Below, piece by piece: positions 1 through 64,000 of a stretch of DNA of 64,000 nucleotides. The translations under genes were made by a program, and so were the position numbers. This DNA comes from a virus. Lineage: Duplodnaviria > Heunggongvirae > Uroviricota > Caudoviricetes. The stretch lies in IMG/VR virus record IMGVR_UViG_3300029288_007064; one strand, written 5' to 3'. The notes below the pieces were generated by a model. The model saw only the letters and a program-made list of their open reading frames with translations. It was not told where the DNA came from and made no database searches. Each line of letters begins with the position of its first letter. Position 1 is the stretch's first letter.

Positions 1-402
1 ATTTGGATTAACATTTCCCCAATATGTTTCTTTCTGTGGATGCACTAATGGGTCTCCATACACTTCTGAGGTGGATGCTTGAATAACTCTAACGTTAACA
101 TCACGTGCATATTCAAGAACATTACTCATCCCTTTAGAATTTGCCATAAGTGTATCAAATGGATACTTCTGATACATTACTGGACTTGCTGGAGACGCTA
201 AATTAAATATTAAATCCACTTCGTCATGAACTATGAAATCTGAAATATCATATTCTTCAAACTCCACTTCTATTCCTTTGAGATTGTCTTTATTTCCAGT
301 TATTAAGTTATCATATACAATAACTTCATCACCACGTTTAACTAACTTCTTGCATAGATGATTTCCAATGAATCCAGCTCCTCCACAAACCAATGTTCTC
401 AT
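1..402 (-). CDS. UDP-glucuronate decarboxylase / dTDP-glucose 4,6-dehydratase-like NAD-dependent extended SDR (N-terminal part; gene continues beyond window start)
   Basis: Own reverse translation from ATG at 400-402: MRTLVCGGAGFIGNHLCKKLVKRGDEVIVYDNLITGNK...QASTSEVYGDPLVHPQKETYWGNVNP. Has a GxxGxxG Rossmann motif and the STSEVYG / HPQxExYWG signature of UXS-type enzymes. Absent from the ORF track because it is truncated by the window edge. Confidence 0.7.
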   Translation of the reverse strand, partial: MRTLVCGGAGFIGNHLCKKLVKRGDEVIVYDNLITGNKDNLKGIEVEFEEYDISDFIVHDEVDLIFNLASPASPVMYQKYPFDTLMANSKGMSNVLEYARDVNVRVIQASTSEVYGDPLVHPQKETYWGNVNPN

Positions 403-665
403 TTTTTCACCCTTTCACAATTACACTTTCCATCTTTTGCAATACTGTAAGCATGTACCAAATTTGACCAAAGATGTAATGTTAATTTCCTGTTTGCTTT
501 CAATAACTTCTGACATTCTTTGCAGTTTAATTGCATTTCATAAATTTCTTCTTCTCTCATTGCATTTATGATTCCGCTATTATGTTTCTTACACAAAATC
601 CATGCAGTTATTAAATCTTCCAGTGCATCCAATTCAGAGTTTTTCACATCTAGACTTATTTTCAT
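399..665 (-). CDS. hypothetical small protein (CxxC pair)
   Basis: 88 aa ORF; 4-nt overlap with the downstream gene start, suggesting translational coupling. Confidence 0.35.
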   Translation of the reverse strand: MKISLDVKNSELDALEDLITAWILCKKHNSGIINAMREEEIYEMQLNCKECQKLLKANRKLTLHLWSNLVHAYSIAKDGKCNCERVKK

Positions 666-669
666 TTTA

Positions 670-1161
670 TCACCTTATTCGGAATAACTCTCTATTTACC
701 ATTACCTTTTGTATCATTTCTCTTATGTCTTTCTTTTCATACCAAGGTTTCTTTCCCAGTATCCATTCCATAATTTCTCTTGTATCAGTCATACAATATT
801 CTCTCATCGCATACACTACAGATACTAGAAGCTCTATTTTATCAAAATCATACATATCATCTGAAAATTCTTTACGTAGTTTTGAAATCCTTTCCATTTC
901 TAGTTGTGATAATAAATAACATGGTGGATTTTTACATTCTTTTATCTCATATCCCAATGTTGATATATGAAAAGAAAATGGTCCTTTAACATACCACTCT
1001 TGCTTCGGAAGTCTTGCTATTCCAATTGTTGTTAGTATGTAAGCCATCTCTTGTAATCGTATTTTATGTTCAAAGTTGTCAAATTCAAACTTTCTGTGAT
1101 AAGTTTCTACATATAAAGAATTTAACCTTGCTGCTTCGTCATTCATTAATATCACCAGCAT
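670..1161 (-). CDS. hypothetical protein
   Basis: 163 aa ORF in an operon-like arrangement with the sugar-nucleotide genes. Confidence 0.4.
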   Translation of the reverse strand: MLVILMNDEAARLNSLYVETYHRKFEFDNFEHKIRLQEMAYILTTIGIARLPKQEWYVKGPFSFHISTLGYEIKECKNPPCYLLSQLEMERISKLRKEFSDDMYDFDKIELLVSVVYAMREYCMTDTREIMEWILGKKPWYEKKDIREMIQKVMVNRELFRIR

Positions 1162-2423
1162 ACGCCTTCATAGTTACCATCACTTCTCTTATTCCACAAA
1201 TGTCTTCCATCAAACACCTGTTTTCCTTCATATAAACTCTCATCCATAAACTCCTCCCATTCTGTAAGGACGAATACTATATCAGCATCCTTGACTGCCT
1301 CTCTTGCTGAAGAAGCATACTTTATTCCATTACCCAATAACTTCGTAGCGTTCTCCATTGCTTTTGGGTCGTATGCTGTAACAAGTGCTCCCATCTGAAG
1401 CAATCTTGGTGCAATCGTAAGGAAAGGAGACTCTCTTATATCATCAGTATCAGGTTTAAATGCAATTCCAAGAACTGCAACATTCTTTCCTGACAGACCA
1501 CCTGTCTTTTCCTTTGCGAGCTTCAATAACCTCAAAGGCTGGAGTTCATTAGTATCCATCACCGCTTGAAGTATCTTAGGCTCTACATCATTTACTTTTG
1601 CAGTATGAATAAGTGATTTCACATCCTTTGGGAAACAACTTCCACCAAAGCCTACACCTGCATTTAAGAACTGTGGTCCTATTCTTTTATCTGCTCCAAC
1701 ACCTATCATTACATCGTACACATCAATACCTAACTTCTTGCAAATATTGCCTATTTCATTTGAGAATGATATCTTCGTTGCAAGCATAGCATTACTTGTG
1801 TATTTAATCATTTCAGCAACCTTTATTTCAGTTACAAGTAAAGGACCAGGAGACAATGTAAATGAATACAACTCCCTTAATTTGTCTGATGTTTCGTGCT
1901 TATTGCATCCAATAACAATCCTATCTGGATATAGAAAATCTTGTACAGCATGTCCTTCTCTTAGAAACTCTGGATTCATAGCAATGCCATAATTATTTGC
2001 ACCAGACATTTGCAAAGTCATATCAACCTTTTCTGTAGTTCCTGGAGGAACGGTGCTTTTTACTACGATAATGTGATGAGTATTCTTCTTTGCCAATACC
2101 TTTCCGATCTGTTCTGCTGCTTCAAATATGGAAGTAAGGTCTGTGCTTCCATCTTCATTTGAAGGAGTGCCTACACAAATGAAAGTGATATCTGTCTTTA
2201 GTATTGCATCTTCTGCATCTGCTGTGACTTTGAACTTTCCGTTATTGACTACATCACCAAGCATATTGTCTAGCTCTGGCTCATATATCGTGCTTATTCC
2301 CTTGTTCAACGTTCTTATCTTTGTAGGATTTCTGTCTATGCAGATTACATCATTTCCTAAGTGTGCAAAACAAACTCCAGAAACCAAACCCACATAGCCA
2401 GTACCGAATATAGATATTTTCAT
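1152..2423 (-). CDS. ugd: UDP-glucose 6-dehydrogenase (UDP-glucose/GDP-mannose dehydrogenase family)
   Basis: 423 aa. N-terminal MKISIFGTGYVGLVSG NAD-binding motif and the catalytic-Cys region GFGGSCFPKDV. Length and architecture are typical of the family. Confidence 0.9.
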   Translation of the reverse strand: MKISIFGTGYVGLVSGVCFAHLGNDVICIDRNPTKIRTLNKGISTIYEPELDNMLGDVVNNGKFKVTADAEDAILKTDITFICVGTPSNEDGSTDLTSIFEAAEQIGKVLAKKNTHHIIVVKSTVPPGTTEKVDMTLQMSGANNYGIAMNPEFLREGHAVQDFLYPDRIVIGCNKHETSDKLRELYSFTLSPGPLLVTEIKVAEMIKYTSNAMLATKISFSNEIGNICKKLGIDVYDVMIGVGADKRIGPQFLNAGVGFGGSCFPKDVKSLIHTAKVNDVEPKILQAVMDTNELQPLRLLKLAKEKTGGLSGKNVAVLGIAFKPDTDDIRESPFLTIAPRLLQMGALVTAYDPKAMENATKLLGNGIKYASSAREAVKDADIVFVLTEWEEFMDESLYEGKQVFDGRHLWNKRSDGNYEGVCW

Positions 2424-2668
2424 TTTTCCACCATCTCCTTTTCAATAAATGATTTATAAACAATTTCCTTTTCTTCGTCTGGTAAATTACGCAATAACGA
2501 CACATATTTGTTGACTGTGTTCTTTGATATTCCTAATCTTTCTGCAATTGTGGTATTATTGCATCCCAAAGCTCTATATTTCATGATGTATCTCATGAAT
2601 AGTGGAGTAATCCTATATCTTTTTACTATTTTGTTGAATTCCACTATCTCACCTTCATCCATTCCCAA
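2420..2668 (-). CDS. small HTH DNA-binding protein (sigma-70 region 4 / LuxR-like helix-turn-helix)
   Basis: 82 aa; ...TIAERLGISKNTVNKYVSLL... is a classic HTH. Confidence 0.45.
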   Translation of the reverse strand: MGMDEGEIVEFNKIVKRYRITPLFMRYIMKYRALGCNNTTIAERLGISKNTVNKYVSLLRNLPDEEKEIVYKSFIEKEMVEK

Positions 2669-3576
2669 TACTTTTGCAATCCTTCATCCAACTTTATTCT
2701 AGGACGCCATCCTAATTCGTGTGCTGCTTTTGTATGGTCAGCAAGCGTTTCCTGAACGTCGCCAGCTTGGTCTTCAATATATTTTATCTCGGATTTGCTG
2801 TCTGTTATTGCAATAATCTTCTCTGCAAGCACCTTTACTGTGACTTTATTTCCTCCTCCAAGATTGTAAGGTCCTGTCTTACCTTTCTCAAGAGCATGAA
2901 GTGTTCCATTTACTATGTCTGAAATGTAAGTAAAATCTCTTGCTTTTGAACCATCACCATATACTTCAATAACTTCATTCTTTCTTGCCTTCTGGAAGAA
3001 CTTATGGATTGCAAGGTCTGGTCTTACTCTTGGACCATAGACTGTGAAATAACGAAGCATTGGGATTGTTATTCCATAAAGCTCCGAATAAACCCTGCAC
3101 AAATGCTCTCCTGCTAACTTGGATACTCCATATGGAGATATTGGTTCTGTTGGATGCTTTTCGTCGTACGGAAGATACTTCATTTTTCCATATACTGAGG
3201 AAGATGAAACAAAAATCATCTTATTTATTCCACATGCTTTTGCTTCATTAAGAACTGTAAGTGTTCCATCAACATTTACAGATACAGTCTTCTCTGGGTC
3301 TTCCAAAGAAGCACGAACACCTGCTTGTGCTGCAAGATGAATAACTGCATCCACATCTCTTATTGCTTCATTTACTGTTTTGTCGTTTCGTATGTCTCCG
3401 ACAACCAATTCAAAGCGTGGATTATCCATTGCTTCAGATAAATTTCTGTATTTAATTTCCCTGTCGTAGTATCCATCAAAGTTGTCAAGACCTCTGACTG
3501 AAAATCCTCCCATTAGTAATCTTTCTGTAACATGAGAGCCGATGAATCCTGCAGAGCCTGTGACCAATATTTTCAT
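2644..3576 (-). CDS. NAD-dependent sugar-nucleotide epimerase/dehydratase (GalE / UDP-glucuronate 4-epimerase-like)
   Basis: 310 aa. MKILVTGSAGFIGSHV Rossmann motif and YxxxK catalytic dyad (YGVSKLAGE). Sits between ugd and the UXS-like gene. Confidence 0.85.
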   Translation of the reverse strand: MKILVTGSAGFIGSHVTERLLMGGFSVRGLDNFDGYYDREIKYRNLSEAMDNPRFELVVGDIRNDKTVNEAIRDVDAVIHLAAQAGVRASLEDPEKTVSVNVDGTLTVLNEAKACGINKMIFVSSSSVYGKMKYLPYDEKHPTEPISPYGVSKLAGEHLCRVYSELYGITIPMLRYFTVYGPRVRPDLAIHKFFQKARKNEVIEVYGDGSKARDFTYISDIVNGTLHALEKGKTGPYNLGGGNKVTVKVLAEKIIAITDSKSEIKYIEDQAGDVQETLADHTKAAHELGWRPRIKLDEGLQKYWEWMKVR

Positions 3577-4178
3577 AGCAACTCCTCCACAACATCTCTG
3601 TATTTTTGGAAAAACTTATCGTGTTTTGGTAAGTCTGTCTCTCTAATATAATCTTCAACAGTTTTAATTGCTGTTTCAATTTCTTCTTCTTTACGAATAC
3701 TAAAATTCTTCATATACATAATTGGAAGGTTTCCGTCCGCAACTGAGAAAGCACTTCTTAATCCTCTTTCTACATATTGTTGTCTCTTTGGAATAAGATT
3801 ATCTATATATTTGTAGTAGTTGTATTTCGCCATTGAGATGTAATGCATTGCTAATTTATAGCGATTAAACTCTCCACTTTTTGCAAGAACTCTAAATTTC
3901 ACGAATACTTCATCTGAAAATAAACTTGGTGATAACAAACATTCTATTGCTGTAGGATTACTATTTTCTAAGTGATGGAAGAATTTATCAAAAGACCAGA
4001 ATACTGTCTCAAGAGGTTCTAAGTTTTCAGGATGTATTTCTTGCATTTCTGGTACTTTGTGCAATAGGATTTCTTTATGACTTCTATAATATACTCCTCT
4101 GAGGTCTATGTCAGAGCTATCTTTGTCCCAGTATCCCCACCCAAGACTTCCAGCTACACATAAGTATCCAAGTTTCAT
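3573..4178 (-). CDS. Pol-beta superfamily nucleotidyltransferase
   Basis: 201 aa. N-terminal GSLGWGYWDKDSSDIDL matches the G[GS]x9-13DxD minimal nucleotidyltransferase motif. 4-nt overlap with the epimerase stop and immediately upstream of the Thg1-like gene. Confidence 0.55.
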   Translation of the reverse strand: MKLGYLCVAGSLGWGYWDKDSSDIDLRGVYYRSHKEILLHKVPEMQEIHPENLEPLETVFWSFDKFFHHLENSNPTAIECLLSPSLFSDEVFVKFRVLAKSGEFNRYKLAMHYISMAKYNYYKYIDNLIPKRQQYVERGLRSAFSVADGNLPIMYMKNFSIRKEEEIETAIKTVEDYIRETDLPKHDKFFQKYRDVVEELL

Positions 4179-4188
4179 TCGTTATCAC

Positions 4189-4953
4189 CTATTCCTTTAT
4201 AATAGCATCTATATTAAAATCTTTGTGTGATACGTCCATAGTATTCAATTCGTAGCGTTCTGTTTCTACCGCAACCTTTTTAATAGGGTTGTATCCTATT
4301 TTCATCTTCTTTACTTTATATATAAATGTTCCTAAACAAATCCATGCAGGAATATCTGCCCAGTTTATATCAAAATTTTCAAGTACTTTCTTTTTCTCGA
4401 AATCTTTCATTCTGTCCATTTCCTTTGTAACTTTACGTGTTGATTTTGATTCTTTACTGACCTTAGTCCATAATAGATATGTTGATATGGAATTTCTTGC
4501 ACTATCATAAATTCTCCACTTTATGTTCTTCTTGACTAACTCAAACGTAGGGAATACTAATATCCGACAGTCAAAGCATGGATTTAAGTCTGGTTCTGTT
4601 CCAGTATTGATAACTTTGTTGAATACTACACTAAAATATGAAGGAATAACACTACATAGTTTTTCTGGTCTCCTATTGAACAATAAACTATCTCTTGCAA
4701 GTATAAGTGTTACTTCATCACTTTCAGTATAGGCAAAAATGATATCTGGAAATTCCTTTATAAGATATTTTGTAGTTGTAACAAGTGCTTCTCTTAATTT
4801 CTTATCAAACGGTCTTTCTAAACCTAAGCGTTTTACTTCTGTATGAAATTTTCTACCATCTAAACGAAGACAAATATAATTGCCCATAGGTACTTTTAAG
4901 TTGGCATTAACTTCATATTCCATCATCGTCTTATCAAAGCTTTCTCCTTTCAT
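4189..4953 (-). CDS. tRNA-His guanylyltransferase (Thg1)-like 3'-5' nucleotide polymerase
   Basis: 254 aa. Block similarity to eukaryotic and archaeal Thg1: YICLRLDGRKFH, IIFAYTESDEVTLIL, FDCRILVFPT, ISTYLLW. Length matches archaeal Thg1-like proteins. Confidence 0.8.
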   Translation of the reverse strand: MKGESFDKTMMEYEVNANLKVPMGNYICLRLDGRKFHTEVKRLGLERPFDKKLREALVTTTKYLIKEFPDIIFAYTESDEVTLILARDSLLFNRRPEKLCSVIPSYFSVVFNKVINTGTEPDLNPCFDCRILVFPTFELVKKNIKWRIYDSARNSISTYLLWTKVSKESKSTRKVTKEMDRMKDFEKKKVLENFDINWADIPAWICLGTFIYKVKKMKIGYNPIKKVAVETERYELNTMDVSHKDFNIDAIIKE

Positions 4954-5228
4954 TTTTCCCCCATCTCCTTTTCTCGTTTGTGGAGAGCATCTGCAAAATC
5001 TTGTGCAGATTTAGATAAATACCTTCTTAAAAAATCTCCAGACGGCTCATTAGTTAAAATAGGAAATCCATTTAGTTCACAGGTGCTTTCTACGAGAACA
5101 TAATTCTTTCCACATTTCGTGCAGTGGTAATAGTCTGCTCCCCCTCGTTTGTCTGGGGTGAGATAATGCCAAGAATATATTTCAACTGCTTCTCGCTCTT
5201 TGCAAAATCTGCATTCATATAAGTGCAT
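4950..5228 (-). CDS. zinc-ribbon protein
   Basis: 92 aa with CRFC...CTKC pairs. 4-nt overlap with the Thg1-like gene. Preceded by the conserved GGAGTTGGGGTAATG RBS/start element. Confidence 0.45.
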   Translation of the reverse strand: MHLYECRFCKEREAVEIYSWHYLTPDKRGGADYYHCTKCGKNYVLVESTCELNGFPILTNEPSGDFLRRYLSKSAQDFADALHKREKEMGEK

Positions 5229-5455
5229 TACCCCAACTCCTTTACCCCTAAATTCAACATTCTCTCAACTTCATCATCTTCAACGTTCCAACCTATATTC
5301 TTAAACCCCCCAAAACAAATTAACAGTTGGTTCAGGCGTAGGTCGGGGTTCTTCTCCCATATCTTCCGTATCTTTCCGAGTATCCTATCTATTCGCTTTT
5401 TATCCCTCATTCCCCCAACTCCTTTACCCCTAAATCCAACATTCTTTCCTTTCAC
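5228..5455 (-). CDS. small hypothetical protein (true start probably internal Met at 5410, giving 5228..5410)
   Basis: 75 aa ORF. The internal ATG at 5408-5410 is preceded by the same 33-bp AGAATGTTG.ATTTAGGGGTAAAGGAGTTGGGG element found upstream of the neighbouring gene. Confidence 0.35.
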   Translation of the reverse strand: MKGKNVGFRGKGVGGMRDKKRIDRILGKIRKIWEKNPDLRLNQLLICFGGFKNIGWNVEDDEVERMLNLGVKELG

Positions 5456-5570
5456 TTAATAATCCATTATCAAATAAAATTTCAAGTATATATTCTGTAT
5501 CATGGTTTTGAATGCTTGTATTTGCTTGCCTTAAATCTTCAACCATATCTTTAATAGATTTTTCTTTCAT

Positions 5571-5804
5571 TTAATACACCGTTAGTACTATAATCAAAAG
5601 CATAATCAATGTAATACCAATTATTCTGAATTTCATTTGGTTTTCTTTGCACCATACATCATACACAAGATTACAGTTCTTGCACTCATAGGCATAATTT
5701 CCAGAAACTATACCTTCTATTGTATACTGTGGCATTTTTGATACTAATTCTCCACACTTACCACACTTGAAATGCAAATCTGAACCTTCTTTAGACCAAC
5801 ACAT
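5571..5804 (-). CDS. zinc-ribbon protein with C-terminal TM helix
   Basis: 77 aa; CGKCG...CKNC; hydrophobic C-terminus. Confidence 0.4.
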   Translation of the reverse strand: MCWSKEGSDLHFKCGKCGELVSKMPQYTIEGIVSGNYAYECKNCNLVYDVWCKENQMKFRIIGITLIMLLIIVLTVY

Positions 5805-5995
5805 TATTTCACCTTATACAACTCCCTTTTTACCCATTCCCACACACTCCGTTGCCCCTCCCGATAATCATTATGCATACCTCGCAGTTCATAGAGTTTT
5901 TCGTTTATTTTTTGGATTAATCTTTCTTTGAATTTCCTTTCTCCTGAACTTTCCCCCCTTCCAAATGCAACATCTGTTCCGTCTATAAACGCCAT
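5804..5995 (-). CDS. small hypothetical protein
   Basis: 63 aa; start preceded by GGAGTTGGGGTAAATG (third copy of the RBS element). Confidence 0.35.
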   Translation of the reverse strand: MAFIDGTDVAFGRGESSGERKFKERLIQKINEKLYELRGMHNDYREGQRSVWEWVKRELYKVK

Positions 5996-6466
5996 TTACC
6001 CCAACTCCTTCAGCAACCACCAAAACGCTTCTATTTTTCCGTTATAATGATTGCGAGAACCTTTACCTTCCTCTCGGAATATTGCTTCTGCTAATTTCAT
6101 TTCGTTCTCAACCTTCTCCCTCAACCCCTTCTTGTAGTTGGCGAGTTTGGCTTCTAACGCAAGTTCTTTTTCGTGGCTTCTATCGTATTCATCTGTTTGC
6201 CCTGCTTGAAAGCCAATTCTAAATGCTTCCTCTATGCTGAAACGGGAATAGAGTTCTGGAATACTCTCATTGGTTTCATCAACCATTACCCTTTTATGTG
6301 CTAATCCTTCTATTTCCTTTATTTTTTTCTCGGTCAGCACGGATTTTTCCTTTTCCTTGCAATCGCACTCCGAATAGGTATGCTTCGTATAACTTCCTTC
6401 TTCGTCAGTTCCTTTGATTTTCCCGTTGTCTATTACCCCTGTTCCGTTGCAGATTTTACAGACCAT
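5996..6466 (-). CDS. hypothetical protein with N-terminal CxxCxGxG zinc-finger-like motif
   Basis: 156 aa; MVCKICNGTGVID; ends ...KELG* overlapping the next RBS. Confidence 0.4.
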   Translation of the reverse strand: MVCKICNGTGVIDNGKIKGTDEEGSYTKHTYSECDCKEKEKSVLTEKKIKEIEGLAHKRVMVDETNESIPELYSRFSIEEAFRIGFQAGQTDEYDRSHEKELALEAKLANYKKGLREKVENEMKLAEAIFREEGKGSRNHYNGKIEAFWWLLKELG

Positions 6467-6740
6467 TCATTTCACCCTTCATCTTCGCTTCTGCGAACTT
6501 CTCCATTTCATCATATTGCTTCATCTTGGCGTGTGCAATTACCTCATCTGGGCTTCCCATCAAATGCTGTAGCCGTTCTGCATCATAAAAATCTCCTTTC
6601 TTCTTCGCGTAATCCCTCATCTCCTTGAAGGCGGAGAGGCGACCTTCTTCCTTTCCGTTTGTATGCCCACGTGCATATCCCACCATATACTCTGGGTGAG
6701 GCAACTGTCCAATTTCTTCCTTCGTTGGTTTGTCCATCAT
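6456..6740 (-). CDS. hypothetical protein
   Basis: 94 aa ORF in the same-strand tight array. Confidence 0.35.
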   Translation of the reverse strand: MMDKPTKEEIGQLPHPEYMVGYARGHTNGKEEGRLSAFKEMRDYAKKKGDFYDAERLQHLMGSPDEVIAHAKMKQYDEMEKFAEAKMKGEMNGL

Positions 6741-7021
6741 ATAAATCTACCTTTCCTTTCTCCACTTTTCTTCTGTGCTTCGTATAATTCACGATAGAAT
6801 TTCTCAGTTTTAATCTTCTCCAATTCCGCCTTCAGTTTTGCGTTCTCCTCAAAGAGGTTATTGGATTTTTCAACCATTTCTGCCCAAAGTTTCGTTTTCC
6901 ACGTTTCAGGGCGTTCCTTGTTGAGCAGGGCAACTACTTTTTTAACTACTTCTTCGCCTTTTGCTTCGTAGTTTTCCCAAACTTCATTTATAATTTCTTC
7001 TGCGAGTTCTCGTGTGTTCAT
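6737..7021 (-). CDS. hypothetical coiled-coil protein
   Basis: 94 aa, charged helical; 4-nt overlap with its neighbour. Confidence 0.35.
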   Translation of the reverse strand: MNTRELAEEIINEVWENYEAKGEEVVKKVVALLNKERPETWKTKLWAEMVEKSNNLFEENAKLKAELEKIKTEKFYRELYEAQKKSGERKGRFI

Positions 7022-7025
7022 TTAA

Positions 7026-7268
7026 TCACCGTCTAACAGATTTCTTTATTGCATATAATATTTCGTGGTAAGTATCTTTCCCTAAACTACATCTTATCCC
7101 ATATAGAAGTGCTTTTTCGTCATCTGAAAGTAATTTTTTATTGAGTTGTGGTTCAAACCAATTATCATCTAAAGGCATTTGTCTATCAAATCCTTTATCT
7201 GGATTACAATTTTTGCAGAATATTTCTATTTCTTCCATACTACATTTACATTTTGAACATCTTATCAT
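7026..7268 (-). CDS. zinc-ribbon protein
   Basis: 80 aa, CSKCKC...CKNC. Confidence 0.4.
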   Translation of the reverse strand: MIRCSKCKCSMEEIEIFCKNCNPDKGFDRQMPLDDNWFEPQLNKKLLSDDEKALLYGIRCSLGKDTYHEILYAIKKSVRR

Positions 7269-7283
7269 AGTCGTTTCACCCTT

Positions 7284-7601
7284 CTACCTCCCAATCTTCG
7301 GAGAGGACATATATCTTTTTTCATAACCCCATTTTTTAGTTCCGTTTAGGTAAAGCCAATCCTTTCCTTTAACCTCAATCGCAACCATTCTTCCAACCGA
7401 AACAAGCCATTTGTTAATGCACTTCTTTGAACAGAAGTGTTCCATAACGCCCTCTCGCAAACAATAGAATTTCTTTTGTGAGATTTCTTTGCCACATTCC
7501 ATACATTTGCAAGCATAATCTGGTAATGCCTCTACTTCAATTTCTCCTGTAATTCTGTTCTTATTAGTCTTATTGGCTTGACAGATAGGACACTCAATCA
7601 C
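7284..7601 (-). CDS. zinc-binding protein (CPIC..CKC..C plus FCS/TRASH-like HFCSKKC motif)
   Basis: 105 aa with multiple Cys pairs. Confidence 0.4.
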   Translation of the reverse strand: MIECPICQANKTNKNRITGEIEVEALPDYACKCMECGKEISQKKFYCLREGVMEHFCSKKCINKWLVSVGRMVAIEVKGKDWLYLNGTKKWGYEKRYMSSPKIGR

Positions 7602-7655
7602 AAATACACCCGCTTCCCTTCCTTTGCCGATTTTACTGCGTCTATGAAGTTCATT

Positions 7656-7880
7656 TTATGCACCCTTAATCACTATGATAAATGCTCCTTGTGGATAATC
7701 CTCTCGTTCGTCGTAAATATAGTTAAATCCGTCTCCATGCCTTGACGGTTCTAATGCAGTTGCTTTCTTTTCTGTTGCTATTTCTGCTCTTCCTTCCTTT
7801 GGAATGACATGAACTTCAGCACCGCGAAAGAGTAATTCATCCAAAATTTCCTGTTTTGTTGCATTTTTTAATTCTGTCAT
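7656..7880 (-). CDS. small hypothetical protein
   Basis: 74 aa; TATA-like TTTATAAA lies 32 bp upstream of its ATG. Confidence 0.35.
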   Translation of the reverse strand: MTELKNATKQEILDELLFRGAEVHVIPKEGRAEIATEKKATALEPSRHGDGFNYIYDEREDYPQGAFIIVIKGA

Positions 7881-7904
7881 TTAATTACCAATTATATATT
7901 AAAC

Positions 7905-7930
7905 CAAACTATTTATAAAGGTATGCTTTT
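7905..7930 (-). promoter_or_regulatory. archaeal-type TATA-box-like promoter element (TTTATAAAGGTATGCT)
   Basis: TTTATAAA at 7912-7919, 32 bp upstream of the ATG at 7880. Near-identical copy at 16175-16194. Confidence 0.4.
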
Positions 7931-9028
7931 ATACATTTCCCTTATTCTAGGCAGTATTCCTTCCCAGGAGAACTTCTTTGCAGTTTCCAAAGCATTCTCA
8001 GACAGTTTTACTCTTAATTTATCATCGGTCAATACCTTCTCAAGATACTCTGCAAGTTCTTCTGGATTATCAGGTTTAACAAGAATACCGTTTTCGTAAT
8101 GCTTTATGATGTCAGGTATTCCTCCAACCATTGTTCCAACTGGTGTTATTCCACAAGCCATCGCTTCAATAAACACGATGCCAAATCCTTCGTCTCTGGA
8201 AGGACGACAGAAGACATCTGCCGAGGAATACCATTTTGATATTTCTTCGTGCTTTACTGGTGGATGAAATATTACTTCATTAGATGCCAATTTCATTAAT
8301 CTTTCTTTCTCTTCTCCATCTCCAATGATTACTAGCTCCCAATCTGGATGCTTTGGTTTAAGAACGCTAAATGCTCTTATGAGAGTATCTATTCCATTTT
8401 TGTGAGTAAGCCTGGATACACTCAGTATTATCTTTGAAGGATTGTCATCAAAGAACTCTCCTCTTATGTCTTTTGTCTTTTCAAATAACTTCAAATCAAC
8501 GGCATTTGGAATGACCACTACGTTCTTTGCACCAAGTGCTTTTGCCTTGCGTTCTAGGTCGTTAGAAACAGCGTGTACAACGTCTGCATTTCGAAGTGTC
8601 CAAGATACTATCGGTCTCAATATCTTGCCGAATTTACCCGTATTCTCGCTGTAATCACACATATCTCCTCCCTGTATGGTGACTATTGCTTTCTTGCCTG
8701 TCAATTTTTTGAGTATAACTGCTGAAGTTCCGGCAGTGAAAGCCATCGTTCCGTGATAGCAATTTACATCTTTTCTTTGTATCCACCCTTCAATAACAGA
8801 AGTGAAAAGGAATGAAAAAAGTTTTACGTTCTTTATCATAATCATAGGAACACGATTTACCTTTACTCCATTTATTACTTCTTTGTCTGGAAGGTCTCCT
8901 TTGAACTTTCCTGTAATAACCGAGACATCATTATCCACTGCTAATCTTTCACATAAGTCTTTTGCGAATACTTCAGCTCCTCCTTCATTTATTGGATGAT
9001 AGAAGGCACATATATGTATGATTTTCAT
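7913..9028 (-). CDS. GT4-family (GT-B fold) glycosyltransferase
   Basis: 371 aa; MKIIHICAFYHP...; C-terminal EGFGIVFIEAMACGITPV EX7E motif. Confidence 0.85.
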   Translation of the reverse strand: MKIIHICAFYHPINEGGAEVFAKDLCERLAVDNDVSVITGKFKGDLPDKEVINGVKVNRVPMIMIKNVKLFSFLFTSVIEGWIQRKDVNCYHGTMAFTAGTSAVILKKLTGKKAIVTIQGGDMCDYSENTGKFGKILRPIVSWTLRNADVVHAVSNDLERKAKALGAKNVVVIPNAVDLKLFEKTKDIRGEFFDDNPSKIILSVSRLTHKNGIDTLIRAFSVLKPKHPDWELVIIGDGEEKERLMKLASNEVIFHPPVKHEEISKWYSSADVFCRPSRDEGFGIVFIEAMACGITPVGTMVGGIPDIIKHYENGILVKPDNPEELAEYLEKVLTDDKLRVKLSENALETAKKFSWEGILPRIREMYKSIPL

Positions 9029-9352
9029 TTTAGTCGTCCTCCTCTTCTTCTACCTCTTCATCTTCGTCGTCTTCGAAGTCATCATTTTTTCAATCCTCTT
9101 CTTCATCATACTTTTGTGTTCTATCTCTTCCCATAATTCTCACCGTCTTTTTATGTGATATTTATCCTCTCTCTAATCCCATCAAATTACAATAATCAAT
9201 TTCTGAAATATCAACCAATAACAACTTTCCACTAGGCATAACTAGTTCCAAATAGTATTCATCACCACGAAATGTTCGCACTTTCCTAACATTTCTATAT
9301 TCCAATGTTTTTCCTTCCATGTCCATTCACCTAATTATACTATAAATCATAC

Positions 9353-9372
9353 AATTTATAAACCTATGCTCT
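9353..9372 (-). promoter_or_regulatory. archaeal-type TATA-box-like promoter element (TTTATAAACCTATGCT)
   Basis: TTTATAAA at 9355-9362, 29 bp upstream of a small unlisted ORF beginning MDMEGK at 9326. 19-bp identical copy at 18631-18650. Confidence 0.35.
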
Positions 9373-9646
9373 ACCTATACATCTCGGTGTTATCCGGTTC
9401 TTTCTCTAGCATAATCGCTCCAGTATCCAATTTCGCCTTACATTTTTTACATTGAATAACAAACTCTCCTGTTTTCTTTAGTGTTAATATTGTAGTGTTA
9501 TTCGATATTTCGGTTTGACATTTCTTACAAAAGCTCTTTACAACAAATGTTTTCCTTCGTGGTGCTCCAAAGAAACTTTTCAAGATATCTAGCTTGAAAC
9601 CTTTCCTATTCTTATTTATGTCCTTTACTGCATCTTCGATTTCCAT
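9371..9646 (-). CDS. zinc-ribbon protein
   Basis: 91 aa; CKKCQ...CKKCK. Confidence 0.4.
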   Translation of the reverse strand: MEIEDAVKDINKNRKGFKLDILKSFFGAPRRKTFVVKSFCKKCQTEISNNTTILTLKKTGEFVIQCKKCKAKLDTGAIMLEKEPDNTEMYR

Positions 9647-9807
9647 TATTTCACCTCATACCATCCAGCAATTGCGCATATCTTTTCCAGGATTATAGGC
9701 AATTTCTCTTCAACCAAATCTGCTCTTTGCCATAGGTCTTCGGCACAGCTAATTTCTTCTTGGTCAATTATCCGTTTAATTGCTTCCAACTTTTTAGCTG
9801 CATCCAT

Positions 9808-10008
9808 TCATTTCACCTTCAATATCCGCAATGTTCTACCTTTCGTAGTTTTAGCAAATACATTATTGCATATCATACAAGCATCATCTGCTTTTGCTTT
9901 TACTATCTTAGCGTAGCGATAGTCTTTGTAAGAATAACCATTTAATTCTATTTTGTTATTCCAGCAATAATCGCAGCATCCGGTTCTCATCCTAATCCAC
10001 CCATACAT
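9808..10008 (-). CDS. small Cys-rich protein
   Basis: 66 aa; CCDYC...CMIC. Confidence 0.35.
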   Translation of the reverse strand: MYGWIRMRTGCCDYCWNNKIELNGYSYKDYRYAKIVKAKADDACMICNNVFAKTTKGRTLRILKVK

Positions 10009-10504
10009 ATCCTTCTTCTTCCAGTTCGCCTTCTCTTTCTCCAGGTTTTATGTCCTCTTTGAAAATTACTAGAACTTTTTCCTCTCCTGTGAGACCTCTT
10101 CCAAATTTTCTTGTCTTTAAGAACTTTTCAAAGGGAAGGAATTTGCCCCATGCAGACTTTTCTTCATCCTGTTTTTCAACATATTTTGCAGTTGCCCCAT
10201 TAACCATTCCTTCTCCGCAAACCCATGCCTCGTCTTTTGTGATTTCTTTTCCTTTCTTATCAAAGTATCCATACCTACAATTTCTATGATATCCCGTAAG
10301 TTGCTCTAAACTATCTCCCTCATCTATAGAATAATCACTACCACAGCCTGTGCATGTCACCCTATTGGGTTTTCTTCCAAAGCGATTTTGAAAGATTATC
10401 TCTGCTTCTTTCAGCGGTGCTTCTATAAATATAAAAGCCCAATCCAATTTCTGGCTACCGCCTGAATGCATATCCCAAAACTTTGTCCATTTAGTTGCTG
10501 TCAT
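9992..10504 (-). CDS. hypothetical protein
   Basis: 170 aa; contains CTGCG and several other Cys/His; acidic C-terminus. Confidence 0.4.
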   Translation of the reverse strand: MTATKWTKFWDMHSGGSQKLDWAFIFIEAPLKEAEIIFQNRFGRKPNRVTCTGCGSDYSIDEGDSLEQLTGYHRNCRYGYFDKKGKEITKDEAWVCGEGMVNGATAKYVEKQDEEKSAWGKFLPFEKFLKTRKFGRGLTGEEKVLVIFKEDIKPGEREGELEEEGYVWVD

Positions 10505-10937
10505 TGTTTACACCTTTTTTGAATGTTTCATACATCGGACACCAAATAACGCTTTCAATTACTTGGTAAGCTTTTCCTTCCTCAAATGCATATTTTGTAT
10601 TCCAATTAACCCTGTTTGCTGTGCAGTCTGTGTAATTACAAATGAGCAATAACGCATCCTCGTCATTGTAATAAACAAGCCGACCACACCCTCCTCCAAT
10701 AACACTTGTTTCCTCTATTCCGCAAGCTGCTAATCTATTTGCGAGCGTAACTTGGCTCCAATAACACTCTTCATTTTTAGATTCAATAATGGCGTTATTG
10801 CAAGCGTCTACTCTTTGTTGAGTCATCATCATTCCTATGTAGCATCCAATGACTACTAATATAATAATTCCAATAAATATTATAATGGGTGTCAAATCCA
10901 TCTTTGGCTTATTTTCTGTTTCACTCATGTAAATCAC
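10491..10937 (-). CDS. Cys-rich membrane-anchored protein
   Basis: 148 aa. N-terminal TM helix IIIFIGIIILVVIGCYIG followed by an ectodomain with about 10 Cys. Confidence 0.45.
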   Translation of the reverse strand: MIYMSETENKPKMDLTPIIIFIGIIILVVIGCYIGMMMTQQRVDACNNAIIESKNEECYWSQVTLANRLAACGIEETSVIGGGCGRLVYYNDEDALLLICNYTDCTANRVNWNTKYAFEEGKAYQVIESVIWCPMYETFKKGVNNDSN

Positions 10938-11139
10938 ACTCTGTTACTTCATCATCACTAAGTTCTTCTTCCTCGTCCTCTGCCTTTTGTTTATTCCTTG
11001 CTTTAGCTTCTTTTTCTTTCTTGAGGCAAGTATCACAAGTAAATGTAATGCTTTCAATTTCGTTCTGTCCTGCAATTTCTATTGTAATAACACCGCCCCT
11101 TAAACAAGAGCATTCAACTTCAAATTCATATTGTACCAT
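10921..11139 (-). CDS. small zinc-ribbon-like protein
   Basis: 72 aa; CSC...CDTC; acidic tail. Confidence 0.35.
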   Translation of the reverse strand: MVQYEFEVECSCLRGGVITIEIAGQNEIESITFTCDTCLKKEKEAKARNKQKAEDEEEELSDDEVTECDLHE

Positions 11140-11331
11140 TTATATCACCTTGATTTTAACTTCAATTTCAAACGATTTTTGTAATATGTTAGTCCAGCAC
11201 CCCTTTTCCTTGTTGTAACAATCTGCTCTTTTTAGCATTTGCATTTCTAAAAATTCTCCTATATTGTGAACAACCACAAATCTCTCTTCTTTGCGTTTCC
11301 CTTTGAGGAGTTTAAATTTTTTAGTAGTCAT
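11140..11331 (-). CDS. small hypothetical protein
   Basis: 63 aa. Confidence 0.3.
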   Translation of the reverse strand: MTTKKFKLLKGKRKEERFVVVHNIGEFLEMQMLKRADCYNKEKGCWTNILQKSFEIEVKIKVI

Positions 11332-11484
11332 TTGGTTTCACCCGTTTCTTTCCGTTTTTATATCCTCTTGAATATGCAATCATTATCGCGCGTTCAACTC
11401 CTGGATAATCTAAATAAAATCCCATAGTAGCATTTAATTGTTTAACCATATCACAATAACCACGAATATCCTTTAATCATAACT

Positions 11485-11682
11485 TTACTCCGTCGTTGGT
11501 TCTGCTTTAGTGCAACGGCATTCCCGCATACTTTCCGGCAACCGTTTATCTAAATCTTTATTCCTACTAGGGACAACTGTGCAATAACCACCGAATACCC
11601 CTTTATGGCAATGCCACCATGTTCCATAGTATTTAACTATCTTGTGTCTACAATTCTTACATAGAACAACTTTCTTAATCAT
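11485..11682 (-). CDS. zinc-ribbon protein
   Basis: 65 aa; CKNCRH...CHKG...CRC. Confidence 0.4.
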   Translation of the reverse strand: MIKKVVLCKNCRHKIVKYYGTWWHCHKGVFGGYCTVVPSRNKDLDKRLPESMRECRCTKAEPTTE

Positions 11683-11685
11683 GCG

Positions 11686-11931
11686 TTATTCCACCATAAA
11701 CCCGTTCTTCTCCCCAACCGCTTTAAGGTCATCAACACTAAGCGTTTTCTTGTTCCTAGCTAGCGTTATTTCACACGCTTGTTCCGTATAGCTTACCATC
11801 AACTGCGATACATACTTGTTCAATGCAGCAATGTATTCAGGTGACATCCTGCATTCCTTCGCAACTAAAGATGGCTTCACGATGCGAACAATTACTCCTT
11901 TCGGTATTAATTTTTTTGCTTCATCTTCCAT
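11686..11931 (-). CDS. histone-fold protein resembling archaeal histones (HMfB-like)
   Basis: 81 aa. Aligns by eye with HMfB: IPKGVIVRIVK ~ LPIAPIGRIIK; RMSPEYIAALNKYVSQLMVSYTEQACEIT ~ alpha2; ARNKKTLSVDDLKAV ~ HAGRKTIKAEDIELAV (loop 2 KT plus alpha3). Confidence 0.5.
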   Translation of the reverse strand: MEDEAKKLIPKGVIVRIVKPSLVAKECRMSPEYIAALNKYVSQLMVSYTEQACEITLARNKKTLSVDDLKAVGEKNGFMVE

Positions 11932-11943
11932 TTATTTCACCTT

Positions 11944-12141
11944 TTAATAGTATGTACGTTTCCTTTTGTATATATTTTTATGAAAAGAAGGTTGCGCATA
12001 TAGTTGTTGTCTTCTTATCATCGCTAACTTTCCCAAATCCAAGCAATTTAAACTTTTATTCCTAACCTCTTCTTCGAATAAGAATTGCTTATCTGATTCC
12101 TTCCACTTGAAACCTTTCTTTTTCTTTTCTATTATTTTCAT
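11944..12141 (-). CDS. small basic protein
   Basis: 65 aa, Lys-rich. Confidence 0.3.
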   Translation of the reverse strand: MKIIEKKKKGFKWKESDKQFLFEEEVRNKSLNCLDLGKLAMIRRQQLYAQPSFHKNIYKRKRTYY

Positions 12142-12445
12142 TCATTTCACCTTGTAAATATTTTCCCAATAGCAAGTTAAGGGAATTTTCTATGGAGGTA
12201 CTAAAACCTGCTATCGGGAATTGCACATGGAATAACACCAACATCTAGACGATATTTTTGGCGATTGCAGCCCAAATGTTATTCCACTTTGTGCTTCTTC
12301 TTTACTCCCTCCTTTAAACACTCCTTGCATATTTCTATCTTTTCACCTAATACCGTTTGATGTGATATCGTTTCTTTGTATGCCTTGCATTTCTTACATT
12401 GCTCCATTCATCATCACCCAATATTACTGTTCAGTAATTTTGCTT

Positions 12446-12688
12446 TTAGATTCTTCTGTATGATGTCTTCCGTACATAGGATTTTTTGTATCTTTTATCT
12501 TCATTTTTATCGTCCTCTTTTCTTTCAATTTTATTCATCCACGAATTTCGTAAGTATCCACATACTATACACCACTCGTCAGGAAATATTGTATCTTTTT
12601 TTGTATCAATCGTTGATTTTGTTCTTCCTTTGCATATCGGACACCATCTTTTACCATCTGGTTTCTGTCTAAATGAATTATACCACAT
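12446..12688 (-). CDS. zinc-ribbon protein
   Basis: 80 aa; CPICKG...CIVCG. Confidence 0.4.
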   Translation of the reverse strand: MWYNSFRQKPDGKRWCPICKGRTKSTIDTKKDTIFPDEWCIVCGYLRNSWMNKIERKEDDKNEDKRYKKSYVRKTSYRRI

Positions 12689-12839
12689 GTTATTCCCTCC
12701 ATTTCCATTTTATCATTCCTCAAACATTTCTTCTAAACCGTCTCCAAGCAAACCCCAATCCATATTATTGTCAAGGTCTTTCTCGCTTCCTCTCCAACTT
12801 GCTCGAATAAGGCGCAATATTTGTGAAATGTTTTTCATG

Positions 12840-13724
12840 TTATTCCCTCGATTTTCCCGTGTCCTCTTCCACAAATGCAGCAATAGGAGTACCTTCACTA
12901 GTAGGTTCTACATAGGGTTTAATCCTTCCATGTTTTATATTTGATTGCACGGTAGAAATAACACCAGATATTTTTCTACGCAACGTGTTATCAGGAATAT
13001 TGAACTTGCCTTTTGTTCGTGCTATTACATCGGTCTTTATTTCCTCTGGCGAATAACCCGCAGCAATTTTCCTTCTAGTGTAGTCAGTTAGTGTTAATCC
13101 ATCGAGCATTCCAGTAAAAACAAGTCTATCAGACGAAAGTACCTTCTTTACTTTGTAAAGTCCTTCGATAACTTTTTGTGAAATAGTTGCCTTGCCAAGT
13201 TTTCCTGTCATTAACTTGCTTACGGAAGTCTTTATCTGCCCCTCTGGGTATCCTTGCTCCTTCATGTCTTTAATGGCACGGAAAATCATTTCATCGTATG
13301 AAGCTACTTGTTCTGTTTTGGAAGTATCACCCCTTGTCATTTCCCAATGCTTATTCTTTACCACATTCCATACCTTTGTTCTCAACGTTTTCTCTGGAAT
13401 ATCCATTTTTCCTTTAGCAAGTGTTATTACATCATTTACTACTTCATCTGTGCTCTTTCCTTTATTAAGTTCATTAACGCTATATGTTGAAAGCGTCATT
13501 CCGATAATAGGAACCCAATCTATTTTACCAATCTTACTCCTCTTTACAACGGTCTTGATTTCATGCTCCTCTTCTTTCTTTTGTGTCGGAGCTTCACCTT
13601 TTGGAGTAGTTATTCCATTCATCCTCATCAGAGCAGTTAATAGCTCTTCAGCTTCCCCTTCCAATTTTATTTCCATTTTCATTTTATCCATCTCCGTTTG
13701 TTTCCATACCTGTCGAGATATCAT
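12840..13724 (-). CDS. hypothetical protein with two internal ~100-aa repeats
   Basis: 294 aa. Repeated block [ST]xxE[VI]xxDVIxxxKGKxxIPxxTLRxK occurs twice (around residues 95-130 and 215-250). Confidence 0.45.
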   Translation of the reverse strand: MISRQVWKQTEMDKMKMEIKLEGEAEELLTALMRMNGITTPKGEAPTQKKEEEHEIKTVVKRSKIGKIDWVPIIGMTLSTYSVNELNKGKSTDEVVNDVITLAKGKMDIPEKTLRTKVWNVVKNKHWEMTRGDTSKTEQVASYDEMIFRAIKDMKEQGYPEGQIKTSVSKLMTGKLGKATISQKVIEGLYKVKKVLSSDRLVFTGMLDGLTLTDYTRRKIAAGYSPEEIKTDVIARTKGKFNIPDNTLRRKISGVISTVQSNIKHGRIKPYVEPTSEGTPIAAFVEEDTGKSRE

Positions 13725-13890
13725 CTCGATTGATTATTACTTTGTTATTAAACTTGTCTATTATCACTAGTTCTTTATCGGTTACAGTTATTGCTTCGCC
13801 GGTATAATAACTAAGCGAATTGCCTCCTGGATTTTTAACTCTAAGACTATATCGCTTACCCACTTCATATGTTTCATTTTCCATGTTCAT
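13684..13890 (-). CDS. small hypothetical protein
   Basis: 68 aa. Confidence 0.3.
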   Translation of the reverse strand: MNMENETYEVGKRYSLRVKNPGGNSLSYYTGEAITVTDKELVIIDKFNNKVIINRDDISTGMETNGDG

Positions 13891-14491
13891 TCACCGTTGC
13901 CATTGCCTCATATAAATTATTTCCCAAGACTTTCTTGCATTTTGGACACTCTAGATATACGAATCCAATATCTTCATTTGGCTCTAGTTCATATCCGTTT
14001 GGAAATTTAGAGTCCACAAATACTTTTGCTTCGATAGTTGTGCCAAAGTAATCAATAATTTCTTGGCAATAAGGGCATACCATATCCTCTTCTTCCGATT
14101 CAATTAATTCTTCAGCAATTTGCTTTCTTTCTTCTTCCTCATCGGCTTGTCTTTCATGCATCCTATCTTCGTCCTCTTCTAGTTCATCTACTCTATTCAT
14201 TTTTTCTTTTATCATTTCTATAATATCGGTCTCCCTATTATGTACTGCATAAAACAGTGCATCTTTTCCTTGGCAGTTAGTTAAATAAATATCTGCACCT
14301 GTATCTAGTAATACTTTTACTATTTCAAGATGACCGTTGGCTACTGCACACATTAGTGGAGTTGTTCCATATTCTGTTGAAGAGTTTACGTTTACTCTCA
14401 TCGCAAGTAATTTTCTTACTTGTTTTATATCTCCGTTCCTTGCACTTTCAATTAAATCATCCTCTTGTAAAGTTTGTATTTTTATAACCAT
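13874..14491 (-). CDS. ankyrin-repeat protein with C-terminal zinc ribbon
   Basis: 205 aa. GTTPLMCAVANGHLEIVKVLLDTGADI and GKDALFYAVHN ankyrin repeats; C-terminal CPYCQ...CPKCKK. Confidence 0.6.
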   Translation of the reverse strand: MVIKIQTLQEDDLIESARNGDIKQVRKLLAMRVNVNSSTEYGTTPLMCAVANGHLEIVKVLLDTGADIYLTNCQGKDALFYAVHNRETDIIEMIKEKMNRVDELEEDEDRMHERQADEEEERKQIAEELIESEEEDMVCPYCQEIIDYFGTTIEAKVFVDSKFPNGYELEPNEDIGFVYLECPKCKKVLGNNLYEAMATVNEHGK

Positions 14492-14812
14492 TTATTTCAC
14501 CTTCGTAGGAGAAAATTTAACTCCTGTTGTATTCCATTCGGTTTTACAACGGGTACAATAGAAGGTTACTCCAAGTTCGAGTTTATTCTCCATATCAAAA
14601 CTATGTTCATATACACCATCTTGACGACATATTTCACCTGAATATTCTTCCTTTATTTTATTAATTTTCTTAGTAATATCTTCTTTTAGAACATCATATT
14701 CCTTTGCTGTCTTTTTGGAATACGCTTCTGATAGAATCGCTTCTAACTTTGCTATTTTCTCTTTTCCTTCCTTATTGCAAATTGGACATTCTACCCATTC
14801 ATCGGCTGACAT
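14492..14812 (-). CDS. zinc-ribbon protein
   Basis: 106 aa; CPICNK...CTRCK. Confidence 0.4.
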   Translation of the reverse strand: MSADEWVECPICNKEGKEKIAKLEAILSEAYSKKTAKEYDVLKEDITKKINKIKEEYSGEICRQDGVYEHSFDMENKLELGVTFYCTRCKTEWNTTGVKFSPTKVK

Positions 14813-14972
14813 ATTATTTCACCTCATCATAATAGGTGTCAAGTGCCGCACATATTGCATCTCGCCATCTATTTCACCCGTTTCAAGGTTGCCCCTACAT
14901 AGATAAGAGCCATGCTCTCCCCTAACGTATGCGTATTTTCCCTTTGTGCAAACTTTTATTTTTCCTTCCATC

Positions 14973-15173
14973 TCAATCCACCTCTTCGACGTTTGTTTTA
15001 CCTTCTTTTGTAAAGGTAAAAGTTATTCCCTTCTTCCCTTTCTTTTGTGCTTGCCTAACCATATCTGCAACTTTACATGCTGGCATAAGCTCTTTCGCAT
15101 CCAAAGCGCCTCCGTGTGCAAGGTTGCATAGAGTTTCCCAAGTTGGCTCTATGTCTATCGTGTGTTCTGCCAT
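14973..15173 (-). CDS. small hypothetical protein
   Basis: 66 aa. Confidence 0.3.
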   Translation of the reverse strand: MAEHTIDIEPTWETLCNLAHGGALDAKELMPACKVADMVRQAQKKGKKGITFTFTKEGKTNVEEVD

Positions 15174-15413
15174 TCAATCCACCTTCCTTCCGCATACTGA
15201 GCATTTTGGTTTGAGGCAAGCACCCTTGCAAACAGGGCAATAGCCCCATTCCTTCTTGGCTTCTTCCGCTTTCATCTTGCTCTTGAAACCAGTTATTATA
15301 GCATCACCGTAGGCATAGAGAACCCCCTTGAGTTCGTATCCCGCGTCCTCTTCACAGTATTCGCCTGTTTCCCCTGTTTTTGTGTTCAGATAAAATCTTG
15401 TAGTCATTTTCAT
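15174..15413 (-). CDS. zinc-ribbon protein
   Basis: 79 aa; CPVCKGAC..CSVCG. Confidence 0.4.
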   Translation of the reverse strand: MKMTTRFYLNTKTGETGEYCEEDAGYELKGVLYAYGDAIITGFKSKMKAEEAKKEWGYCPVCKGACLKPKCSVCGRKVD

Positions 15414-15422
15414 TCCCTCCGT

Positions 15423-16199
15423 TTAGTTCCTCTTTGGTATTCCTTTCTTTTCCACTATTGCTTTCATAGCATCATAAAACTCCTTTGCTTCTTCAGGTGT
15501 TACTTCCAACCGTATTTGTGCAGTAAAAGTTACCTTATCATTATGCGGTGTTAATTCAATTTGCACATAATCGCTAAAAACACTGTCGCGTTCATATGTC
15601 TCGTAAATTTTACGAGTTCCCCCATAAATAGGGAGATGCTCCGTTTTGTCCTTATTAAGCAAGTCACATAGAGAAGTCATGCCCTTCTTTTCGTTATCTT
15701 CAACTGTTTTGTTTCTTATATATTCTTCATTTTTCTTTTCAAGGTATTGCTCTAATGTTTCTTTAGAGCCAGAATACCAGCCACCATGATACCGTCCCGA
15801 ATCTATTTGTAATGACGCATCCACAACGGTTTTCCTCACCTTTTCGCCATCTATAGTCGCTACCCATTCGTATTTAAAATATGCGTTTGCACTTACTCTC
15901 AGGACGATGTTCTTGTAATGAATGTATACCCCATGATTAGTAGTATCGAAGGTTATCGCCTCGGTTTGGAGTTTAGCGATTTCTTGCTTTATAAACTCCG
16001 TTTCATATTCCTTTCTAACTAGTTCCTTCTGCTTGTACTCTTTCTTCCTTTGGTCCCTACTAGTAGATAGGTCATCAAGGTATGTATATTGTTCCACCAA
16101 TCCTTCCATTTTCGTTTTTTCGTTTCCTTCCATATCCTTCAACTCCTTGTAAGTAATACTATGTTCCATAGGGTTTATAAAGGTATGCTTTATTCCCAT
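15423..16199 (-). CDS. hypothetical protein
   Basis: 258 aa; TATA-like TTTATAAA at 16228-16235, 29 bp upstream of its ATG. Confidence 0.45.
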   Translation of the reverse strand: MGIKHTFINPMEHSITYKELKDMEGNEKTKMEGLVEQYTYLDDLSTSRDQRKKEYKQKELVRKEYETEFIKQEIAKLQTEAITFDTTNHGVYIHYKNIVLRVSANAYFKYEWVATIDGEKVRKTVVDASLQIDSGRYHGGWYSGSKETLEQYLEKKNEEYIRNKTVEDNEKKGMTSLCDLLNKDKTEHLPIYGGTRKIYETYERDSVFSDYVQIELTPHNDKVTFTAQIRLEVTPEEAKEFYDAMKAIVEKKGIPKRN

Positions 16200-16237
16200 C
16201 TTCTACGTCGTGAATCCCTCAATCCCATTTATAAAGG

Positions 16238-16723
16238 TTATGTTGCTATTTCGGGCGAATATACGCCTATTCTAGCCATGTTTTCCTTGAACCACGTGTT
16301 AACCCCGATATAAACGAATAACAACGGCGAAAGCACCCCCACAACCACCGTATTGCCGATAAGGTGGCTTATTGTGAATGGAATCTGCCCAATAAATGCA
16401 TCCGCAAAGCTCATCGGAAATAACAACGGTCCTCCTATGACACCCGTAAGCAAATCGAATAACAACGTGCCTACAAAACTCATTCCTAGAAAGTTTATTG
16501 GATTTGCGGTAGGTTTAAAGTATGTGAAAGTTAATCCAACAATTCCCCATGCAATAAAGCACATTAAAGTCCATATACCCATCATTCCGGTTATTACATC
16601 AACTAACGCATACAACAATCCTCCCAACATGAATGCGTATTGTTTTTTAAGAAGTGGACAGAACGTAGTGGTCGCTACCATCAGCAATCCAAATGTCCAT
16701 GCAATAGTGATTGTAGTTTCCAC
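16238..16723 (-). CDS. polytopic membrane protein (ECF-transporter S-component-like size and topology; uncertain)
   Basis: 161 aa with about 5 predicted TM helices, Gly/Phe-rich. Confidence 0.35.
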   Translation of the reverse strand: METTITIAWTFGLLMVATTTFCPLLKKQYAFMLGGLLYALVDVITGMMGIWTLMCFIAWGIVGLTFTYFKPTANPINFLGMSFVGTLLFDLLTGVIGGPLLFPMSFADAFIGQIPFTISHLIGNTVVVGVLSPLLFVYIGVNTWFKENMARIGVYSPEIAT

Positions 16724-16724
16724 A

Positions 16725-17009
16725 TTAACACGCTCCTATTAAATAATTGCGTTGCTTTATTCGATGGAATTTTCCTTTTTTCAAAGCATTCCCAAATAAC
16801 GCGGCGGACATTACTAGTCCTACGAATATCGAAACAATTGGTGCATATTCGGTTATCCACAAATTAGCTAGATTAAATAATCCGAATGCTAATGCGAATC
16901 CGAATAAGAACCAAAATTCCAACATTACAATTGTGTGCCAATTCAAACCTATTGTTTTGACACACAATATTCCTTCCTTCTCGTTTAGGTATATTTTTCC
17001 GTTAATCAT
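16725..17009 (-). CDS. small membrane protein
   Basis: 94 aa with two hydrophobic helices. Confidence 0.35.
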   Translation of the reverse strand: MINGKIYLNEKEGILCVKTIGLNWHTIVMLEFWFLFGFALAFGLFNLANLWITEYAPIVSIFVGLVMSAALFGNALKKGKFHRIKQRNYLIGAC

Positions 17010-17205
17010 TTTTCTTCGCCCTCAATACTACTTCGTATTCTGTTGGTGTATGCAATCCTGCTAAAAATATCTCGTGCAAGGCACTTAGTGTTTTAGCCCT
17101 TCCCTCGAATACATAATTGTCGTTGAAAATACTGCCGTGCAATATTTTATCCAAGAGGTCTTTTGGTTTCCTTATTATTCCTGTTTCTATTACCAGTTCG
17201 ATCAT
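17002..17205 (-). CDS. small hypothetical protein
   Basis: 67 aa. Confidence 0.3.
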   Translation of the reverse strand: MIELVIETGIIRKPKDLLDKILHGSIFNDNYVFEGRAKTLSALHEIFLAGLHTPTEYEVVLRAKKND

Positions 17206-17945
17206 TTTTTCACCTTATATAACTCCTTTATGTTATCCGGAAACGTATTCCCAGGTTTATTGGTGAATGTGATATCTCCTTTCTCAGCACAGAACCAAAG
17301 ATTCGGTCCGAATCTTTTCCAAAACCACTCAGTAATAAAGTTCAATTGCGGTGGAAAGAACCTCGTATATGCTGCTTCATTAATTACTTTGTATCCGGAG
17401 TGCTGCAATAAATACTTCAGTGTGGGATAATTGAAGGTGTAGAAATGGCAGTCGCTTTCATATGTCTTCTTAATTCCTTGTGGAATAAGTGAAGTGTATT
17501 GTGGTATTTGTAATATCAGCTTCCCATCTTCTTTAAGCAATTCTCTACATTGAAGTAAGAAAGCATAAGGAGCAGTCAGATGTATGAGCATATCTGTGCA
17601 CCAAATGTAGTCAAACTTTTCACCGTTGAACTTATCATAAAATCTTTCTTCAACATTTAATCTTCTGACATCAAGACCTAATTTGCTACAAAAACCATAA
17701 TGCTCGTCTGAAATATCAATACCAACTGAACCTTTTCCAAAGTGAATCAAGTTCTGACCATAAGCACATCCAATGTCAAGAAGTTTCTTGCTCAAATCCA
17801 TATTAAATTTTCCATAGATGTATCTATGGTCTTTGAACCAATCTTTGAAGTAGAGATTGTATACTACTTCGTTCTGTTCTTTCGTGTATGCACCTTTATT
17901 CAATATTAGTTCTTCAAGGGTATTCGTTTCAATTATTTTTTCCAT
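17202..17945 (-). CDS. class I SAM-dependent methyltransferase
   Basis: 247 aa. Motif I LLDIGCAYGQN and post-I acidic residue (GIDISDE). Confidence 0.75.
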   Translation of the reverse strand: MEKIIETNTLEELILNKGAYTKEQNEVVYNLYFKDWFKDHRYIYGKFNMDLSKKLLDIGCAYGQNLIHFGKGSVGIDISDEHYGFCSKLGLDVRRLNVEERFYDKFNGEKFDYIWCTDMLIHLTAPYAFLLQCRELLKEDGKLILQIPQYTSLIPQGIKKTYESDCHFYTFNYPTLKYLLQHSGYKVINEAAYTRFFPPQLNFITEWFWKRFGPNLWFCAEKGDITFTNKPGNTFPDNIKELYKVKK

Positions 17946-18083
17946 TTGCTACACTTCCGGTTCTGGTACTGTACAATCTCTATATTTTAGATTTTGTTCT
18001 TTGAATGGATAAAACTTTTCCCTTTTATGATAATAACCATATTGATTACCACAAAGTTGTGTTCCGCAATGTTTGCATTTCAT

Positions 18084-18314
18084 TTACTCTCCCTCCTCGT
18101 CCTTGTCAATCACGTTGTCCACATAGTCCGTTAAATCATCTAAAACTCTTAGACGAATTATATACATTTTTCTTTCTTCATCAGCCACTTCCGGATTAAG
18201 TATTTCTCCATTCAGAGTTCCCTTTTCGGAAATCTCCTTTGCTTTCTCTTGGTACACCTTTTGGAGTTTCCAAATATATTTCAGCAATTTTGCATAGTCT
18301 TTCATTTTAATCAC
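18084..18314 (-). CDS. small acidic hypothetical protein
   Basis: 76 aa. Confidence 0.3.
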   Translation of the reverse strand: MIKMKDYAKLLKYIWKLQKVYQEKAKEISEKGTLNGEILNPEVADEERKMYIIRLRVLDDLTDYVDNVIDKDEEGE

Positions 18315-18507
18315 TTTGTTTTTTATTCGAGAATAATTTATAATGTAATTCTTTCGCTCTATCTAAACAAGATTTTTCTCCTTTCTTTGCTTCGGCATGA
18401 AAATGCATTCCGTCAAATTCATCATAAGGAACATTATGTATAATCTCTCTTCCACATCCATCACAACATAGATATGAAATGATACGTGCTTCTTCTTTCC
18501 AAGTCAT
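18307..18507 (-). CDS. zinc-binding small protein
   Basis: 66 aa; CCDGCG...H..H. Confidence 0.35.
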   Translation of the reverse strand: MTWKEEARIISYLCCDGCGREIIHNVPYDEFDGMHFHAEAKKGEKSCLDRAKELHYKLFSNKKQSD

Positions 18508-18632
18508 TTAATCGTCCTCTTCTTCAGCAACAAATATTTCCCTCGTAAATTTAAGTTGTCCAACCAAATTCTTTTCCTCTTCTGTCATTCCGTATTCCAT
18601 AGGTTTTCACCAAGAAATACCTTGAAACAAAC

Positions 18633-18652
18633 AATTTATAAACCTATGCTTT
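18633..18652 (-). promoter_or_regulatory. archaeal-type TATA-box-like promoter element (TTTATAAACCTATGCT)
   Basis: TTTATAAA at 18635-18642, 35 bp upstream of a tiny unlisted ORF (MEYGMTEEEK..., ATG at 18600) that is coupled to the 18307..18507 gene. Confidence 0.35.
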
Positions 18653-18898
18653 TCACATGTATCCAAGTTCTTGCTCTATTTCTCCGAACACCTTATTATA
18701 TTCTTTTTCATTTTTACGCATAATGTACGCTTCACGTAAAGATGCGATAATAAGACCAACACCTATGACGAAAAATACTATCCCAACACCAAGCTCAATG
18801 ATGCTTTCTGAGATTACAATTTGTTGATAACCCACTACTACAAAATACATCCACAATAAGCAATACATTACATAATCTCTCCATTTATCTCCTAGCAC
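18653..18898 (-). CDS. small membrane protein
   Basis: 81 aa with two TM helices. Confidence 0.35.
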   Translation of the reverse strand: MLGDKWRDYVMYCLLWMYFVVVGYQQIVISESIIELGVGIVFFVIGVGLIIASLREAYIMRKNEKEYNKVFGEIEQELGYM

Positions 18899-20004
18899 TT
18901 AATCACCTTCTTAAATTCAATTTCTGTTTGCTTTACATTATTCTCCCAAGAGTGTTCTGTTGCAACTTTGTTGTATCCATTTGTTCTTAATGTTTTCATC
19001 AATTTCTGATTATCTAATTTCTCAACTACTTCTATCAATGCCTTAATATTTTCTTCTCTTGGTTCTGATGGAATAAGCAAACCATTAACTTTATCTTCAA
19101 TAAGTTCCTTATTTGGTTCAATATCGCTTGCAATTACTGGAACCTTTTCTGAGAACGCTTCTAGTATTGAATGAGACATTCCTTCATATGAAGAGTTCAG
19201 AATAAATGCTTTAGAGCAAGTAAGAATATTCATAAGCATAGCATTAGACAACTTTCCAGCAATCCGGATGTTTTTATATGGTTTTGCTTGTGCTCGTAAT
19301 TCTTTTTCAAGTGGTCCATCTCCTATTATGAGTATTTCTCTTTTTGGCATTCGTGAAAATGCTTCAATAATTCTATCAAATCTTTTCCATGGGACATATC
19401 TTCCATAAGCAATACATTTATCAGACCCAATTGCATCGTTATTTGGAGCATGTATTGCATTGTTTATTGCAACAATCTTTTTATCCTCTATTCCATAACA
19501 TTCATGTATAATCCTCTTCAAATATTTACTCGGAGTTATTACCAGAGAGCAATACTTCAATACTTCTTTCTGTATTTTTATTATATGCGGATTTGCGTCT
19601 GGGTCTTTAAGAAATGGTTCAAGTTCCTTTTCACTCGTGTTTTCTCTTCTTGCTTTCTCCCATGCAGTATCGCCAGCATATCTTATTGCTACAGGAATTT
19701 TAAACATATTTCCAAACACAACACAATTGGAACCTATCGCTGCGATATCTAAACCATATATAAGGTCGCTATCTCTTGCATACTGAGAAAGAGCTTTTAC
19801 TATTCTCATACTATTCATTATTTCTCCTTGTCGTATTATACTGTACACTTCTAGTCCATATTTCTGTTTTGGATGTTCTTTACATAATGTAATGATTTTT
19901 ACTTCATGTCCTTTCTTCTTTAAACCTAATGCCAAAGGCACAACATATGTTGCTGGACCACCAATCTCCGGAGGGAATAGTGGTGTTACGATTGTTATTT
20001 TCAT
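18892..20004 (-). CDS. GT4-family glycosyltransferase
   Basis: 370 aa; GT-B architecture; C-terminal EGMSHSILEAFSEKVPVIASD EX7E-like motif. Confidence 0.8.
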   Translation of the reverse strand: MKITIVTPLFPPEIGGPATYVVPLALGLKKKGHEVKIITLCKEHPKQKYGLEVYSIIRQGEIMNSMRIVKALSQYARDSDLIYGLDIAAIGSNCVVFGNMFKIPVAIRYAGDTAWEKARRENTSEKELEPFLKDPDANPHIIKIQKEVLKYCSLVITPSKYLKRIIHECYGIEDKKIVAINNAIHAPNNDAIGSDKCIAYGRYVPWKRFDRIIEAFSRMPKREILIIGDGPLEKELRAQAKPYKNIRIAGKLSNAMLMNILTCSKAFILNSSYEGMSHSILEAFSEKVPVIASDIEPNKELIEDKVNGLLIPSEPREENIKALIEVVEKLDNQKLMKTLRTNGYNKVATEHSWENNVKQTEIEFKKVIKC

Positions 20005-21506
20005 GGCTTAATCACCTGACCATTTTGGTCATATGAACACTTTTTCATTTTCTTAGTTCTCCCTTTCAAATATTTATTCGCGATAATGTATTCAATAGGG
20101 AAGTCAAAGTATTTAAATTTCCACCTTAGTTTTGAAGCTGTTATGAACAATCTCTTAAACAGATTATTCACTTTTATTCCTCCTTCCATTAGTCTTGTCT
20201 CTGGTGTAAGTGCAAAGTTCATGTATGCCCAAATTGCTTCAACAAAGTCTGGCTCATTCACCCATGGAAGTTTTGTTACTGAAATGTAGCTCCATTCTGT
20301 TTCCATTAAGTCAGACCATGCTTGCAAACTATCCGGTGCTTTCCATCCAAACGCTTCACATTCGTTATCCAAAGGACTTCCTGGATATGGACGGTAAGGT
20401 TGTGGTCCAATAAATTCAGCGTTAGGATTGGCTTCATAGAGCCTTGCAAACGCATCTATGGTTAGGAGCATATCTTCCTTTGTTTCATTAGGAAGACCTA
20501 TCATGAATGAATACTCAGGAGTGATTCCGAACTCCTTGGATTTCTTTGCCGATAAAACCAACTGGTCTGTACTTACATCTTTTTTAATCATACGCAATAT
20601 TCTTGGCGAACCGCTTTCTGCCCCAAAGCAGAACTTGTAACACCCAGAATCTTTTATCAACTGTAAGTATTCATCTGTTATAACTTTTGTGAAGTAATCA
20701 CCACGTACAGTCGTCTCCCATTCTACTTTTAATCCTCTGTCTATAATTCCTTGCATTATTTCTTTGGAGCGTTTTGGGTTATTAAAGAAGTTTTCATCCC
20801 AAAACCTTATCTTTCTTCCAGGATATTTCTTTGCAACCTGTTCAAGTTCATCAAGCACTCTCTTAGGAGACATTCCTCTCCAGCCACATCCGGTTATTGG
20901 ATTGATGCAATAAGCACATCTATGTGAGCACCCTCTGCTTGTATGTGAAGGCAATAACTTAATTTTATTCATTACTTCTTTATTTAGCAAGTCATAATTT
21001 ATGTATGGTGCTTTGTCCATATTAATGTAAGGTCTTCTAGGAGTGTGAATTACTTTACCATCTTTTTTAAATGTCAATCCTAATATTTTATCCAAACTTT
21101 TACTTTCACTTAAAGCTTTAGTTAATTCTACGCATGTTACTTCTCCTTCGTCTCTTACAACAATATCAACACGAGAGTCTATTACAGTTTGTGCTGGAAA
21201 TAAAGTTGGATGTGGACCACCCCAAACAATTGGAACTTCTGGTGCAAACTTCTTTATGTATTCGCTTAAAAATAATGCATGCGGTATCTGCACAGTCATT
21301 ACTGATAAGCCAATCCAAGTACAATTTTCTATCTCTTTTTTTATTTCTACTAGATGTTCTTTTGTAGTAAGACAATCAATAATTTTAACATCTATTCCTG
21401 CTTCCTTTAATGCCGAACCAACATATGCTATTCCTATCGGTATGCTTGTTGCATTACTATCAAATTCCAATCCGCTAAACACAGGATTAATCAATAACAC
21501 TTTCAC
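20001..21506 (-). CDS. B12-binding-domain radical SAM enzyme (class B)
   Basis: 501 aa. N-terminal Rossmann-like B12-binding domain (MKVLLINPVFS...IIDC...VWGGPHPT), then a CxxxCxxC cluster (SRGCSHRCAYCINP). Confidence 0.85.
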   Translation of the reverse strand: MKVLLINPVFSGLEFDSNATSIPIGIAYVGSALKEAGIDVKIIDCLTTKEHLVEIKKEIENCTWIGLSVMTVQIPHALFLSEYIKKFAPEVPIVWGGPHPTLFPAQTVIDSRVDIVVRDEGEVTCVELTKALSESKSLDKILGLTFKKDGKVIHTPRRPYINMDKAPYINYDLLNKEVMNKIKLLPSHTSRGCSHRCAYCINPITGCGWRGMSPKRVLDELEQVAKKYPGRKIRFWDENFFNNPKRSKEIMQGIIDRGLKVEWETTVRGDYFTKVITDEYLQLIKDSGCYKFCFGAESGSPRILRMIKKDVSTDQLVLSAKKSKEFGITPEYSFMIGLPNETKEDMLLTIDAFARLYEANPNAEFIGPQPYRPYPGSPLDNECEAFGWKAPDSLQAWSDLMETEWSYISVTKLPWVNEPDFVEAIWAYMNFALTPETRLMEGGIKVNNLFKRLFITASKLRWKFKYFDFPIEYIIANKYLKGRTKKMKKCSYDQNGQVIKP

Positions 21507-21925
21507 GATTTCTCTACCTCCTCTTTTACTAAAGCTAAATCCATTGCTACATCACGCATAAAATCTTCAAACTTTCTTGTTTCTAATTCTCCTTTTGCAC
21601 TTACGGGATTTATTACTAATGCTATTTGAACTTTGTAATATTTCTCCATCATATCTGCCAAGTCCTTCAAAAAAACTGCCGTTTTTATTTTGCTTTCTTC
21701 CATCTTACTATATGTATAATTCGTTTTGATATTGAACATACTTTCTAGTAAAAAGGCAGTTCTCCTTTTTTGGTCTGTGCTTAACTCTAAATCGACGCCA
21801 TTTAAAGATATATCAAGACTATCCGCCGGAATAATTACACATCCACAATTTCTTCCATACAAAGGTTCAAAATCAACCACATAATCATCGTGTCCTATTC
21901 TTATGCTAACAGATTCCGTATCCAT
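21503..21925 (-). CDS. hypothetical protein
   Basis: 140 aa; 4-nt overlap with the rSAM gene. Confidence 0.35.
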   Translation of the reverse strand: MDTESVSIRIGHDDYVVDFEPLYGRNCGCVIIPADSLDISLNGVDLELSTDQKRRTAFLLESMFNIKTNYTYSKMEESKIKTAVFLKDLADMMEKYYKVQIALVINPVSAKGELETRKFEDFMRDVAMDLALVKEEVEKS

Positions 21926-22384
21926 TTATTTCACCTTTTGAATATACTTTAACACATCATTATCCATATTAAACATTCCATCCACCGCCTTATCCGATAA
22001 CTTTCTCTTTTTATTTATTACAGAATAAACATAATTCTCTACATCACCTGATATAAGGTGTACGACCGTTTTTCTACGAGTGCTATCGAGCCTATGAATT
22101 CTATCTTCCACTTGCGATAGAACAGCAGGATTCCAAGGGAGTGTATAAACAATCAAAGTATCAAATTCATCCAAGTTCATTCCATACGATAATATCTTTG
22201 TAAAAATCATTATTACATTTTTGTCTGTGCTTTTTGCTAATTTAATTGCTTGCTCTCTATCTTCTTGTTCTGTATCACCAGATAATAGAATAATCTCCGT
22301 ATTCTCATATTTATCCTTTAGTTCATTATAAATTATATTAGCAACTGTCTTGAACTCAGAATAAATAGCAACTTTTTCACTCAT
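21926..22384 (-). CDS. SNF2-family ATPase, C-terminal helicase lobe (motifs IV-VI) as a separate ORF
   Basis: 152 aa. KVAIYSEF (motif IV-like), SYGMNL (motif V-like) and QVEDRIHRLDST (motif VI, QxxxRxxRxGQ-like). Confidence 0.7.
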   Translation of the reverse strand: MSEKVAIYSEFKTVANIIYNELKDKYENTEIILLSGDTEQEDREQAIKLAKSTDKNVIMIFTKILSYGMNLDEFDTLIVYTLPWNPAVLSQVEDRIHRLDSTRRKTVVHLISGDVENYVYSVINKKRKLSDKAVDGMFNMDNDVLKYIQKVK

Positions 22385-23669
22385 AGTTTTTCACCTTCTC
22401 CTTGAAACCTAATTCTTGCAAAATATCTTTTACTTCATCTATTTTTCCACTTCCTCCATCTATTTGTAAATTCTTCGCTATTTCGGATTTACTTTCTTTC
22501 AATGCCATAGGATGAGCAGCATTTATTCGGAGCAAAGCGAATAAGCCAAATGTATTTGTAGTGTTGTTATTTATTCCCTTTACTAGAGTTTTTAATTGAT
22601 ATTCAATCGATTCTTGACACTTTGTCAGAGGAATTTTTCTTACTTCATAATTCTTTGGAAGTAAATCTGTTACTTCTTCTTTTGTTCTTCTTATGAAATA
22701 AGGCAAAGCCTCTTTTCTAAATTCTTCTATACCTTTAAAGCCAACAATCTTTCTATAATCTCTTCCATTAACTTCTATAAAATCCCAAACACAATATTCA
22801 CCGTAAAATTTGTTTTTTGACATCCAATTTGGCTTTACTATGTTAAGTATGTTATGGAAATCCGATAACGAATTTTCAAGAGGAGTTCCTGTAAGTAATA
22901 ATACATCGCTTGCTTCCTTTCTTGCACGTTCCATTGTGAAATAAAGCAAACTCTTTGACGATTTGCATCGACTAATTTCATCGCCAATTATAAAGTAGTT
23001 GCTTAGATTTGGCTTATCATTCCTAAGTGTTTCATAACTAACAATGCTCCATTTCTTGTCGTTATTCCATAGTTCCGCCCTCTTCTTCTTTTGACCTTCA
23101 ATAATCTGAATTTCATCCGAAACTTCTGGGAGCCATTTTTCTATTTCTTGTTTCCATTGCAATTTAAGAGAATTTGGACACGTAATAAGTATTTTTTCAT
23201 TAAAAATTCTATTTCTAATATCTGCAAGATGTATTGCTTGAGTCGATTTTCCTAATCCCATCTCGTCTGCGATAAGAAACGAACCAGTTTTTATTGCTTG
23301 CCTTATTCCTTCTTTTTGAAAATCTTTTAGTTGACTTCCTGTATATAATTGATTAAATAACGCAAGTGCTTTTAAATACTTTTCCTTCTTTTCTTGTGCG
23401 TTTTTAACGAATAAGGACGCCTTGGCAGACAAAATAGGGCTAAAGATAAGGAGCTTTCGCTGAATGTCCTCGAAATCGTTATTCTCTAATGGAATTATCC
23501 ACGCTCCTTTTCCAGATTTGGTAATTATTGATGGATTCCAAATTGCCCTTGTAAAGTTTTCCTTAATAACTTTTATGATATTCGGATTGTAAGGTGTAAT
23601 AACCATTGCATATTCATTTTCTATATCGAGTTCTACAACCATGCTTATTCCACCTTTTCCCTCCTCCAT
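22377..23669 (-). CDS. SNF2-family ATPase, N-terminal lobe (motifs I-III) as a separate ORF
   Basis: 430 aa. LKDFQKEGIRQ (Q motif), LIADEMGLGKSTQAI (Walker A) and IIGDEISRCKS (DExx box). Stop overlaps the ATG of the C-lobe ORF. Confidence 0.75.
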   Translation of the reverse strand: MEEGKGGISMVVELDIENEYAMVITPYNPNIIKVIKENFTRAIWNPSIITKSGKGAWIIPLENNDFEDIQRKLLIFSPILSAKASLFVKNAQEKKEKYLKALALFNQLYTGSQLKDFQKEGIRQAIKTGSFLIADEMGLGKSTQAIHLADIRNRIFNEKILITCPNSLKLQWKQEIEKWLPEVSDEIQIIEGQKKKRAELWNNDKKWSIVSYETLRNDKPNLSNYFIIGDEISRCKSSKSLLYFTMERARKEASDVLLLTGTPLENSLSDFHNILNIVKPNWMSKNKFYGEYCVWDFIEVNGRDYRKIVGFKGIEEFRKEALPYFIRRTKEEVTDLLPKNYEVRKIPLTKCQESIEYQLKTLVKGINNNTTNTFGLFALLRINAAHPMALKESKSEIAKNLQIDGGSGKIDEVKDILQELGFKEKVKNYE

Positions 23670-23854
23670 ATTTCACCGCACTTTGTGCAAAGCAAAATAA
23701 ATTGGTCTTGATATTTGATTTTTGCCATGACTTCCTTTCCTTTTATCTTGCAATCACATTCAACTTCAGGGTCTTCCTTTGCAAATACCGTTTCATCTTC
23801 TATTTTGGTTATTTTGTCTTCATCTGGTATTGTTTCTTCATCCATATATATCAC
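23645..23854 (-). CDS. zinc-ribbon protein
   Basis: 69 aa; CDC...CTKCG. Confidence 0.35.
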   Translation of the reverse strand: MIYMDEETIPDEDKITKIEDETVFAKEDPEVECDCKIKGKEVMAKIKYQDQFILLCTKCGEIWRREKVE

Positions 23855-23855
23855 C

Positions 23856-24068
23856 TTAAATAAATGCTTTCAATTCTTCATCTACTTGCTTATCACATTT
23901 ATCTTTGCAATAAGCTAGTTTATATTCTTCACCACGTTTAATCTTTCCTTCTTTTTTCTTACACCGTGGACAAATTGTTGCCATCATATCACCCTGTACA
24001 TGCTTTATCATAAGGTCTTGACATAAACTCTTGTACATCTTCTTCGTATAAATATCTATCACACACAC
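23856..24068 (-). CDS. zinc-ribbon protein
   Basis: 70 aa; CPRC...C..C. Confidence 0.35.
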   Translation of the reverse strand: MCVIDIYTKKMYKSLCQDLMIKHVQGDMMATICPRCKKKEGKIKRGEEYKLAYCKDKCDKQVDEELKAFI

Positions 24069-24348
24069 CCATATAATCTCTGAATTTATTGTCTCTTCTT
24101 ATCATTTCGCGAGAGTGTTCATCTATTTTATATTCTAGATGTAATAACTCATGATAAACAGTTGCTACAAATCTATGATAATTTTTATCTTCAGCAACTA
24201 CAATTGTATTGTTTTGTAGTATTGCACAACCACGACCTATATGTGGACAGTATTGTTCAGTTGCTTCCCAATCCGGCACAACAATTATATGTGGTGTTGA
24301 ATTAAGTGTAAGGCAAAATGCTGCAAATGTCATACAAAATGTCCACAT
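23989..24348 (-). CDS. small secreted or membrane-anchored HExxH zinc-metallopeptidase-like protein
   Basis: 119 aa. Hydrophobic N-terminus (MWTFCMTFAAFCLTL) and HELLH motif (VYHELLHLEY). Overlaps the upstream ORF end, so the true start is uncertain. Confidence 0.4.
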   Translation of the reverse strand: MWTFCMTFAAFCLTLNSTPHIIVVPDWEATEQYCPHIGRGCAILQNNTIVVAEDKNYHRFVATVYHELLHLEYKIDEHSREMIRRDNKFRDYMGVCDRYLYEEDVQEFMSRPYDKACTG

Positions 24349-25368
24349 TTATTTTACCACCGCTTTTATTTCTTTAGACATATTCTTCATCAAGTTTTTT
24401 AATGAATGTTGTTTACGAACTCTCAATTTTAGTTCATCACCTATCCATCGTGCTTCATTTGGATGGTTTAATAACCATTGCATTTTCTTTGCTAAATCTT
24501 TTACATCTCCCTTTTCAAATATACATTCTTTTTCATAATCTCTCAGAATTTCATTAAATGCTTCATTGCATACGAGTACAGGTTTGCCAGAAGCCATCGC
24601 TTCTAGTGCAGTCTTATCTAAACTACCAGTTCTACTCGCCGAAACAAAAAATAAGCACTCTGAATACATTTTTGGCATCATTGTATTTGGAATACTCCCA
24701 AGCAATGCTACTTTCTTACAAATCTTTCTATCAAATATCAATTTTTGTAATTTAGCTAGAGTTTCTTTTTCTGGATAAGGGTCTTCTCCAGCAATTTCTA
24801 AATGAACTTTGTTTTTAAGTTTTGCAAATGCTTCAATAACTACGTCATTATCTTTGATTGGTGACAATCTTCCAGCACTAAAAATATACCATCCTTTTGA
24901 TGAATAAAATTTAGAACAATCTATTCCTTGACTTAATACGACTTTCTTTTTGCTTAGAACTCTAAATCCAGATTCAGTAGATGTAATAACTTTAGTAGCA
25001 ATCTTTTCTGCTATTTGTAATTCTTTAGTTATTGCACCATGAGCATGAAACATCACTATTGGTATTTCATAAAGTGCTGCCGAAGGGAATATTGCGATAA
25101 CGAACTCTGGACACATGTGAGTTAGTATTACAGTTGGTTGTATTTGTGAGACTCTTCTGTTTATTTGCCATGTCTTTGCGGATTTGCAACCTGAAATCTT
25201 ATGTAGTTTTACATTCTCTGGCATTTCCATACCTTTGCCTCTCATATAGAAAACATCTATCTGCTCGAAATGATGTGATAAAAGAATTACCCAATTGGCA
25301 AAGAAGCCAAGTAAGTCTCCATCTTCATCTATTTCTTGAGTAATTATCAGCAGTTTCATTTTATTCAC
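24349..25368 (-). CDS. GT4-family glycosyltransferase
   Basis: 339 aa; GT-B fold; C-terminal ALEAMASGKPVL motif. Confidence 0.75.
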   Translation of the reverse strand: MNKMKLLIITQEIDEDGDLLGFFANWVILLSHHFEQIDVFYMRGKGMEMPENVKLHKISGCKSAKTWQINRRVSQIQPTVILTHMCPEFVIAIFPSAALYEIPIVMFHAHGAITKELQIAEKIATKVITSTESGFRVLSKKKVVLSQGIDCSKFYSSKGWYIFSAGRLSPIKDNDVVIEAFAKLKNKVHLEIAGEDPYPEKETLAKLQKLIFDRKICKKVALLGSIPNTMMPKMYSECLFFVSASRTGSLDKTALEAMASGKPVLVCNEAFNEILRDYEKECIFEKGDVKDLAKKMQWLLNHPNEARWIGDELKLRVRKQHSLKNLMKNMSKEIKAVVK

Positions 25369-25506
25369 CCAAATAAATATTCCACCACTTTCAAAAGTAT
25401 ATAAAATCCAATAACTCCTATCATAACTCCTGCCAGTATTCCTCTATAGAATGAATCATTTGAAGAACCAAACTTACTTGCAATTTCTAATGCTCTCTTT
25501 TCTTTT

Positions 25507-26637
25507 TCATCCATTCATTTCACCCGCAATTAACTCAAACATTCTTCCTTTCATTTCTGATGTTTTCGTAATGTCATATTCCTTTATTGCTTTCTTTGCA
25601 TTATTAACTCTTATTTCTGTTGCTTCTTTATTTTCTGGAATTAGTACATTTAATATTGCATCTACAAGAGCATCTTCGTAATCGCCAGATACCATTGCTG
25701 TGTTTTCACTTATTATTGGATTAACTCTTCTTACAGCATTACTAACAACTACTGGAATACCATGTGCCATTGCCTCAATAACAACTAGTCCCCACCCTTC
25801 ATGCTTGGAAGGAAGAACCAAACAAGTCGCAGTATCATATTCACGATTTAAATCATTTTCATTAAGTCTTCCCAAGAAAGATACTTCATTTTGAACTTCT
25901 AATTGCTGACATAGATTTTCTAGGTTTTCTTCTTCTGGTCCTTCTCCTACTATTCTTAATTGATATTGATATCCTTCATCAATTAGTGTTGCAAATGCTT
26001 TGATAAGTAACTGAACATTCTTCTGAGGTACAAGTCTTCCTACAAACAGTATGGTGTTATCAGACCGTATTGACTTTACAACAGACTCTTTTATTTGAAT
26101 ATTTGTGCCTACGGGGATAAAGAAAACCTTATGAGGAGGAATACTCAACTTCAGCATATCGCTTAGTAGTTTTGGTGAAACAGTTCTAACTGCATCTGCT
26201 CTTTTGAGTAATTCCTTGCCAATGATATTTAGTATCCAATTATACCATCTTTCTTCTATCCATACTGGATTGTCAATCATTTCTGAATGCAAGTCAATTA
26301 CCAGCGGTATGCTTTTCTTTTCGAATAACCAGAAATACTTCTTTAGTATCCATCCAAGAAATCCTGTAAGGAAGGGGTCTTGGGTATTGAGGATGTGAAA
26401 GGACAGTTTCTTCAGTTCCCAAAACCCTTCCCACAGGAATAAAATGGGATTGTGTGATAAGCCAATATATTCTACGTTGTCTTCTTGCTTTGTTATTGGA
26501 TGCTGATTGCAAAGTGAGGTCATATATACATACTCATGATACGAGGAATAATATTTCATTCTATCGTGTAAATCACCTACAGGATTATCAGAGAATATGG
26601 AAGGGTCTCTTCCTATCATGAGTATGCGTGGTTTCAT
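25507..26637 (-). CDS. GT4-family glycosyltransferase
   Basis: 376 aa; HEGWGLVVIEAMAHGIPVVVS EX7E motif. Confidence 0.85.
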   Translation of the reverse strand: MKPRILMIGRDPSIFSDNPVGDLHDRMKYYSSYHEYVYMTSLCNQHPITKQEDNVEYIGLSHNPILFLWEGFWELKKLSFHILNTQDPFLTGFLGWILKKYFWLFEKKSIPLVIDLHSEMIDNPVWIEERWYNWILNIIGKELLKRADAVRTVSPKLLSDMLKLSIPPHKVFFIPVGTNIQIKESVVKSIRSDNTILFVGRLVPQKNVQLLIKAFATLIDEGYQYQLRIVGEGPEEENLENLCQQLEVQNEVSFLGRLNENDLNREYDTATCLVLPSKHEGWGLVVIEAMAHGIPVVVSNAVRRVNPIISENTAMVSGDYEDALVDAILNVLIPENKEATEIRVNNAKKAIKEYDITKTSEMKGRMFELIAGEMNG

Positions 26638-26673
26638 ATATTCACCTTATAAAAGAAAAATAAGAAAGGAGCT

Positions 26674-28098
26674 TTACCTCCTTCCTTTCTTTTTCTTAAA
26701 GTTTCTTTCTTCTGGCTGCTCCTCTGGTGTAGGCTCTTCTTCTGCAATTTCGTCTTCTATGGGCAGGTCTTCATCTGGTATGACTTCTTGCTTCTCTTCT
26801 GTTGGTGACTCTTTCCTTACAAACCCAAGCTGAGATGCAATTTTATTAATCATCTCCATGTTATTCTTTCCTGCAGCTTGTGCCATCTGGTTTAAAGCCA
26901 TCCCTTCCTCTGGACCCACGCTTATATCACCTAGCAATCCCTTGCTTACGAGATTTTTGGTTTGTCCTGTTATTATGTTGATGTGGGCATTATTCAAACC
27001 AACCTCATATGCCTTTGCATAAGCAATTTGCACTTCCTTACCTGCTTTAATCAGTTCAATGTTTGTTGCTGCATCATTGAACTTCCTTTGTGCATCTGCA
27101 AGTTTTGAAGTACCAGCGGCATCTGCTTCCTTCTTTGCCTGTATAATTCTTGCTTCAGATGTTCCTATTTGCTGCACTTTAGATGCTTCTCCTTCTGCTT
27201 CAAGTTTGAGTTTTTCTCTTGTCGCAGTTGCTCTTTGTACAGTTGCTTCCTTTTCAACTTCAGCAGACCCAACTTCAATCTTCCTCTTAGCTTCTATCTT
27301 TTTGATGTTTGCAAGTGCTTCTGCTTCTGCTTTTTTCTGCTCCTTTTCTTGCTCAGCAACTGCAATAGTTCTGTCTCTTTCAACTTGTCTCTTTTTCCAT
27401 TGCTCTTCTGTTTCTGCTTTTCTCATTTCAGCAGCTTGTGTTGCTTCTGCTTCAACAATTCTTGCTTCTTTGTCTTTGTTCGCAACTACAATTCTCTTTT
27501 CTGAATTAATTTCTGCAGCTCTTTTTGCTTCAATATCTGAAATTATAGTTGAACCAGCCATATCTTTAATGTCTTTGATTTCCAAATCAACCAGTTCTAG
27601 TCCCCATCTAGGAAATACCGTTGACACCTCTTTTGTTACGGCTTCATCCAGTTTGTTTCTATCCATATAAATTTCCAGAATAGTTTGCTTTGTTGATACT
27701 GTCCTTCCTACAGATTCCATGATAATTCTTAGGTCAGAGGCAACTTTTTCAATGCTTTCCTCATAATTCTCCTGAGCAGACGTAATGTCTGTTCTTTCTG
27801 CACAAAGCATTGGGTCTGAAATGTTTACGAAACAAGTTACATCGCAAGAAAACTTTGCCATGTTCTTGTCGTTTAACTTTACATCAGGTACCTCAACTCT
27901 AAGATTTGTAAGAGGAAGCTTGTGCAATTTTGTTACAAATGGAATAACCCAATAACTAGGTTTGAACCTTTCCCTGCAGCAAAATGCTTCTCTCTTATCA
28001 AACATTACCCTCACGTGCACTTCATTCGCTGGAACCACACGATACATCCCTAAAATACCACCTAAAAAGTTTATCGCTTGCATATCCTTCACCTTCAA
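26674..28098 (-). CDS. SPFH/band-7 (flotillin/YqiK-like) protein with long Glu/Ala/Lys-rich coiled-coil
   Basis: 474 aa. N-terminal membrane-associated SPFH domain, then an EA-rich repeat region (AEAEATQAAEMRKAETEE...) and an acidic C-terminus. Confidence 0.75.
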   Translation of the reverse strand: MKVKDMQAINFLGGILGMYRVVPANEVHVRVMFDKREAFCCRERFKPSYWVIPFVTKLHKLPLTNLRVEVPDVKLNDKNMAKFSCDVTCFVNISDPMLCAERTDITSAQENYEESIEKVASDLRIIMESVGRTVSTKQTILEIYMDRNKLDEAVTKEVSTVFPRWGLELVDLEIKDIKDMAGSTIISDIEAKRAAEINSEKRIVVANKDKEARIVEAEATQAAEMRKAETEEQWKKRQVERDRTIAVAEQEKEQKKAEAEALANIKKIEAKRKIEVGSAEVEKEATVQRATATREKLKLEAEGEASKVQQIGTSEARIIQAKKEADAAGTSKLADAQRKFNDAATNIELIKAGKEVQIAYAKAYEVGLNNAHINIITGQTKNLVSKGLLGDISVGPEEGMALNQMAQAAGKNNMEMINKIASQLGFVRKESPTEEKQEVIPDEDLPIEDEIAEEEPTPEEQPEERNFKKKKGRR

Positions 28099-28574
28099 TT
28101 ATCCACTTCACTTCCTATTACTGAATACCTATATATTTTTCCATCATCTGCCATAAAACTTAGACGTACTTCATCGTTATCTGTATCGTCTTCGTCTTCA
28201 TATTTGCAGATATACATTTTATTGAACATCCACATTTTCTTGAAGATTTCAACAAACAAGTCCCATTCACAGACACGAATACTACGAATACTATAATCGT
28301 CCATGCTAGATTCTTGTCCATTCCATTCTTCTATCAAACGGATGTTCTCCGTTTCCTTCAATACCAAGTTTGGTATATCTTCCTTTTGTATTTTCTTCTT
28401 AAGTTCTTTGTATTCATCTTCTATGTCCATACCTTCACCTTCTTCTTCATTATTTTCTTCTTCCTCCTCTTCTTCAGTCTCTTCTTCTTCTTTGGTCAAA
28501 AAAGAAAGAATTACTGATATCCCCATAAAAGCTGCAAAAATCCAAACTATATTTTGTGTAAACCATTCAATCAT
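28095..28574 (-). CDS. membrane protein with acidic linker, possible NfeD-like partner of the SPFH protein
   Basis: 159 aa. N-terminal TM helix, poly-Glu stretch, beta-rich C-terminus. 4-nt overlap with the SPFH gene. Confidence 0.3.
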   Translation of the reverse strand: MIEWFTQNIVWIFAAFMGISVILSFLTKEEEETEEEEEEENNEEEGEGMDIEDEYKELKKKIQKEDIPNLVLKETENIRLIEEWNGQESSMDDYSIRSIRVCEWDLFVEIFKKMWMFNKMYICKYEDEDDTDNDEVRLSFMADDGKIYRYSVIGSEVDN

Positions 28575-28578
28575 TTTA

Positions 28579-29019
28579 TCACCTTTGTCTAAACCTACAG
28601 AAATAACTTTCCATGGTTCTTGGATTTAATTTTCCTTTCCACGAGGCAGCGTAAACTCTGCATACACTGGCGGGAGTAAGACAGTTTTCAATCATATATA
28701 GTTCCATTTCTCTTCCATATATTTTTACATATTCTTGAAGTGTCCTTCCGAGAAGTTTGACATATTTTGTTTTTCTTCCTCTACGAACATAAACTTTGTC
28801 GAATATCAATTCTTCTGCATCACCAATATCAAACTCTAAATTTCTAAATGATTTCAGCACTCCCCTTTCTATTTCGTCATCAGTATTACCATAATCGTCG
28901 ATAGTATATATTGCCTTTGCAATAACTACCACTTTAATCTTTTCTGGTTTCTTCGTCATATTTTCACCTTTCCTTTTGCTCTCATTTCTAATACCAACTG
29001 ATTCCTGCAAGGGTCGCAA
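28579..29019 (-). CDS. hypothetical protein
   Basis: 146 aa. Confidence 0.35.
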   Translation of the reverse strand: MRPLQESVGIRNESKRKGENMTKKPEKIKVVVIAKAIYTIDDYGNTDDEIERGVLKSFRNLEFDIGDAEELIFDKVYVRRGRKTKYVKLLGRTLQEYVKIYGREMELYMIENCLTPASVCRVYAASWKGKLNPRTMESYFCRFRQR

Positions 29020-29192
29020 ATACTGTGGCTTAATGTTTGTCCCTTCATAATATCCTCAACCCAAGGTGGAGCAATATTTCCACTTATTCTGTTTCTCCAT
29101 ATGTCTTTTCCTTCCTTGTGCCATGCACAGCATACATAGAACTTCCTTATACGGTCTTCCCTTTTATCAAGCAATACATCTCTCATTTGCAC
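28956..29192 (-). CDS. zinc-binding small protein
   Basis: 78 aa; CCAWH...CDPC. Confidence 0.35.
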   Translation of the reverse strand: MQMRDVLLDKREDRIRKFYVCCAWHKEGKDIWRNRISGNIAPPWVEDIMKGQTLSHSICDPCRNQLVLEMRAKGKVKI

Positions 29193-29647
29193 ACACCTGA
29201 GAATATTGATTATTTCTTTAATCTGTCCAATAAGGACTCAAATCCTATCCATAGGAGGAATACTAATGTGCCACCTACACCAATCCCTACACCCACCAAA
29301 AATCCAGTTGCTATTATTTCCAATGGTTCCATTTATTCACATCTCTGTTTCTATTACTAGTATTGTCTTTCCGTCGTTGTACTCGATATCACATAATATA
29401 ACTTCATCAGTTATATTAAATGCTTTTTTTAATTCTTCTTCAGATATTTCATATCTTTTTCGTTCTGTCTTTTTCATCTTACCACCTCATGATTCTTCTA
29501 GCTTCTTCTCTTGCAAGAGCAGAAATTACTAATCCTTTTGCACGATGTTCAACTTTACCTCTACACCCACCACAAATTTTTATCTTTCCTTGTTTTAGTA
29601 CTCCGTATTTACTTCCACAAATATCACATGTTTCTATTTTCATTATT

Positions 29648-30274
29648 TCACCTTATTGCCTTTATCATATTTACCAAATAAAACTGCTTGCCTAACTTCC
29701 TTTCTGATGGTAATATTAAGTTGTTATCCATCCACTTTACTATTGGTCTATACAAACCATGCAGAGGTCGGAGAGGTACAGGTGTTGTGAATAAAGTCAC
29801 TTCAGAAATAACTCCATACCTTCCTCCCAACTGCTCCACTTGTACCGATTTAAAGTGTGATTGTGCTTCTATTTGCATTTTTCTTCCTGTCCAGCGAATA
29901 TAATCTCCATAAACATCGGAGCCATGATAAGGATAAATAAATGGAATAGTGGCAAACAGCGTTCCTCCTCTCTTCAATACACGAGAGCACTCTCTAAAGA
30001 AGTGTTCTGTGTAATCAAGGTGTTCAAGAATATTCAAAGCCAGGATGCCGTCAAAGTGCTGGTCAGGAAGTGGGAATATCTCCGTAGCATCCATGACGAC
30101 ATCTGGCTTTGTTTCTGGGTCGATGTCTGCTCGTGTGATATCCGCTGTCTGAAGAGGGAGAGCAGACAATTCCGACTTTCCAGCACCAAGATTTAACCAC
30201 TTGCCTTGGAAGGACTGCTTCTTTAGATAATCATATTCCAGTTCTCTTGTTAGGGAAATCATTTTAGCACCCAC
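29648..30274 (-). CDS. class I SAM-dependent methyltransferase
   Basis: 208 aa; WLNLGAGKS motif I; Methyltransf_11-like layout. Confidence 0.65.
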   Translation of the reverse strand: MGAKMISLTRELEYDYLKKQSFQGKWLNLGAGKSELSALPLQTADITRADIDPETKPDVVMDATEIFPLPDQHFDGILALNILEHLDYTEHFFRECSRVLKRGGTLFATIPFIYPYHGSDVYGDYIRWTGRKMQIEAQSHFKSVQVEQLGGRYGVISEVTLFTTPVPLRPLHGLYRPIVKWMDNNLILPSERKLGKQFYLVNMIKAIR

Positions 30275-30555
30275 CTACTTGTTCTTAATGTCATGCTTCC
30301 TTCACATCCATCCCATTTACCATCATGTTCTGTCATATAATCTATTGCTTGTTTCATGGTTGTAAAGACACCTACAACTCCGTGACTATAATGACGTACG
30401 GATTCACCATCTTCAACAATCCATACAACATTTGGTTCTACGATATCAGTAATAATTGGATTGCGGTCTTCTTCTTTGCAGTTTTTATATCCAATAGGTC
30501 CAGCAAATTCGTAGTATCTTCTATGTACTCTTATTAAATATCTTTCCTTACTCAT
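30259..30555 (-). CDS. hypothetical protein
   Basis: 98 aa. Confidence 0.35.
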   Translation of the reverse strand: MSKERYLIRVHRRYYEFAGPIGYKNCKEEDRNPIITDIVEPNVVWIVEDGESVRHYSHGVVGVFTTMKQAIDYMTEHDGKWDGCEGSMTLRTSRWVLK

Positions 30556-30821
30556 TTTTTCTCCTCCAATTCTATCTCTTTTTCTTTTACCATTTTTAAT
30601 GGATTATTTATAAGATGTACAAGAAATATTATAGATGCAAAAAAGAAAAACCATCCAAAAAATGTACCAAACATTATCTTTATATCTCCATTTGTGCAAA
30701 TGAACAAACACACAATCATGATTATTGCAAATGCGATTATTGCTAATATCGTAAATATTATTCTTATCCAATCTATTCTTTCTTCCCTTAAAATATACGT
30801 TTTTGTAGTCATATTTACCAC
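30552..30821 (-). CDS. small membrane protein
   Basis: 89 aa, two TM helices. Confidence 0.35.
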   Translation of the reverse strand: MVNMTTKTYILREERIDWIRIIFTILAIIAFAIIMIVCLFICTNGDIKIMFGTFFGWFFFFASIIFLVHLINNPLKMVKEKEIELEEKK

Positions 30822-31207
30822 CTCTCATCTAGCTTCTTCTCAATCCTTTCAAGTATTTTTGTTACATTTGTCAATCCAGGATTGCGTTTATAGTTCTGTA
30901 AATTTACTTCTTGTGTAAGTCCTATTCGTGATTCCAATACAAATCCGGCAAGCCATACACAGAACATTCCAAGAGGAACGAATATTATAACTACTGTTTC
31001 TGTTTCTTGAATACCTGTTAGCACTTTCAGTTTATCAGATGCTGTGACCACAAGGAGCACGAAGTTTGTAATAGTCAGCAATTGCATTCCTTGAAGCCAG
31101 CGATAGTATTGCTCTGCTGTGAATGTTCTACCTTTACGGAGAACGGATTTTACTTTTTCTATCATAATCTCATCCATATTTCTAGACACTCTAACCAATA
31201 TATCCAA
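30815..31207 (-). CDS. membrane protein
   Basis: 130 aa, 2-3 TM helices. Confidence 0.35.
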   Translation of the reverse strand: MDILVRVSRNMDEIMIEKVKSVLRKGRTFTAEQYYRWLQGMQLLTITNFVLLVVTASDKLKVLTGIQETETVVIIFVPLGMFCVWLAGFVLESRIGLTQEVNLQNYKRNPGLTNVTKILERIEKKLDERW

Positions 31208-31251
31208 TTACGTTTTGCTATTTTTAATTGAAACAAATAATCTTTAAACAT

Positions 31252-31710
31252 TTATTCCACCTTCTTAATCTCCTTTGCAGGAACACCTACAACAACTGTG
31301 AATGGGTCCACATCATCAGTTACAACTGCACCTGCTCCGACAACTGCTCCTTCTCCAATTGTAACTCCTGGAAGGATTATGCATCCTATTCCTAACCACA
31401 CACCTTTGCAAATTTTTATTGGTTCTGAGACGTGTGTTCTTTCTGAATAGTGTTGATTTAAATCTAACCCTGAAGAAGAGATACAAACGTGAGGAGAAAT
31501 TCTAACATAATCTTCTATGGTTATGCGTTCTAATCCTGAAATAACCACGCCATCATTTATACTTACATTATCGCCAATATCGACGTTTTCTGGAACGGGA
31601 ATGTATATTCTACCATTTACTCTAAAGTTCTTTCCGCAATGTAATAACACTAGCTTCCAATAAAGTGTTCGTAGTCTTCTAGATACTTCAGAATAAATAA
31701 TTCCAATCAT
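31252..31710 (-). CDS. hexapeptide-repeat (left-handed beta-helix) acyl/acetyltransferase (sugar O-acetyltransferase-like)
   Basis: 152 aa with tandem [LIV]G-x4 hexapeptides (VWLGIGCIILPGVTIGEGAVVGAGAVV). Confidence 0.8.
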   Translation of the reverse strand: MIGIIYSEVSRRLRTLYWKLVLLHCGKNFRVNGRIYIPVPENVDIGDNVSINDGVVISGLERITIEDYVRISPHVCISSSGLDLNQHYSERTHVSEPIKICKGVWLGIGCIILPGVTIGEGAVVGAGAVVTDDVDPFTVVVGVPAKEIKKVE

Positions 31711-31711
31711 G

Positions 31712-32308
31712 TTATTCCACCATTATTTTACATAGATTAGTGTGAAATTTCGCACTCGCCGCCAAACAAAATTCCCATTGCTTAAATACAAGCAACGAAT
31801 GATGGTCTCCTGTTAGTTCCGGATATTTCTCGAATAAAACTTGATGCGCCATCTCGTGTCCTATTACACAATACGAATCAGAACATTCCGGATGAATAAA
31901 TACTTTCCCGTCACTTGTTGTCCAAGCGCAAGGTGAATATTCCTCACCATCACTACCTAATGCAGAAATATTTTGTTTAGTTATCGTTGTTTGAATTGCT
32001 GGTATATCTATTCCTAATTCTCTAATAAAACTAGATAACTCTTGAACTTCTGCGTCTGTATATTCGTTACTTATTATGTTCGGATTACCATTATATGTAG
32101 TAGTATTTATTTCTGAACATAAAGACATTGTATATAGGTCTAGGATAAGTAAGAATAAGCAAAGTGTACCTTTTATCTTATTTCCTACATACGGTCGAAT
32201 AACACGACGACTTCTTTCTACGTGTTTTTTTACCTTTCTTTCACTAGATAGAGCACGTAATCTCCTTTTTTGCTTCTTATGATATTTGCGTCGTTTATTC
32301 TTTCTCAT
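31712..32308 (-). CDS. HExxH zinc-metallopeptidase-like protein with basic N-terminus and TM segment
   Basis: 198 aa. Arg/Lys-rich N-terminus, a hydrophobic segment, then CVIGHEMAHQVLFEKYP. TATA-like element 36 bp upstream. Confidence 0.45.
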   Translation of the reverse strand: MRKNKRRKYHKKQKRRLRALSSERKVKKHVERSRRVIRPYVGNKIKGTLCLFLLILDLYTMSLCSEINTTTYNGNPNIISNEYTDAEVQELSSFIRELGIDIPAIQTTITKQNISALGSDGEEYSPCAWTTSDGKVFIHPECSDSYCVIGHEMAHQVLFEKYPELTGDHHSLLVFKQWEFCLAASAKFHTNLCKIMVE

Positions 32309-32334
32309 GAGTAAATCCTCTTTATAATTAATGA

Positions 32335-32362
32335 TACATACTATTTATAACCCTTTGCTCTT
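32335..32362 (-). promoter_or_regulatory. archaeal-type TATA-box-like promoter (CATACTATTTATAACCCTTTGCTCTTC)
   Basis: TTTATAAC at 32344-32351, 36 bp upstream of the ATG at 32308. 27-bp identical copy at 51978-52004. Confidence 0.4.
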
Positions 32363-32968
32363 CCTTATTTTCATGAAATAACCATCTCTAAATAATGGTA
32401 AGATATTCGCAATAATAGCAAACACCCGATTACTCGACGTATAAATGAAATATTCTATTTCTAATCCTTCTATGCCTTCTACTTTGTGATAAACTTTTTC
32501 TTGTTTTAAAAACTTCTCTATACAAGATGGCGGATAGGGTCTTATGTGGTCCATTGTATTCCACACTACCGGTTGAAGTGGTGAAGATATATACGCTATC
32601 CCTTCCGGTTTAAGATGACGTGAAATAAACACGAATAATTGTTGCGCATCTTCTGGTGTTAAATGCTCTAATAATTGGTGTGCGGTTATTCCATCAATAC
32701 TCCCCCACTCGAAACTACAATTTTTAAATGTATCATGGAAAACTTTTATTCCTTTGTTCTCGCATTCCTTTGCACATATTTCGCTATTTTCAATTCCTAT
32801 CCAATTTTCCTTATCAAGAATTGCATCACCCGAACCGCAACCTATATCTATAACTTTCTTCCCTATAAGATGCTTCATTTGCAACTCTCCAGATTGCTTT
32901 TCTTTCCAATATTGTAACATTCCGTTTATATTCATATATTCACCAAGGGTTATCATAACCATAACCAT
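32345..32968 (-). CDS. class I SAM-dependent methyltransferase
   Basis: 207 aa; VIDIGCGSGDAI motif I. Confidence 0.75.
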   Translation of the reverse strand: MVMVMITLGEYMNINGMLQYWKEKQSGELQMKHLIGKKVIDIGCGSGDAILDKENWIGIENSEICAKECENKGIKVFHDTFKNCSFEWGSIDGITAHQLLEHLTPEDAQQLFVFISRHLKPEGIAYISSPLQPVVWNTMDHIRPYPPSCIEKFLKQEKVYHKVEGIEGLEIEYFIYTSSNRVFAIIANILPLFRDGYFMKIRKSKGL

Positions 32969-33184
32969 GATAATTATCTTTATCTACTTCATCGAATAAC
33001 CACACCATAAGAATAATTATTGCAGGTGCAAAACCTATTCCAAGGAATATTCCACTTATAAAATAGTTCAATAATTCTATCATTTGTTTACCCACCAGAG
33101 ATATACAAAGCATATTAGCCCTGCACCAATACCTATTCCTAAACCCATTGCTATTCCATTAATGAATAATTCTAGCATTTCATA

Positions 33185-33505
33185 TCACCTTATATACGTT
33201 AAATCTTTTGGTTGTACAACATTTTCATCATCAAGAGCTTCTCCTTGTTTTACTGTTTTCTTTGCACTTTCATTTCGTATGAATCTTTCTCTTTCGTTTA
33301 AAGAATTATACATCGATGGAAGAATATTCATATAGTAATCATCTAATTTGAAACCCGTATCACCAGATATAGTGATTATTCTACCTTCTTTGTCTTTGAA
33401 TAACACCACCCAAGCAGAAGAAAGGACGTGTTTTTTATTCACTTTTTTCATTACATTTAAAATCTCTTCCCCAATATATTTAGCTATCTTTTCTTGTTTA
33501 TCCAT
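33185..33505 (-). CDS. hypothetical protein
   Basis: 106 aa. Confidence 0.35.
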   Translation of the reverse strand: MDKQEKIAKYIGEEILNVMKKVNKKHVLSSAWVVLFKDKEGRIITISGDTGFKLDDYYMNILPSMYNSLNERERFIRNESAKKTVKQGEALDDENVVQPKDLTYIR

Positions 33506-33506
33506 T

Positions 33507-33752
33507 TTACATCACCTGAGATAATTGATTCAAAAATTTCTTTGGTGGGTCGCCATCTTTATAGTGAGCAATGATATCAAATTGTGCTCTATGCATTTCT
33601 TTCCGTCTTTTTACTACTATTTCAATAACCTTATCAGAGAATCCATATTCGAATTCATTTTTGAATCGTGTAAATAAACTATGGATATCGGCATAATCGG
33701 AGTACTTGCTAGGCAAGTTCTTATATTTTATTTTGATTTGGTATTCTTTCAT
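33507..33752 (-). CDS. hypothetical protein
   Basis: 81 aa; 4-nt overlap with the XPF-like gene. Confidence 0.35.
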   Translation of the reverse strand: MKEYQIKIKYKNLPSKYSDYADIHSLFTRFKNEFEYGFSDKVIEIVVKRRKEMHRAQFDIIAHYKDGDPPKKFLNQLSQVM

Positions 33753-34441
33753 TTTAACACCTCTTTTCCTTCTATGAATGTCATTATTTCTTTTGCTGTT
33801 TTTGGACCGATTCCCTCTAGCTCGCTCAACTCTTTTTCTGATGCCGTCATCAATATTTTTAGACTAGGATATTTTTTTGCAATTACTTTTGCTCTTTTTG
33901 CACCTATTCCAGCTATTGCTGTAAACATGCTAGCGAATCTCTGTTCAAAAGAAAATGAAAGTTTTACTATATCTTTTGGTGAAGGGCATTCTCCAGATTT
34001 TTCACAAATCGCTTTAAGTTTGTATGAAAATTCAGAAGGGGTATCTGTTCGAATAACCTTTATTCCATATTTTTCTATTAAAGAAATTTCTGCACCAAAA
34101 CATTGATGCAATATTGCTCCGGCTTCTTGTTGATTAAATCTCTTCATAGATTTTAATAACTTCTCCCAATTACCTACAATAATAATATAACAATTTTTGT
34201 AGTTGGAAGTGAGATTCAATGCTTGATCGAAAATTCTACCATTCTTTATTGAAGAATAAAAATCTCCAACCGATTTCACTTCTATCGCGATGCCCTTGGT
34301 TTCGTATAAAATGTCCCCAATTAATAATCTTTTGCGTTCCACAACAAAATATTCTTTTAATGCCTCTAACCGCGTTTCGATTATCGAGTTCATTTCTTCT
34401 CGGTCGTCTAAAAATATTGTTGGTTTTTCTTCCTTTTCCAT
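33749..34441 (-). CDS. XPF/Hef/Mus81-family ERCC4 nuclease (short archaeal form) with tandem helix-hairpin-helix
   Basis: 230 aa. ERCC4 motif IFLDDREE...VVERKRLLIGDIL; (HhH)2: IAGIGAKRAKVI and LEGIGPKTAKEI. Confidence 0.75.
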   Translation of the reverse strand: MEKEEKPTIFLDDREEMNSIIETRLEALKEYFVVERKRLLIGDILYETKGIAIEVKSVGDFYSSIKNGRIFDQALNLTSNYKNCYIIIVGNWEKLLKSMKRFNQQEAGAILHQCFGAEISLIEKYGIKVIRTDTPSEFSYKLKAICEKSGECPSPKDIVKLSFSFEQRFASMFTAIAGIGAKRAKVIAKKYPSLKILMTASEKELSELEGIGPKTAKEIMTFIEGKEVLK

Positions 34442-34445
34442 GGCG

Positions 34446-34790
34446 TTATTCCTCCTGTTTTATCAATGCTAGCATAACTTTTAATTCATTTTTCAAGTTA
34501 TCGCAATCTATTTTTACCATTTCTTTTTGCCTAAGAAGACTAACTAATCTTTGTTTTACATCTTGATATTCTTTATCTTGGAATAACCGATTATCTATCT
34601 CCAATTCTCTGCGTGCTTCGTTGGAATAAACACTCTTACCCGTGTTCGTTATTTCATCATAAACTCCTATTTTCGTTGGTAATTCCAAGCGTGCCTTTTG
34701 GTCGGCAACTTCAAATATCTGCTCATTTAGAGTAGATAACGCCAATTCCTTGTCCCTTATTAGTTTAGGTAGTTCTTCAAGTTTATTCAT
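34446..34790 (-). CDS. coiled-coil hypothetical protein
   Basis: 114 aa. Confidence 0.35.
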   Translation of the reverse strand: MNKLEELPKLIRDKELALSTLNEQIFEVADQKARLELPTKIGVYDEITNTGKSVYSNEARRELEIDNRLFQDKEYQDVKQRLVSLLRQKEMVKIDCDNLKNELKVMLALIKQEE

Positions 34791-35050
34791 TCTTTCACCT
34801 TCTTCATCAATTTTTTTAACTCTTTCATAAATTCTATCTTTTTGTGTCTTGTAATAACTATTTCATATGGGGTTGTATATGTTTTCCTATGGTATAATAC
34901 AAACATTCCATTATAATCTTCTTCTCCTTCCAATCTATCCTTAATGAAATCTAAACAAGATAAATATCGTGGATAACCATGAGTATAGATTTCTGTTTTT
35001 GGCTTATAGTAACATATTTTCCATAGCACTTTACAACGTCTTGTAACCAT
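34787..35050 (-). CDS. hypothetical protein
   Basis: 87 aa. Confidence 0.35.
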   Translation of the reverse strand: MVTRRCKVLWKICYYKPKTEIYTHGYPRYLSCLDFIKDRLEGEEDYNGMFVLYHRKTYTTPYEIVITRHKKIEFMKELKKLMKKVKE

Positions 35051-35173
35051 ATTTATCCCTTTCTTTTGCTAATTTTTTCATATAAATGATTTTTGTATCT
35101 ATCAAATTCTTCCCAAAACTCTTTCCACTTAACGTTGTTAGCTTTTATCAACGAACCATTTCTTTCTTGCATA

Positions 35174-37348
35174 TTATATCCACTCATCTAATTTTTGTTG
35201 TGATGTTTTTGCTTTCCATCCAAGTGCTTCATAGATACGTTCTACATTATTATCAATTATTAGTGGCATTTGCTTATTCCAATCAATTTTAAAATCTTCT
35301 GGGAATTTATCATAGAAACCAACTACATTTGTCTTTGGCTTATTCGGTGGTGAAATAACATACGCCCATTTTACCTTTTCCATAGGGTCGAATGTTATTC
35401 CAAGATTATCCATAGAATATTTAATTGCTCTAACATGAATTGGTAAATTTTTATAATCTTCAAACTTTCTAGATACTGATTTTGGTATTCCTATTTCATC
35501 GTACTTTGTGTTTTTCATCATTTCTTCTTTTTCTATTGTTATGTACTTTTCTATATCTTCTTGTGTTTTTTCATCTAATAACATTCTAAACACTTTTTCT
35601 TGTATACGTTTTCCTGCTTTTGGTGTATCTGAACGTACTAATTCAAAACCAGTTACACTTAGAATATCTGCCAATTCTTTTCCATCTTTATAACAAAGAT
35701 AACCTACGTATCTTTTTTTGGCAGATGAAAAGTATATCTTACTAAATACTTTTTCGAACTCGAGGAATAACACATGCTTCTTTATTCCCTTTTGCTTAGT
35801 AAATTCCTCGAATGAATCGTTTATGTGTTTTTGTATTGTTTGTGCTTCTTTTACTACATTTTGTAATTCTTTTTCGTTTGCTTGTATAAATATACTATCC
35901 GTATCCGAAGCTTGTATCTTATATCCTTTCTCTTCTATTTTTTTTATTACAAATTTAATCACTTCTCTTCCCATATATGTTACGCTTTCGGCTGCTTCCC
36001 TCTTATAGAGACGGAATCCTGGATAACCTTGTGCTCCATACGCGGAATTTAATACACATTTTACTGCGTATTGTTTCAAATAATATGAATGATATTCAGA
36101 AGTGTTATATGGATATTTTTTCATTTCTTCTTTATATTTCTTTCTTAATTCAAACAAGTCTTTAATAACCGACGGAATGAGACCTTCCGGTGTTGATTTG
36201 AAACGATGTCCATTACCTATGTCGATATCACCATTCTTATCGTATGATTCCCCTCCGATATTGCAAGAAACGATTATACTCGGGTACAAGCTTTTCATAT
36301 CAAATACTATTACATTTTTATAAACTCCAGATGTAGGCGAATGAACATATGCGCCTTCTATCGGTTCTTCTTGTGTATGTCTTATTTTTGTCGGTAATAT
36401 AATTCCACGTTCTTTTGCTTTTCTTAAAACTAAAGTATCTATTATCATGCTATTTTGTTCTAGCATAGACCACGGACAACCGACCATTCTTCTTAATTCA
36501 TCGAAGTAGTTAATTATAGAAATCTTTTTATCCAATTCTACGATTAACTTTACGTCTTCTAAATTGTAATCAAGAAGTTTTTGTACGTCATTCTCCCACA
36601 TTTCTCCGATAGATTGCTCGTTTTTTATTTTTCCTCTTCCTAGTTCTTTTTGTGCGACGAATTCAAGTGAAAAACTTTCTAGTTGTGTAAATGCAAGTTT
36701 TTTATATGCGTTTTTCAAATCAAATACTATTCTACCTTTTAATCGAATATCATATTCTTCTCCTTTACCTATATATCCTTGCCCGAATCTACATAATTTA
36801 TTTGCATCGATTTTTAACTTTAACATTCTATTAAATAAATACTTCACATCATAGTAGACATGCCAACCCGTTATTAAATCTGGATTAGTTTTTTTAATAA
36901 AATCGAGGAATAACACTAACATGTCTTCTTCGCTTTTACATGCGTATATACTCCATTCTTCCGTTTTCTTGCTTTCTCCTTTCCATGTAAATGTTATATA
37001 TTTTTTTAATTTTGTGTCATAACAACAAATAGAAAGGATTGGTTCTGGAGTGTTTTCATCATCAATAGACATTAGCGTTTCTATATCTAGATAATTTATT
37101 CTTATGTCTTCTTTTGGCATGGGTATTTTTATTCTATCGATAAGGAAGCGTTGCAAATATGGAACATCGGCTTCAAAAGTTATTGGATAATTCTTGCGCA
37201 TATCTCTAACGTCATTTGGCTGTTGTGCTATTACTTTGTTCTTTTTATCATCATAAAAGTATGGTTGGAAATCTCTGATAGTTTCTATTTTACCATTAGC
37301 ATGGAATAATAATATGTCTTTTTGGTTTACTATTTCACAAGTAATCAT
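35174..37348 (-). CDS. polB: family B DNA polymerase with 3'-5' exonuclease domain
   Basis: 724 aa. Exo I YLDIETL; motif A DMKSLYPSII; motif B KCVLNSAYG; motif C ASDTDSIF. Confidence 0.95.
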   Translation of the reverse strand: MITCEIVNQKDILLFHANGKIETIRDFQPYFYDDKKNKVIAQQPNDVRDMRKNYPITFEADVPYLQRFLIDRIKIPMPKEDIRINYLDIETLMSIDDENTPEPILSICCYDTKLKKYITFTWKGESKKTEEWSIYACKSEEDMLVLFLDFIKKTNPDLITGWHVYYDVKYLFNRMLKLKIDANKLCRFGQGYIGKGEEYDIRLKGRIVFDLKNAYKKLAFTQLESFSLEFVAQKELGRGKIKNEQSIGEMWENDVQKLLDYNLEDVKLIVELDKKISIINYFDELRRMVGCPWSMLEQNSMIIDTLVLRKAKERGIILPTKIRHTQEEPIEGAYVHSPTSGVYKNVIVFDMKSLYPSIIVSCNIGGESYDKNGDIDIGNGHRFKSTPEGLIPSVIKDLFELRKKYKEEMKKYPYNTSEYHSYYLKQYAVKCVLNSAYGAQGYPGFRLYKREAAESVTYMGREVIKFVIKKIEEKGYKIQASDTDSIFIQANEKELQNVVKEAQTIQKHINDSFEEFTKQKGIKKHVLFLEFEKVFSKIYFSSAKKRYVGYLCYKDGKELADILSVTGFELVRSDTPKAGKRIQEKVFRMLLDEKTQEDIEKYITIEKEEMMKNTKYDEIGIPKSVSRKFEDYKNLPIHVRAIKYSMDNLGITFDPMEKVKWAYVISPPNKPKTNVVGFYDKFPEDFKIDWNKQMPLIIDNNVERIYEALGWKAKTSQQKLDEWI

Positions 37349-38535
37349 TCGGTATCACCTAACCAATCATACAATTTTCCTTGCTTCGTTTCTCCTTTTA
37401 TTCTTTCTTCTGCTATCTTAAAATATTCTGGTGAAAGTTCTATTCCAATAAAATTCCTTCCCAATGCGTCGCAAGCAATTCCAGTTGTGCCACTACCCAT
37501 AAAAGGGTCTAATACAGTGTACCCTATTTTGGTCGTGAGTTTAATTAGGTGCTCCATAAGGGCAACTGGCTTGACAGTTGGATGATTGTTGATTCGTGGA
37601 TTTAATTTCCATTCCTCTAATTCTCCTGTTTTTGAATTTACTCTTTTTTCATAACCAGAATAAAATTGATTTTGATTTCCTTCATAAACCAAATTCTCTT
37701 CCTTCTCCCCCTTACTCGTCTTCGGTATTAGAAAGAACTTGCTCAACTTCCCGAAGCACTCTTCCTGCATTAATAGGTTGGATGGGAAACGACCTTTATC
37801 ATTACACTCTCTATTTTCTGGAGCATCTTTCCTTTCAGCTTCCCCATAAACATTCGTGCTTCTTTTCTTATATTGAAAGGGGATTACTTCTTCTCCTTCT
37901 TCGTAAGGTATCCGGCACTCATCCACGTTATACCCGCCTACCCCGTGCTTCATTACATTCTCCGTTATGCTCCCCTCGCACGGCTTCTGTGCAACCACTA
38001 TCGGTTCAAACGCAGGTTTAAGGGCGGGAGTTTTCCAACCCGACCATTCCTTTGCTTGCGGGAGAGTTGGTTCTTTCCAAGTAAATTCCTTTGTGTTCTT
38101 TCCCCCGTCAGCAACATACTCCCTTCCTTCACAATTAGGGCGAGCATTAGGAGAGGGCACTCCCGTATCCTCTCCTTTTCCCCCTAACTTCTTTTCTATC
38201 AGCATCCCCAAATCCTGTGCTTTCGGGAATCCTTGCATATACACCCAACACAGTTCATCCCGTATCATAAACCCCGCATCCTCAATCCCGCAGGTCAAAC
38301 GGTGATGCGTTCTCGTTCCGCCCATAGCAAACATGAACCCGCCTGGTTTGAGAATGCGGAGAGCTTCGGTTGCCCATTTAAAATTAAATTCTTGAAAATC
38401 TTTTCCTGTTCCTATACAATCAAATTCTTTTTTCATGAAGAATAAATTATATGGTGGATCTGTTATGATTGCATCTATGCTATTCGATGGAAGTTCCTTC
38501 ATTTTCTCTATGCAATCTCCCAATATAAGTTTCAT
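37345..38535 (-). CDS. DNA methyltransferase (N6-adenine/N4-cytosine; motif IV before motif I)
   Basis: 396 aa. N-terminal IITDPPYNL (motif IV) and C-terminal VLDPFMGSGTTGIA (motif I). 4-nt overlaps with polB and with the next MTase. Confidence 0.85.
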   Translation of the reverse strand: MKLILGDCIEKMKELPSNSIDAIITDPPYNLFFMKKEFDCIGTGKDFQEFNFKWATEALRILKPGGFMFAMGGTRTHHRLTCGIEDAGFMIRDELCWVYMQGFPKAQDLGMLIEKKLGGKGEDTGVPSPNARPNCEGREYVADGGKNTKEFTWKEPTLPQAKEWSGWKTPALKPAFEPIVVAQKPCEGSITENVMKHGVGGYNVDECRIPYEEGEEVIPFQYKKRSTNVYGEAERKDAPENRECNDKGRFPSNLLMQEECFGKLSKFFLIPKTSKGEKEENLVYEGNQNQFYSGYEKRVNSKTGELEEWKLNPRINNHPTVKPVALMEHLIKLTTKIGYTVLDPFMGSGTTGIACDALGRNFIGIELSPEYFKIAEERIKGETKQGKLYDWLGDTE

Positions 38536-39566
38536 TCCAACACCGCTTGCTTATTCTCTATCATGAAATCAAATTTATCCTTTATAGCATTAACATCTCC
38601 CTTGTAAAACACATATAGTTGCTCATGCGCCTTCCCAACTTTTTTACTACCGTTGAACGTTCTAGTTGCGCGAATGGGCAACGTGCCAAACGGTTTTAAT
38701 ATTATTATTTCATTGTATTTTTTGCAACCGTTTCTTGTAAAAATATCAACCGTGCGTTCCGGAAAGTTTTTGTAATAACCACTCTTATCTCGTATATCTC
38801 CAACAACTATTGCATAAAAACTATTGTCATTTAATTTCTCTATGCTTTTCTTGATAATACTTTCATATACGGTCAAAAATGTGTCATAATCCATATTAGA
38901 TAAATCAGAAGGGTCATCACAATACGTTTCTAAATCGTGATATGGCGGACAAGTAAAAACAAAATCGAATTTTTCATTTATAGTATCTAACACTACATTG
39001 CTGTCTCCGGTGATATATGAAGGTTGATTGTTTGGTGTAATAACTTTACCTTGTTCTATATTTTCTTCTACTTGTTCCGCTCTAAGTTCTATTCCGGTGT
39101 ATTTGTAATCCAAATATGATGCTACTATTCCCCGAACGCTTCCCCCCGCGAAAGGGTCAAGTATTTTACCCTTTTTAACGCAAAACCATCTATACATTAT
39201 TTCACAAACAACAGGGTCAAAAACCGAAGTTCCTATCATGGGTTTTCTTCCGTATGCAACCCATTTTTCTTGAGTCATTAGCATGTTGCAAGGTGCGTCT
39301 CTCCCCTTTTCACTTTTAATTCCGAGCGAAAGCCAAAAATGTTTTCTATCTAACCAATAAGATTGCATTGAGTCTAAAATGCTAAAAGGTGGAACTATAA
39401 ATTTGTCAACTAATTTCTTGGGCGTTTGAACAACAAATGTTTTATTTGGGGTGCTAAGTATGGCGGGTTCTTCGGGCATTTTCTCCGTTAATTGTGTGGG
39501 TGCTACGGTTGGTATTTGTTCGTTCTGTTCGCCCGTAAAATAAGCGTCTAGTGCTTTTTGTGCCAT
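38532..39566 (-). CDS. DNA methyltransferase (motif I before motif IV)
   Basis: 344 aa. ILDPFAGGSVRGIVA (motif I) followed by FVFTCPPYHD (PPY motif IV). Confidence 0.75.
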   Translation of the reverse strand: MAQKALDAYFTGEQNEQIPTVAPTQLTEKMPEEPAILSTPNKTFVVQTPKKLVDKFIVPPFSILDSMQSYWLDRKHFWLSLGIKSEKGRDAPCNMLMTQEKWVAYGRKPMIGTSVFDPVVCEIMYRWFCVKKGKILDPFAGGSVRGIVASYLDYKYTGIELRAEQVEENIEQGKVITPNNQPSYITGDSNVVLDTINEKFDFVFTCPPYHDLETYCDDPSDLSNMDYDTFLTVYESIIKKSIEKLNDNSFYAIVVGDIRDKSGYYKNFPERTVDIFTRNGCKKYNEIIILKPFGTLPIRATRTFNGSKKVGKAHEQLYVFYKGDVNAIKDKFDFMIENKQAVLE

Positions 39567-39570
39567 AATA

Positions 39571-40062
39571 TCAACCCATCCATTGTTCTAAGTTCGTTAT
39601 TGGTTTCTTGTCTTTTATTTCAATTTTAACTTGCTCAATTTTCACTCCCAATTGTTCTGCTTGTTTTTTGTCAAAACCGAATGCCTTCACTAATCTTCTT
39701 TTTTCTTCTTCGTCAATTAATCCAATATTTTGTTTTAATTCACGTTCACTCCAATTAAAGTATCGTTTTAGAGAATCTCTCCAAAATAACAACTTTTCAT
39801 CTTTCTTACTCTTTTTCGTGAATTGCACCCAAGGTTGTTTTTGTTTTGGAATGGAATAATACATTATTGAATACCATAAGTTTTTCGGTATCCAAAATGT
39901 ATATTTATTTAATTCGTTGCATATCTTTGTATTTGGTTTATGTAATGCTAAGAAACGATTTACTATGAAAGGAGATATAGTAGTTTCGGTATTAAGTGGT
40001 GTTGCTTTAGAATAAAAATTGTTTATAAACCCGAATAAATCTTCCGCCATTATTCCACCCAA
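39571..40062 (-). CDS. hypothetical protein in replication cluster
   Basis: 163 aa, Trp/Tyr-rich. Confidence 0.35.
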   Translation of the reverse strand: MGGIMAEDLFGFINNFYSKATPLNTETTISPFIVNRFLALHKPNTKICNELNKYTFWIPKNLWYSIMYYSIPKQKQPWVQFTKKSKKDEKLLFWRDSLKRYFNWSERELKQNIGLIDEEEKRRLVKAFGFDKKQAEQLGVKIEQVKIEIKDKKPITNLEQWMG

Positions 40063-40194
40063 GTTCCTAAATTACTTTGCTTTGCGTTTGATATTTTGTG
40101 TATGCAAACCGACCCATATAATTGTCCATTCATTGATTTAGGATGCTTTAGTTTTCTATTGCATCGATAACATTTTTCTTCTTGTTCCATACAT

Positions 40195-41091
40195 TCACAT
40201 CAAATCTGATAACACTTCCAAGAATGCTAAAAAGTTTATACTTTCATCCGCAATAAATGTAGTTCGGTATAATCTTTCTGCTATTTCGATAAGTATTTTA
40301 CTTTTCTTCCTGGCTTCCATTTTTTCATTAAATACTCTATCGAATATATCTTTATATAAGTCTACATAATCTATATTATGTTCTTCTATCAATTGTTTTA
40401 TTTCCACCGTTTTCTTTTGTTTCATTAGTTCCCATATGGAATTAAAAACGCTAATATGTTCTACTAATGTTGATTTTGAAACCTTTCCGTTTTTAATAGA
40501 ATATTGTAAAGAATTTATGGTTTTTCTCAAATCAGGAAACTCACGATTTACTATATCTTTAAGTGCATCTTCCTCATATTCTATTTTCTCTTCCTTACAT
40601 ATTTTAATTAATCTATTTAGTATTTTTACTTTATCAGATGGTTTAAACTCAATAGATACTGTTCTTGAAATTAATGGTTCTATTATTTTATTCTTGTAGT
40701 TTGCAGTTAAAATAAATCTACAACTTCGTGAATACGTCTCCATTAAATTACGAAGAGATTGTTGCGCTTCACCAGTCATTCCGTCTGCTTCATCAAGACA
40801 TACTATGCGGATTTTATTATCTGAAACACATGCAAATGCTTTTATCTTATCACGAACTACTTGAATACCACGTTCGTCTGAAGAATTTAAAATTAAAACA
40901 TTAGACCCTATTTTATTTGCTATTATACGAGCCAATGTCGATTTACCAGTACCAGCTTTGCCATGAAATAACAAATGAGGAAGTTTTTCTTGTGGTGATT
41001 CTATCATGGAAATTATTTGATGCTTTATTGCATCATCTAGAATCATGTCGTCCAATTCTTTTGGTCTCCATTTTTCGCACAAGATATTCAT
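40195..41091 (-). CDS. replication factor C small-subunit-like clamp loader AAA+ ATPase
   Basis: 298 aa. WRPKELDD (RFC box II), PHLLFHGKAGTGKST (Walker A), CLDEADGM (DEAD), ISRTV (SRC-like). Confidence 0.9.
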   Translation of the reverse strand: MNILCEKWRPKELDDMILDDAIKHQIISMIESPQEKLPHLLFHGKAGTGKSTLARIIANKIGSNVLILNSSDERGIQVVRDKIKAFACVSDNKIRIVCLDEADGMTGEAQQSLRNLMETYSRSCRFILTANYKNKIIEPLISRTVSIEFKPSDKVKILNRLIKICKEEKIEYEEDALKDIVNREFPDLRKTINSLQYSIKNGKVSKSTLVEHISVFNSIWELMKQKKTVEIKQLIEEHNIDYVDLYKDIFDRVFNEKMEARKKSKILIEIAERLYRTTFIADESINFLAFLEVLSDLM

Positions 41092-41846
41092 GCCTTCGCC
41101 TCTTCTGTTTTTACCTCTTCATCTACTGTGAACGGTGGACATACATTAGTAAACTTCATTCCGTTCTTTTCGTAGTAAGTTTGCATTGGACCACCTTCCA
41201 TCATGGAAACTTTTATTTTTCCATTTGCATTGGCGAATAGACTTTCAAATCCAGCTTTGAAATAGGATTTTATATTGCCGACTCCAACAATAGATGTCTT
41301 TTCTACAAAATAATCCATTTTTCTATCACCAGAGCAAATATAAAGTTGCCCGTCTTTTATTCCAACTTCGTATATGGAATCCTTTCCTATTGCACCCGCA
41401 TTTGATATCGCATCTTGGAATAACTCAACATTTATATCAAACGTGTGTGTATATGGAATTGTTTTTGACATTTTAGCAACTTGGACATAATCCTTAGCTG
41501 GCATAACAAAATATGCTTCTTTTTCCCCAGCTTTAATAAGCAAGCGGTTATCTTGCGTTGCTACAGTAATCTTTTTCTTGAACCTTCCTAAATATCCAAT
41601 AAGTTTTACAATATCTATCGTAGATATGAATTCTTCGGGTTGTCCTTCAAAAGATGAAATAATCGCTTTTGGCATCTCTGCTTTTACCATTCTAGTCACT
41701 TCTGGGTTTTTAGCAGAACAAACCAAACCATCGGGAGAATATTCTATAAGAATTTCGACTATTTTCCCGTCATCACTACCCTTTATACCTTCGAGGTATT
41801 CCACTAGTGTTTCGACATCTATGTTAAATTTCATTTCAATCACCAT
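41088..41846 (-). CDS. PCNA-like sliding clamp (candidate)
   Basis: 252 aa, the size of a two-domain PCNA, between RFC and primase with 4-nt overlap. No decisive motif by eye. Confidence 0.5.
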   Translation of the reverse strand: MVIEMKFNIDVETLVEYLEGIKGSDDGKIVEILIEYSPDGLVCSAKNPEVTRMVKAEMPKAIISSFEGQPEEFISTIDIVKLIGYLGRFKKKITVATQDNRLLIKAGEKEAYFVMPAKDYVQVAKMSKTIPYTHTFDINVELFQDAISNAGAIGKDSIYEVGIKDGQLYICSGDRKMDYFVEKTSIVGVGNIKSYFKAGFESLFANANGKIKVSMMEGGPMQTYYEKNGMKFTNVCPPFTVDEEVKTEEAKA

Positions 41847-42887
41847 TTATACGTACACATTATGATTACAATCTTTGAAAAAACAAAAACCATTTTGCAC
41901 CAAAGTTTGATGCGAAGGGAAGAACCAATCATCACCCTTCTTCCTATAAACGTATTCCAATTGATTTTCACATTTCTTTCCATTGTACCTCTCATGTATT
42001 TTTCCTACACAATGATAATATTTTTCTGATATCAAATATTTCTTCAGAACACTATCTATCATTTTTAATGTATAACCCGTTTCCATCAAATATGTAATAA
42101 TGACTCCTCTCTCCCTGTGATTAGGGTTCCCCTTTTTTAAATGGTACGCAACACACTTGGGGAGGGAGGATAAAAACTTGTCATCTTTAACTTCCGCAAT
42201 AACATCTTCATTTACTTGAGCATTTTGCAAGTTATTCGTAAAGAATTTGGAATAACCTTCTAGTTTCAATAATTTTTCTCCTTCTATTTTATAGGATTTA
42301 CGCTGTTGTTTTGCTATTTCAGAGATTTGTTCTTCTGAAAGAGACAGCAATTCGTCACCGGAGAGTGGAATAGCATACCTCATACGTTTTGTATTCAGAG
42401 TAAAGGGTATTGTTGCTATTCGTGCTAAATCACCTACTACTTGGTGGTCTACGGTCACATCTAATTCTTTTTCCAAATAAAATTGGAATCCTCTTAATTC
42501 TGTTTTATCTGTAGTTTCTTCTGTAAAAACGTAAATATGAAATCCCTTACCGGAAAAAATAACTACATGCTTTATATTTCTTTCTATGAGCCACTTGTGG
42601 ATTTTTCTTGCGTTGGAAATGCCGTCATCCAAATCTATGAAAACAGACGTTATGCTAGGTGTTCTGTTTTTGTCATGATAATCATATACCGTTGCAAAAC
42701 AACGTGTTGTTCCATTTGTTTTGTTTATTAAATCCGATAACTCATTCATATTATTTACTTTGATTCTGTACGGGCGAGCGAATTCCCGTGGAAATTTATT
42801 ATAAAGTATCTTTAGTAGCCCCATCTTCCTTCCCCTCCTCTTCAAGCAAATCTTCGTCATCTGTCCAATGTGAACACGTTTCTGCAT
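41847..42887 (-). CDS. archaeo-eukaryotic primase (AEP) superfamily primase / PrimPol-like with C-terminal Cys/His cluster
   Basis: 346 aa. Motif I VFIDLDD, motif II SGKGFHIYV, motif III HQVVGDLARIATIPFTLNTK. Start may be an internal Met (42824 or 42749) because of overlap with the next ORF. Confidence 0.7.
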   Translation of the reverse strand: MQKRVHIGQMTKICLKRRGRKMGLLKILYNKFPREFARPYRIKVNNMNELSDLINKTNGTTRCFATVYDYHDKNRTPSITSVFIDLDDGISNARKIHKWLIERNIKHVVIFSGKGFHIYVFTEETTDKTELRGFQFYLEKELDVTVDHQVVGDLARIATIPFTLNTKRMRYAIPLSGDELLSLSEEQISEIAKQQRKSYKIEGEKLLKLEGYSKFFTNNLQNAQVNEDVIAEVKDDKFLSSLPKCVAYHLKKGNPNHRERGVIITYLMETGYTLKMIDSVLKKYLISEKYYHCVGKIHERYNGKKCENQLEYVYRKKGDDWFFPSHQTLVQNGFCFFKDCNHNVYV

Positions 42888-43095
42888 TTAATTGATATTG
42901 ATGAACCATTCCACACATTGAACATTTATACAACATAATAGTAGTAAGATTATATTTTGGGTCTCTAGGCATACCCATACAACATTTGTTTCTAACTTCT
43001 TCTGACCTATATTGCTTACCACAGGTTTGACAAATATAAAAAGTAATGGGAATAGCACGAATAACTTTTTGCTTATTCCCTTCTTCTGTGGTCAT
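42799..43095 (-). CDS. zinc-ribbon protein
   Basis: 98 aa; CQTCG...CSMCG. Confidence 0.4.
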   Translation of the reverse strand: MTTEEGNKQKVIRAIPITFYICQTCGKQYRSEEVRNKCCMGMPRDPKYNLTTIMLYKCSMCGMVHQYQLNAETCSHWTDDEDLLEEEGKEDGATKDTL

Positions 43096-43115
43096 TATGT
43101 ATCACCCTATATATA

Positions 43116-44000
43116 CTATTCTCCCAACGGTTTTAGTTCTTTTATTTTATCAAAAGTTAATTCTTCAATTGGTGTTGTAGGTGGTCTCCTTATTCCACAT
43201 TTTTCACATACTGCTATATATTTTCCATTTGATTTCTTCATATTAAAAATTAAATCAGAAGAGAAAGGAATATCTTTTTGGCATCTAATTTTTTCCTTAT
43301 TCTGTGCAAGAGCATTCCCTACTTGATATTCAGGTACGGACTTTTCTCTTGCTGTGAATACTACAAAAATTCCTTTCTTAACAAGAGAACGTAGTATTCT
43401 TACTATACCATCATGTTTATTTGTAGCTACTTTCCAGTCGAGTTGACTCAATACTGTTTGCATATCAGCATCAGCACGTGCTTCTCCTTTCTTTGTTCGC
43501 ATAGTTGATAATTTATCAAACATATAAGCCATGCACCATCCCCAACAATCAGTTACACTATCAATTACTAATGTTCCTCCTTTTATTTTTCCACTATTTA
43601 CCGCCTTTACATAAGATGAAAGAAAATCCGTTAAGTTATTTATGCTAGCAACTTCATCAAATATATCATCCATGCTTCTATTTACATTCTCTTTTATTTC
43701 TGTTGGTTCAAATACATATATTTTCTTTCCTTTATGAAGCTGTTTAGTATTAATTGCTCTGTTTTCTGTATCAATAACAAATATAGGTTCCTGGAATGTA
43801 AATGCAGTAAAAGTTTTTCCTGTAGCGGTATCCCCGTACAAAAGAGTAACAAAACCTCTCTTCTTTACATCTTCTTCGGTTATTTCTTCAAACCCTTCGT
43901 ATGTAAATGGATCATCAGAAACTTCTTCTTTCTTTGGTAAAGAAGAAGGAGAAGAAGATGGAATTTTTATTCCATCAAGTACTCCTACCATACTTACCAT
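43116..44000 (-). CDS. RecA-superfamily P-loop ATPase (Sak4/AAA_24-like or DnaB-core-like; exact family unresolved)
   Basis: 294 aa. Walker A LLYGDTATGKTFTA; Walker B-like TLVIDSVTD; C-terminal CEKCG zinc ribbon. Confidence 0.5.
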   Translation of the reverse strand: MVSMVGVLDGIKIPSSSPSSLPKKEEVSDDPFTYEGFEEITEEDVKKRGFVTLLYGDTATGKTFTAFTFQEPIFVIDTENRAINTKQLHKGKKIYVFEPTEIKENVNRSMDDIFDEVASINNLTDFLSSYVKAVNSGKIKGGTLVIDSVTDCWGWCMAYMFDKLSTMRTKKGEARADADMQTVLSQLDWKVATNKHDGIVRILRSLVKKGIFVVFTAREKSVPEYQVGNALAQNKEKIRCQKDIPFSSDLIFNMKKSNGKYIAVCEKCGIRRPPTTPIEELTFDKIKELKPLGE

Positions 44001-45010
44001 TCTCCTGTTACCTTAGTTGGCTCTGCTACTTCCTCGTTTTTCTTTACGAACTCCGGAGATAACCAATAAAGTATAGAATTTGCTGCGATACTTTTAGTTT
44101 CTGCATTATATCCAGAAATTTCGCAAAGAATATTTATAGAATAATTTTCAACTATTCTTTGTCCATTCAATGTTTGTGCATATACCTTTATTTGAGATAT
44201 TGTATCAAAATCTGGGGTATCTAAGGTTATCTCATATTTCTTATCATCACCAACATCCCCTCTTACGTTTTGCACTAGGAAGTTTTTTAACAAAACCCTA
44301 GAGTTTTTGTTATCTTTTATTTTAATTAATTCATCAAAACTTCCTTCTTTGCTATAATCTATTGTCAAAACATCTTTGCAAAATAGTTCTGAAATAGTTG
44401 ATATTTCTTCTGGTTTTGCTTTTTCTAGAACCTTTGCATCGTTTCCATACAATTGATAATACATTTTATTTTCTGTAGACCACTTAGTTATTTTTTGTGC
44501 TCTAACAACTATCTCGTGTCCGATAATTATTTTATTTGCTATTTCTGGTAACCGTATTTCTAAATCTACTGGGATTATCTTACCATTTACATTCGTAACG
44601 CAATAAAATATCGCTTTAAAATCTTGTGTGGGGATTACTTTTCCTGCCCTTTTTGCATCGGTATATAAGTAATTTCCCTCATCATCTATCATTCCAAGAT
44701 TTATTGCTTCTTCTTTTCCTTTACTAGATATTACTCTTTTTATTTTATCACGACTTTTTTTTGCCCAATCAATGGATGTAGAACCCAATACTATTAATGA
44801 AACATTCTCAATTCCTTGCCTAGTTTTCAATTTCAAAGAAGACCTTGTTCTTTCATACGCTCTCTCTTTAATGACTTCTTCGGGTGCTTCAATAGTTTCC
44901 TTTAGAGTTTTAAAATTTTCCTCAAAAAGCCCCGTTACTTCCTCAAAATTCAATCCGGTTTTCTGGGCTAGCGCCCTCAACTTTTCATTCATCGTATCAC
45001 CGATTAACAA
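43994..45010 (-). CDS. hypothetical replication-cluster protein, possible OB-fold ssDNA-binding protein
   Basis: 338 aa; first gene next to the iteron region; beta-rich repeated segments. Weak call. Confidence 0.3.
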   Translation of the reverse strand: MLIGDTMNEKLRALAQKTGLNFEEVTGLFEENFKTLKETIEAPEEVIKERAYERTRSSLKLKTRQGIENVSLIVLGSTSIDWAKKSRDKIKRVISSKGKEEAINLGMIDDEGNYLYTDAKRAGKVIPTQDFKAIFYCVTNVNGKIIPVDLEIRLPEIANKIIIGHEIVVRAQKITKWSTENKMYYQLYGNDAKVLEKAKPEEISTISELFCKDVLTIDYSKEGSFDELIKIKDNKNSRVLLKNFLVQNVRGDVGDDKKYEITLDTPDFDTISQIKVYAQTLNGQRIVENYSINILCEISGYNAETKSIAANSILYWLSPEFVKKNEEVAEPTKVTGEW

Positions 45011-45124
45011 TAGTATTCGCTTACCTTATTTAAATACTTTGTGGTACTCCTTTTTGTTTATAAATCTACGTTAATTTAGTATTTTTAAAACTCCACTTTC
45101 TATAACTAATTTATGCAATCTTTT

Positions 45125-45336
45125 CTTCGACGTGAAATTTAATTTCTACGACGTAAAAGTTTAAATTTTAAACCAAAACATCAAAAAATATTTTTCTACC
45201 GTCGTGAAATTTGGTTTAAAAAATAAACCACGAACACGGAAATATAAATTCACCGTCGTGACGGTTTAAAAATTAAACCACTTTTGCGAAAAATAAAAAT
45301 TTACCGTCGTAAATTCCGGTTTAAAAATTAAACCGG
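45125..45336. repeat. iteron array: four ~51-55 bp direct repeats, each with a CCGTCGTGA-type box and a GGTTTAAAAATTAAACC palindrome (putative replication origin)
   Basis: Palindromes centred near 45166, 45221, 45271 and 45326. CGTCGT boxes at 45128, 45148, 45200, 45253 and 45303, with another at 45494. Lies between divergent replication genes and the plus-strand block. Confidence 0.7.
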
Positions 45337-45578
45337 ATATCAACACCGCTATTTTATACTAACTATAACGAATAGGCAAAGGTTTAAGAAACCTTGTGAA
45401 AACAAAGATTTAAATAACTTTGCAAAGAAGAATTATTGAAACTATTATTTTGTTGAACACGTTTCTACCGCCATGTTTTTGGCGACCAAAATATTCACTG
45501 TCGTAAAATGTCGGAAAAAGCAAAGGATTAAAAAGAGGGACTACCTAATATAAGAGATTGGAAGAATAGGTGATTGGA

Positions 45579-45749
45579 ATGGGTCCGAAAAAATGTACTT
45601 TTTGTGGAAAAGAATTAAGATATAAAGATGGGATTTTTTGTAAAACTGATTTAGAATGTAAAAAAGTAAGAGCTCTTGAAACTATTGCGGATAGACTCCT
45701 TTCTATTGAATGTATTCTTGAAAATATTTATAATACATTAGAAAAATAA
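45579..45749 (+). CDS. zinc-ribbon protein
   Basis: 56 aa MGPKKCTFCGKELRYKDGIFCK...; preceded by AGGTGATTGG SD-like sequence. Confidence 0.35.
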   Translation: MGPKKCTFCGKELRYKDGIFCKTDLECKKVRALETIADRLLSIECILENIYNTLEK

Positions 45750-45767
45750 ACTTCAATAATTATTAAG

Positions 45768-45989
45768 GTGATTAGAATGGAAAACAAAGAATGGAGAAAA
45801 ATAATTTATGATGATTATGGTAGAGCTACTCCCAAAAGTGGTATATTTGTTCGAGAAGATACCGATTTCGTCTACTTAATGACAAATGAAGAGAAAAATA
45901 TAATAGAAGCAATTCAGAAAAAGAAAATAGTTCGAATGGAAATTAGAATGGATGAAACATCTTCCAAAGAAGGTGAGCGGGATGTCTAA
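45768..45989 (+). CDS. small hypothetical protein
   Basis: 73 aa. Confidence 0.3.
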   Translation: MIRMENKEWRKIIYDDYGRATPKSGIFVREDTDFVYLMTNEEKNIIEAIQKKKIVRMEIRMDETSSKEGERDV

Positions 45990-47349
45990 CTATGATGTGT
46001 TACTAGATGCTTATATAAAGTTATTCAAAGAAAGAGTAGCACTTAGTGAGCGTCTTATCAAACCGTATCTTCATGTCTTTCTTGGTCAAGCATTGTGTAA
46101 TTATACTCGAACAGATTCAAATAAAAAGAAAGAATATTATTTTAGAACATCAGGTTACTATTCCGCAATAGGAGAAACTATTGTTTCTAATCGTATAAAT
46201 ATTTTTTCTTATCAATCAACAGGAACCGGAAAAGGAATCGTAATGAAATTTAATCGTACTTTATTCGATGCGTATGGAATATCTTCTATTTATGCAGATT
46301 CTTCTGTTAGTTCACAATGGCTTAAAGGAGGCAATGATACGCAAAGCAAACAAACAAAATGGATCGATGGCACTCTACAAGGATATCATTGTGTAATGTG
46401 GTCAGAAGGAGAAAATATTGTTCAGCCAAACAAACAAGAATATGGAGATTTTGGTACGACTTTACGTTCCGTATTGGATGAACCTGGAGAGTACTCTTTC
46501 GGAACAAGAAAGGATTTAAATAAAGACGGAACTTCACCTATTTTTTATACGAACGCTAGTATCTGTTCAGCCGCTATCATTAATCAAACAACGCTTAATA
46601 ATTCCATCCTTAGTAATGGTACTCTTCAAAGGTTTCTATTGACTTATAATTTACTTTCAAAAGAAGAAAGTGCAAAACTAAGAGACGAAATAGATAATAG
46701 AGATGCAACGACCAAATATTATAATGAAAAAGAAGAAGAATTAAAAAAGTTTTGTGATATAGCAAAAGGAATCATTACACCATTAAAAAATAAAAACGAC
46801 CATTGGAACAAAATAGGTTTTAATTTATCTATCATGAAAGACTATTCGAGAGGAAGAAGGGAAATTGAAGATAAAATTTTAGAGCAATTTCCAGATGGCG
46901 AAAAACAAAATTTAATGCAAGGTTTTTTCAATAGAAACATTATGTATGATAAAAAAATAGCTAGTCAAGTCGCAATTATTAACGGATGTTCGGAAATAGG
47001 TTTAGATGAGCTTAAGATAGGGACAGAAATTGCTATAAAAGGAATGGATGCAATTTCATCTTTATTTACAAAAAAATATCTACCTTCGTTAGATAAAGAC
47101 GACGCAGTCCGTTTGCTTATTATTTATAACGCAATCGAACTTATTACGCAAGAAGGCAAAGTTCCTACGCAAAGTAGACTTGTTTTTGCTTTGCTAAATT
47201 TATTTAAAAAGGATTGGGATTTAGGAGAGAATAGAACTAAAGACTTTCTTACAGATTTAGTTGCGGGAAAGTATCTAATTTTAAAGAAAGGCGAGAGAAA
47301 CGCAAATATTTATCAAGTTCCTCTCACGGCAGCAAATAATCCATCATAG
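45952..47349 (+). CDS. candidate replication initiator: divergent AAA+-like protein with C-terminal winged-helix-like region (likely start at ATG 45982)
   Basis: 465 aa. Degenerate Walker A QSTGTGKG, Walker B-like VLDEPGE about 85 aa later, sensor-1-like FYTNAS. Flanked on both sides by repeat-rich non-coding regions. Confidence 0.35.
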   Translation: MKHLPKKVSGMSNYDVLLDAYIKLFKERVALSERLIKPYLHVFLGQALCNYTRTDSNKKKEYYFRTSGYYSAIGETIVSNRINIFSYQSTGTGKGIVMKFNRTLFDAYGISSIYADSSVSSQWLKGGNDTQSKQTKWIDGTLQGYHCVMWSEGENIVQPNKQEYGDFGTTLRSVLDEPGEYSFGTRKDLNKDGTSPIFYTNASICSAAIINQTTLNNSILSNGTLQRFLLTYNLLSKEESAKLRDEIDNRDATTKYYNEKEEELKKFCDIAKGIITPLKNKNDHWNKIGFNLSIMKDYSRGRREIEDKILEQFPDGEKQNLMQGFFNRNIMYDKKIASQVAIINGCSEIGLDELKIGTEIAIKGMDAISSLFTKKYLPSLDKDDAVRLLIIYNAIELITQEGKVPTQSRLVFALLNLFKKDWDLGENRTKDFLTDLVAGKYLILKKGERNANIYQVPLTAANNPS

Positions 47350-47367
47350 ATAAAATCGTAGAACTTC

Positions 47368-47686
47368 CAGTTATTTAATTTTTAAGCCAGTTATTTACTA
47401 GTTCTATGGGCACGTTCTACGTCGTTAAATTTCAGTTATTTAAATAACTAAACTATATAAAAAACACCGTCGAGCGCCAACCTTGATTTCTCGGTATACA
47501 ATCCACAAATACAAGCGTGTAAACAAGATATTCACGTCTGAGAACTAGGTAATACAAGAACCGTGTAACTAGTTTTTTTATATCTCCTTATAGTTGTTTA
47601 TAAATAACTAAATAACTGGCATGTTTTCACGACGTAAAACTAAGAAAAAACCACCCTTAAATAACTGTAAATAACTAAATAACTGA
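47368..47686. repeat. non-coding region with about 9 copies of AAATAACT/AGTTATTT in two inverted clusters, a perfect 16-bp palindrome AGTTATTTAAATAACT (47434-47449) and inverted ACGTCG boxes
   Basis: Left cluster AGTTATTT at 47369, 47389 and 47434. Right cluster AAATAACT at 47602, 47610, 47659, 47669 and 47677. CGTCGTTAAA at 47420 versus CGACGTAAAA at 47630. Confidence 0.65.
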
Positions 47687-47863
47687 TTAAACGGTCGCAA
47701 ACGCCCTTTTTAGCGTACTTGCCTTATTTTAATAGTGGATTAGGGACACCCTAAGATAATCGAAATTTACCCCCTTGTAGGCGGTGTAGTTTAGGTTAGA
47801 ACCTATTTTCAGGATTAGATTATATCACTATAAAAAGAAAGAAAAAGAAGATAAAGAAGGAAT

Positions 47864-48406
47864 TTACTCCTTCTTCATGGCATCTGCACGCTCACGTGCT
47901 TGCTTTGCCTTGGCTTCGTATTTCGCTGCAATCTTGTTTCTCCTATCTGCAGCATCCTCTAGTTTCTTTGCCTTGTCGGATTCGCGCTTTGCCTTGTTCT
48001 TAGCACGCTCCTTTGCCTTGGCTTCCTTTTCTGCCTCACGCTTCTCCTTGCGCTCCGCTCTCGCTGCCTTATTGGATGCACCGAAAACAAGAACTTTGGA
48101 ACCGTCCTTATTTGCTTGCTCCACATCCGCCCTAAGCTGGTCAAAAAGGTCTCCTCTCAGCATCGACTTAATCTTGGAAGCGTACTGGTTGGTCAACACC
48201 TTACCTTTCAATTCGTCTTTAAGGTCTTCCGTCAAAACGCTTTTCCCGAGCCTGCGGTTCTTGTATGGACGCCCTGCCCTTTCCTCAAGATACCGCGCCA
48301 TATCCTTTTTCTCGGCGTCAGACATCTTTACTTCCTCGCCCATCCTCATTTTTACGAGGAACGGCTTCACTTTCTTTCCTATTGCTTCAAATTCTTGGTC
48401 ATTCAT
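47864..48406 (-). CDS. highly charged Lys/Glu/Ala-rich protein (possible nucleic-acid-binding)
   Basis: 180 aa. C-terminal half is a KEKREAEKEAKAKERAK-type low-complexity helix. TTTAAATA element 27 bp upstream. Confidence 0.4.
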   Translation of the reverse strand: MNDQEFEAIGKKVKPFLVKMRMGEEVKMSDAEKKDMARYLEERAGRPYKNRRLGKSVLTEDLKDELKGKVLTNQYASKIKSMLRGDLFDQLRADVEQANKDGSKVLVFGASNKAARAERKEKREAEKEAKAKERAKNKAKRESDKAKKLEDAADRRNKIAAKYEAKAKQARERADAMKKE

Positions 48407-48576
48407 TGGTTTTCACCATTAAACTTCTAGATGGCAAGGATTTAAATAAGAGTAGGTTTGAAAAAGCAAAGATTTAAATATATCCTAATCGTAAAGGGGC
48501 GAAAAAGTAGAAAAAATCGAATAATTTATGAGAAAAATAAAAATTAGATGAAATAACAAAGGCACTATATTCGATG

Positions 48577-48825
48577 TTATTGCGTTAATGAATCCGCTTT
48601 CTTCGTCACCCTCCTAGCGAATTTAAGGGCTTCTTGCTTAGTGGTAAAGATTACATCATCCCAAGTACGAATGGTGCTTCTGAAAACCACAATATAGTAT
48701 GTTTTTCCGTGATAAAATATGTTCTCCGACCAAACGTTTTTGAACGGCGAAAAATAAAAGGGCTTGCTATGCTTGCCTTCGGAACGTATTTTATCTTCTA
48801 GTTCATAATTTGGTAGTCTAGGCAT
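48577..48825 (-). CDS. small hypothetical protein
   Basis: 82 aa. Confidence 0.3.
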   Translation of the reverse strand: MPRLPNYELEDKIRSEGKHSKPFYFSPFKNVWSENIFYHGKTYYIVVFRSTIRTWDDVIFTTKQEALKFARRVTKKADSLTQ

Positions 48826-48827
48826 TG

Positions 48828-49010
48828 TTATTTCACCCCGTCATATTCATTCAAAACTTTATTTTTAGCAACCAATTTTGCTTTTGCTCCCACTCTTTTG
48901 TGTGTCATTTCATAAACAAATTGTTTCCATTTGTCTTCGACTTCTTTTGTTGAATGCCCCCATGCTAGAACTTTCTGTCCGCGTATAGTTACGACGTATG
49001 TATTTATCAT
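48828..49010 (-). CDS. small hypothetical protein
   Basis: 60 aa. Confidence 0.3.
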   Translation of the reverse strand: MINTYVVTIRGQKVLAWGHSTKEVEDKWKQFVYEMTHKRVGAKAKLVAKNKVLNEYDGVK

Positions 49011-49027
49011 ATTATCACTCTCGTTTC

Positions 49028-49321
49028 TTATTTCCCATATCTCCTTACGCGATTATCTAATTCATCTCTTACTTCTACAACAAATCCATGTGTTCTTGAT
49101 GCCTTGAGCATATTAATTACCTTATTATGATAAGGTTGTTTTGCATATGTTTTAACAAAACCTCCTCCTAAATTCCTACATTCTTCGATTGAAGGCATCG
49201 GTTCTACGGGAAGATTATGTTTTTCTCCATAGTCGTTTATTCTATTTGCTGTCGCATTCCACCATGATTTATTTCCACTTTTTAATATTTTAAAATGTAT
49301 TGTCGTTCCCATAGTTATCAC
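49028..49321 (-). CDS. hypothetical protein
   Basis: 97 aa. Confidence 0.35.
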   Translation of the reverse strand: MITMGTTIHFKILKSGNKSWWNATANRINDYGEKHNLPVEPMPSIEECRNLGGGFVKTYAKQPYHNKVINMLKASRTHGFVVEVRDELDNRVRRYGK

Positions 49322-49323
49322 CT

Positions 49324-49554
49324 TTATAAATTCCTTAATCCGACAGAAAGCGTTAATATCATGTTTGGTGTCACCTTTTTGTATTCTTCTTTGGCTTCTT
49401 CTAGTGTGTTAAATTTACCAAACACTTCCCCGCTTCCTTCGTGCCATTGTCCTCGAACTTTTCTATAAGGATACAATCTATATCCATCTCTGAAATAGAC
49501 AAGTTCTACCATATAGTTTTTTCCTATTTTTTTTCTTGCAATTGTTCTTCCCAT
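49324..49554 (-). CDS. small hypothetical protein
   Basis: 76 aa. Confidence 0.3.
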   Translation of the reverse strand: MGRTIARKKIGKNYMVELVYFRDGYRLYPYRKVRGQWHEGSGEVFGKFNTLEEAKEEYKKVTPNMILTLSVGLRNL

Positions 49555-49555
49555 T

Positions 49556-49753
49556 TCATATCACCTGTTTTCGTTTTTGTATTGCTACTAACTTTTTATT
49601 TATACGACGTAATCTAGATAAAGCGGTCTCACCTCTTTTTCTAGGAGTGTTATTCCATAATCTAGCTACGTCTCGGTCATATTCTCCAGATTCAAAATAT
49701 ACTGCTCTATCGATATATCTTGATGTTTCAGTTTTCTTCTTTTTTCTTAACAT
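49556..49753 (-). CDS. small basic protein
   Basis: 65 aa. Confidence 0.3.
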   Translation of the reverse strand: MLRKKKKTETSRYIDRAVYFESGEYDRDVARLWNNTPRKRGETALSRLRRINKKLVAIQKRKQVI

Positions 49754-49756
49754 AGT

Positions 49757-50143
49757 TCACCTCATTTTGGTTATTCTACTCTTTATTTTTCTTCTTACCC
49801 TAAGATAAAGTTCTTCAATAAATCCTCGTTGATAATTTACTTCTCCTTCATAAAAGAACTCATGCAAAGCATTTGCTTCTTGAAATAACTCACTTAATTC
49901 TTTTTCTCTAATGTGCCTTGTTCGCTCTCCATGATTTCCAAATGAAGTATTATTCACGAAATCGATATATTCTCCAAACGCAGAAACAAGTTTTTCTCCT
50001 GCTTGTTGTAGGTGTATTATTTTTTGTCTATCGCTACTAAGATATCTTTGATATTCTTTACTAGAGTATTCTAACATACCTTTAGCGTTGTATTTAACCA
50101 TCTCTCTTTGATTTTGAGAAAGTTCAAATGGCTCATGACCCAT
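49757..50143 (-). CDS. paralog family member A (LQQAGEKL...ALHEFFYEGE family)
   Basis: 128 aa; shares conserved blocks with 50156..50512 and 51384..51791. Confidence 0.5.
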   Translation of the reverse strand: MGHEPFELSQNQREMVKYNAKGMLEYSSKEYQRYLSSDRQKIIHLQQAGEKLVSAFGEYIDFVNNTSFGNHGERTRHIREKELSELFQEANALHEFFYEGEVNYQRGFIEELYLRVRRKIKSRITKMR

Positions 50144-50155
50144 AGTTATTTCACC

Positions 50156-50512
50156 TCATAAAGCATTAATTCTATTTTCTAACGATTTAACGACTTCATT
50201 ATAAGTTTTCTTCGCATATCCATGCGCTTCACTCATACCACCATGATAAAAAAATTCATGTAAAGCATCCATTTTAGACATTAGGTCAAAATTTCTTTGG
50301 TCTCTTGTAGATAGCATCCTTATATCATCATGATTTGTTGTTATCACATTATATTTTATTTCTAAATATCTAGAAAACGCATTGAATAGTTTCTCTCCCG
50401 CTTGCTGAAGATAAACGATTTCTCCCGTTTTTTCATATTGCGTATATTCTAATTTAGAATGTTTAAGCATCTCCTTTGCGTTTATTTTCAATAAATCCCA
50501 CTTTGTTATCAT
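50156..50512 (-). CDS. paralog family member B
   Basis: 118 aa; YLQQAGEKLFNAF...ALHEFFYHGG. Confidence 0.5.
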   Translation of the reverse strand: MITKWDLLKINAKEMLKHSKLEYTQYEKTGEIVYLQQAGEKLFNAFSRYLEIKYNVITTNHDDIRMLSTRDQRNFDLMSKMDALHEFFYHGGMSEAHGYAKKTYNEVVKSLENRINAL

Positions 50513-50524
50513 GTTATTTCACCT

Positions 50525-50722
50525 TCACATTTTCAATCCATAATGTTTTTTCCTAACTTCTAATATATGCTTGCAAGGTTGCCCGTGCCTAAATCTATAA
50601 GATAAGCATGTGCAATGCCCCGCATACTCGTCATAGGTATCTATCTCTACTAAGTAATGCTTCCTTGCATCTCGTTCGGAAAAGACCCAATAGACATTGT
50701 CTTGGATGTGTTTTATTTTCAT
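50525..50722 (-). CDS. SWIM-type zinc-finger small protein
   Basis: 65 aa; CTCLSYRFRHGQPCKHI = CxCxnCxH. Confidence 0.45.
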   Translation of the reverse strand: MKIKHIQDNVYWVFSERDARKHYLVEIDTYDEYAGHCTCLSYRFRHGQPCKHILEVRKKHYGLKM

Positions 50723-50733
50723 TTACATCGCCG

Positions 50734-51117
50734 TTATTCATATACAAACTGTATATTATTATAAAACCTTACATTTTTAATACTATGCCAAAAAGCTTGT
50801 GCGCTTATTGTGTTCGCTTCTCCTATAAACTTACCAAATTTCCTTCGCACCATTTTAGCAACCTTAGTTCCGAATCCTTTTCGCTGAAAAGGTTCATCAA
50901 ATCCAATACCAAATAACATCGGATAACAACCTAATTCTTTTACTAACCAATTCCTACTACAATGTTCCGAATTGCGTTTAAGGCAACACATAAATAACAT
51001 CTCTACGTCTCCTATTTCTCCTATGTCTGTTTCTATTGTTGCATATTTCTTTATTATACAATCACACATTGAATTTTTATTTTGTGTTTTGTAAATAAAC
51101 TTTATTATCGGTATCAC
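50734..51117 (-). CDS. GNAT-family N-acetyltransferase (candidate)
   Basis: 127 aa; FQRKGFGTKVAKMV resembles the GNAT acetyl-CoA-binding motif A. Confidence 0.45.
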   Translation of the reverse strand: MIPIIKFIYKTQNKNSMCDCIIKKYATIETDIGEIGDVEMLFMCCLKRNSEHCSRNWLVKELGCYPMLFGIGFDEPFQRKGFGTKVAKMVRRKFGKFIGEANTISAQAFWHSIKNVRFYNNIQFVYE

Positions 51118-51125
51118 CTTTTTAT

Positions 51126-51377
51126 TTATTCCACCTTCTTCGGCATTCCCTCTCCAGGAAGCTCAGACCTTGGTATATAGCTAACCCAAAGTTCATAGTC
51201 TTGGGTGGTGGAATTGCTTCTTACATGTGCAATAAACCCATCCATTTCAGCTTCTCTTTTCCATCGTTCAGCTTCTGCTCTAGTAGGAAAGTTTCTTCCT
51301 TCCTTATCTACTATACGATGGCAAAGAATACCCTCGATTGTCTTTTCATCCGGTTCATCTGGTCCTAATAGTCCCAT
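51126..51377 (-). CDS. small hypothetical protein
   Basis: 83 aa. Confidence 0.3.
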   Translation of the reverse strand: MGLLGPDEPDEKTIEGILCHRIVDKEGRNFPTRAEAERWKREAEMDGFIAHVRSNSTTQDYELWVSYIPRSELPGEGMPKKVE

Positions 51378-51383
51378 GTTATT

Positions 51384-51791
51384 TCACCTCAATCTTGCTT
51401 TTAATTTATTTATAACACTCTTGTATCTTCTTTCTGCTATCTGTCTCAATGCACTTACTTCTCCATTATAGAAAAAATAATGTAATTGCACGGCATCATT
51501 TAACAAACTACTATCTTTTTCGTTGTTCATCACACGATAAGATATTGCTTGATATCCTCTTTCTTGTTTATCATATTTTGCCATGAGAAAATTCTCAACA
51601 GCACTATACAACTTCTCACACGCTTCTTGCAAATGTATCATATTGTTATTTTCATCTTCTTTATATTTTTTATATTCAATATCCGCTTCTCGCATTTTTA
51701 TTTTTAAATCCTCTTTAAAAATTGTTTTCCAATTTTCAATATTTTGATTAAATTGTTGAGACTCTCTACTTGATAAAACATATGGTTTCAT
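51384..51791 (-). CDS. paralog family member C
   Basis: 135 aa; HLQEACEKLYSAV...QLHYFFYNGE. Confidence 0.45.
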   Translation of the reverse strand: MKPYVLSSRESQQFNQNIENWKTIFKEDLKIKMREADIEYKKYKEDENNNMIHLQEACEKLYSAVENFLMAKYDKQERGYQAISYRVMNNEKDSSLLNDAVQLHYFFYNGEVSALRQIAERRYKSVINKLKARLR

Positions 51792-51977
51792 TTTATTTCA
51801 CCTTATAGATTATCAAATCCTTGGTCTATGTATTTCCTTTTAACAAAATTCATCAAACCTTTAAGCGTCTTAAAGTCGGGTGTCATAGCCATATTTGGAC
51901 CACCACTTTTTGGTATCACGATTACCATATACGTATCTTTTGTTCTTACCATAGTTTATCACCTTATATCATATATT

Positions 51978-52004
51978 CCATACTATTTATAACCCTTTGC
52001 TCTT
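51978..52004 (-). promoter_or_regulatory. archaeal-type TATA-box-like promoter, 27-bp duplicate of the element at 32335
   Basis: TTTATAAC at 51986-51993, 34 bp upstream of a small unlisted ORF (MVRTKDTYMVIV..., ATG at 51952). Confidence 0.35.
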
Positions 52005-52009
52005 CTTCT

Positions 52010-52246
52010 TTATTTATTTTTTAACACTATTAATTCACCATTTCCCGTTTCATTATATATAATATCTATTCCATAACGGGCATTGGTAAAGAGACGATAG
52101 GGCATAGAGTCCCCATATAAAATTCTACTCTCTACTTTATATCCGCGTCGCTTTAAAATATTGGCAACTTTTACCAAATCTTTTTTGCTATAATACATAT
52201 CCATTTGTTTCAGGTTTTTGGGTGGTGCTTTAGACCAAGCATTCAT
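52010..52246 (-). CDS. small hypothetical protein
   Basis: 78 aa. Confidence 0.3.
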   Translation of the reverse strand: MNAWSKAPPKNLKQMDMYYSKKDLVKVANILKRRGYKVESRILYGDSMPYRLFTNARYGIDIIYNETGNGELIVLKNK

Positions 52247-52393
52247 GTTTTCATCACCTTCTTGTTCTTTGCATTTTATTTAATATATTTGCATATTGCA
52301 TTCTAACCTTTTCATTTACGTTCACATTTGCTAAATAAGATACTATTGCTTGCGTAATAAAGATTTTCTCATGGTCTGATAGATATACTTGAT

Positions 52394-52612
52394 TCACTTT
52401 TTCACCTTCGTGGATATAAAATTCTTAACAGTTTGTATTACACCACCATTAGAAAATAACGCGCCAACTATTATCATGCCTATTCCTAGCAATATAAGCG
52501 TGCTTGCATCACCAATATAGGTTTCTGCGATAGTCACTATTCCCCAAATCATAATAGTAAATCCAAAGAACATGAGCAATAACAACAGGTAGTGTTTTAT
52601 TGTTCGTATCAT
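52394..52612 (-). CDS. small membrane protein
   Basis: 72 aa, two TM helices. Confidence 0.35.
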   Translation of the reverse strand: MIRTIKHYLLLLLMFFGFTIMIWGIVTIAETYIGDASTLILLGIGMIIVGALFSNGGVIQTVKNFISTKVKK

Positions 52613-52804
52613 ATTTTTACCTCATTCTTCGGCATGCGCTTTTATATCTACTTCGAAATAACCATATTCTTTCCTTATTCTTTCTAGTATAGTTGATAGA
52701 CCAGATAGACTTGTGAACTTTTCATGTATTGTAGAACGCCCAAGACCACCTTGACCATGTCCAATAACCAAACCTTCAAATATTCCTTTCTTTGTCATGT
52801 TATT

Positions 52805-52999
52805 TCACCTCATTAATTTATCTATATCATTTTTTATTCTATTAAATGCTTCTCTCCGATTGGCGAATTCACCATCTTGAAGACATACTTTCTTTCCTCT
52901 TGCGACTATGTATACGCCTTCTGGTTTGTCTATGTATGTTATTTCAAAATCTTTATAAATACACATGTCTTGTTTATCACCTCCTTTGTCATCGCGCAC
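52805..52999 (-). CDS. small hypothetical protein
   Basis: 64 aa. Confidence 0.3.
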   Translation of the reverse strand: MRDDKGGDKQDMCIYKDFEITYIDKPEGVYIVARGKKVCLQDGEFANRREAFNRIKNDIDKLMR

Positions 53000-53105
53000 A
53001 CATAAAATAATTATTTCTTTTTCTTCTTAAACCTATTGTGTGCATACATCTTTGCAAACTGTTTTCTCCATGCTTTCTGCTTTGCTGTTGCCATAATTTA
53101 TCACC

Positions 53106-53405
53106 TTATATTTTTATAATACTTACATCGTGTTTCATTATAAGTTTGTGGAGTATCTGGTCGATTACAATATAACCCAATAACCACACGACCGATGTTA
53201 GGTATACATTACCTAAAAAGTTCATCAGAGGAATCCATATAGCTAAAAGTGCTATTCCTCCTACAATATAGTGCGCCAATTCTTTCCAATTTATTTTCAT
53301 ATATATCACCTCACGACGAACTTCCACTTTGTTTATACTGATTTTCTTGTCCCTCTTCTGTTTGAGAAGTTCCAGATTGCTCTTGTGTTTGCAACATGGT
53401 TTCAA
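53106..53405 (-). CDS. small membrane protein (probable start at internal Met, about 53300)
   Basis: Two TM helices; an internal start at about 53300 would remove the overlap with the upstream gene. Confidence 0.35.
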   Translation of the reverse strand: MKPCCKHKSNLELLKQKRDKKISINKVEVRREVIYMKINWKELAHYIVGGIALLAIWIPLMNFLGNVYLTSVVWLLGYIVIDQILHKLIMKHDVSIIKI

Positions 53406-53853
53406 TAGAGGTTTGAGATTTTTCTTGCAATTGAGTTTGAAGTTGGGTTTGTTGCTGTGTCATCGTTTGCTCATGCAGATTTATTTCTAGTTGAAGTCTT
53501 TCTCTTTGTTTTTGAAGAATAATTTCATCCTTGCTTGCAGACGTTGTGCCAAGAGTTACCGCAGCAATCCTTGTTTGTATTTCGTTTCTTATCTGTATTT
53601 CCTTTGATTCAAGTGCTGTAATTGGTTTTCCTAATTGCATCTCTTTATTCATTTCTAAATACAATTGCTGCTGAATTTCCATTCTTACCTTTGCTTGTGA
53701 AACTTCATCTCCAATAATGTCGGTTATCACAACATTTATATTCCTCGTCATCTCTTTAATGGTATAAGCAAATCCATCACTAGGAGAAACTACATCTGCT
53801 GTTTGTGCAAACAGTATTCCAATAATACATAGTGCCATTATTTCGTTTTTCAT
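53311..53853 (-). CDS. secreted Gln-rich coiled-coil protein
   Basis: 180 aa; N-terminal signal-like MKNEIMALCIIGILFAQTA; QQQTQLQTQLQ stretch. Confidence 0.45.
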   Translation of the reverse strand: MKNEIMALCIIGILFAQTADVVSPSDGFAYTIKEMTRNINVVITDIIGDEVSQAKVRMEIQQQLYLEMNKEMQLGKPITALESKEIQIRNEIQTRIAAVTLGTTSASKDEIILQKQRERLQLEINLHEQTMTQQQTQLQTQLQEKSQTSIETMLQTQEQSGTSQTEEGQENQYKQSGSSS

Positions 53854-54024
53854 TTCATATCACCCATTTACCAATATTTTTTTGTCCAAAAAAGAAAGCA
53901 ACTTATTCCAGCAAACACATCAACGATTCCTTGCAACAAAATTCCTTCTACAACAAAAAACACAGCGAGTAGAAGTACCCAATGGTTTTTGATAAAAGTT
54001 TCTATATTTTTCATAATTATCACA

Positions 54025-54207
54025 TCACCAAGATTTTATAAAAATAAATCCAATTACCGCAAATACCATTCCCGCAAATACTCTTTGCACCATATAAGAG
54101 AATTGTATGACATCCGGGAAAAAAGATGATAGAGCAATGCTTCCACCAAAAACTATAAGAAATATCCCAATCATCTGACCTACAGTAATTTCTTTTTTCT
54201 TTTTCAT
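54025..54207 (-). CDS. small membrane protein
   Basis: 60 aa, two TM helices. Confidence 0.35.
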   Translation of the reverse strand: MKKKKEITVGQMIGIFLIVFGGSIALSSFFPDVIQFSYMVQRVFAGMVFAVIGFIFIKSW

Positions 54208-55338
54208 TCAAGCCACCCTCACGCAATAGATGTGTTGCGCATCTTTGCATTCTTTTGTTATAGTATTCTCAATCCAAGGAACCGCATTACTTCCTGAATT
54301 TCCAACAATACCAAAGTATCCTGCTGTAACCCATCCCCAATTATGGCAATTAGTTCCCAAATCCCCGCCATTATAGGAATTTCCACCTACGTTAGTTCCG
54401 GTCCAAACATCTACACCCCCTGTAAGCAAATTATTCTCATCTCTATCAACTGCATGTGATAAAGTTCCATCGAATAAATCCGCTTTGCTATTTGCTATTA
54501 AATCTCCATTAATCGTTCTATACGTTGTATCGGTTATTCTATCTTTTGCATTAATCGTTGCATCGCTTGCAAGTATTTTCCAAGTTCCGGTAAGACCAAG
54601 GGTTGAATACTGAGAAGCAACTTGGCACTTCTCATCACCACCTGTAAGACCTCCGAATGCTCCGTTCCACTTTGTTGCGGAAACAAATATTGTTCCAACC
54701 GAATGTATTTCTTGTTCAATTGGTGGTTTGCATTCACATGCTTCTGCACCCGTTTGCTGGCAAGTAGTTCCTTGCGGGAAAGTTCCATCGCATTGTCCTG
54801 TTTGGGATAATACTATGCTATGCCAAGCACAAGTGTATTGGTCTTGGTTATCATCTTGTGCTTCAGGTGGATTTTTATCGCAAAGACACCCAACATAATG
54901 AGCTGTATTGCTGCATACCCAATCTGCTTTTAATGTATTCACGCAATAGTTCTCAAGCTGATTTAAGAACATAGTTCCGCATGTTATTGTATATGCAGGA
55001 GGCACAGAACATCCAACTTCATCAGCGTCTGCTTTCCATATTCCTCCACCACTAGTACAAGAATTTCCAAATGCTGCAAGATTACTTGCACCCATCCAAT
55101 TACTAAATTCAGTTGCTAAATTTAATGATGCGCAAGTTGTTGCTGGCTCTGGTGTATAATCTGGATTATCCGGATTGCTACCAGAACCAAATCCACCGCC
55201 TTCTATATAGTTATTAATGATTATTTTAAATTCTGGAATAATATAATATGCTGTTATGCATATAGCTATTATAGCTAAGAATATCCAAACTCCGGTGTTC
55301 ATTGTCAAATTATTTATTATATCGTTTTTCTTTTTCAT
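54208..55338 (-). CDS. membrane-anchored Cys-rich (about 22 Cys) extracellular protein
   Basis: 376 aa; N-terminal TM helix then Gly/Asn/Thr/Cys-rich ectodomain. Confidence 0.5.
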   Translation of the reverse strand: MKKKNDIINNLTMNTGVWIFLAIIAICITAYYIIPEFKIIINNYIEGGGFGSGSNPDNPDYTPEPATTCASLNLATEFSNWMGASNLAAFGNSCTSGGGIWKADADEVGCSVPPAYTITCGTMFLNQLENYCVNTLKADWVCSNTAHYVGCLCDKNPPEAQDDNQDQYTCAWHSIVLSQTGQCDGTFPQGTTCQQTGAEACECKPPIEQEIHSVGTIFVSATKWNGAFGGLTGGDEKCQVASQYSTLGLTGTWKILASDATINAKDRITDTTYRTINGDLIANSKADLFDGTLSHAVDRDENNLLTGGVDVWTGTNVGGNSYNGGDLGTNCHNWGWVTAGYFGIVGNSGSNAVPWIENTITKECKDAQHIYCVRVA

Positions 55339-55606
55339 TTATTCCACCTCTAGTGCTATTTGATAAATCCAAAGACATGCTATTGTTAATGTAGTGAAGC
55401 ATATAAATAACCCATAGAAAATCCCTACGAGTAATCCTGTCATTAGCATTTCAATTCGTATTCACCATTCCAATCTTGGTTTAACTTTGCGATAACATTT
55501 TAAGCATACATGGTCTTTACCGATTTTCATCTTACTTTCCTTTTTTACAGAATATTTCTTTCTGCAAATTGGACATATGTTTTTTCCAGACACCATAGTA
55601 TTCACC

Positions 55607-58600
55607 TCAATCTTTCTTTCTTCTTCTAGCAAACCACAAATAACCTATTATTATTATTGCGCCGAAGCCAAATACCGGACAACACAATTGCTTTTCTTCC
55701 ATGCCCGTCAATATTTTTTCCACGGTTATTGCTACTGTGTTTCCAAAACTTGTAATTCCATCTATGCTCGCTATCGGAAGTGCGGGTAATTCTATTTCTA
55801 TCGATTCTTCTTCTGACACTTCCTCGGTTTCATTCGCACCTACTCCATCTTCTTCACCTATACCTGCTCCTCCACCACCTCCTTCGCCCATATCTATTCC
55901 TTCCACGGTTATAATATATGTTAAAGAAGAAACCGTTACAGAAGCATTATCAATTATTTCAAAGTGATACGGATAAACACCCGCCACAAATGCATGATTA
56001 TATGTGCAATTATTAGCGGTATCAACACAACTATCGGGATTAAATGTATGTCCTTCTAATGTAATAAGGAGAGGCATATCTATTCCATACGGGTTATAAT
56101 ACTCTGCCTCAAATGGTACAGGTATTCCATCACCCCAAGTTGAAGTGTGTGGAGTAGCATTTATTAATTGCGGGAAATAATAAAATGTATAATTTCCAAC
56201 ACTTAAATTTGTTCCGGTTGTAGAACAATTCATACTAACTATAGTTGGACCTAATGTTGTTCCGTTTATCGTATAAATATGTGTTCCGTTAGTGGTATAT
56301 ATAACAGTGTTATTTAAGATACCATCTACATAATAACTACACAAATATGTGCTATTGCTTCCATTTACATAGAAAGTTACATTTGTAGAATTGTTAAAGT
56401 AATATGAATTATTGAGTGGTCCAACATATGAGAAATTTATATACAAGAAGTTAGATACCGAATCGCTTCCTATGTTGTTTGCCGTATCATTAGCCCAAAT
56501 TGTTATATTGTTTGGTCCTTCTGCTAATATAGCCGTAAAGTTATTACATAAAGGTATCGTGGTATTTGTACCGCCGTTTAATGAATACCAACAATAATCT
56601 ACTCCTAATGCGCTAAATGCAGTATAATTTATTGACGTCGTTGTTCCGTTATAAATATAATCTTCTATTGGTATAATTATTGTTACCACTATGGGAGTTC
56701 CATTAATCTCCATAAGCCATGCAGAAGAATTTATACAATATGCTCCATCACAACTCTCTATTACAAATGAATAATTTCCAGATGCTAAAGATGGACTAGC
56801 AGTAATGTTGTTTAAAGTGTTATTAAGAGACGTTGTATTTATTCCATAACTTGTTCCGTTAATAAACAATTCTCCGGTTGAAACACTATTCACCGTATTT
56901 GTAATATTATATTCCACGGTTGGAGTACTATCATTTAAACTAGTGTTATTCGCTTGCGAATCTATACTAGTTATGTTAATAGTTGGAATAACATAACCAA
57001 TCGTAAGGTTAGTAGAATTTCCTGTTCCTGAAGTTCCTACAATATTTGAAGTGTAAGCAGAGCACGAATAATTTGTCCAAAAATGTAGTCCTTCTGAATA
57101 CAAAACGGTATCGTTTATTGTCCATCCACTATGTTGATTAAGATATGTTGCATTATACGCATCTATTATTGTTCCGTTCTCATAATAGAAGAATGTTACG
57201 TTTATTCCCGCTCCTATTGCATCGTAAATTGTTGCATTACAAGTAAGATTAGTTGGAGCATATATTGGTGTTCTATCTGCGGAAATACTTACATTCGGAG
57301 TGTTCGGAATACCCGCATACGTTTCTTGCCATTGTAATGAAACATTCGTGCTTATTACATCAGTACAATTCACAGTAAAGTTATATGTTACTCCATATGG
57401 AAGAGTTTGATTAATTGTAATGTTTGTAGAAGTATAATTCGTGGTGCTATTCCATCCACTAGCAACTCCATTTACATAAACCGTACAATTAAGTGTCGTA
57501 TTATCTGCATCATGAAAAATAAATTCTACGTTTGGTGTTTGGTCTGTAATTGTAGAAGCATTAAGTTGACTATCTATATGTGTTATGTTTATTCCACTTG
57601 GACCATAGTTATTATTATTCGTGAGTGGCAAATAATCAATTTCTCCAACGCTTACAATATAAGTTGCTGTATTTCCAATGCCATCTCCATTCGTATCCCA
57701 TCCATTGTAATTACTCCAATAATTACCACCTATGTTTGAACCTCCAATGATATTAGTTATAAGAACGTTGGTAGTATTCCAAAAATTATTTATTCCTACA
57801 TTATTTGCTACTCCTTGTATTCCGTATGCTGTGAAATTATTGTTATAGAAATAACAATTATCATTATTAGATACTAATTGGTAATCTACATTATTATAAA
57901 TCGTATTATTAGCATAAACAATATCATTCGCTCCTGCCATAAGTCCTGCTAGAGTATTATTATATGCGGTATTATTGAATATGGTACTAGTTGTTCCTCT
58001 AACGGAAAGACCATAGTTAGCGTTATTGAATATCACGTTTAAGGAAACGTTTGCTGATGATTCAATATCTATTCCAGTTGTTGAACCATATGCGGTATTA
58101 TTAGTCACATTATTAAAACTTCCTTGTACATAAATTCCTGTTCCCGTGCTATATACTAGATTGTTTTCTATTTTAATAAAATCTGAATCGGTAGCAGTCG
58201 TTATTCCGTATGTAGTATCTCCAAATGCAACATTGTTAGTCACATTGTTTAAAGTGCTATTCCACACATAAATACCATAAGTGTTGCTTGATAGAGTATT
58301 ATTATTAATAGTATTATAATCGCTTTCTTTAATTCTAATTCCATTTGTAAAATCTGTTATATGACATTCTTGAATAGTGTTGTTTTCTACCAAATAAGAA
58401 TAAATACCATATGTAGCTGCTGCATCATTTCCATCTATCCAATAACTATTACAATCAATAGTTATTCCACTAGCGTTCATAGTAAGGCAAGTTATTCCGC
58501 TTCCATCAAGATTAGATAAAAGATTTGCATTAGAATTAACATATCCACAACCATAATAGTTAAAAGTTCTATTAGAACCATTGTAATATGTTCCAGAAAA

Positions 58601-61600
58601 GTTCATATAACATATTGCATCGTAGGAGTTGTTGAATACGTGTTCTGAATATGGTAATGAATATGAACATGTAAGGTTATTTGTACCCATTATACAAGAT
58701 TTGTTTGCGCCATCTATTTCTATGTATGAATCATCAGTAATAGGGACATCAGAAGAGCAATTGAATTTTATTCCATAAGTAAAATTATTTACGCTATCGG
58801 TAGGAGTAGGGTTTTCCCAACCTATAGTTGGGGTTGTAGTGTTCTCTACCCATTCTTCACTTGCTAATAATATTAATCCATCAGAGCATTTGATAACAAA
58901 ATGATATTCTGTTCCATACAATAATGTAAAGTCTGGTGTGATGTTTGTTAATGTGTTATTCGCTACCGTGCTATTTGTTCCGTGTGTAGCTCCATCTACC
59001 CATAATGTACATTCTAATGTAGTGTTATCTGGGTCTTGAACATAAAATTCTACGTTAGGTGTTGTATCTGTTATTATTGAACCATTAAGTTCTCCATCTA
59101 TTTGTGTTATATTAACTAACGTAGGACCATATCTACTTATGTTCATCGTTAATGAAGAACTATTCACCGTAAAAGTTCCATCGTTACAAGATACGATAAA
59201 CACATAACTTCCGTTAGCTAAAGAAGGAGATGTAGTTATTAAAGTATTTGTGTTATTTAAAGTAGATGTATTTTGACCATAATTTGTACCGTTTATTAAC
59301 ACCGTGCAATTAGTTGTTGCACTATCATTATCCGTTACATTATAGCTTACATTTAATAATCCGGTTAGTGAATAAAATGAAGAATTTACGGAATAACCAT
59401 TTACATTAATCAAATTAACAACATTTGGAGCATATCCACTTTCTATTTCATAATATTTATTAGATGACGTAGGTGCTTCTATTCTAACATAATAAGTTGC
59501 TCCTGAAGCAAGAACACAGGCTCCATGTAATCCTCCATCTGCTAGAGTATAAGTAAGTGTAGGTATTTCACCGATGCAATCTGCATTACCGTTTGTATAT
59601 CCTAATCCCGTTACATTGTATCTTATGAAATACAACGAGTCGGTTGCTAGTTGTTGTTCATAAACAAGAATTGGAATATCATAAGTTTTTGCACTAACTA
59701 TGGTTATATTATATCCTTCTTTTGTTGTAGTAATATGATAAGCATTAGAAGCAGTTATAGTTGTTATTCCCGTGTCTATCGCCGTTGAATAACTTCTATT
59801 AATAGTTAAATTAAAGTCCCAATTAACTGTTTGGTTATTACCTGTTACTCCACTTCTTCCATATTCAGACCATGATACGGGAGCACCATTTGAAGTATCA
59901 TTATACCAAGAATGAACTCCTGTTTCGGTATTTGCTCTATTCCACACATTCATTCCGGTTGTATTTGCTCTATCTTTTGGATAAATCCAAATGTAATAAT
60001 GACCAGAAGGTTGGTAATCTATAGTAGCATTAAATGTTTTTGTTACCGTTCCACCAGCCCAAGAAACAGCACCTACGTCCGTACATTCGTCAACTTCTTG
60101 TTTGGTTGCATCGGTCCAATTAAGGACTATGTATTGATTGTGACCAGAGCCACAATTCTCAAATCCGGTAACTTGGAAAAACGCAGACACAGTTATTGCA
60201 TTTATTGTTTCCCCATTATCAAACCAATAATACTTTCCATTTACAAATGGAACTGTTCTAGTTGGGTCGAAATGCACTATTCCATTTGAATAAACTCTAT
60301 ACCAATTTGTAGCGTTTGCTTTAACCATTGAAGAAAGTTGTGTTCCATAGTCTGCTACTCTTACTTCTCTTTGTGATTGAAAATCTGGTTGTGCGTATCT
60401 AAATGCATTTCCTTCTGTTCCATATAATACTGCAAATCCTGCATAATCATACGCAAGTTTATCATAATCATCTACATCACCGAACGCCATACACCATACG
60501 GGTTTATTAATACTATTCAAATAATTCGCATTTGCTTCCATTAACGTCATATTTTCATAATAATAAATAGGAGCACTTGCATTCACCCCATCCCATCTTG
60601 AAATGCAACTTTCTCTCATTACATAATCTCCATAGTGAGATACGTTTTGATATACGGTATACGTATTCGCAGCGAGTTTTAAATTTAAACTATGACCATA
60701 ATCCATTAGTCTCTTTATTCTAGCTTCAAAACAAGCAGAATAATAGTACGCACCTATATCAAATCCATCTATAAATACTCCTCCTATGGAATAATTAACT
60801 TTCCAATCAAGTATTTCTATTTTCTTAGCGGTTTCCCAAGCATTTATTGCAGAACAATTACTTTCCGAAGAATTATCATAATTCGCAACTGACATGTATC
60901 CAAATGTTTTATTTAGATTGGTTGCACCAATTGATGCAGTCACAATTGCAGGAGTATTGCTTCCCTTTGCTATTACAATGTAATCATAATCTGTGAAGTT
61001 TACTACTTTTGTATATGGTAAAAGTTCATAAGTATGGAATAAGTTAGATTTAATATAAGAACCATCCCACGCTTCACCTCTAATATCCGTAGTCTCTTTT
61101 GATTGATAAGAACCATCTGCCGTTCCACCGGAAAAGTAATCTTGTTCGTATTCAGTTGTAGCAACATTCTTTCTAAGAGTAGAAAGAGAATCACTATACA
61201 TTTCTATTCTAGTGAAGTTATCTATAAATAACATAGTAGCATTATAACCTTGAACTTCAACATCTATATTACCTGCGTTTGTTATATTAGCATAAAGAGC
61301 ATATGTCTGTTTATCCCATCCATCGTTTGGATATTTGGATGTTAAATCTACGCTAACATTTGTTGTTGTTGAACCATTATTATATATTATGACATCTCCA
61401 TTACTTATTTCACCTACATTTGCATCATCCGCGAATGCTACTCCGGTTGGAATTCCTCTCAAATTTAATATTATTTTATTGTAATAACTTGATGAAGTAG
61501 ATTTAAATGCAGAATTTTCTCCAGAATAAATTCTGGTTATAGAAGATGAATTCCTTATAAATCCTTTTTCTGTTTCTATGTATGTCGTTAAATTTCCATC

Positions 61601-63382
61601 ATCCGTTATTTTATTAAATGAATAATTACTTACAAAATCTGTATCTAGACTTGCATTTTTATATTCTGAATATATGTTAAACCTATTTGCTGTTGCATTC
61701 ATGATACATTCAGATATTTTATTAACGAATAGAGTCTGATTTCCCTCTGTAGCACTTGTGTTTATTTCAATGACTACAAAAGCAATTCCATCTGAATACG
61801 GATATGATTTTAAATCTGTGAAGTTTGCATTTATTTTTTCGCATTCTGTATTATAAACACTCCAATTAGCACTAGTGAAATAAATAGTAAAGAATGTCGG
61901 TATATTGTGTTCTATATAAGAATAATTTATTCTATTTTTAACCAATGTCCAATTTGTATCAAAATCTGAGTAATTCAAATGTAATCCAACAAGAGTATAA
62001 CCATATGTAGTTAATGACGTGTTTATTGTGCTTTCTGCAGGTATTGTTTCGCTATCCCATCCAAAGAACCCATCTGAAAGAGAAGGTGTCTGTGGTCTAT
62101 ATAAATCCCATGTTGAACTTGTTGCATTTATAGTTTGGTTATTTGTCGTGTTTTCATCTCCAATAATAAAGGCATACCAACTATGTGCTCCCAAACTTAT
62201 GCTTTGTGCTGTTGTGCTAGTTGTTCCGTTAATAGTTAATAGAGAAGAATTTACGGTATTCACTCCATCTAGATAAAATAGAACAGTTGCATTTGTACAG
62301 CCTACATTAAGAGTAGCATTTGCGGTTAAGGTTTGGCTACTTGCTGTGCTGGAAGTTTCGTCTGTGGGAGAGGATAGGGAAACCGCGACCGTGCAGTTGC
62401 TTGCTCCTGATGGCTGTGTTTCTTCCGCTCCCCAACTCCCGAAGGTTGGCGCTGTGGTTTGTTCTCTTACTGTGCAGTTATCCCAAGCGCAATAGTTTGT
62501 AGTGCTTCCGGCACAGGTTAACCCGACAACAGGGGAAGAACTTGCCAACGGAGTGGTAGCGGAAGAATATGCACCTAAAGAAGTTGTCGTGGTAATCCCA
62601 ACCGAAGAGATATTAACGATTGTATCATACCACACATTTGCCGTATATGTTCCCAAATCAGAAGTGGTGTATGTCGCATTGATTAGGTTTCCTGTTCTTC
62701 CATCTAACAACCATTCCCCTTCCATTCTTTCATAGGGGAACGTGGTTGAGTGCGTTTTATTTGCAACTCCAAATCCGTTCCAATTCCCGCCAGGGTTTGC
62801 TTTCATCAAACATTCAAAAATTATATTTGTTTTAGGTATCGGTTGGTTGCTAAATGCCCACCCTCCATCTACTCCGGCTTTCCCCTGACAATCCCATTCA
62901 TCACTTCCTAAAGAGCATACGGTGGGGGTTGAACCATAACCCACTCCAGTTCTATTTACCCACGTTGCGTTGAAGTCATCCCAATAAAAGAACACCTTGC
63001 TCCCGTTTGAGTTGTCTAAAACTCCCGTTGCATTGTAGTAAATGCAGAGTTGGGCATTTGTTCTATCCGTTCCTTGAATCGCAGTCGTATTAACCCAAAT
63101 GCTCCCGCTTGCATTTGCAGAAGTCCATAGGTAAGTAGTTCCTATGTTCGTAAATCCTGCCCGCCAAAATGAGAGTTCGGTTGTTGAGTTCTCCCACACA
63201 ACCCTAATATCGTTTCCGTTGGTTTTGCTTTCATTCAAATCCACGAGAGGAAGAAGGGTTTGGTTTGAGGTTATGTTTGAAATAATGCATGACCTAAACG
63301 CATAAGAACTGTTCGCCCACGTTGCAAAACTCACGCTGGAGAGGATAAGAAGAAAAACCAAGAGGGGAAGTAGAGGGCGCAT
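55607..63382 (-). CDS. giant (2591 aa) secreted surface protein: right-handed parallel beta-helix repeats, extremely N-glycosylation-sequon-rich, Gly/Glu-rich linker, C-terminal PGF-CTERM-like TM anchor
   Basis: Signal peptide MRPLLPLLVFLLILSSVSFATWA. Dozens of NxS/T sequons. PbH1-type repeats (NNTLSSNTYGIYVWNSTLNNVTNNVAFGDTTYGITT...). C-terminus PVFGFGAIIIIGYLWFARRRKKD. Confidence 0.85.
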   Translation of the reverse strand: MRPLLPLLVFLLILSSVSFATWANSSYAFRSCIISNITSNQTLLPLVDLNESKTNGNDIRVVWENSTTELSFWRAGFTNIGTTYLWTSANASGSIWVNTTAIQGTDRTNAQLCIYYNATGVLDNSNGSKVFFYWDDFNATWVNRTGVGYGSTPTVCSLGSDEWDCQGKAGVDGGWAFSNQPIPKTNIIFECLMKANPGGNWNGFGVANKTHSTTFPYERMEGEWLLDGRTGNLINATYTTSDLGTYTANVWYDTIVNISSVGITTTTSLGAYSSATTPLASSSPVVGLTCAGSTTNYCAWDNCTVREQTTAPTFGSWGAEETQPSGASNCTVAVSLSSPTDETSSTASSQTLTANATLNVGCTNATVLFYLDGVNTVNSSLLTINGTTSTTAQSISLGAHSWYAFIIGDENTTNNQTINATSSTWDLYRPQTPSLSDGFFGWDSETIPAESTINTSLTTYGYTLVGLHLNYSDFDTNWTLVKNRINYSYIEHNIPTFFTIYFTSANWSVYNTECEKINANFTDLKSYPYSDGIAFVVIEINTSATEGNQTLFVNKISECIMNATANRFNIYSEYKNASLDTDFVSNYSFNKITDDGNLTTYIETEKGFIRNSSSITRIYSGENSAFKSTSSSYYNKIILNLRGIPTGVAFADDANVGEISNGDVIIYNNGSTTTNVSVDLTSKYPNDGWDKQTYALYANITNAGNIDVEVQGYNATMLFIDNFTRIEMYSDSLSTLRKNVATTEYEQDYFSGGTADGSYQSKETTDIRGEAWDGSYIKSNLFHTYELLPYTKVVNFTDYDYIVIAKGSNTPAIVTASIGATNLNKTFGYMSVANYDNSSESNCSAINAWETAKKIEILDWKVNYSIGGVFIDGFDIGAYYYSACFEARIKRLMDYGHSLNLKLAANTYTVYQNVSHYGDYVMRESCISRWDGVNASAPIYYYENMTLMEANANYLNSINKPVWCMAFGDVDDYDKLAYDYAGFAVLYGTEGNAFRYAQPDFQSQREVRVADYGTQLSSMVKANATNWYRVYSNGIVHFDPTRTVPFVNGKYYWFDNGETINAITVSAFFQVTGFENCGSGHNQYIVLNWTDATKQEVDECTDVGAVSWAGGTVTKTFNATIDYQPSGHYYIWIYPKDRANTTGMNVWNRANTETGVHSWYNDTSNGAPVSWSEYGRSGVTGNNQTVNWDFNLTINRSYSTAIDTGITTITASNAYHITTTKEGYNITIVSAKTYDIPILVYEQQLATDSLYFIRYNVTGLGYTNGNADCIGEIPTLTYTLADGGLHGACVLASGATYYVRIEAPTSSNKYYEIESGYAPNVVNLINVNGYSVNSSFYSLTGLLNVSYNVTDNDSATTNCTVLINGTNYGQNTSTLNNTNTLITTSPSLANGSYVFIVSCNDGTFTVNSSSLTMNISRYGPTLVNITQIDGELNGSIITDTTPNVEFYVQDPDNTTLECTLWVDGATHGTNSTVANNTLTNITPDFTLLYGTEYHFVIKCSDGLILLASEEWVENTTTPTIGWENPTPTDSVNNFTYGIKFNCSSDVPITDDSYIEIDGANKSCIMGTNNLTCSYSLPYSEHVFNNSYDAICYMNFSGTYYNGSNRTFNYYGCGYVNSNANLLSNLDGSGITCLTMNASGITIDCNSYWIDGNDAAATYGIYSYLVENNTIQECHITDFTNGIRIKESDYNTINNNTLSSNTYGIYVWNSTLNNVTNNVAFGDTTYGITTATDSDFIKIENNLVYSTGTGIYVQGSFNNVTNNTAYGSTTGIDIESSANVSLNVIFNNANYGLSVRGTTSTIFNNTAYNNTLAGLMAGANDIVYANNTIYNNVDYQLVSNNDNCYFYNNNFTAYGIQGVANNVGINNFWNTTNVLITNIIGGSNIGGNYWSNYNGWDTNGDGIGNTATYIVSVGEIDYLPLTNNNNYGPSGINITHIDSQLNASTITDQTPNVEFIFHDADNTTLNCTVYVNGVASGWNSTTNYTSTNITINQTLPYGVTYNFTVNCTDVISTNVSLQWQETYAGIPNTPNVSISADRTPIYAPTNLTCNATIYDAIGAGINVTFFYYENGTIIDAYNATYLNQHSGWTINDTVLYSEGLHFWTNYSCSAYTSNIVGTSGTGNSTNLTIGYVIPTINITSIDSQANNTSLNDSTPTVEYNITNTVNSVSTGELFINGTSYGINTTSLNNTLNNITASPSLASGNYSFVIESCDGAYCINSSAWLMEINGTPIVVTIIIPIEDYIYNGTTTSINYTAFSALGVDYCWYSLNGGTNTTIPLCNNFTAILAEGPNNITIWANDTANNIGSDSVSNFLYINFSYVGPLNNSYYFNNSTNVTFYVNGSNSTYLCSYYVDGILNNTVIYTTNGTHIYTINGTTLGPTIVSMNCSTTGTNLSVGNYTFYYFPQLINATPHTSTWGDGIPVPFEAEYYNPYGIDMPLLITLEGHTFNPDSCVDTANNCTYNHAFVAGVYPYHFEIIDNASVTVSSLTYIITVEGIDMGEGGGGGAGIGEEDGVGANETEEVSEEESIEIELPALPIASIDGITSFGNTVAITVEKILTGMEEKQLCCPVFGFGAIIIIGYLWFARRRKKD

Positions 63383-63504
63383 TTACATCAATCCTCCGTT
63401 TGCATACGTTATTCCAGCACAAAGAACAATCAAACCTATTAGTATTAGTAATGCTCTTGTCATAGAAAATCCTCTTTTATTTTCTTCACCATTTTCCATA
63501 AACA

Positions 63505-64000
63505 TCACTTTAATTTTATTGCGTAACCATCTTCTAGCAAATGACAGAAATATCCCATTCCTATTCCTGCAAATATCAACATTCCCATCTCCATGCTACA
63601 TCCAAGTAATGTAACTGCTGATAAAGAAATAACTATTGCAACGATGCACCCACAAGTATGTGAATGAACAAATCCTCTGTGTCTTGGTCTAAAGAACGAT
63701 TGGCACACAAGAGAGGGAACCGCGATAACTATGAATATTATTGCTTGTTGCACTAAGTCCTGACCAACTGTATAAGCAACTGCAGCAGCCAAAACTATTG
63801 TTGCTCCCTTCAGATACTGGCTCATCTTGCTATGCTCGGCATCCATATCTGGAATAAGAGCAGCGAAGACCGCTAAGGCAATGAACATCGCTGCATATTC
63901 GTAAGTTTGTGGAGTATCCTCGATTATACCGAAATGAAGCAATCCCCACACTAAGACAACCGCAAGGATTAACGTCGATACCTGATGTCCTATCCAGTTC
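63505..64000 (-). CDS. polytopic membrane protein (DUF457-like membrane-bound hydrolase candidate), 5' end beyond window
   Basis: ORF open to the window end; the listed start is GTG but the frame continues upstream (…NWIGHQVSTLILAVVLVWGLLHF…). About 5 TM helices with His/Cys-rich loops. Confidence 0.4.
   Translation of the reverse strand, partial: NWIGHQVSTLILAVVLVWGLLHFGIIEDTPQTYEYAAMFIALAVFAALIPDMDAEHSKMSQYLKGATIVLAAAVAYTVGQDLVQQAIIFIVIAVPSLVCQSFFRPRHRGFVHSHTCGCIVAIVISLSAVTLLGCSMEMGMLIFAGIGMGYFCHLLEDGYAIKLK

What the first reader, a model, noticed from the sequence alone, without database searches (positions are those of the whole stretch)
21926..23669. SNF2-family ATPase naturally split into two overlapping ORFs at the inter-lobe junction
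The N-lobe (motifs Q, I, II, III; 430 aa) ends at 22377. The C-lobe (motifs IV-VI; 152 aa, starting MSEKVAIYSEF right at motif IV) begins at 22384, overlapping in ATGA fashion.
The break falls exactly between the two RecA-like lobes, which looks like a functional two-subunit enzyme rather than a random pseudogenising frameshift.
Basis: seen in the sequence. Interest (0 to 1): 0.55.

Follow-up and report, generated by a model that had tools for sequence, protein, structure and literature searches.

The report
Phage SNF2 helicase split in two
An uncultured virus carries its SNF2-type DNA motor gene as two overlapping genes, and the second has its own strong translation start, so the split looks real and expressed; it is a one-off variant of a common phage helicase and its function is unproven.

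Summary
On the minus strand, ORF 22377..23669 (SNF2-rel_dom) and ORF 21926..22384 (Helicase_C) are collinear halves of one phage SNF2 "DNA helicase" (phrog_62).

Corrections:
- The overlap is 8 nt (ATGAGTGA), not ATGA.
- The first ORF probably starts at 23642 (421 aa).
- The break lies after the first helix of lobe 2, not exactly between the lobes.

This is not a simple point frameshift. Compared with intact relatives (38-48% identity, 534-558 aa), the window has 22-28 extra nt exactly at the break. They supply AAGGAGAAGGTGA plus ATG. This start site outscores 96% of true gene starts and all 907 internal ATGs in the window. Catalytic motifs are intact in both halves.

Against a conserved two-subunit enzyme:
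- Every relative found is a single ORF, and the split is seen in only one virus.
- The C half has three unusual substitutions at conserved positions.

A distant viral contig (L020) is split at the same point by an HNH homing-endonuclease gene. That suggests, but does not show, a homing-endonuclease scar.

Best reading: a real split into two co-translated pieces that probably reassemble (about 0.55). A young pseudogene is the main rival (about 0.3). Interest is modest.

The parts
22377..23669 (-). N-piece ORF: HARP-like N-terminal domain, SNF2 lobe 1, and the first helix of lobe 2. It is 430 aa from ATG 23669 and more likely 421 aa from ATG 23642.
   Evidence: ORF list. Pfam SNF2-rel_dom 106.9 bits and ResIII. 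phrog_62 positions 685-1000. Start-site score 3.93 at 23642 against -1.45 at 23669. AlphaFold mean pLDDT 82.9, with Foldseek matches to SNF2 remodeller ATPases.
23481..23615 (-). HARP-like N-terminal domain (residues 10-54 in 421-aa numbering).
   Evidence: hhalign of the window-clade N-termini (A2) against a set that includes a Pfam-HARP-positive phage homologue (A3): probability 94.9%, E 4e-8. The L025 N-terminus scores 29.2 bits on HARP against a cutoff of 25. The window itself gives no direct Pfam hit.
22563..23291 (-). SNF2-related domain (lobe 1, motifs Q, I, Ia, II, III).
   Evidence: Pfam PF00176 covers residues 127-369 of the 430-aa ORF. Q109, G129/G131/K132, D221/E222 and T253/P254/N257 are conserved. 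N228S is a window-specific deviation.
22410..22445 (-). Helix KIDEVKDILQEL, the first helix of the Helicase_C/lobe-2 unit, encoded at the end of the N piece.
   Evidence: With the insert removed, Helicase_C matches profile positions 2-109 starting at KIDEV. The real C ORF matches only 16-109. AlphaFold places helix 400-411 after a coil at 384-399, with pLDDT about 66. Ino80 lobe-2 matches start at query residue 395.
22382..22409 (-). Extra junction sequence GGTTTCAAGGAGAAGGTGAAAAACTATG (28 nt, or 22 nt under the alternative parse). It is absent from intact relatives. It encodes the N-piece tail GFKEKVKNYE* and carries the ribosome-binding site and start codon of the C piece.
   Evidence: Protein alignment A1 has a 10-column window-only insertion. 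Codon-level comparison with L003 and L004. The distance from K400 to the motif IV aromatic residue is 29 residues in the window and 17-23 in 196 of 198 homologues. The sequence is unique in the window.
22391..22403 (-). Shine-Dalgarno-type site AAGGAGAAGGTGA, 6 nt upstream of the C-piece ATG.
   Evidence: AAGGTGA occurs 32 times on the coding strand, 24 of them directly before ORF starts, and only 3 times on the other strand. The junction start site scores 6.57, above 96% of true starts and all 907 internal ATGs. K-E-K-V is spelled AAG GAG AAG GTG, all rarer G-ending codons, p = 0.0044.
22377..22384 (-). 8-nt overlap ATGAGTGA: the C-piece start ATG (22382..22384) and the N-piece stop TGA (22377..22379).
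   Evidence: Sequence and frame translation. Short overlaps are the usual gene junction in this window.
22373..22394 (-). 8-nt direct repeat GTGAAAAA (22387..22394 and 22373..22380, period 14). E-K-V is encoded twice (GAGAAGGTG and GAAAAAGTT). The A5 run in the first copy is the only place where losing one base would fuse the frames.
   Evidence: Read directly from the sequence. This makes the insert boundaries ambiguous and allows a local-duplication origin.
21926..22384 (-). C-piece ORF, 152 aa: SNF2 lobe 2 from the motif IV strand onward (motifs IV, V, VI) plus two C-terminal helices.
   Evidence: Pfam Helicase_C 62.1 bits. phrog_62 positions 1004-1140. AlphaFold pLDDT 80, with the first element a strand at residues 4-8. 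Foldseek TM 0.68-0.76 and rmsd 2.2-2.6 A to lobe 2 of SRCAP, ISWI, Fun30 and SWR1.
22091..22114 (-). Motif VI, QVEDRIHR (Q91, R95, R98 of the C piece), carrying the arginine fingers.
   Evidence: Invariant in alignments A1 and A5 and in the 88-sequence set.
21932..22048 (-). C-terminal helices of the C piece (residues 113-134 and 141-151), a possible contact to lobe 1.
   Evidence: AlphaFold secondary structure, pLDDT 52-69. The contact role is inference only.

Best explanation
This is a real split of a phage HARP-like/SNF2 DNA translocase (phrog_62 'DNA helicase') into two genes that are translated separately but are translationally coupled.

Shown:
- The two ORFs are collinear halves of one gene.
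- Relative to intact homologues, 22-28 extra nucleotides sit exactly at the break. They shift the frame, end the N piece with a 10-residue tail (GFKEKVKNYE*), and supply a top-scoring ribosome-binding site plus ATG for the C piece.
- The cut is in the loop after the first helix of lobe 2 and just before the motif IV strand.
- Catalytic residues of both lobes are intact.

Inferred:
- Ribosomes that finish the N piece, or bind afresh at AAGGAGAAGGTGA, start the C piece 5 nt upstream of the N stop.
- The two polypeptides reassemble by fragment complementation. The helix KIDEVKDILQEL left on the N piece would dock onto the lobe-2 sheet of the C piece, perhaps helped by the C-terminal helices. This would rebuild the inter-lobe ATP site (Walker A/B on the N piece, arginine fingers on the C piece).
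- The reassembled enzyme acts as a dsDNA translocase or fork-remodelling (annealing-helicase-like) motor in virus replication or recombination.
- Origin is either the scar of a homing-endonuclease gene that once sat at this site (as still seen in L020) or a local duplication of the EKV-coding segment, followed by selection on the start signal.
For: - Halves of one gene: Pfam and PHROG hits at adjoining profile positions.
- Real in the assembled sequence: exactly the same two proteins on three contigs.
- Extra junction sequence absent from all relatives.
- AAGGTGA is the genome's ribosome-binding motif: 24 of 32 coding-strand copies precede ORF starts.
- The junction start site scores above 96% of true starts and all 907 internal ATGs.
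- The ribosome-binding site is spelled with rarer G-ending codons, p = 0.0044, while the C-piece copy of EKV uses the common GAA AAA GTT.
- Catalytic K132, D221/E222, G489, Q512, R516 and R519 are intact. The motif IV F-to-Y change keeps the aromatic residue, which PMC6019379 reports as the requirement.
- The C lobe is as similar to intact P0124 (42%) as the N lobe is (38%) and keeps PWNPAVL.
- The AlphaFold model of the C piece starts with the motif IV strand and matches SNF2 lobe 2 at TM 0.68-0.76. Lobe 2 alone has been crystallised for Fun30 (5GN1) and ISWI (5JXT).
- The N-piece model ends in a lower-confidence helix at 400-411 plus a disordered tail.
- Independent precedent at the identical point: L020 has an N piece ending ...IIDQIIND*, then an HNH endonuclease ORF, then a C piece MSKIIIFTQW... 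matching Helicase_C profile 16-110.
- Functional precedent: phage Aeh1 NrdA, split by mobE, works through tails created by the insertion (PMC3045599).
Against: - No relative shares the split. The nearest homologues (38-48% identity) and the top 60 listed of 617 matching cultured-phage records are single ORFs.
- The split proteins are singletons known from one virus.
- The C half deviates at 3 of 11 highly conserved columns (F429Y, F471A, D502T). Only 5% of homologues deviate that much. Lobe 1 also has N228S.
- Lobe 2 is less similar to the P0002-P0004 clade (37%) than lobe 1 is (51-53%).
- Other stand-alone C lobes in the databases are singletons, and several are clearly degraded or artefactual (L021, L022, L024, and the N-gap in L025).
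- Association and ATPase activity of the two pieces are untested. SNF2 lobes have little stable interface with each other (established knowledge).
Confidence: 0.55

Rival explanations
1. Young pseudogene. A 22-28-nt insertion or duplication broke the helicase gene recently. The N piece alone cannot hydrolyse ATP, and the C ORF is still open only because too little time has passed.
For: - All relatives are intact, and the split is seen in one virus only.
- There is an excess of substitutions at conserved C-lobe columns: 3 of 11, matched by only 5% of homologues. Lobe 2 also has lower identity to the nearest clade.
- Other split or stand-alone C lobes are mostly decayed or artefacts.
- Fragmented gene calls caused by indels are common in phage genomes (PMC8351571).
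- RecA-like domain 1 alone binds ligands but needs domain 2 for hydrolysis (PMC6019379).
Against: - A random insertion would not be expected to create one of the best start signals in the window at the right spacing and frame, spelled with rarer codons.
- All catalytic residues and the 152-codon frame are intact in a 35% GC genome.
- The C lobe keeps PWNPAVL, which P0124 also keeps but the P0002-P0004 clade has lost.
- C-lobe identity to P0124 equals or exceeds N-lobe identity.
Confidence: 0.3
2. Sequencing or assembly error. The true sequence has A4 rather than A5 at 22387-22391, giving one ORF with a 9-residue in-frame loop insertion (...QELGFKEKVKTMSEKVAIYSEF...).
For: Removing one A from the A5 run joins the frames with no stop. 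Helicase_C still scores 63.9 bits on that fused version. The pre-motif IV loop tolerates insertions in other lineages (L006 repeat insertion; outliers P0166 and P0268).
Against: Exactly the same two proteins were recovered from three contigs. The ENA record name (k141_...) suggests a MEGAHIT short-read assembly, in which errors in a 5-base run would be unusual; this is my inference from the name, not checked. The fused loop would be 28 residues against 17-23 in 196 of 198 homologues. A canonical start signal buried in a loop would be a coincidence.
Confidence: 0.07
3. Programmed +1 ribosomal frameshift. On GTG AAA AAC, the P-site tRNA-Lys slips from AAA to the overlapping AAA, helped by the adjacent SD-like GGTG, and produces a fused full-length protein in addition to the N piece.
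For: A +1 slip on the A5 run gives perfect re-pairing and an open path into the C frame. An SD-like element lies immediately upstream, as in prfB (prfB from established knowledge).
Against: The A-site codon AAC is neither a stop nor rare (226 of 788 Asn codons). No relative has such a site. The SD plus ATG at normal spacing is explained more simply as an initiation site.
Confidence: 0.04

Closest known systems
Phage SNF2-family 'DNA helicase' (PHROG phrog_62; Pfam SNF2-rel_dom + Helicase_C), common in tailed-phage replication modules
   Same: Both halves match this family at adjoining profile positions. The motif set and the small N-terminal HARP-like domain are the same. The relative in L003 sits next to PolB and an ERCC4 nuclease.
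   Different: Family members are single polypeptides of about 530-560 aa in the nearest relatives. Here the gene is cut before motif IV, with 22-28 extra nt at the cut.
Phage Aeh1 nrdA-a / mobE / nrdA-b 'genes in pieces' ribonucleotide reductase (PMC3045599)
   Same: An essential-type phage enzyme is cut into two ORFs inside a catalytic unit, and the new ends carry short tails not present in intact homologues. In Aeh1 those tails came from the endonuclease insertion and are needed for activity. L020 shows the same arrangement (piece, HNH gene, piece) at the window's cut site.
   Different: The window has no endonuclease gene between the pieces, only 28 nt. Activity of the split enzyme is untested here.
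Ino80/Swr1 'split ATPase' SNF2 remodellers
   Same: SNF2 motors that tolerate a large interruption between motif III and motif IV.
   Different: They remain one polypeptide. Their insertion maps upstream of the SGK helix, between query residues about 351 and 395. The window's cut is after residue 411.
SMARCAL1-type HARP-SNF2 annealing helicases
   Same: The architecture is a small HARP-like domain in front of an SNF2 motor. The link is by profile-profile comparison to a phage homologue that passes the Pfam HARP threshold.
   Different: The window's own domain does not hit Pfam HARP. There is one domain rather than SMARCAL1's two (two HARP domains from established knowledge). Annealing activity is untested.
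'Fractured genes' with split inteins flanking a homing endonuclease (PMC2677866)
   Same: Viral DNA-metabolism genes broken into adjacent pieces.
   Different: There are no intein fragments here. The N piece ends 10 residues after the homologous sequence and the C piece starts 2-3 residues before it.

Membership tests
SNF2 family ATPase (SF2) | SNF2-related N-terminal ATPase domain above Pfam's gathering score | tested here: met
   PF00176 106.9 bits against a cutoff of 24.9 on the N ORF.
SNF2 family ATPase (SF2) | Helicase_C (lobe 2) with motifs IV-VI, including QxxxRxxR | tested here: met
   PF00271 62.1 bits against a cutoff of 23.5 on the C ORF. Q512, R516, R519 and G489 are conserved.
SNF2 family ATPase (SF2) | Walker A GxGK[ST] and motif II DExx | tested here: met
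   GLGKS (G129, G131, K132) and DEIS (D221, E222) sit in invariant columns. The adjacent conserved Asn is Ser in the window (N228S).
SNF2 family ATPase (SF2) | Both lobes on one polypeptide | tested here: not met
   Stop at 22377-22379. The C frame is +1 and has a TGA two codons upstream of its ATG.
SNF2 family ATPase (SF2) | Fold of each piece resembles SNF2 lobe 1 or lobe 2 | tested here: met
   Foldseek on AlphaFold models. The C piece has TM 0.68-0.76 to lobe 2 of SRCAP, ISWI and Fun30. The N piece has E 1e-12 to 1e-15 against SNF2 remodellers and SsoRad54 1Z63.
SNF2 family ATPase (SF2) | DNA-stimulated ATPase or translocase activity | not testable with these tools
   Needs biochemistry on the co-expressed pieces.
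phrog_62 phage DNA helicase | Match to the family profile across the motor | tested here: met
   N ORF E 1.2e-50 at positions 685-1000. C ORF E 4.1e-21 at positions 1004-1140.
HARP-SNF2 annealing helicase (SMARCAL1-like) | HARP domain N-terminal to the motor | tested here: inconclusive
   No Pfam HARP hit on the window even at E up to 10. P0002 and L020 hit weakly (E 0.06 and 0.03). L025 scores 29.2 bits, above the cutoff of 25. hhalign of the window clade against the L025 set gives 94.9%.
HARP-SNF2 annealing helicase (SMARCAL1-like) | ATP-driven strand annealing or fork regression | not testable with these tools
   Biochemical assay required.
Homing-endonuclease 'genes in pieces' (Aeh1 nrdA/mobE type) | Free-standing endonuclease gene between the two pieces | tested here: not met
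   Only 28 nt lie between the homologous segments, with no ORF. The feature is met in the distant analogue L020 (HNH: Pfam 29 bits, PHROG 1.7e-15).
Homing-endonuclease 'genes in pieces' (Aeh1 nrdA/mobE type) | New tails at the split ends that are absent from intact homologues | tested here: met
   The N-piece tail GFKEKVKNYE and the Met on the C piece fall in a window-only insertion.
Homing-endonuclease 'genes in pieces' (Aeh1 nrdA/mobE type) | Split enzyme retains activity | not testable with these tools
   Needs an experiment.
Split-intein 'fractured gene' | Intein N and C fragments at the broken ends | tested here: not met
   No extra domain-sized sequence at either end. Alignments to intact P0124 stop 10 residues before the N stop and begin at C residue 4.
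Programmed +1 frameshift (prfB-like) | Slippery P-site codon followed by a stop or slow A-site codon, conserved among relatives | tested here: not met
   AAA-A slip is possible, but the A-site AAC is 29% of Asn codons and the site is absent from relatives.
Ino80/Swr1 split-ATPase insertion | Interruption at the major insertion site upstream of the SGK helix, within one polypeptide | tested here: not met
   Ino80 matches break between query residues about 351 and 395. The window's cut is after residue 411 and yields two polypeptides.

The most novel reading that the evidence does not exclude
The virus makes a working two-subunit SNF2 motor in which the lobe-1 polypeptide donates the first helix of lobe 2 in trans. 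The loop before motif IV would then be a recurrently used permissive cut site, also split by an HNH endonuclease gene in L020. That would make it a natural example of fragment complementation across an SF2 ATPase core and a ready-made design point for split or inducible SNF2 motors.
Probability: 0.4. Interest if true: 0.45.

Novelty: new variant of a known kind. Interest (0 to 1): 0.3.

Why it matters
If the two pieces reassemble, an SF2/SNF2 ATPase core can be built from two polypeptides cut inside lobe 2. That would mark a natural permissive site for engineering split motors. It would also extend the "genes in pieces" phenomenon, known for phage ribonucleotide reductase, polymerases and topoisomerase, to SNF2 helicases.

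There is a practical point too. Gene callers will report such loci as a truncated helicase plus an orphan Helicase_C protein, so annotation pipelines should fuse or flag them.

If it is only a young pseudogene, it is an ordinary event in a poorly sampled virus.

Tried and rejected
- **Closer relatives that share or lack the split.**
  - Word-indexed searches with each half found nothing closer than 48% identity for the N half and only the protein itself for the C half.
  - The full HMMER scan of 1.84 billion representatives found P0124 (42% identity) as the best intact match.
  - blastn and tblastn against cultured phages found only distant, intact homologues.
  - IMG/VR gave only 28-32% relatives.
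  - A gapped DNA pattern spanning the junction, which would catch alleles with or without the insert, found nothing in metagenome or viral contigs.
- **A conserved family of stand-alone C lobes.** Rejected.
  - The roughly 150-aa hits starting at motif IV are all singletons.
  - P0130's 59%-identical relative is an intact 552-aa ORF.
  - L022 lacks motifs Q, I and Ia.
  - L021 is a 2x-coverage contig in three pieces.
  - L024 is in three pieces.
  - The second break in L025 is an N10 scaffold gap.
- **Copy of the junction elsewhere in the window.** None was found, so the start signal was not visibly duplicated from another gene.
- **Endonuclease homologues in the window.** tblastn with the L020 HNH protein and the L003 NUMOD3-Vsr protein found only a NUMOD3 motif remnant near 12.4-12.5 kb and nothing near the junction.
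- **C lobe acquired from another lineage.** The lobe identities to the P0002-P0004 clade are discordant. However, P0124 shows concordant identities and shares PWNPAVL, so vertical descent is the simpler reading.
- **Literature on natural split SNF2 enzymes.** No paper describing one was found in the searchable library.
Full report
**1. What is in the sequence**

On the minus strand, ORF 22377..23669 (430 aa) is followed by ORF 21926..22384 (152 aa). The first hits Pfam SNF2-rel_dom (106.9 bits) and ResIII. The second hits Helicase_C (62.1 bits). Both hit the same phage family, phrog_62 "DNA helicase", at adjoining profile positions: 685-1000 and 1004-1140. They are therefore the two halves of one gene.

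The junction reads ...AAGGAGAAGGTGAAAAACTATGAGTGAAAAAGTT.... The C ORF starts at ATG 22384-22382. The N ORF stops at TGA 22379-22377. The overlap is therefore 8 nt (ATGAGTGA), not ATGA. The C frame is +1 relative to the N frame and has its own TGA two codons upstream of the ATG.

A position-weight matrix built from 45 gene starts in the window favours ATG 23642 (score 3.93) over 23669 (score -1.45) as the start of the N ORF. That gives 421 aa.

**2. Is it an artefact?**

Exactly the same two protein sequences were found on three contigs; the collection lists JGI, Logan and ENA as sources. The longest is the 93,958-bp ENA contig k141_2937403. The three may derive from the same reads, so this rules out an assembler quirk but not a systematic read error.

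The only single-base change that would fuse the frames is loss of one A from the A5 run at 22387-22391. That would give ...QELGFKEKVKTMSEKVAIYSEF.... I could not inspect reads.

**3. Comparison with relatives**

- The nearest proteins among 5.8 billion are P0002, P0003 and P0004. They are 45-48% identical over the N half, 534-558 aa long, and all single ORFs with both domains.
- A full HMMER scan with the C half added P0124, 545 aa and intact. It is 38% identical in the N half and 42% in the C half.
- 617 cultured-phage records match this query. The 60 best-scoring records that the tool listed are all matched in one piece.

So no known relative shares the split. The nearest is still only about 48% identical, so this says little about how old the split is.

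**4. Anatomy of the break**

In the protein alignment, the window has a 10-column insertion (GFKEKVKNYE / M) exactly at the break, and every other sequence has a gap there.

Codon by codon against L003 and L004, the window is collinear except for 28 nt inserted between ...CAA GAA TTA (QEL) and AGT GAA AAA GTT (SEKV):

GGTTTCAAGGAGAAGGTGAAAAACTATG

E-K-V is encoded twice, as GAGAAGGTG in the N tail and GAAAAAGTT in the C ORF. An 8-nt direct repeat GTGAAAAA also lies 14 nt apart. Because of this, the insert can equally be read as 22 nt. Either inferred ancestor has a normal loop length.

The distance from the conserved Lys of the "SGK" helix to the motif IV aromatic residue is 17-23 residues in 196 of 198 homologues. 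In the concatenated window protein it is 29. The frame change therefore comes with a derived insertion and is not a bare indel.

**5. The insertion is a translation start**

- AAGGTGA is this genome's ribosome-binding motif. It has 32 copies on the coding strand, 24 of them 4-7 nt upstream of an ORF start, and only 3 copies on the other strand.
- The junction has AAGGAGAAGGTGA, then 6 nt, then ATG.
- Its matrix score is 6.57. That is higher than 96% of true starts (leave-one-out) and higher than every one of 907 internal ATGs in 45 genes.
- The peptide K-E-K-V in the N tail is spelled AAG GAG AAG GTG. All four are the rarer G-ending codons, with a joint probability of 0.0044 under the window's codon usage. 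The C-ORF copy of E-K-V uses the common GAA AAA GTT.

This is what selection on the nucleotide sequence as a ribosome-binding site would produce. It is hard to reconcile with a random disruptive insertion.

**6. Where the cut lies in the fold**

- The real C ORF matches Helicase_C profile positions 16-109.
- If the insert is removed conceptually, the match extends to positions 2-109 and begins at KIDEVKDILQEL. Intact relatives also match from position 2.
- Ino80 chains match the query in two stretches, and the lobe-2 stretch begins at query residue 395, before that helix.
- AlphaFold on the N ORF (mean pLDDT 82.9) gives a confident lobe 1, then a coil at 384-399, then a lower-confidence helix at 400-411, then a disordered tail at 414-421.
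- AlphaFold on the C ORF (mean pLDDT 80) begins directly with a strand at residues 4-8 and has the alternating strand/helix pattern of a RecA-like domain, plus two C-terminal helices.
- Foldseek matches the C model to lobe 2 of SRCAP, ISWI, Fun30 and SWR1 at TM 0.68-0.76 and rmsd 2.2-2.6 A. These hits include entries where lobe 2 was crystallised alone (5GN1, 5JXT). The N model matches SNF2 ATPases and SsoRad54.

The cut is therefore in the loop between the first helix and the first strand of lobe 2, not strictly between the lobes. This suggests how the pieces could stay together: the helix left on the N piece could dock onto the C piece. That step is inference.

**7. Signs of health or decay**

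I compared the window with 88 non-redundant homologues at 34 columns that are at least 80% conserved.

- The window keeps all catalytic positions: K132, D221, E222, G489, Q512, R516 and R519.
- In lobe 1 it deviates at 3 of 23 columns, which is typical.
- In lobe 2 it deviates at 3 of 11 columns, and only 5% of homologues deviate that much. The three are F429Y in motif IV, F471A and D502T. F429Y keeps the aromatic residue, which is what ADAAD work found to be required (PMC6019379).
- N228S in lobe 1 is also specific to the window.
- Lobe 2 is 37% identical to the P0002-P0004 clade, against 51-53% for lobe 1. However, that clade has itself lost PWNPA, which the window and P0124 keep.

The picture is mixed. 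Nothing is broken, but lobe 2 has evolved somewhat unusually. That fits either adaptation to the split state or early relaxation of constraint.

**8. Other split SNF2 genes**

The HMMER scan returned several proteins of about 150 aa that start at motif IV. All are singletons. Their contexts differ.

- **L020**, a 22.6-kb viral contig, has an N piece of 385 aa ending ...GSKIPEIINIIDQIIND*. Next comes a 339-345-aa HNH endonuclease ORF (Pfam 29 bits, PHROG 1.7e-15). Then comes a 154-aa C piece, MSKIIIFTQW..., matching Helicase_C profile 16-110. This is the same cut point as in the window.
- **L025** has an HNH gene cutting a phrog_62 helicase just before motif II. Its second apparent break is a run of N.
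- **L022** is a truncated remnant.
- **L021** is a 2x-coverage contig in three pieces.
- **L024** is in three pieces.
- **A Bacteroidaceae chromosomal SNF2** (P0034, six contigs) is broken in the same linker, inside a GNGQW-repeat insertion.

Two conclusions follow. The loop before motif IV is a permissive site that has been hit more than once. Homing endonucleases do fragment this helicase family. The window's C lobe is only 26% identical to that of L020, and much closer relatives are intact, so the two events are independent.

**9. Origin**

Two models fit the data, and I cannot separate them.

- **Scar model.** An endonuclease gene once sat here, as in L020, where the end of the HNH gene overlaps the C-piece start. 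It was later deleted. What remains is a few foreign codons fused to the N piece, plus the C piece's start signal. In support, endonuclease genes circulate in this virus group: a NUMOD3-Vsr gene lies two genes from the helicase in L003, and a NUMOD3 motif remnant lies at about 12436-12519 in the window. The Aeh1 NrdA precedent shows that insertion-derived tails can be essential for assembly of a split enzyme (PMC3045599).
- **Duplication model.** The EKV-coding segment was duplicated locally (the GTGAAAAA repeat), and the start signal was then selected.

**10. Likely function**

The N-terminal roughly 55 residues are HARP-like through a bridging comparison. hhalign of the window clade against a set containing a Pfam-positive phage homologue gives 94.9%. 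The window itself has no direct Pfam hit.

Together with the phrog_62 assignment and the position of relatives next to PolB and an ERCC4 nuclease, the best guess is a dsDNA translocase or fork-remodelling motor used in virus replication or recombination. In the window, the replication genes lie 10-20 kb away: ERCC4-HhH at 33749-34441, PolB at 35174-37348 and a clamp loader at 40195-41091.

**11. Verdict**

The split is real in the assembled sequence, and the C piece is almost certainly translated from its own start. Whether the two pieces form an active enzyme remains inference, at about 0.55. A young pseudogene is the main rival at about 0.3. A one-base error (about 0.07) and programmed +1 frameshifting (about 0.04) are minor rivals.

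Fragmented genes, some caused by homing endonucleases, are well known in phages (PMC8351571, PMC3045599, PMC2677866). This is therefore a new variant of a known kind, seen in a single virus, and of modest interest.

Noticed in passing
window 1..64000 (for example 35174-37348, 33749-34441, 40195-41091, 4189-4953): The window looks like part of a large tailed-virus genome of at least 94 kb. Almost all genes are on the minus strand, GC is 35% and there are no tRNAs. PolB's best cultured matches are haloarchaeal tailed viruses at 27-29% identity. Together with an XPF-type ERCC4-HhH nuclease, a gp44/RFC-like clamp loader, a Thg1-like enzyme and GGTGA-type ribosome-binding sites, this hints at an archaeal host.
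   Followed up: partly
window 12436-12519 (-): A short frame encodes ...KDTKNPMYGRHHTEESKSKITEQ*, a NUMOD3-type motif. It is 57% identical to the NUMOD3-Vsr endonuclease of relative L003 and lies inside no long ORF. It looks like a decayed homing-endonuclease remnant.
   Followed up: partly
L020 786-3465 (ENA ERZ16303040 VirSort_843, 22.6 kb): A distant viral SNF2 helicase is cut at exactly the same pre-motif IV point by a free-standing HNH endonuclease gene. The order is N piece (385 aa), HNH gene, C piece (154 aa), followed by a radical SAM gene.
   Followed up: yes
L025 434-2861: Another phrog_62 helicase is split by an HNH endonuclease gene just before motif II. A second apparent break is only an N10 scaffold gap.
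   Followed up: yes
L005/L006/L007 (for example L006 2914-5456): A Bacteroidaceae chromosomal SWIM-SNF2 gene (P0034, six contigs) is broken in the same inter-lobe linker, inside a lineage-specific GNGQW/GEW repeat insertion. Its relatives of about 745 aa are intact.
   Followed up: partly
window 37345-39566 (-): Two adjacent, 4-nt-overlapping N6/N4 DNA methylase ORFs. The upstream one (38532-39566) matches only the first half of the Pfam profile (positions 2-111 of 221) at its C-terminal end. The downstream one has the whole domain with a roughly 140-aa insertion. This may be a truncated or unusual methylase.
   Followed up: no
window 1152-3576, 7913-9028, 18892-21506, 24349-26637 (-): The helicase sits inside a sugar-modification cluster. 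It includes UDP-glucose dehydrogenase, an NAD-dependent epimerase/dehydratase, four GT4 glycosyltransferases and a B12-binding radical SAM enzyme directly downstream. That is unusual company for a replication helicase.
   Followed up: no
window 55607-63382 (-) and 54208-55338 (-): A 2591-aa ORF whose only Pfam hit is DUF2341 near the N-terminus. It is followed by a 376-aa DUF1554 protein. These may be giant fibre or adhesin-type structural proteins.
   Followed up: no
window 26674-28098 (-): A virus-encoded SPFH/Band 7 domain protein of 474 aa.
   Followed up: no
window, whole coding strand: AAGGTGA is a very strand-specific and position-specific start signal. It has 32 copies on the coding strand against 3 on the other, and 24 of the 32 lie 4-7 nt before an ORF start. 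It could be used to re-call gene starts here, for example 23642 instead of 23669.
   Followed up: yes

What the first reader, a model, noticed from the sequence alone, without database searches (positions are those of the whole stretch)
33749..45010. Compact, self-contained archaeal-type replisome cluster on one strand
Eleven kilobases of minus-strand genes with 4-nt overlaps encode:
- a short XPF/Hef ERCC4 nuclease with (HhH)2;
- a 724-aa family-B polymerase;
- two DNA methyltransferases of different motif order;
- an RFC small-subunit homolog (a single subunit, no large subunit seen);
- a PCNA-sized protein;
- an AEP primase-polymerase with a Cys/His C-terminus;
- a RecA-like ATPase and a possible SSB.
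Around it there are no translation or transcription housekeeping genes, and the cluster abuts an iteron region. This is the signature of a large archaeal virus or virus-like element (magrovirus-like gene content) rather than a host chromosome.
Basis: partly seen in the sequence, partly recalled or inferred. Interest (0 to 1): 0.6.

Follow-up and report, generated by a model that had tools for sequence, protein, structure and literature searches.

The report
Viral-type DNA replication gene module
This 11-kb gene cluster is the DNA-replication module (polymerase, sliding clamp, two-part clamp loader, primase, recombinase, nuclease, methylases) of a complete ~94-kb circular mobile element, most likely a virus of an uncultured archaeon; it is a new member of a known kind of viral replisome, not a new system.

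Summary
Window 33749-45010 (minus strand) is one tight operon-like cluster with 4-nt overlaps. It encodes XPF-(HhH)2, family-B polymerase, two methyltransferases of opposite motif order, an RFC-S/gp44-like ATPase, a true PCNA-family clamp, a PriS-like AEP primase and a Sak4/RadA-like ATPase, next to a real iteron array.

- The clamp loader is not a lone subunit. The 163-aa ORF just downstream is a homolog of the phage gp62 small subunit, and the order clamp-ATPase-small subunit...polymerase is that of T4 genes 45-44-62-43.
- The replisome is not shown to be self-contained. No helicase, ligase or SSB is recognisable. A divergently transcribed P-loop + winged-helix protein beside the iterons is only a candidate.

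The window is not chromosomal. It is 64 kb of a 93,817-bp circularly assembled element with no rRNA or tRNA genes. About 20 IMG/VR viral contigs carry the same module. The nearest cultured relatives are haloarchaeal tailed viruses.

An archaeal host is likely (~0.7), based on GGTG ribosome-binding sites, PCNA, archaeal-like PolB and DPANN bin labels. Virus status is probable (~0.65) but unproven: no capsid, portal or terminase gene is detectable, and instead there is an FtsK/HerA-like ATPase within a membrane-protein block.

The parts
45158..45334 (.). Iteron array in the 559-nt divergent intergenic region. It has four ~53-nt units, each with ACCGTCGT-type and GGTTTAAAAATTAAACC near-palindromic elements. 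It is a candidate replication origin or operator.
   Evidence: The 17-mer family occurs only here. ACCGTCGT occurs 3 times here and once elsewhere in the ~93 kb read.
43994..45010 (-). First gene of the leftward operon: a conserved 332/338-aa protein of unknown function (probable start at 44992).
   Evidence: No Pfam, PHROG, NCBIfam or PDB hit. 14 homologs lie in related viral loci, usually upstream of the AAA_24 gene. The AF2 single-sequence model had pLDDT 35.
43116..44000 (-). RecA-fold ATPase of the AAA_24 / Sak4-like family (ssDNA annealing or recombination mediator).
   Evidence: Pfam AAA_24 E 1e-12; phrog_124 Sak4-like E 3e-16. Homologs are present in 7 IMG/VR relatives.
42799..43095 (-). 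98-aa protein with two CxxC pairs (zinc-ribbon-like).
   Evidence: Sequence read directly. It is called as a gene in the source assembly.
41847..42887 (-). Archaeo-eukaryotic primase (probable start at 42824, 325 aa). It has a PriS-like catalytic domain and a Cys/His-rich C-terminal domain that resembles PriL-CTD.
   Evidence: Motifs FIDLDD, SGKGFHIY and VDHQ..R..P.T.N are present. hhalign to the HRTV-27 primase gives 92 %, E 6e-7. The top PDB hits are all primase subunits but weak, E 0.03-0.9. Homologs are present in 16 IMG/VR relatives.
41088..41846 (-). PCNA-family sliding clamp (252 aa).
   Evidence: 57 full-length homologs were found. Their profile hits archaeal and eukaryotic PCNA over the full length, E 1e-31. 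9 members hit Pfam PCNA_N. The relationship to T4 gp45 is only partial: 82 %, E 1e-5.
40195..41091 (-). Clamp-loader AAA+ ATPase (RFC small subunit / gp44 homolog). It has Walker A GKAGTGKST, Walker B LDEAD and an SRT arginine finger.
   Evidence: PDB: A. fulgidus RFC-S E 3e-47, T4 gp44 E 8e-30. phrog_168 E 2e-73; Pfam AAA and Gp44_lid. Cyanophage gp44 35 % identity, E 8e-46.
39571..40062 (-). Clamp-loader small subunit, a gp62 homolog (about 159 aa, probable start at 40050). Its C-terminus ...NLEQWMG is conserved.
   Evidence: phrog_225 E 2e-12. tblastn hits only gp62 of T4-like phages. hhalign gives 97 % (E 7e-11) to S-SKS1 gp62 and 93 % (E 2e-7) to Aeromonas phage 65 gp62. There is no direct similarity to T4 gp62 itself. 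The gene is conserved downstream of the ATPase gene in L005 and L007.
38532..39566 (-). DNA methyltransferase with motif I (FAGGS) before motif IV (CPPY). The N-terminal region is weakly ParB-nuclease-like.
   Evidence: Pfam N6_N4_Mtase E 2e-11; phrog_12517 E 2e-91; phrog_498 E 5e-70; phrog_15396 E 1e-4.
37345..38535 (-). Beta-class N6/N4 DNA methyltransferase (DPPY...FMGSG) ending in a PIP box, QGKLYDWL.
   Evidence: Pfam N6_N4_Mtase E 1.5e-44; phrog_67 E 2e-75. PIP-box scan.
35174..37348 (-). Family-B DNA polymerase with 3'-5' exonuclease. It ends in a PIP box, QQKLDEWI.
   Evidence: Pfam and PHROG hits. PDB: Thermococcus PolB E 1e-64 against RB69 gp43 E 9e-35. The best cultured relatives are haloarchaeal tailed viruses at 27-29 % identity. 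Invariant catalytic residues. PIP box.
34446..35050 (-). Two small ORFs of unknown function: 87 aa and 114 aa. The second looks coiled-coil-like by eye.
   Evidence: They were not scanned against any library; only the assembly's precomputed Pfam, which shows no hit.
33749..34441 (-). Short XPF/Mus81-family nuclease: ERCC4 domain plus (HhH)2. Its catalytic signature reads DDRE...GD...EVKxxxD, with V in place of the usual R of ERK.
   Evidence: Pfam ERCC4 E 7e-17; HHH_2 and HHH_5 E 2e-11. Sequence. Homologs are present in 3 IMG/VR relatives, and an ERCC4 gene is present in L007.
45570..45989 (+). Two small rightward ORFs (59 aa, Cys-rich zinc-ribbon-like; 73 aa) preceding the P-loop protein.
   Evidence: The homolog of the P-loop gene in L022 is also preceded by a small overlapping ORF.
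45952..47349 (+). 455/465-aa P-loop NTPase with a C-terminal winged-helix-like domain. It is the candidate initiator or helicase (inferred).
   Evidence: The invariant residues are GTGK (Walker A), the G of the DEPG motif and R217 of GxLQR. The AF2 C-terminal 75 residues have pLDDT about 80 with an H-H-H-E-E pattern, while the rest of the model is poor. Homologs lie near PolB in L032, L034 and L043. The distant homolog P0183 weakly hits the C-termini of helicase and primase PHROGs, E 3e-4. There is no Pfam, PHROG, NCBIfam or PDB hit for the protein itself or its profile.

Best explanation
The cluster is the replication-recombination module of a complete ~93.8-kb circular (or terminally redundant) extrachromosomal dsDNA element. 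That element is most likely a virus of an archaeon.

**Proposed working (the parts are shown; the order of events is inferred).**
1. The iteron array at 45158-45334 lies between two divergent transcription units and serves as origin and/or operator.
2. A divergently encoded P-loop + winged-helix protein, or a host MCM, opens and unwinds the DNA.
3. The PriS-like AEP primase makes primers.
4. A T4-type two-component clamp loader loads a PCNA-type ring. The loader consists of an RFC-S/gp44-like ATPase and a gp62-like small subunit.
5. The family-B polymerase binds the ring through its C-terminal PIP box (QQKLDEWI).
6. The neighbouring methyltransferase carries its own PIP box (QGKLYDWL). It could ride the same clamp to methylate new DNA.
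7. The Sak4/RadA-like ATPase and the XPF-(HhH)2 nuclease provide strand annealing, recombination-dependent restart and flap or fork processing.

**Probabilities.** Replication module of a mobile element ~0.95. Element is a virus ~0.65. Host is archaeal ~0.7. The confidence value given is for the whole conjunction.
For: **Gene identities:**

**Motifs:** catalytic motifs are intact.

**Gene order:** the order equals T4 45-44-62-regA-43.

**PIP boxes:** strict C-terminal PIP boxes occur only in PolB and the adjacent methyltransferase, 2 of 157 proteins against 0.48 expected. PIP-like tails recur in PolB homologs.

**Iterons:** the array is unique to the divergent intergenic region.

**Extrachromosomal:** the assembly is circular at 93,817 bp, and the window has no tRNA or rRNA genes.

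**Module conserved in viruses:**
- L005 and L007 keep the synteny.
- About 20 IMG/VR UViGs share AEP (16 loci), clamp loader (13), Sak4 (7), XPF, gp62 and PCNA.
- L007 has tail-fibre and tape-measure-like genes.
- HVTV-1 and HRTV-27 have comparable modules.

**Archaeal host:**
- GGTG RBS occurs upstream of 45-53 % of genes, against 5-12 % for GGAGG/AGGAG-type motifs. GGTG(A) is described as an archaeal RBS form (PMC2784483, PMC4535381).
- The clamp is PCNA-type.
- PolB scores 222 bits to Thermococcus PolB against 123 bits to RB69 gp43.
- The AEP is homologous to a halovirus primase.
- The nearest named PolB homologs are in Woesearchaeota, Aenigmarchaeota and Micrarchaeaceae MAGs.
Against: - No capsid, portal or terminase gene is detectable in the ~93 kb that could be read (851 nt of the circle were never fetched), by Pfam, PHROG, NCBIfam or tblastn. 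The only packaging or transfer candidate is an FtsK/HerA-like ATPase.
- No helicase, ligase or SSB was identified. The P-loop/wH protein has no family hit, even as a profile, and its AF2 model is poor.
- The gp62-type small subunit is otherwise known from phages of bacteria, and the ATPase is as close to cyanophage gp44 (171 bits) as to archaeal RFC-S (165 bits).
- Some PolB relatives sit in bins labelled Dehalococcoidia, Paceibacterota, Saccharibacteria or Spirochaetia.
- RBS type varies across the clade.
- The XPF has EVK instead of ERK, so its activity is not assured.
- PIP-clamp contacts are inferred from motifs only.
Confidence: 0.5

Rival explanations
1. The same replication module belongs to a non-viral mobile element. 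This could be an integrative plasmid, a vesicle-borne 'plasmid-virus' intermediate or a conjugation-like element. Such an element would have acquired a virus-type replisome and would move by means of the membrane-protein block and the FtsK/HerA-like ATPase.
For: - No TerL, portal or MCP is detectable.
- The 485-aa ATPase has Walker A and B motifs ~240 residues apart. Its best matches are archaeal HerA: PDB 4d2i E 0.003, NCBIfam HerA E 0.001.
- The ATPase is surrounded by about 10 small polytopic membrane proteins and six type-I anchored surface proteins.
- A tyrosine integrase is present.
- The closest PolB relative, L005, also shows no structural genes in the 22 kb held.
Against: - No relaxase, VirB4, VirD4 or partition genes were detected.
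- Large self-encoded replisomes (PolB + clamp + loader + primase) are typical of viruses and are conserved in IMG/VR viral contigs.
- Clade members L007 and L022 carry tail or terminase genes.
- FtsK/HerA-type ATPases also package DNA in membrane-containing viruses (general knowledge).
- Archaeal virion proteins often escape sequence-based detection.
Confidence: 0.3
2. It is the replication module of a phage of bacteria. The phage would be a distant T4-like or jumbo phage, possibly of CPR/Patescibacteria or another uncultured lineage, rather than an archaeal virus.
For: - The gp62-type small subunit and the T4 gene order 45-44-62-43 are present.
- The ATPase is 35 % identical to cyanophage, rhizobiophage and pelagiphage gp44.
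- PHROG assigns PolB to the T4-like family phrog_262.
- PolB relatives occur in bins labelled Dehalococcoidia, Paceibacterota, Saccharibacteria and Spirochaetia.
- Two small proteins have faint GerE/sigma-70 region-4 hits.
Against: - The clamp matches PCNA over its full length, E 1e-31, and T4 gp45 only partially.
- PolB is far closer to Thermococcus PolB and halovirus PolBs than to RB69/T4 gp43.
- The primase is a PriS-like AEP homologous to a halovirus primase, not DnaG/gp61.
- There is no DnaB/gp41-type helicase.
- An XPF-(HhH)2 nuclease is present.
- GGTG-type RBSs dominate (PMC4535381).
- The closest named relatives are in DPANN archaeal bins.
- MAG bin labels on short contigs are unreliable in either direction.
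Confidence: 0.2
3. The window is part of an archaeal host chromosome, and the genes are the cell's own replication genes.
For: The PCNA, RFC-S-like and PolB sequences resemble archaeal cellular proteins.
Against: - The assembly is a circular 93.8-kb unit, seen in two assemblies.
- There are no rRNA, tRNA or other housekeeping genes.
- 138 of 157 ORFs lie on one strand, and most are ORFans.
- A gp62-like subunit replaces RFC-L.
- The element carries methyltransferases, an integrase and homing-endonuclease-like genes.
- The nearest homologs are viral contigs.
Confidence: 0.02

Closest known systems
Magrovirus (Aoguangviridae) replicative module (PMC5434244, PMC10768690)
   Same: - A compact block encodes PolB, sliding clamp, RFC-type clamp-loader ATPase, AEP primase, RadA-like ATPase and nucleases.
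- It sits on a ~100-kb uncultured element.
- An SNF2 helicase lies elsewhere in the genome.
- Halovirus, magrovirus and T4-like PolBs form one subclade (PMC7544198). This PolB was not placed on that tree here.
   Different: - No MCM helicase, recognisable SSB or ATP-dependent ligase was found here.
- The clamp loader has a gp62-type partner.
- No MCP, portal, protease or terminase module is detectable.
- The assembly is circular.
Haloarchaeal tailed viruses HVTV-1/HCTV-5 (Druskaviridae) and HRTV-27 (Hafunaviridae)
   Same: - They are the best cultured PolB relatives: 27-29 % identity, E 7e-72 to 1e-66.
- Methyltransferase genes adjoin PolB, nucleases lie next to it, and clamp-loader genes are nearby.
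- HRTV-27 has a homologous fused PriS/PriL-type primase.
   Different: - HVTV-1 has two RFC-like AAA+ subunits (327 and 417 aa) instead of an ATPase plus gp62.
- The haloviruses use RecB/Cas4 nucleases instead of XPF.
- Their GC content is 58-62 % against 34 % here.
- They have clear terminase and baseplate genes.
Bacteriophage T4 core replisome genes 45-44-62-regA-43
   Same: - The gene order clamp, loader ATPase, small loader subunit, polymerase is identical.
- The loader has two components, and its small subunit is homologous to gp62 of T4-like phages.
- The polymerase is tethered by a C-terminal clamp-binding tail.
   Different: - The clamp is PCNA-type, not gp45-type.
- PolB is closer to archaeal PolB.
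- The primase is an AEP instead of DnaG-type gp61.
- There is no gp41, gp59, gp32 or UvsX.
- Two methyltransferases replace regA between gene 62 and gene 43.
Archaeal cellular replisome (PCNA, RFC-S/RFC-L, PriS/PriL, PolB, XPF)
   Same: PCNA, the RFC-S-like ATPase, the PriS-like catalytic domain, PolB with a C-terminal PIP box and a short XPF-(HhH)2 all have their closest structurally characterised counterparts in archaea.
   Different: - There is no RFC-L, MCM, GINS, PolD, Fen1 or ligase.
- The primase is a single ~325-aa polypeptide.
- The genes are on a 94-kb mobile element.

Membership tests
T4-type clamp loader (gp44/gp62) | AAA+ ATPase subunit homologous to gp44/RFC-S with Walker A, Walker B and an S-R-x arginine finger | tested here: met
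   PDB T4 gp44 E 8e-30; Pfam Gp44_lid E 7e-10; phrog_168 E 2e-73. GKAGTGKST, LDEAD and SRT read.
T4-type clamp loader (gp44/gp62) | Small non-AAA+ subunit (gp62) encoded immediately downstream of the ATPase gene | tested here: met
   phrog_225 E 2e-12. hhalign gives 97 % and 93 % to cyanophage and Aeromonas-phage gp62. There is no direct hit to T4 gp62 itself, but Aeromonas gp62 is 30 % identical to T4 gp62.
T4-type clamp loader (gp44/gp62) | 4:1 ATPase-to-small-subunit complex that loads the cognate clamp | not testable with these tools
   This needs biochemistry or a complex structure prediction.
Archaeal RFC (RFC-S + RFC-L) | A second, larger AAA+ RFC-L subunit | tested here: not met
   No second RFC-like AAA+ gene appears among the ORFs of the ~93 kb read. 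These were scanned here or carry precomputed Pfam annotation.
PCNA sliding clamp | Full-length homology to the two-domain PCNA protomer (~250 aa) | tested here: met
   The profile of 54 homologs against PDB gives archaeal PCNA E 1e-31 over positions 6-232 of 234. 9 members hit PCNA_N and 4 hit PCNA_C.
PCNA sliding clamp | Partners carrying PIP-box motifs | tested here: met
   PolB ends in QQKLDEWI and the methyltransferase in QGKLYDWL. These are the only strict C-terminal PIP boxes among 157 proteins. Actual binding was not tested.
Family-B DNA polymerase (RNA/DNA-primed) | Exo I-III motifs and polymerase motifs A (DxxSLYPS), B (KxxxNSxYG) and C (DTD) | tested here: met
   Invariant D88/E90, D167, Y261/D265, D350/Y355/P356, K430/N434/Y437/G438 and D482-T483-D484. 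Pfam E 2e-46.
Archaeo-eukaryotic primase (PriS-like) | Catalytic motifs I (DxD), II (SGxGxH) and III (hD), with homology to known AEPs | tested here: met
   The motifs are invariant in 3 syntenic homologs. hhalign to the HRTV-27 primase gives 92 %, E 6e-7. PDB and NCBIfam hits to Pri1/PriS are only weak, E 0.009-0.9.
Archaeo-eukaryotic primase (PriS-like) | PriL-CTD-like (Fe-S) C-terminal domain fused to PriS | tested here: inconclusive
   PDB PriL hit at E 0.07 only. The resemblance of the PPCV..ML..WR.RYY..YLRE.G motif to PriL-CTD is from memory. The cysteines are not conserved in L007.
XPF/Mus81 nuclease | ERCC4 nuclease domain followed by a tandem HhH | tested here: met
   Pfam ERCC4 E 7e-17; HHH_2 and HHH_5 E 2e-11.
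XPF/Mus81 nuclease | Catalytic GDxnERKx3D signature | tested here: inconclusive
   The sequence reads GD...EVKSVGD, with Val in place of Arg. The effect on activity is unknown.
Magroviruses / Aoguangviridae | MCM helicase, SSB and (in most) a ligase within the replicative module (PMC5434244) | tested here: not met
   No MCM, SSB or ligase family hit appears in any ORF scanned here or annotated by precomputed Pfam.
Magroviruses / Aoguangviridae | Halovirus-like MCP, portal, prohead protease and terminase module | tested here: not met
   There are no hits by Pfam, PHROG, NCBIfam or tblastn with TerL queries. This is a sequence-level test only.
Caudoviricetes (head-tail viruses) | Terminase large subunit, portal and HK97-fold MCP | tested here: not met
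   As above. The one 'terminase' PHROG hit (E 9e-5) belongs to a protein with FtsK/HerA-type motif spacing whose best match is HerA. A fold-level test was not possible because the proteins lie outside the window and could not be submitted.

The most novel reading that the evidence does not exclude
The element is a large (~94 kb) non-head-tail archaeal virus, or a vesicle-transmitted virus-plasmid intermediate. It would combine a T4/halovirus/magrovirus-type replisome with a membrane-based morphogenesis or transfer module. That module comprises an FtsK/HerA-type ATPase, about 10 small polytopic membrane proteins, six glycosylatable type-I spike-like proteins of up to 2,591 aa, and its own glycosylation gene island. 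The host may be a DPANN archaeon. In this reading the replisome uses a previously undescribed P-loop + winged-helix protein family in place of MCM.
Probability: 0.25. Interest if true: 0.7.

Novelty: new member of a known kind. Interest (0 to 1): 0.4.

Why it matters
**Context.** Compact archaeal-type replisome modules on viruses have been known since the haloviruses and magroviruses. They are central to arguments about how PolB, PCNA and RFC moved between viruses and cells (PMC7544198).

**What this example adds:**
- It is a well-resolved, complete-genome case from a poorly sampled clade of about 20 uncharacterised IMG/VR contigs.
- It mixes a PCNA-type clamp and an archaeal-like PolB with a phage gp62-type loader subunit in T4 gene order. 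This fits the idea that the T4, halovirus and magrovirus modules share a common origin.
- The PIP-box-bearing methyltransferase suggests replication-coupled self-methylation that could be tested.
- Two conserved families of unknown function may fill the missing SSB/mediator and helicase/initiator roles: the 332-aa family and the P-loop + wH family.
- The lack of any head-tail genes in the ~93 kb read is the most interesting loose end.

Tried and rejected
**Searches for the element or close relatives**
- IMG/VR and JGI metagenome scans with single proteins or an exact DNA word found nothing.

**Searches for virion hallmark genes**
- PHROG, Pfam and NCBIfam scans of the genes outside the window were run. 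tblastn with HVTV-1 and L022 terminases and L007 tail proteins was also run. None gave a hit in this element.
- The 'terminase' PHROG hit of the 485-aa protein was rejected. Its Walker A-B spacing is ~240 aa, its best matches are HerA, and it has no phage or plasmid tblastn match.

**The 465-aa P-loop protein**
- A terminase role was rejected. It has no conserved acidic residues in the C-terminal half, and its homolog in L022 sits beside a genuine TerL.
- An MCM or SF3 helicase role could not be confirmed. No PDB hit was found as a single sequence or as a 7-member profile. hhalign to T4 gp41 was null. AF2 with 4 sequences gave pLDDT 51, so no fold search was run on it.

**The 338-aa 'SSB'**
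- No family or PDB hit was found, the AF2 model had pLDDT 35, and a PHROG scan of 12 family members was empty.

**Other**
- Direct similarity of the small subunit to T4 gp62 was null. Homology rests on the cyanophage and Aeromonas-phage gp62 proteins.
- Sample accessions are not in the paper library.
- A TATA-box survey of upstream regions gave no consistent promoter motif.
- Several exact-sequence look-ups failed because of start-codon differences.

Full report
**1. Observation**

Mechanical ORF calling shows an uninterrupted run of minus-strand genes from 45010 down to 33749. Several have 4-nt ATGA-type overlaps.

- **XPF.** The 230-aa protein is an ERCC4 nuclease with a C-terminal tandem helix-hairpin-helix (Pfam E 7e-17 and 2e-11).
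- **PolB.** The 724-aa protein is a family-B polymerase with an exonuclease domain (Pfam 2e-46, PHROG 6e-137). All exo and pol motifs are invariant in an alignment of 25 homologs.
- **Methyltransferases.** Both are N6/N4 enzymes, and they do differ in motif order. The 396-aa enzyme has DPPY near the N-terminus and FMGSG near the C-terminus. The 344-aa enzyme has FAGGS before CPPY.
- **Clamp-loader ATPase.** The 298-aa protein is a clamp-loader AAA+ ATPase (A. fulgidus RFC-S E 3e-47; T4 gp44 E 8e-30).
- **Clamp.** The 252-aa 'PCNA-sized' protein had no family hit on its own. An exhaustive HMMER search found 57 full-length homologs. Their profile matches archaeal and eukaryotic PCNAs end to end, with E 1e-31. 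The relationship to T4 gp45 is only partial (82 %, E 1e-5).
- **Primase.** The 346-aa ORF probably encodes 325 aa from Met22. It carries the three AEP motifs, which are conserved in syntenic homologs. It is homologous to the primase of Halorubrum virus HRTV-27 (hhalign 92 %, E 6e-7).
- **RecA-fold ATPase.** The 294-aa protein is an AAA_24/Sak4-like ATPase.
- **Iterons.** The adjacent intergenic region holds four ~53-nt units at 45158-45334. Each combines an ACCGTCGT element with a GGTTTAAAAATTAAACC near-palindrome, and the array is unique in the ~93 kb read.
- **RNA genes.** The window has no tRNA, rRNA or other Rfam family.

**2. Corrections and additions**

In fact the 163-aa ORF directly downstream (39571-40062) belongs to the phage clamp-loader small-subunit family.
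- It hits phrog_225 at E 2e-12.
- By tblastn it hits only the gp62 proteins of T4-like phages (36 records).
- hhalign gives 97 % (E 7e-11) to Synechococcus phage S-SKS1 gp62 and 93 % (E 2e-7) to Aeromonas phage 65 gp62.
- The Aeromonas protein is 30 % identical to T4 gp62. Direct comparison with T4 gp62 itself is null.
- The gene is conserved behind the ATPase gene in the relatives L005 and L007.

The order clamp, ATPase, small subunit ... polymerase is exactly that of T4 genes 45-44-62-regA-43. Here two methyltransferases stand where regA does. The ATPase is about equally similar to cyanophage gp44 (171 bits) and archaeal RFC-S (165 bits). The module is therefore a mosaic. It has a T4-type loader architecture, a PCNA-type clamp, and a PolB that is much closer to Thermococcus PolB (E 1e-64) than to RB69 gp43 (E 9e-35).

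*PIP boxes.* PolB ends in a canonical PIP box (QQKLDEWI). So does the neighbouring 396-aa methyltransferase (QGKLYDWL). These are the only strict C-terminal PIP boxes among 157 predicted proteins, against 0.48 expected. Many PolB homologs keep a similar tail, and the gp62-like protein has a conserved ...L..WMG end.

*Not shown to be self-contained.* No helicase, ligase or SSB is recognisable.
- The 338-aa 'possible SSB' is a conserved module member with 14 homologs in related viral loci. It has no detectable family, and its AF2 model was unusable.
- Across the iterons lies a divergently transcribed 455/465-aa protein. Its invariant residues are the Walker A (GTGK), the G of its DEPG motif and R217 of GxLQR. 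Its C-terminal domain is confidently modelled as winged-helix-like, while the rest of the model is poor (pLDDT 51).
- Homologs of that protein lie a few kb from PolB in three large IMG/VR relatives. A distant homolog weakly matches the C-termini of phage helicase and primase-helicase families.
- It is therefore a reasonable initiator or helicase candidate. However, neither it nor its 7-member profile hits anything in Pfam, PHROG, NCBIfam or PDB.

**3. What the window belongs to**

The PolB gene lies on a 93,958-bp contig of ENA assembly ERZ27247363. Mapping four fetched pieces onto the window gives the following.
- The contig begins at window position 15147 and ends at 15287.
- Its two ends therefore share 141 nt, which equals the assembler's k.
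- The window differs from the contig by 3 mismatches in 18.4 kb, so it comes from another assembly. It reads straight through the junction.

The element is therefore a 93,817-bp circular or terminally redundant genome, and the window is 64 kb of it. All but 851 nt of the remainder was fetched. Of the predicted ORFs, 138 of 157 lie on one strand.

Apart from the replication module, the element carries these features:
- A glycosylation island with UDP-glucose dehydrogenase, epimerases, four GT4 transferases and a nucleotidyl-transferase.
- Thg1-like and RlaP genes, an ankyrin protein, an SPFH protein, an apparently split SNF2 helicase and a tyrosine integrase.
- A ~35-kb block of ORFans (window 48.5 kb to extended coordinate 83.9 kb). 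It contains a 2,591-aa and a 1,314-aa surface protein and four more type-I anchored proteins. It also contains a CPBP protease, about ten small polytopic membrane proteins and a 485-aa FtsK/HerA-like ATPase.

No terminase, portal or capsid gene is detectable by Pfam, PHROG, NCBIfam or tblastn. The single 'terminase' PHROG hit belongs to the HerA-like ATPase. Its Walker A-B spacing and best matches argue against a terminase.

**4. Relatives**

- The best cultured PolB relatives are haloarchaeal tailed viruses at 27-29 % identity, followed by T4-like cyanophages.
- In the large protein collection, the nearest homologs (60 %, 43 %, 42 % ...) are unnamed metagenomic proteins. The few named ones come from Aenigmarchaeota, Micrarchaeaceae and Spirochaetia bins.
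- In GTDB genomes, relatives sit on short contigs of two Woesearchaeota MAGs and of Dehalococcoidia, Paceibacterota and Saccharibacteria bins.
- L005 (60 %) and L007 (43 %) keep the module's synteny.
- L007 also carries a 7-deazaguanine cassette like HVTV-1, plus tail-fibre and tape-measure-like genes.
- IMG/VR holds about 20 contigs of 23-113 kb with PolB at 30-43 % identity. They share the AEP (16 loci), clamp loader (13), Sak4-like ATPase (7), XPF, gp62-like subunit and PCNA.

The module is thus a recurrent feature of a viral clade. The membrane/ATPase block of this element was not found in the held parts of the relatives.

**5. Host domain**

GGTG(A) lies upstream of 45-53 % of genes, against 5-12 % for GGAGG/AGGAG-type motifs, with a 6 % background for GGTG. 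The closest relative L005 shares this pattern (42 %), whereas L007, L022 and most IMG/VR relatives do not. GGTG(A) is described as an archaeal RBS form (PMC2784483, PMC4535381).

Other evidence points the same way:
- The clamp is PCNA-type, and PolB is archaeal-like.
- The AEP is homologous to a halovirus primase, and an XPF-(HhH)2 nuclease is present.
- Thg1 and a PTH2-like protein are encoded.
- The surface proteins have C-terminal anchors and Thr-rich linkers.
- The closest named relatives are in DPANN bins.

Together these make an archaeal host likely (~0.7). Three points argue the other way: the gp62-type subunit, the similarity of the ATPase to cyanophage gp44, and the bacterial bin labels.

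**6. Comparison with known systems and verdict**

The gene content overlaps the magrovirus 'nearly complete archaeal-type replisome': DNAP, clamp, RFC, AEP, MCM, RadA-like ATPase, SSB, nucleases and ligase (PMC5434244). The element fails magrovirus membership on two counts. It lacks MCM, SSB and ligase, and it lacks the head-tail morphogenesis module. It resembles halovirus modules and shares loader architecture and gene order with T4. That fits the published view that halovirus, magrovirus and T4-like PolBs form one subclade (PMC7544198), although this PolB was not placed on that tree here.

The cluster is therefore a new member of a known kind of viral replisome module, with some variant features:
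- a gp62-type loader paired with PCNA
- a PIP-box methyltransferase
- a compact fused-type primase
- unknown proteins in the helicase and SSB positions

'Self-contained', 'single RFC subunit' and 'magrovirus-like' need qualification. 'Virus' remains probable but unproven for this particular element.

Noticed in passing
window 15147-15287 (junction of the source contig); whole element: The source contig (ENA ERZ27247363 k141_2937403, 93,958 bp) has a 141-nt terminal overlap equal to the assembler's k. The window reads through the junction. The genome is therefore a 93,817-bp circular or terminally redundant unit.
   Followed up: yes
L019:1-20735 (extended coordinates ~63.5-83.9 kb, just right of the window) and window 48500-63951: A ~35-kb block of ORFans. 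It contains about ten small polytopic membrane proteins and six type-I anchored surface proteins (358-2,591 aa; Thr/Ser/Pro linker, C-terminal TM and basic tail). It also contains a CPBP/Rce1-like protease, YdjM, a 1,314-aa beta-helix protein and a 485-aa FtsK/HerA-like ATPase (L019:4612-6069). No head-tail hallmark genes are present.
   Followed up: partly
window 55607-63382 (-): A giant 2,591-aa secreted and anchored protein with an N-terminal DUF2341 domain. It has no PHROG hit. It is followed by a 376-aa DUF1554-like protein at 54208-55338.
   Followed up: partly
window 1152-9028 and 18892-26637 (-): Glycosylation and sugar-nucleotide island. It includes UDP-glucose dehydrogenase (1152-2423), an epimerase/dehydratase (2644-3576) and GT4 glycosyltransferases (7913-9028, 18892-20004, 24349-25368, 25507-26637). 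It also includes a 501-aa protein with only a weak radical-SAM PHROG hit (20001-21506). Further epimerase, NTP-transferase and Glycos_transf_4 genes lie outside the window (L004).
   Followed up: partly
window 3573-4953 (-); L004:16454-16864: tRNA/RNA-related auxiliary genes. A Thg1-like tRNA-His guanylyltransferase lies at 4189-4953 (Pfam E 5e-33) and an RlaP nucleotidyltransferase at 3573-4178. A weak PTH2-like peptidyl-tRNA hydrolase lies outside the window.
   Followed up: no
window 13874-14491 (-): A 205-aa ankyrin-repeat protein (precomputed Pfam Ank_2, Ank_4, Ank_5). Its exact sequence could not be found in the look-up, although the gene is called in the source contig.
   Followed up: no
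window 21926-23669 (-): The SNF2-family helicase appears split into two overlapping ORFs: 22377-23669 (430 aa, N-terminal part) and 21926-22384 (152 aa). Both match a single 552-aa gene in relative L005. This could be a frameshift, an assembly error or a genuine split.
   Followed up: partly
window 26674-28574 (-): A 474-aa Band_7/SPFH (stomatin-like) protein with a 159-aa membrane protein just upstream. This is an unusual cargo for a virus-like element.
   Followed up: no
window 37345-37390 (C-terminus of the 396-aa methyltransferase): The DNA methyltransferase ends in a canonical PIP box (QGKLYDWL). Apart from PolB, it is the only protein among 157 that does. This suggests clamp-tethered methylation of nascent DNA.
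   Followed up: partly
L004:18143-18907 (outside the window): A 254-aa tyrosine recombinase (Pfam Phage_integrase), so the element may integrate. Its att site was not searched.
   Followed up: no
L019, extended coordinates ~77.5-77.83 kb (241-nt intergenic region between the HerA-like ATPase and the 318-aa gene): ACGACG/ACCGTCGT motifs like those of the iteron array recur here, next to a GGGGTTTAAACCCC palindrome. This could be a second binding site for the same factor.
   Followed up: partly
L007:4257-7766 (relative with 43 % PolB identity): A 7-deazaguanine DNA-modification cassette (QueD, QueE, QueC, FolE) lies between the clamp loader and PolB, as in halovirus HVTV-1. A LAGLIDADG endonuclease gene is inserted between the clamp-loader ATPase and gp62-like genes.
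   Followed up: partly
whole element and L005: The ribosome-binding sites are predominantly GGTG(A): 45-53 % of genes here and 42 % in L005. More distant clade members use AGGAG/GGAGG or neither motif. Hosts therefore probably differ within the PolB clade.
   Followed up: yes

What the first reader, a model, noticed from the sequence alone, without database searches (positions are those of the whole stretch)
45011..45578. Iteron array with periodic palindromes at the strand-switch point: candidate replication origin
Four direct repeats of about 51-55 bp each combine a (C)CGTCGTGA/CGTCGTAAA box with the palindrome GGTTTAAAAATTAAACC. The palindromes are centred near 45166, 45221, 45271 and 45326, roughly five helical turns apart.
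Further CGTCGT/ACGACG boxes lie at 45128, 45148 and 45494. A 7-bp stem hairpin AAGGTTTAAGAAACCTT sits at about 45390.
The array lies exactly where transcription switches from the minus-strand replication genes to the plus-strand block. Periodic iterons next to replication genes are the classic origin architecture.
Basis: seen in the sequence. Interest (0 to 1): 0.7.

Follow-up and report, generated by a model that had tools for sequence, protein, structure and literature searches.

The report
Accessory repeat array beside phage origin
The repeats are real, but they look like an accessory control array; the replication origin proper most likely lies 2 kb to the right, just after a gene for an MCM-like helicase that probably loads itself there.

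Summary
At 45122-45335 there are four tandem units of about 52 bp. Each unit is a box (TTyTAC(C)GWCGTrAA) followed by the palindrome GGTTTAA-AAA-TTAAACC, and further boxes lie nearby. The array is far beyond chance, and boxes and palindromes are kept while the spacers drift.

Immediately after its stop codon (47362-47690) lies a dyad-symmetric array of nine exact AGTTATTTA 9-mers. The same spacing grammar follows the homologous gene in L004/5 and L003. A looser dyad array flanks it in L010 and L089. Each lineage has its own 8-10-mer. This is the SaPI Rep/ori layout, and it is the best origin candidate.

The flagged array consists of tandem copies of the "box + palindrome" module that forms the inner part of each origin half. 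It lacks dyad symmetry, lacks the cognate 9-mer, and is absent from relatives. It is most likely an accessory regulatory or control array over the divergent promoters. Its binding proteins are unknown.

The parts
44993..45578 (.). IGR1: a 586-bp divergent intergenic region. It lies between the minus-strand replisome operon (first gene 43994-44992) and the plus-strand helicase operon.
   Evidence: It is one of the two largest non-coding gaps in the window.
45122..45137 (+). Box U0 (TTTCTTCGACGTGAAA), with no full palindrome partner.
   Evidence: PWM score 21.3.
45143..45174 (+). Unit 1: box TTTCTACGACGTAAAA plus palindrome (A)GTTTAAATTTTAAAC(C).
45194..45229 (+). Unit 2: box TTCTACCGTCGTGAAA plus palindrome GGTTTAAAAAATAAACC.
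45248..45279 (+). Unit 3: box ATTCACCGTCGTGACG plus palindrome GGTTTAAAAATTAAACC.
45299..45337 (+). Unit 4: box ATTTACCGTCGTAAAT plus palindrome TCCGGTTTAAAAATTAAACCGGA, which has 10-bp arms.
45379..45395 (.). Palindrome AAGGTTTAAGAAACCTT, with 7-bp arms.
45411..45419 (-). A single exact copy of the origin 9-mer (TAAATAACT). It abuts the -35 hexamer of the predicted plus-strand promoter.
   Evidence: My own back-of-envelope estimate, not a tool result, puts the chance of a copy in IGR1 at roughly 0.03.
45420..45448 (+). Promoter-like site TTGCAA-17-TATTAT for the helicase operon. This is a consensus match only.
45493..45508 (+). Box-like site ATTCACTGTCGTAAAA in the presumed 5' leader. A weaker TTTCTACCGCCATG lies at 45462-45475.
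   Evidence: PWM score 16.2, family D7.
45056..45069 (-). GTAGATTTATAAAC, a candidate promoter motif for the minus-strand replisome operon. It resembles the dispersed motif ATAGGTTTATAAAT.
   Evidence: This is inference only.
45579..45749 (+). 56-aa protein with CxxC-11-C-5-C followed by an amphipathic helix. It is the first gene of the plus operon and is not found in relatives.
   Evidence: no family hit.
45777..45989 (+). 70-aa protein. A small protein occupies the same position in relatives, but no sequence similarity to L004's is detectable. Its end overlaps the helicase start.
45982..47349 (+). MCM-family AAA+ helicase, 455 aa from the called start (465 aa from 45952), with a C-terminal winged helix. 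It is the putative self-loading initiator-helicase.
47362..47449 (+). Left arm of the origin candidate. It holds AGTTATTTA at 47369, 47389 and 47434, a degenerate copy at 47400, box GTTCTACGTCGTTAAA at 47414-47429, and the inner palindrome AGTTATTTAAATAACT at 47434-47449.
47450..47591 (.). Origin centre (142 bp). It is bordered by TATATAAAAAAC and GTTTTTTTATAT and has a box-like site at 47530-47545 (-).
47592..47690 (-). Right arm of the origin candidate. It holds the inner palindrome AGTTGTTTA/TAAATAACT (47592-47609), TAAATAACT at 47609, 47658, 47668 and 47676, and an inverted box at 47624-47640.
47851..47878 (-). Terminator-like hairpin closing the upstream minus-strand operon, before it would run into the origin region.

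Best explanation
The flagged array is an accessory cis-element of a phage replication-initiation locus, not the origin proper.

The locus has three parts, in this order:
- IGR1, which holds the array.
- A small operon of 56-aa, 70-aa and MCM-like helicase genes.
- IGR2.

The helicase has an MCM-type AAA+ motor and a C-terminal winged helix. By analogy with SaPI Rep proteins, its winged helices would bind the 9-mer AGTTATTTA. That 9-mer forms two inverted sets immediately 3' of the gene, at 47362-47690. Two hexamers would assemble there facing each other, melt the low-stability inner borders and start bidirectional replication.

Each half of that origin has an inner module made of a box followed by a palindrome. 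The flagged array is four tandem, same-orientation copies of that module type, plus extra boxes. The copies are phased at about five helical turns and lie between the two divergent promoters.

I infer that the box-binding factor, together with a dimeric protein that recognises GGTTTAA half-sites, assembles a phased nucleoprotein complex there. The dimeric protein could be the helicase winged helix at lower affinity or a small operon-encoded regulator. The complex would set expression of the initiator operon and the divergent replisome operon (autoregulation). It might also pair with the origin 2.1 kb away, as control arrays do in iteron replicons.

Shown: the repeats, the module homology, the helicase fold, and the conserved dyad grammar with lineage-specific iterons.
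Inferred: who binds what, and the regulatory outcome.
For: - The array is non-random, and within it boxes and palindromes are conserved while spacers drift.
- Its units align with the inner module of the IGR2 element of this phage, of L004 and of L003. The box PWM finds its best window hits in IGR1 and IGR2. In L010 its best hit lies in the equivalent downstream element, score 19.7 in 5.4 kb.
- The neighbouring gene is an MCM-like helicase with a C-terminal winged helix.
- Nine of the 11 exact AGTTATTTA copies in 64 kb lie at 47369-47684, in two inverted sets.
- The start-to-start spacing 20/11/34 | about 150 | 8/30-50/10/8 recurs after the homologous gene in L004/5 (GGTTTTTCG) and L003 (GGTTTCCT).
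- L010 (GCGATTTTAA) and L089 (CAGTTTATCG) also carry inverted arrays next to the gene.
- The helicase winged-helix region is its most diverged part, 31-36% identity against 56% in the motor.
- The layout matches published SaPI Rep/ori and Cch2 (PMC9371898; PMC7581432). The pRN1 arrangement of repressor, Rep and a downstream origin is also similar (PMC4234260).
- The array lacks dyad symmetry and the cognate 9-mer, and has no counterpart in the relatives' IGR1.
- One exact 9-mer abuts the predicted -35 of the helicase operon.
Against: - No binding data exist, and the box binder is unknown.
- The palindrome half-site GGTTTAA differs from the cognate 9-mer, so binding by the helicase is speculative.
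- The promoters are consensus guesses in a region where such matches are at chance frequency.
- The array ends about 85 bp upstream of the predicted -35 rather than overlapping it.
- In one distant lineage (L089) the dyad origin-like element lies upstream of the helicase operon. An upstream position is therefore not in itself excluded for an origin.
- The IGR2 centre is not AT-rich: GC is 0.37-0.38 against about 0.30 in the arms. This is unlike SaPI origins.
- The accessory role is argued mainly by exclusion and analogy.
Confidence: 0.5

Rival explanations
1. The flagged array is itself a functional origin, either primary or second. An initiator would bind the phased repeats, wrap the DNA and open a neighbouring AT-rich stretch. 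Lambda O protein does this at four palindromic iterons, and SPP1 uses two origin copies.
For: - The array has tandem phased repeats next to replication genes and next to the initiator-helicase operon.
- The units are homologous to origin modules and carry the origin box.
- IGR1 contains 40-mers in the least-stable 1% of the window: -41.1 and -41.9 kcal/mol against a -42.1 threshold.
- In L089 the origin-like dyad lies upstream of the helicase operon.
Against: - There is no dyad arrangement, although the dyad is the conserved feature of this helicase family's sites in five lineages.
- The cognate 9-mer is absent from the array.
- No such array occurs at this position in L002, L004/5 or L010.
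- GC skew shows no global inflection.
- IGR2 has the less stable, symmetric inner borders, ranked 7th and 15th in the window.
Confidence: 0.17
2. The array is a pure transcriptional operator or enhancer array for a dedicated small regulator. The regulator could be the 56-aa zinc-ribbon/coiled-coil protein or the 70-aa protein, encoded first in the operon. It would control the divergent promoters and have no role in replication initiation. pRN1 ORF56 and CopG-type repressors, which sit ahead of rep genes, are the model.
For: - The array sits between divergent operons, and its sites are palindromic, which suits dimers.
[quoted passage not shown] It is flanked by promoter-like TTTATAAAGG motifs, which suggests a transcription-factor site.
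- The 56-aa gene and the array are both unique to this phage among the relatives.
- pRN1 provides a precedent.
Against: - The box recurs symmetrically in both arms and at the centre of the origin candidate, and in the L010 origin-like element. This ties it to initiation.
- The units align with origin modules.
- The small proteins give no family hit, so DNA binding is unproven.
Confidence: 0.2
3. The array is a set of tandem phage-specific promoters, for example N4-type hairpin promoters with a 7-bp stem and 3-nt loop, driving the plus-strand genes.
For: - Palindromes 3 and 4 can form hairpins with a 7-10-bp stem and 3-nt loop as single strands, at -4.2 and -8.7 kcal/mol.
- All units point towards the plus operon.
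Against: - The motif occurs nowhere else in 64 kb except for one degenerate copy in IGR2.
- The distance from box to palindrome centre varies between 17 and 21 nt.
- No virion-type RNA polymerase was recognised. The 2591-aa ORF hits only DUF2341.
- The stems are AT-only and weak.
- The dispersed promoter-like motif of this phage is a different sequence, ATAGGTTTATAAAT.
Confidence: 0.04
4. The array is a centromere-like partition site or a packaging or attachment site, or else a recent tandem duplication with no function.
For: - Partition sites and pac sites are often tandem phased repeats in intergenic regions.
- The two-unit 105-bp duplication shows that the array grew by duplication.
Against: - No ParA/ParB, integrase or terminase family was recorded on any gene within about 10 kb on either side.
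- Selective retention of box and palindrome columns against drifting spacers argues against neutrality.
- The box links the array to the origin element.
Confidence: 0.09

Closest known systems
SaPI/PICI replication origins with self-loading Rep helicases (Ubeda et al. 2007, as summarised in PMC9371898 and PMC7581432)
   Same: - The initiator is a hexameric-helicase-type AAA+ protein with a C-terminal winged helix.
- Short iterons start immediately after the rep stop codon.
- The iterons form two sets in opposite orientation around a centre.
- The iteron sequence is element-specific.
- One SaPI Rep type (Rep2, SaPIbov1-like) is also SF6/MCM-like.
   Different: - The iterons here are 8-10 nt, not 5-6.
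- The centre is not AT-rich. Only two 12-nt AT-only borders are.
- A second conserved palindromic box (ACG-W-CGT) sits in each arm.
- The element sits in a phage-like contig of at least 94 kb with its own PolB, clamp and clamp loader, not in a satellite.
- An extra tandem array of origin modules (the flagged finding) lies upstream of the operon.
Control or second repeat arrays of iteron replicons: P1 oriR-repA-incA, F incB/incC, P4 ori plus crr, and Rep-dimer inverted-repeat operators of pPS10/pSC101. This comparison rests on my own knowledge and was not checked in a paper here.
   Same: - The initiator gene is flanked by two repeat clusters, one the origin and one accessory.
- The accessory sites resemble the origin sites without being identical to them.
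- The accessory array lies in the rep promoter region.
   Different: - Those initiators are RepA/pi/alpha-type proteins, not MCM-like helicases.
- The accessory arrays there carry the same iteron as the origin. Here only the box is shared and the palindrome differs.
- No evidence for handcuffing or autoregulation exists here.
pRN1 replicon: orf56 repressor, orf904 Rep with a winged helix, and an origin 3' of the rep gene (PMC4234260)
   Same: - Small proteins are encoded first in the operon.
- The Rep has a helicase domain plus a winged helix.
- The essential cis element lies immediately downstream of rep.
- The upstream promoter region is required.
   Different: - The pRN1 Rep is a prim-pol plus SF3 helicase.
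- Its origin is a 100-nt stem-loop without iterons.
- Its host is an archaeon.
Archaeal and eukaryotic MCM proteins, and phage DUF3987 helicases
- The closest structural neighbours among viral models (BFVD predicted structures) are DUF3987 helicases and primase-helicases.
   Different: - There is no N-terminal OB/zinc domain.
- The window protein gets no Pfam hit.
- tblastn finds no match in 50,697 deposited phage genomes.

Membership tests
Iteron-type origin (applied to the flagged array, 45122-45335) | Three or more regularly spaced direct repeats of one sequence. | tested here: met
   There are four units at 50-55 bp spacing, plus extra boxes.
Iteron-type origin (applied to the flagged array, 45122-45335) | The repeats are the cognate recognition sequence of the adjacent initiator. 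| tested here: not met
   The 9-mer that tracks the helicase gene across lineages (AGTTATTTA) occurs 9 times in IGR2 and is absent from the array. The palindrome half-site in the array is GGTTTAA.
Iteron-type origin (applied to the flagged array, 45122-45335) | Position and architecture are conserved in related replicons. | tested here: not met
   IGR1 of L004/5, L002 and L010 has no box or palindrome array. The three repeats in L002 are the dispersed motif ATAGGTTTATAAA.
Iteron-type origin (applied to the flagged array, 45122-45335) | An adjacent DNA-unwinding element. | tested here: inconclusive
   The least-stable 40-mers in IGR1 are -41.1 and -41.9 kcal/mol, which places them in the top 1% of the window. 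They are weaker than the IGR2 borders, at -39.4 and -39.8.
Iteron-type origin (applied to the flagged array, 45122-45335) | Replication starts there, or the initiator binds there. | not testable with these tools
   This needs EMSA or footprinting, origin-activity assays or 2D gels.
SaPI-type origin of a self-loading Rep helicase (applied to 47362-47690) | Rep is a helicase-type AAA+ protein with a C-terminal winged helix. | tested here: met
SaPI-type origin of a self-loading Rep helicase (applied to 47362-47690) | Iterons lie immediately downstream of the rep ORF. | tested here: met
   The stop codon ends at 47349 and the first 9-mer starts at 47369. The same holds in L004 (4488/4492) and L003 (1601/1610).
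SaPI-type origin of a self-loading Rep helicase (applied to 47362-47690) | At least two iterons on each side of a centre, pointing in opposite directions. | tested here: met
   There are 3 plus-strand copies and an inner palindrome on the left, and 5 minus-strand copies and an inner palindrome on the right. The centre is 142 bp.
SaPI-type origin of a self-loading Rep helicase (applied to 47362-47690) | An AT-rich centre. | tested here: inconclusive
   Centre GC is 0.37-0.38 against about 0.30 in the arms. The two inner borders are the 7th and 15th least stable 40-mers in 64 kb.
SaPI-type origin of a self-loading Rep helicase (applied to 47362-47690) | The iteron sequence is element-specific and co-varies with the Rep C-terminal domain. 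| tested here: met
   Five lineages carry five different 8-10-mers. The winged-helix region shows 31-36% identity against 56% in the motor.
SaPI-type origin of a self-loading Rep helicase (applied to 47362-47690) | Penta- or hexanucleotide iterons, with the element a phage satellite. | tested here: not met
   The iterons are 8-10 nt. The contig is 93,958 bp and carries PolB, a clamp, a clamp loader and a primase-like gene.
MCM family (SF6 AAA+) | An AAA+ core closest to MCM, with Walker A, Walker B and an arginine-finger motif. | tested here: met
MCM family (SF6 AAA+) | An N-terminal OB-fold/zinc domain, and a match to Pfam MCM at the curated threshold. | tested here: not met
   The N-terminus is about 55 aa of helices. 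The window protein has no Pfam hit. Only 5 of 55 relatives give weak MCM hits and 10 of 55 weak DUF3987 hits.
N4-type hairpin promoters | A 5-7-bp stem with a 3-nt loop, plus a virion RNA polymerase in the genome. | tested here: not met
   The stem and loop geometry is met by palindromes 3 and 4. No RNA polymerase was recognised in the window, and the motif is confined to this locus.

The most novel reading that the evidence does not exclude
The array would be a new kind of origin-control element for a viral MCM-type self-loading helicase. It would be a tandem set of same-orientation half-origin modules acting in one of two ways. It could be a handcuffing or titration locus that pairs with the true origin 2 kb away. 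Or it could be a pad that loads several helicase hexamers in one orientation. In either case it would depend on a conserved, still unidentified protein that recognises the ACG-W-CGT box shared by origins of different iteron specificity.
Probability: 0.2. Interest if true: 0.65.

Novelty: new variant of a known kind. Interest (0 to 1): 0.45.

Why it matters
Origins of uncultivated large phages are almost never located. This locus offers a testable pair: an MCM-like helicase with a winged helix, and a dyad array of 9-mers. The spacing grammar is conserved in three lineages (this phage, L004/5, L003). The 8-10-mer itself changes in all five lineages examined. That is a natural specificity-swap series for studying how self-loading helicases read origins.

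It would extend the SaPI Rep/ori principle from satellites to a phage that carries a full archaeo-eukaryotic-style replisome: MCM-like helicase, AEP-like primase, PCNA-like clamp, RFC-like loader and PolB.

The flagged array adds two open questions. What binds the conserved box? And why does one lineage carry four extra tandem origin modules over its divergent promoters?

For annotation, the lesson is practical. The most eye-catching repeat array at a strand switch is not necessarily the origin.

Tried and rejected
- blastn of 43000-48000 and tblastn of the helicase against 50,697 deposited phages gave no match.
- The search for related loci found no relatives. I tried the helicase, the 338-aa ORF (43994-45010) and alignment A2 in IMG/VR, and A2 in GTDB genomes. 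Alignment A3 was too diverse to use.
- Exact scans of IMG/VR for the palindrome gave 59 single hits, and for the box 17 single hits. A metagenome scan for tandem GGTTTAAA gave 120 or more hits. None lies near an MCM-like gene by tblastn, so all are chance matches.
- Rfam gave nothing at gathering or at E up to 1, and there are no tRNAs.
- The first AF2 run, with 4 sequences, was unusable at pLDDT 51. The 55-sequence alignment fixed it.
- I considered and dropped the idea that the L002 upstream repeats conserve the array. They are a different, dispersed motif.
- I considered and dropped N4-like hairpin promoters.
- The 332-aa and 70-aa neighbours show no detectable similarity to their positional counterparts, so they could not be used as anchors.
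- The L087 and L088 contigs end right after the gene and give no context.
- The sigma-70 promoter scan is at chance level in this region, 20 found against 18.3 expected. The promoter assignments are therefore weak.

Full report
**Observation.**
The flagged sequence is as described. From 45122 to 45335 there are two leading boxes and then four composite units.
- The leading boxes are TTTCTTCGACGTGAAA and TTTCTACGACGTAAAA.
- Each unit is a box of the form TTyTAC(C)GTCGTrAA, then 1-6 nt, then the palindrome GGTTTAA-AAA-TTAAACC.
- The palindromes sit at 45158-45174, 45213-45229, 45263-45279 and 45318-45334. That gives 8 hits at up to 3 mismatches against 0.85 expected, and no shuffle reaches 8.
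- TRF and the repeat finder show a period of about 50 and a 105-bp two-unit duplication.
- A position-weight matrix of the box gives 11 hits scoring 15 or more in the window, against 0.195 expected.
- When the four units are aligned, 20 of the 21 invariant columns lie in the box and palindrome and one in the spacer.
- The box is itself an imperfect palindrome, TTTTnACG-W-CGTnAAAA.
- As single strands the AT-only hairpins are weak, at -2.4 to -8.7 kcal/mol.

**Context.**
Almost every gene in the 64 kb is on the minus strand. The only plus-strand block is 45579-47349, with genes of 56 aa, 70 aa and 455/465 aa. GC skew simply follows this 1.8-kb island, and cumulative skew otherwise falls monotonically. 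There is therefore no replication-type inflection.

The island is bracketed by the two largest non-coding gaps in the window, of 559 and 527 bp. The next largest is 234 bp.

To the left lies a replisome operon. It contains:
- a Sak4-like ATPase;
- an AEP primase-like protein (weak match);
- a PCNA-like clamp;
- an RFC/gp44-like clamp loader;
- two DNA methyltransferases;
- a family-B polymerase.

The sequence matches no deposited phage.

**The neighbouring protein.**
The protein has Walker A (GTGKG), Walker B (VLDEPG) and LQRF motifs. A whole-library HMMER search gave 76 relatives. With 55 of them the AlphaFold model reached pLDDT 91.6.
- Foldseek against the PDB returns MCM subunits first, at E 4.5e-12.
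- There is no MCM N-terminal OB/zinc domain and no Pfam hit for this sequence. Some relatives hit DUF3987 or MCM weakly.
- The closest structural neighbours among viral models (BFVD) are phage DUF3987 helicases and primase-helicases.

**The second non-coding region.**
The 9-mer AGTTATTTA occurs exactly 11 times in the window, and 9 of these copies lie at 47369-47684.
- Three plus-strand copies and a head-to-head palindrome lie on the left.
- The centre is 142 bp.
- On the right lie a second head-to-head palindrome and four further minus-strand copies (five minus-strand copies in all).
- A box sits in each arm in mirror orientation (47414+, 47625-), and a box-like site lies at the centre (47530-).

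In the only close relatives of the helicase (47-48% identity), the same place holds the same grammar with another word: GGTTTTTCG in L004/L005 and GGTTTCCT in L003/L002. The left-arm start-to-start spacings are 20/11/33-34, and the right-arm spacings are 8/31-49/10-11/8-9.

Two more distant lineages show looser inverted arrays next to the gene. L010 (39% identity) has inverted GCGATTTTAA copies plus a near-identical box, ATTCTACGACGTTAAA. L089/L090 (32%) has about twenty CAGTTTATCG/CGATAAACTG copies in two inverted arms around an AT-rich centre, this time upstream of the gene.

The helicase's winged-helix region is its most diverged part, at 31-36% identity against 56% in the motor. The two inner borders of the window's element are the 7th and 15th least stable 40-mers in 64 kb.

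**Comparison with the literature.**
SaPI Rep proteins are self-loading helicases whose C-terminal winged helix binds short iterons. Six to twelve iterons lie immediately downstream of rep. They form two oppositely oriented sets around an AT-rich centre, and two hexamers are thought to load there. One Rep type is SF6/MCM-like (PMC9371898; PMC7581432).

The element at 47362-47690 meets these layout criteria. It departs in three ways: iteron length (8-10 nt), an AT-rich centre that is missing, and the fact that it sits in a large phage rather than a satellite. I therefore rate it the best origin candidate, at about 0.75.

**What the flagged array is.**
Its units align with the inner "box + palindrome" module of the origin candidate in this phage, in L004 and in L003. 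The box links IGR1, IGR2 and the L010 element. So the array belongs to the initiation system.

Four things argue against it being the origin itself:
- All units point the same way, so there is no dyad.
- The palindrome half-site (GGTTTAA) is not the cognate 9-mer.
- Nothing comparable exists upstream of the operon in L004/5, L002 or L010.
- The L002 upstream repeats turned out to be a different, dispersed motif, ATAGGTTTATAAAT. This motif also occurs at 9354 and 18634 in the window.

The array lies between a candidate minus-strand promoter motif (45056-45069) and a consensus plus-strand promoter (45420-45448), whose -35 abuts one exact origin 9-mer. A further box lies in the presumed leader at 45493. 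[quoted passage not shown]

**Mechanism proposed.**
The origin proper is IGR2. There the helicase's winged helices would read the 9-mers and two hexamers would assemble facing each other.

The flagged array is an accessory control element. Box-binding and palindrome-binding proteins would form a phased complex with a repeat of about five helical turns over the divergent promoters. That complex would couple expression of the initiator operon and the replisome operon to origin-factor levels, and might pair with the origin. The layout is like the repeat arrays that flank rep genes in iteron replicons (my own knowledge) and like the pRN1 arrangement of repressor, Rep and a downstream origin (PMC4234260).

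The binders and the regulatory outcome are inferred. Confidence is about 0.5.

Rivals:
- the array is a second or primary origin (0.17);
- it is a pure operator array for a small regulator such as the 56-aa zinc-ribbon protein (0.20);
- it is a set of tandem promoters (0.04);
- it is a partition or packaging site, or neutral duplication (0.09).

**Verdict.**
It is a new variant of a known kind: a SaPI-like origin of a self-loading helicase in an unsampled phage clade, with an unusual accessory module array. Interest is moderate.

Noticed in passing
window 47362-47690: A dyad-symmetric array of nine exact AGTTATTTA/TAAATAACT 9-mers lies immediately after the helicase gene. It has mirror-image boxes. 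Its spacing grammar is conserved in L004/5 and L003, and looser dyad arrays flank the gene in L010 and L089. It is the best origin candidate.
   Followed up: yes
window 35174-47349: The replication genes have an archaeo-eukaryotic flavour. They are a family-B polymerase, an RFC/gp44-like clamp loader, a PCNA-like clamp (41088-41846), an AEP PriS/PriL-like protein (41847-42887, weak match) and an MCM-like helicase. There is also a Sak4-like ATPase.
   Followed up: partly
window 9354-9367 and 18634-18647 (minus strand); L002 2031-2075: The exact 14-mer ATAGGTTTATAAAT occurs twice on the gene-sense strand in this phage. A 13-nt version occurs three times upstream of the helicase operon in L002. 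It may be a phage promoter with a T4-late-like TATAAAT core.
   Followed up: partly
window 16170-16240: An isolated high-scoring box (CTTCTACGTCGTGAAT, 16200-16215) lies directly upstream of the start of gene 15423-16199. Two TTTATAAAGG motifs flank it. This suggests that the box binder also acts at a promoter elsewhere.
   Followed up: partly
window 45579-45749: The first gene of the plus operon encodes a 56-aa protein with CxxC-11-C-5-C followed by an amphipathic helix. It has no counterpart in the related loci. It is a candidate small DNA-binding regulator.
   Followed up: no
L002 2343-2909: A GIY-YIG (homing-endonuclease-type) gene is inserted between the small gene and the helicase gene in one relative.
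   Followed up: no
L002 (end), L087, L088: Metagenomic contigs of relatives stop inside the iteron array or right after it, downstream of the helicase gene. The repeats may be breaking the assemblies.
   Followed up: no
window 55607-63382: A 2591-aa minus-strand ORF has no PHROG hit and only a DUF2341 Pfam record. Its function is unknown.
   Followed up: no
window 47700-47860: About 160 bp of further non-coding sequence lies between the right origin arm and the terminator-like hairpin at 47851-47878. It contains small palindromes (TAGGGACACCCTA, AGGTTAGAACCT). There is no Rfam match.
   Followed up: partly
L006 5340-5560 and 6040-6480: A distant relative (helicase 26% identical) has dense CTTTATATA/TATATAAAG repeats in both orientations in a divergent region about 3.5 kb upstream of the helicase gene. 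It also has tRNA-like sequence just before the operon.
   Followed up: no
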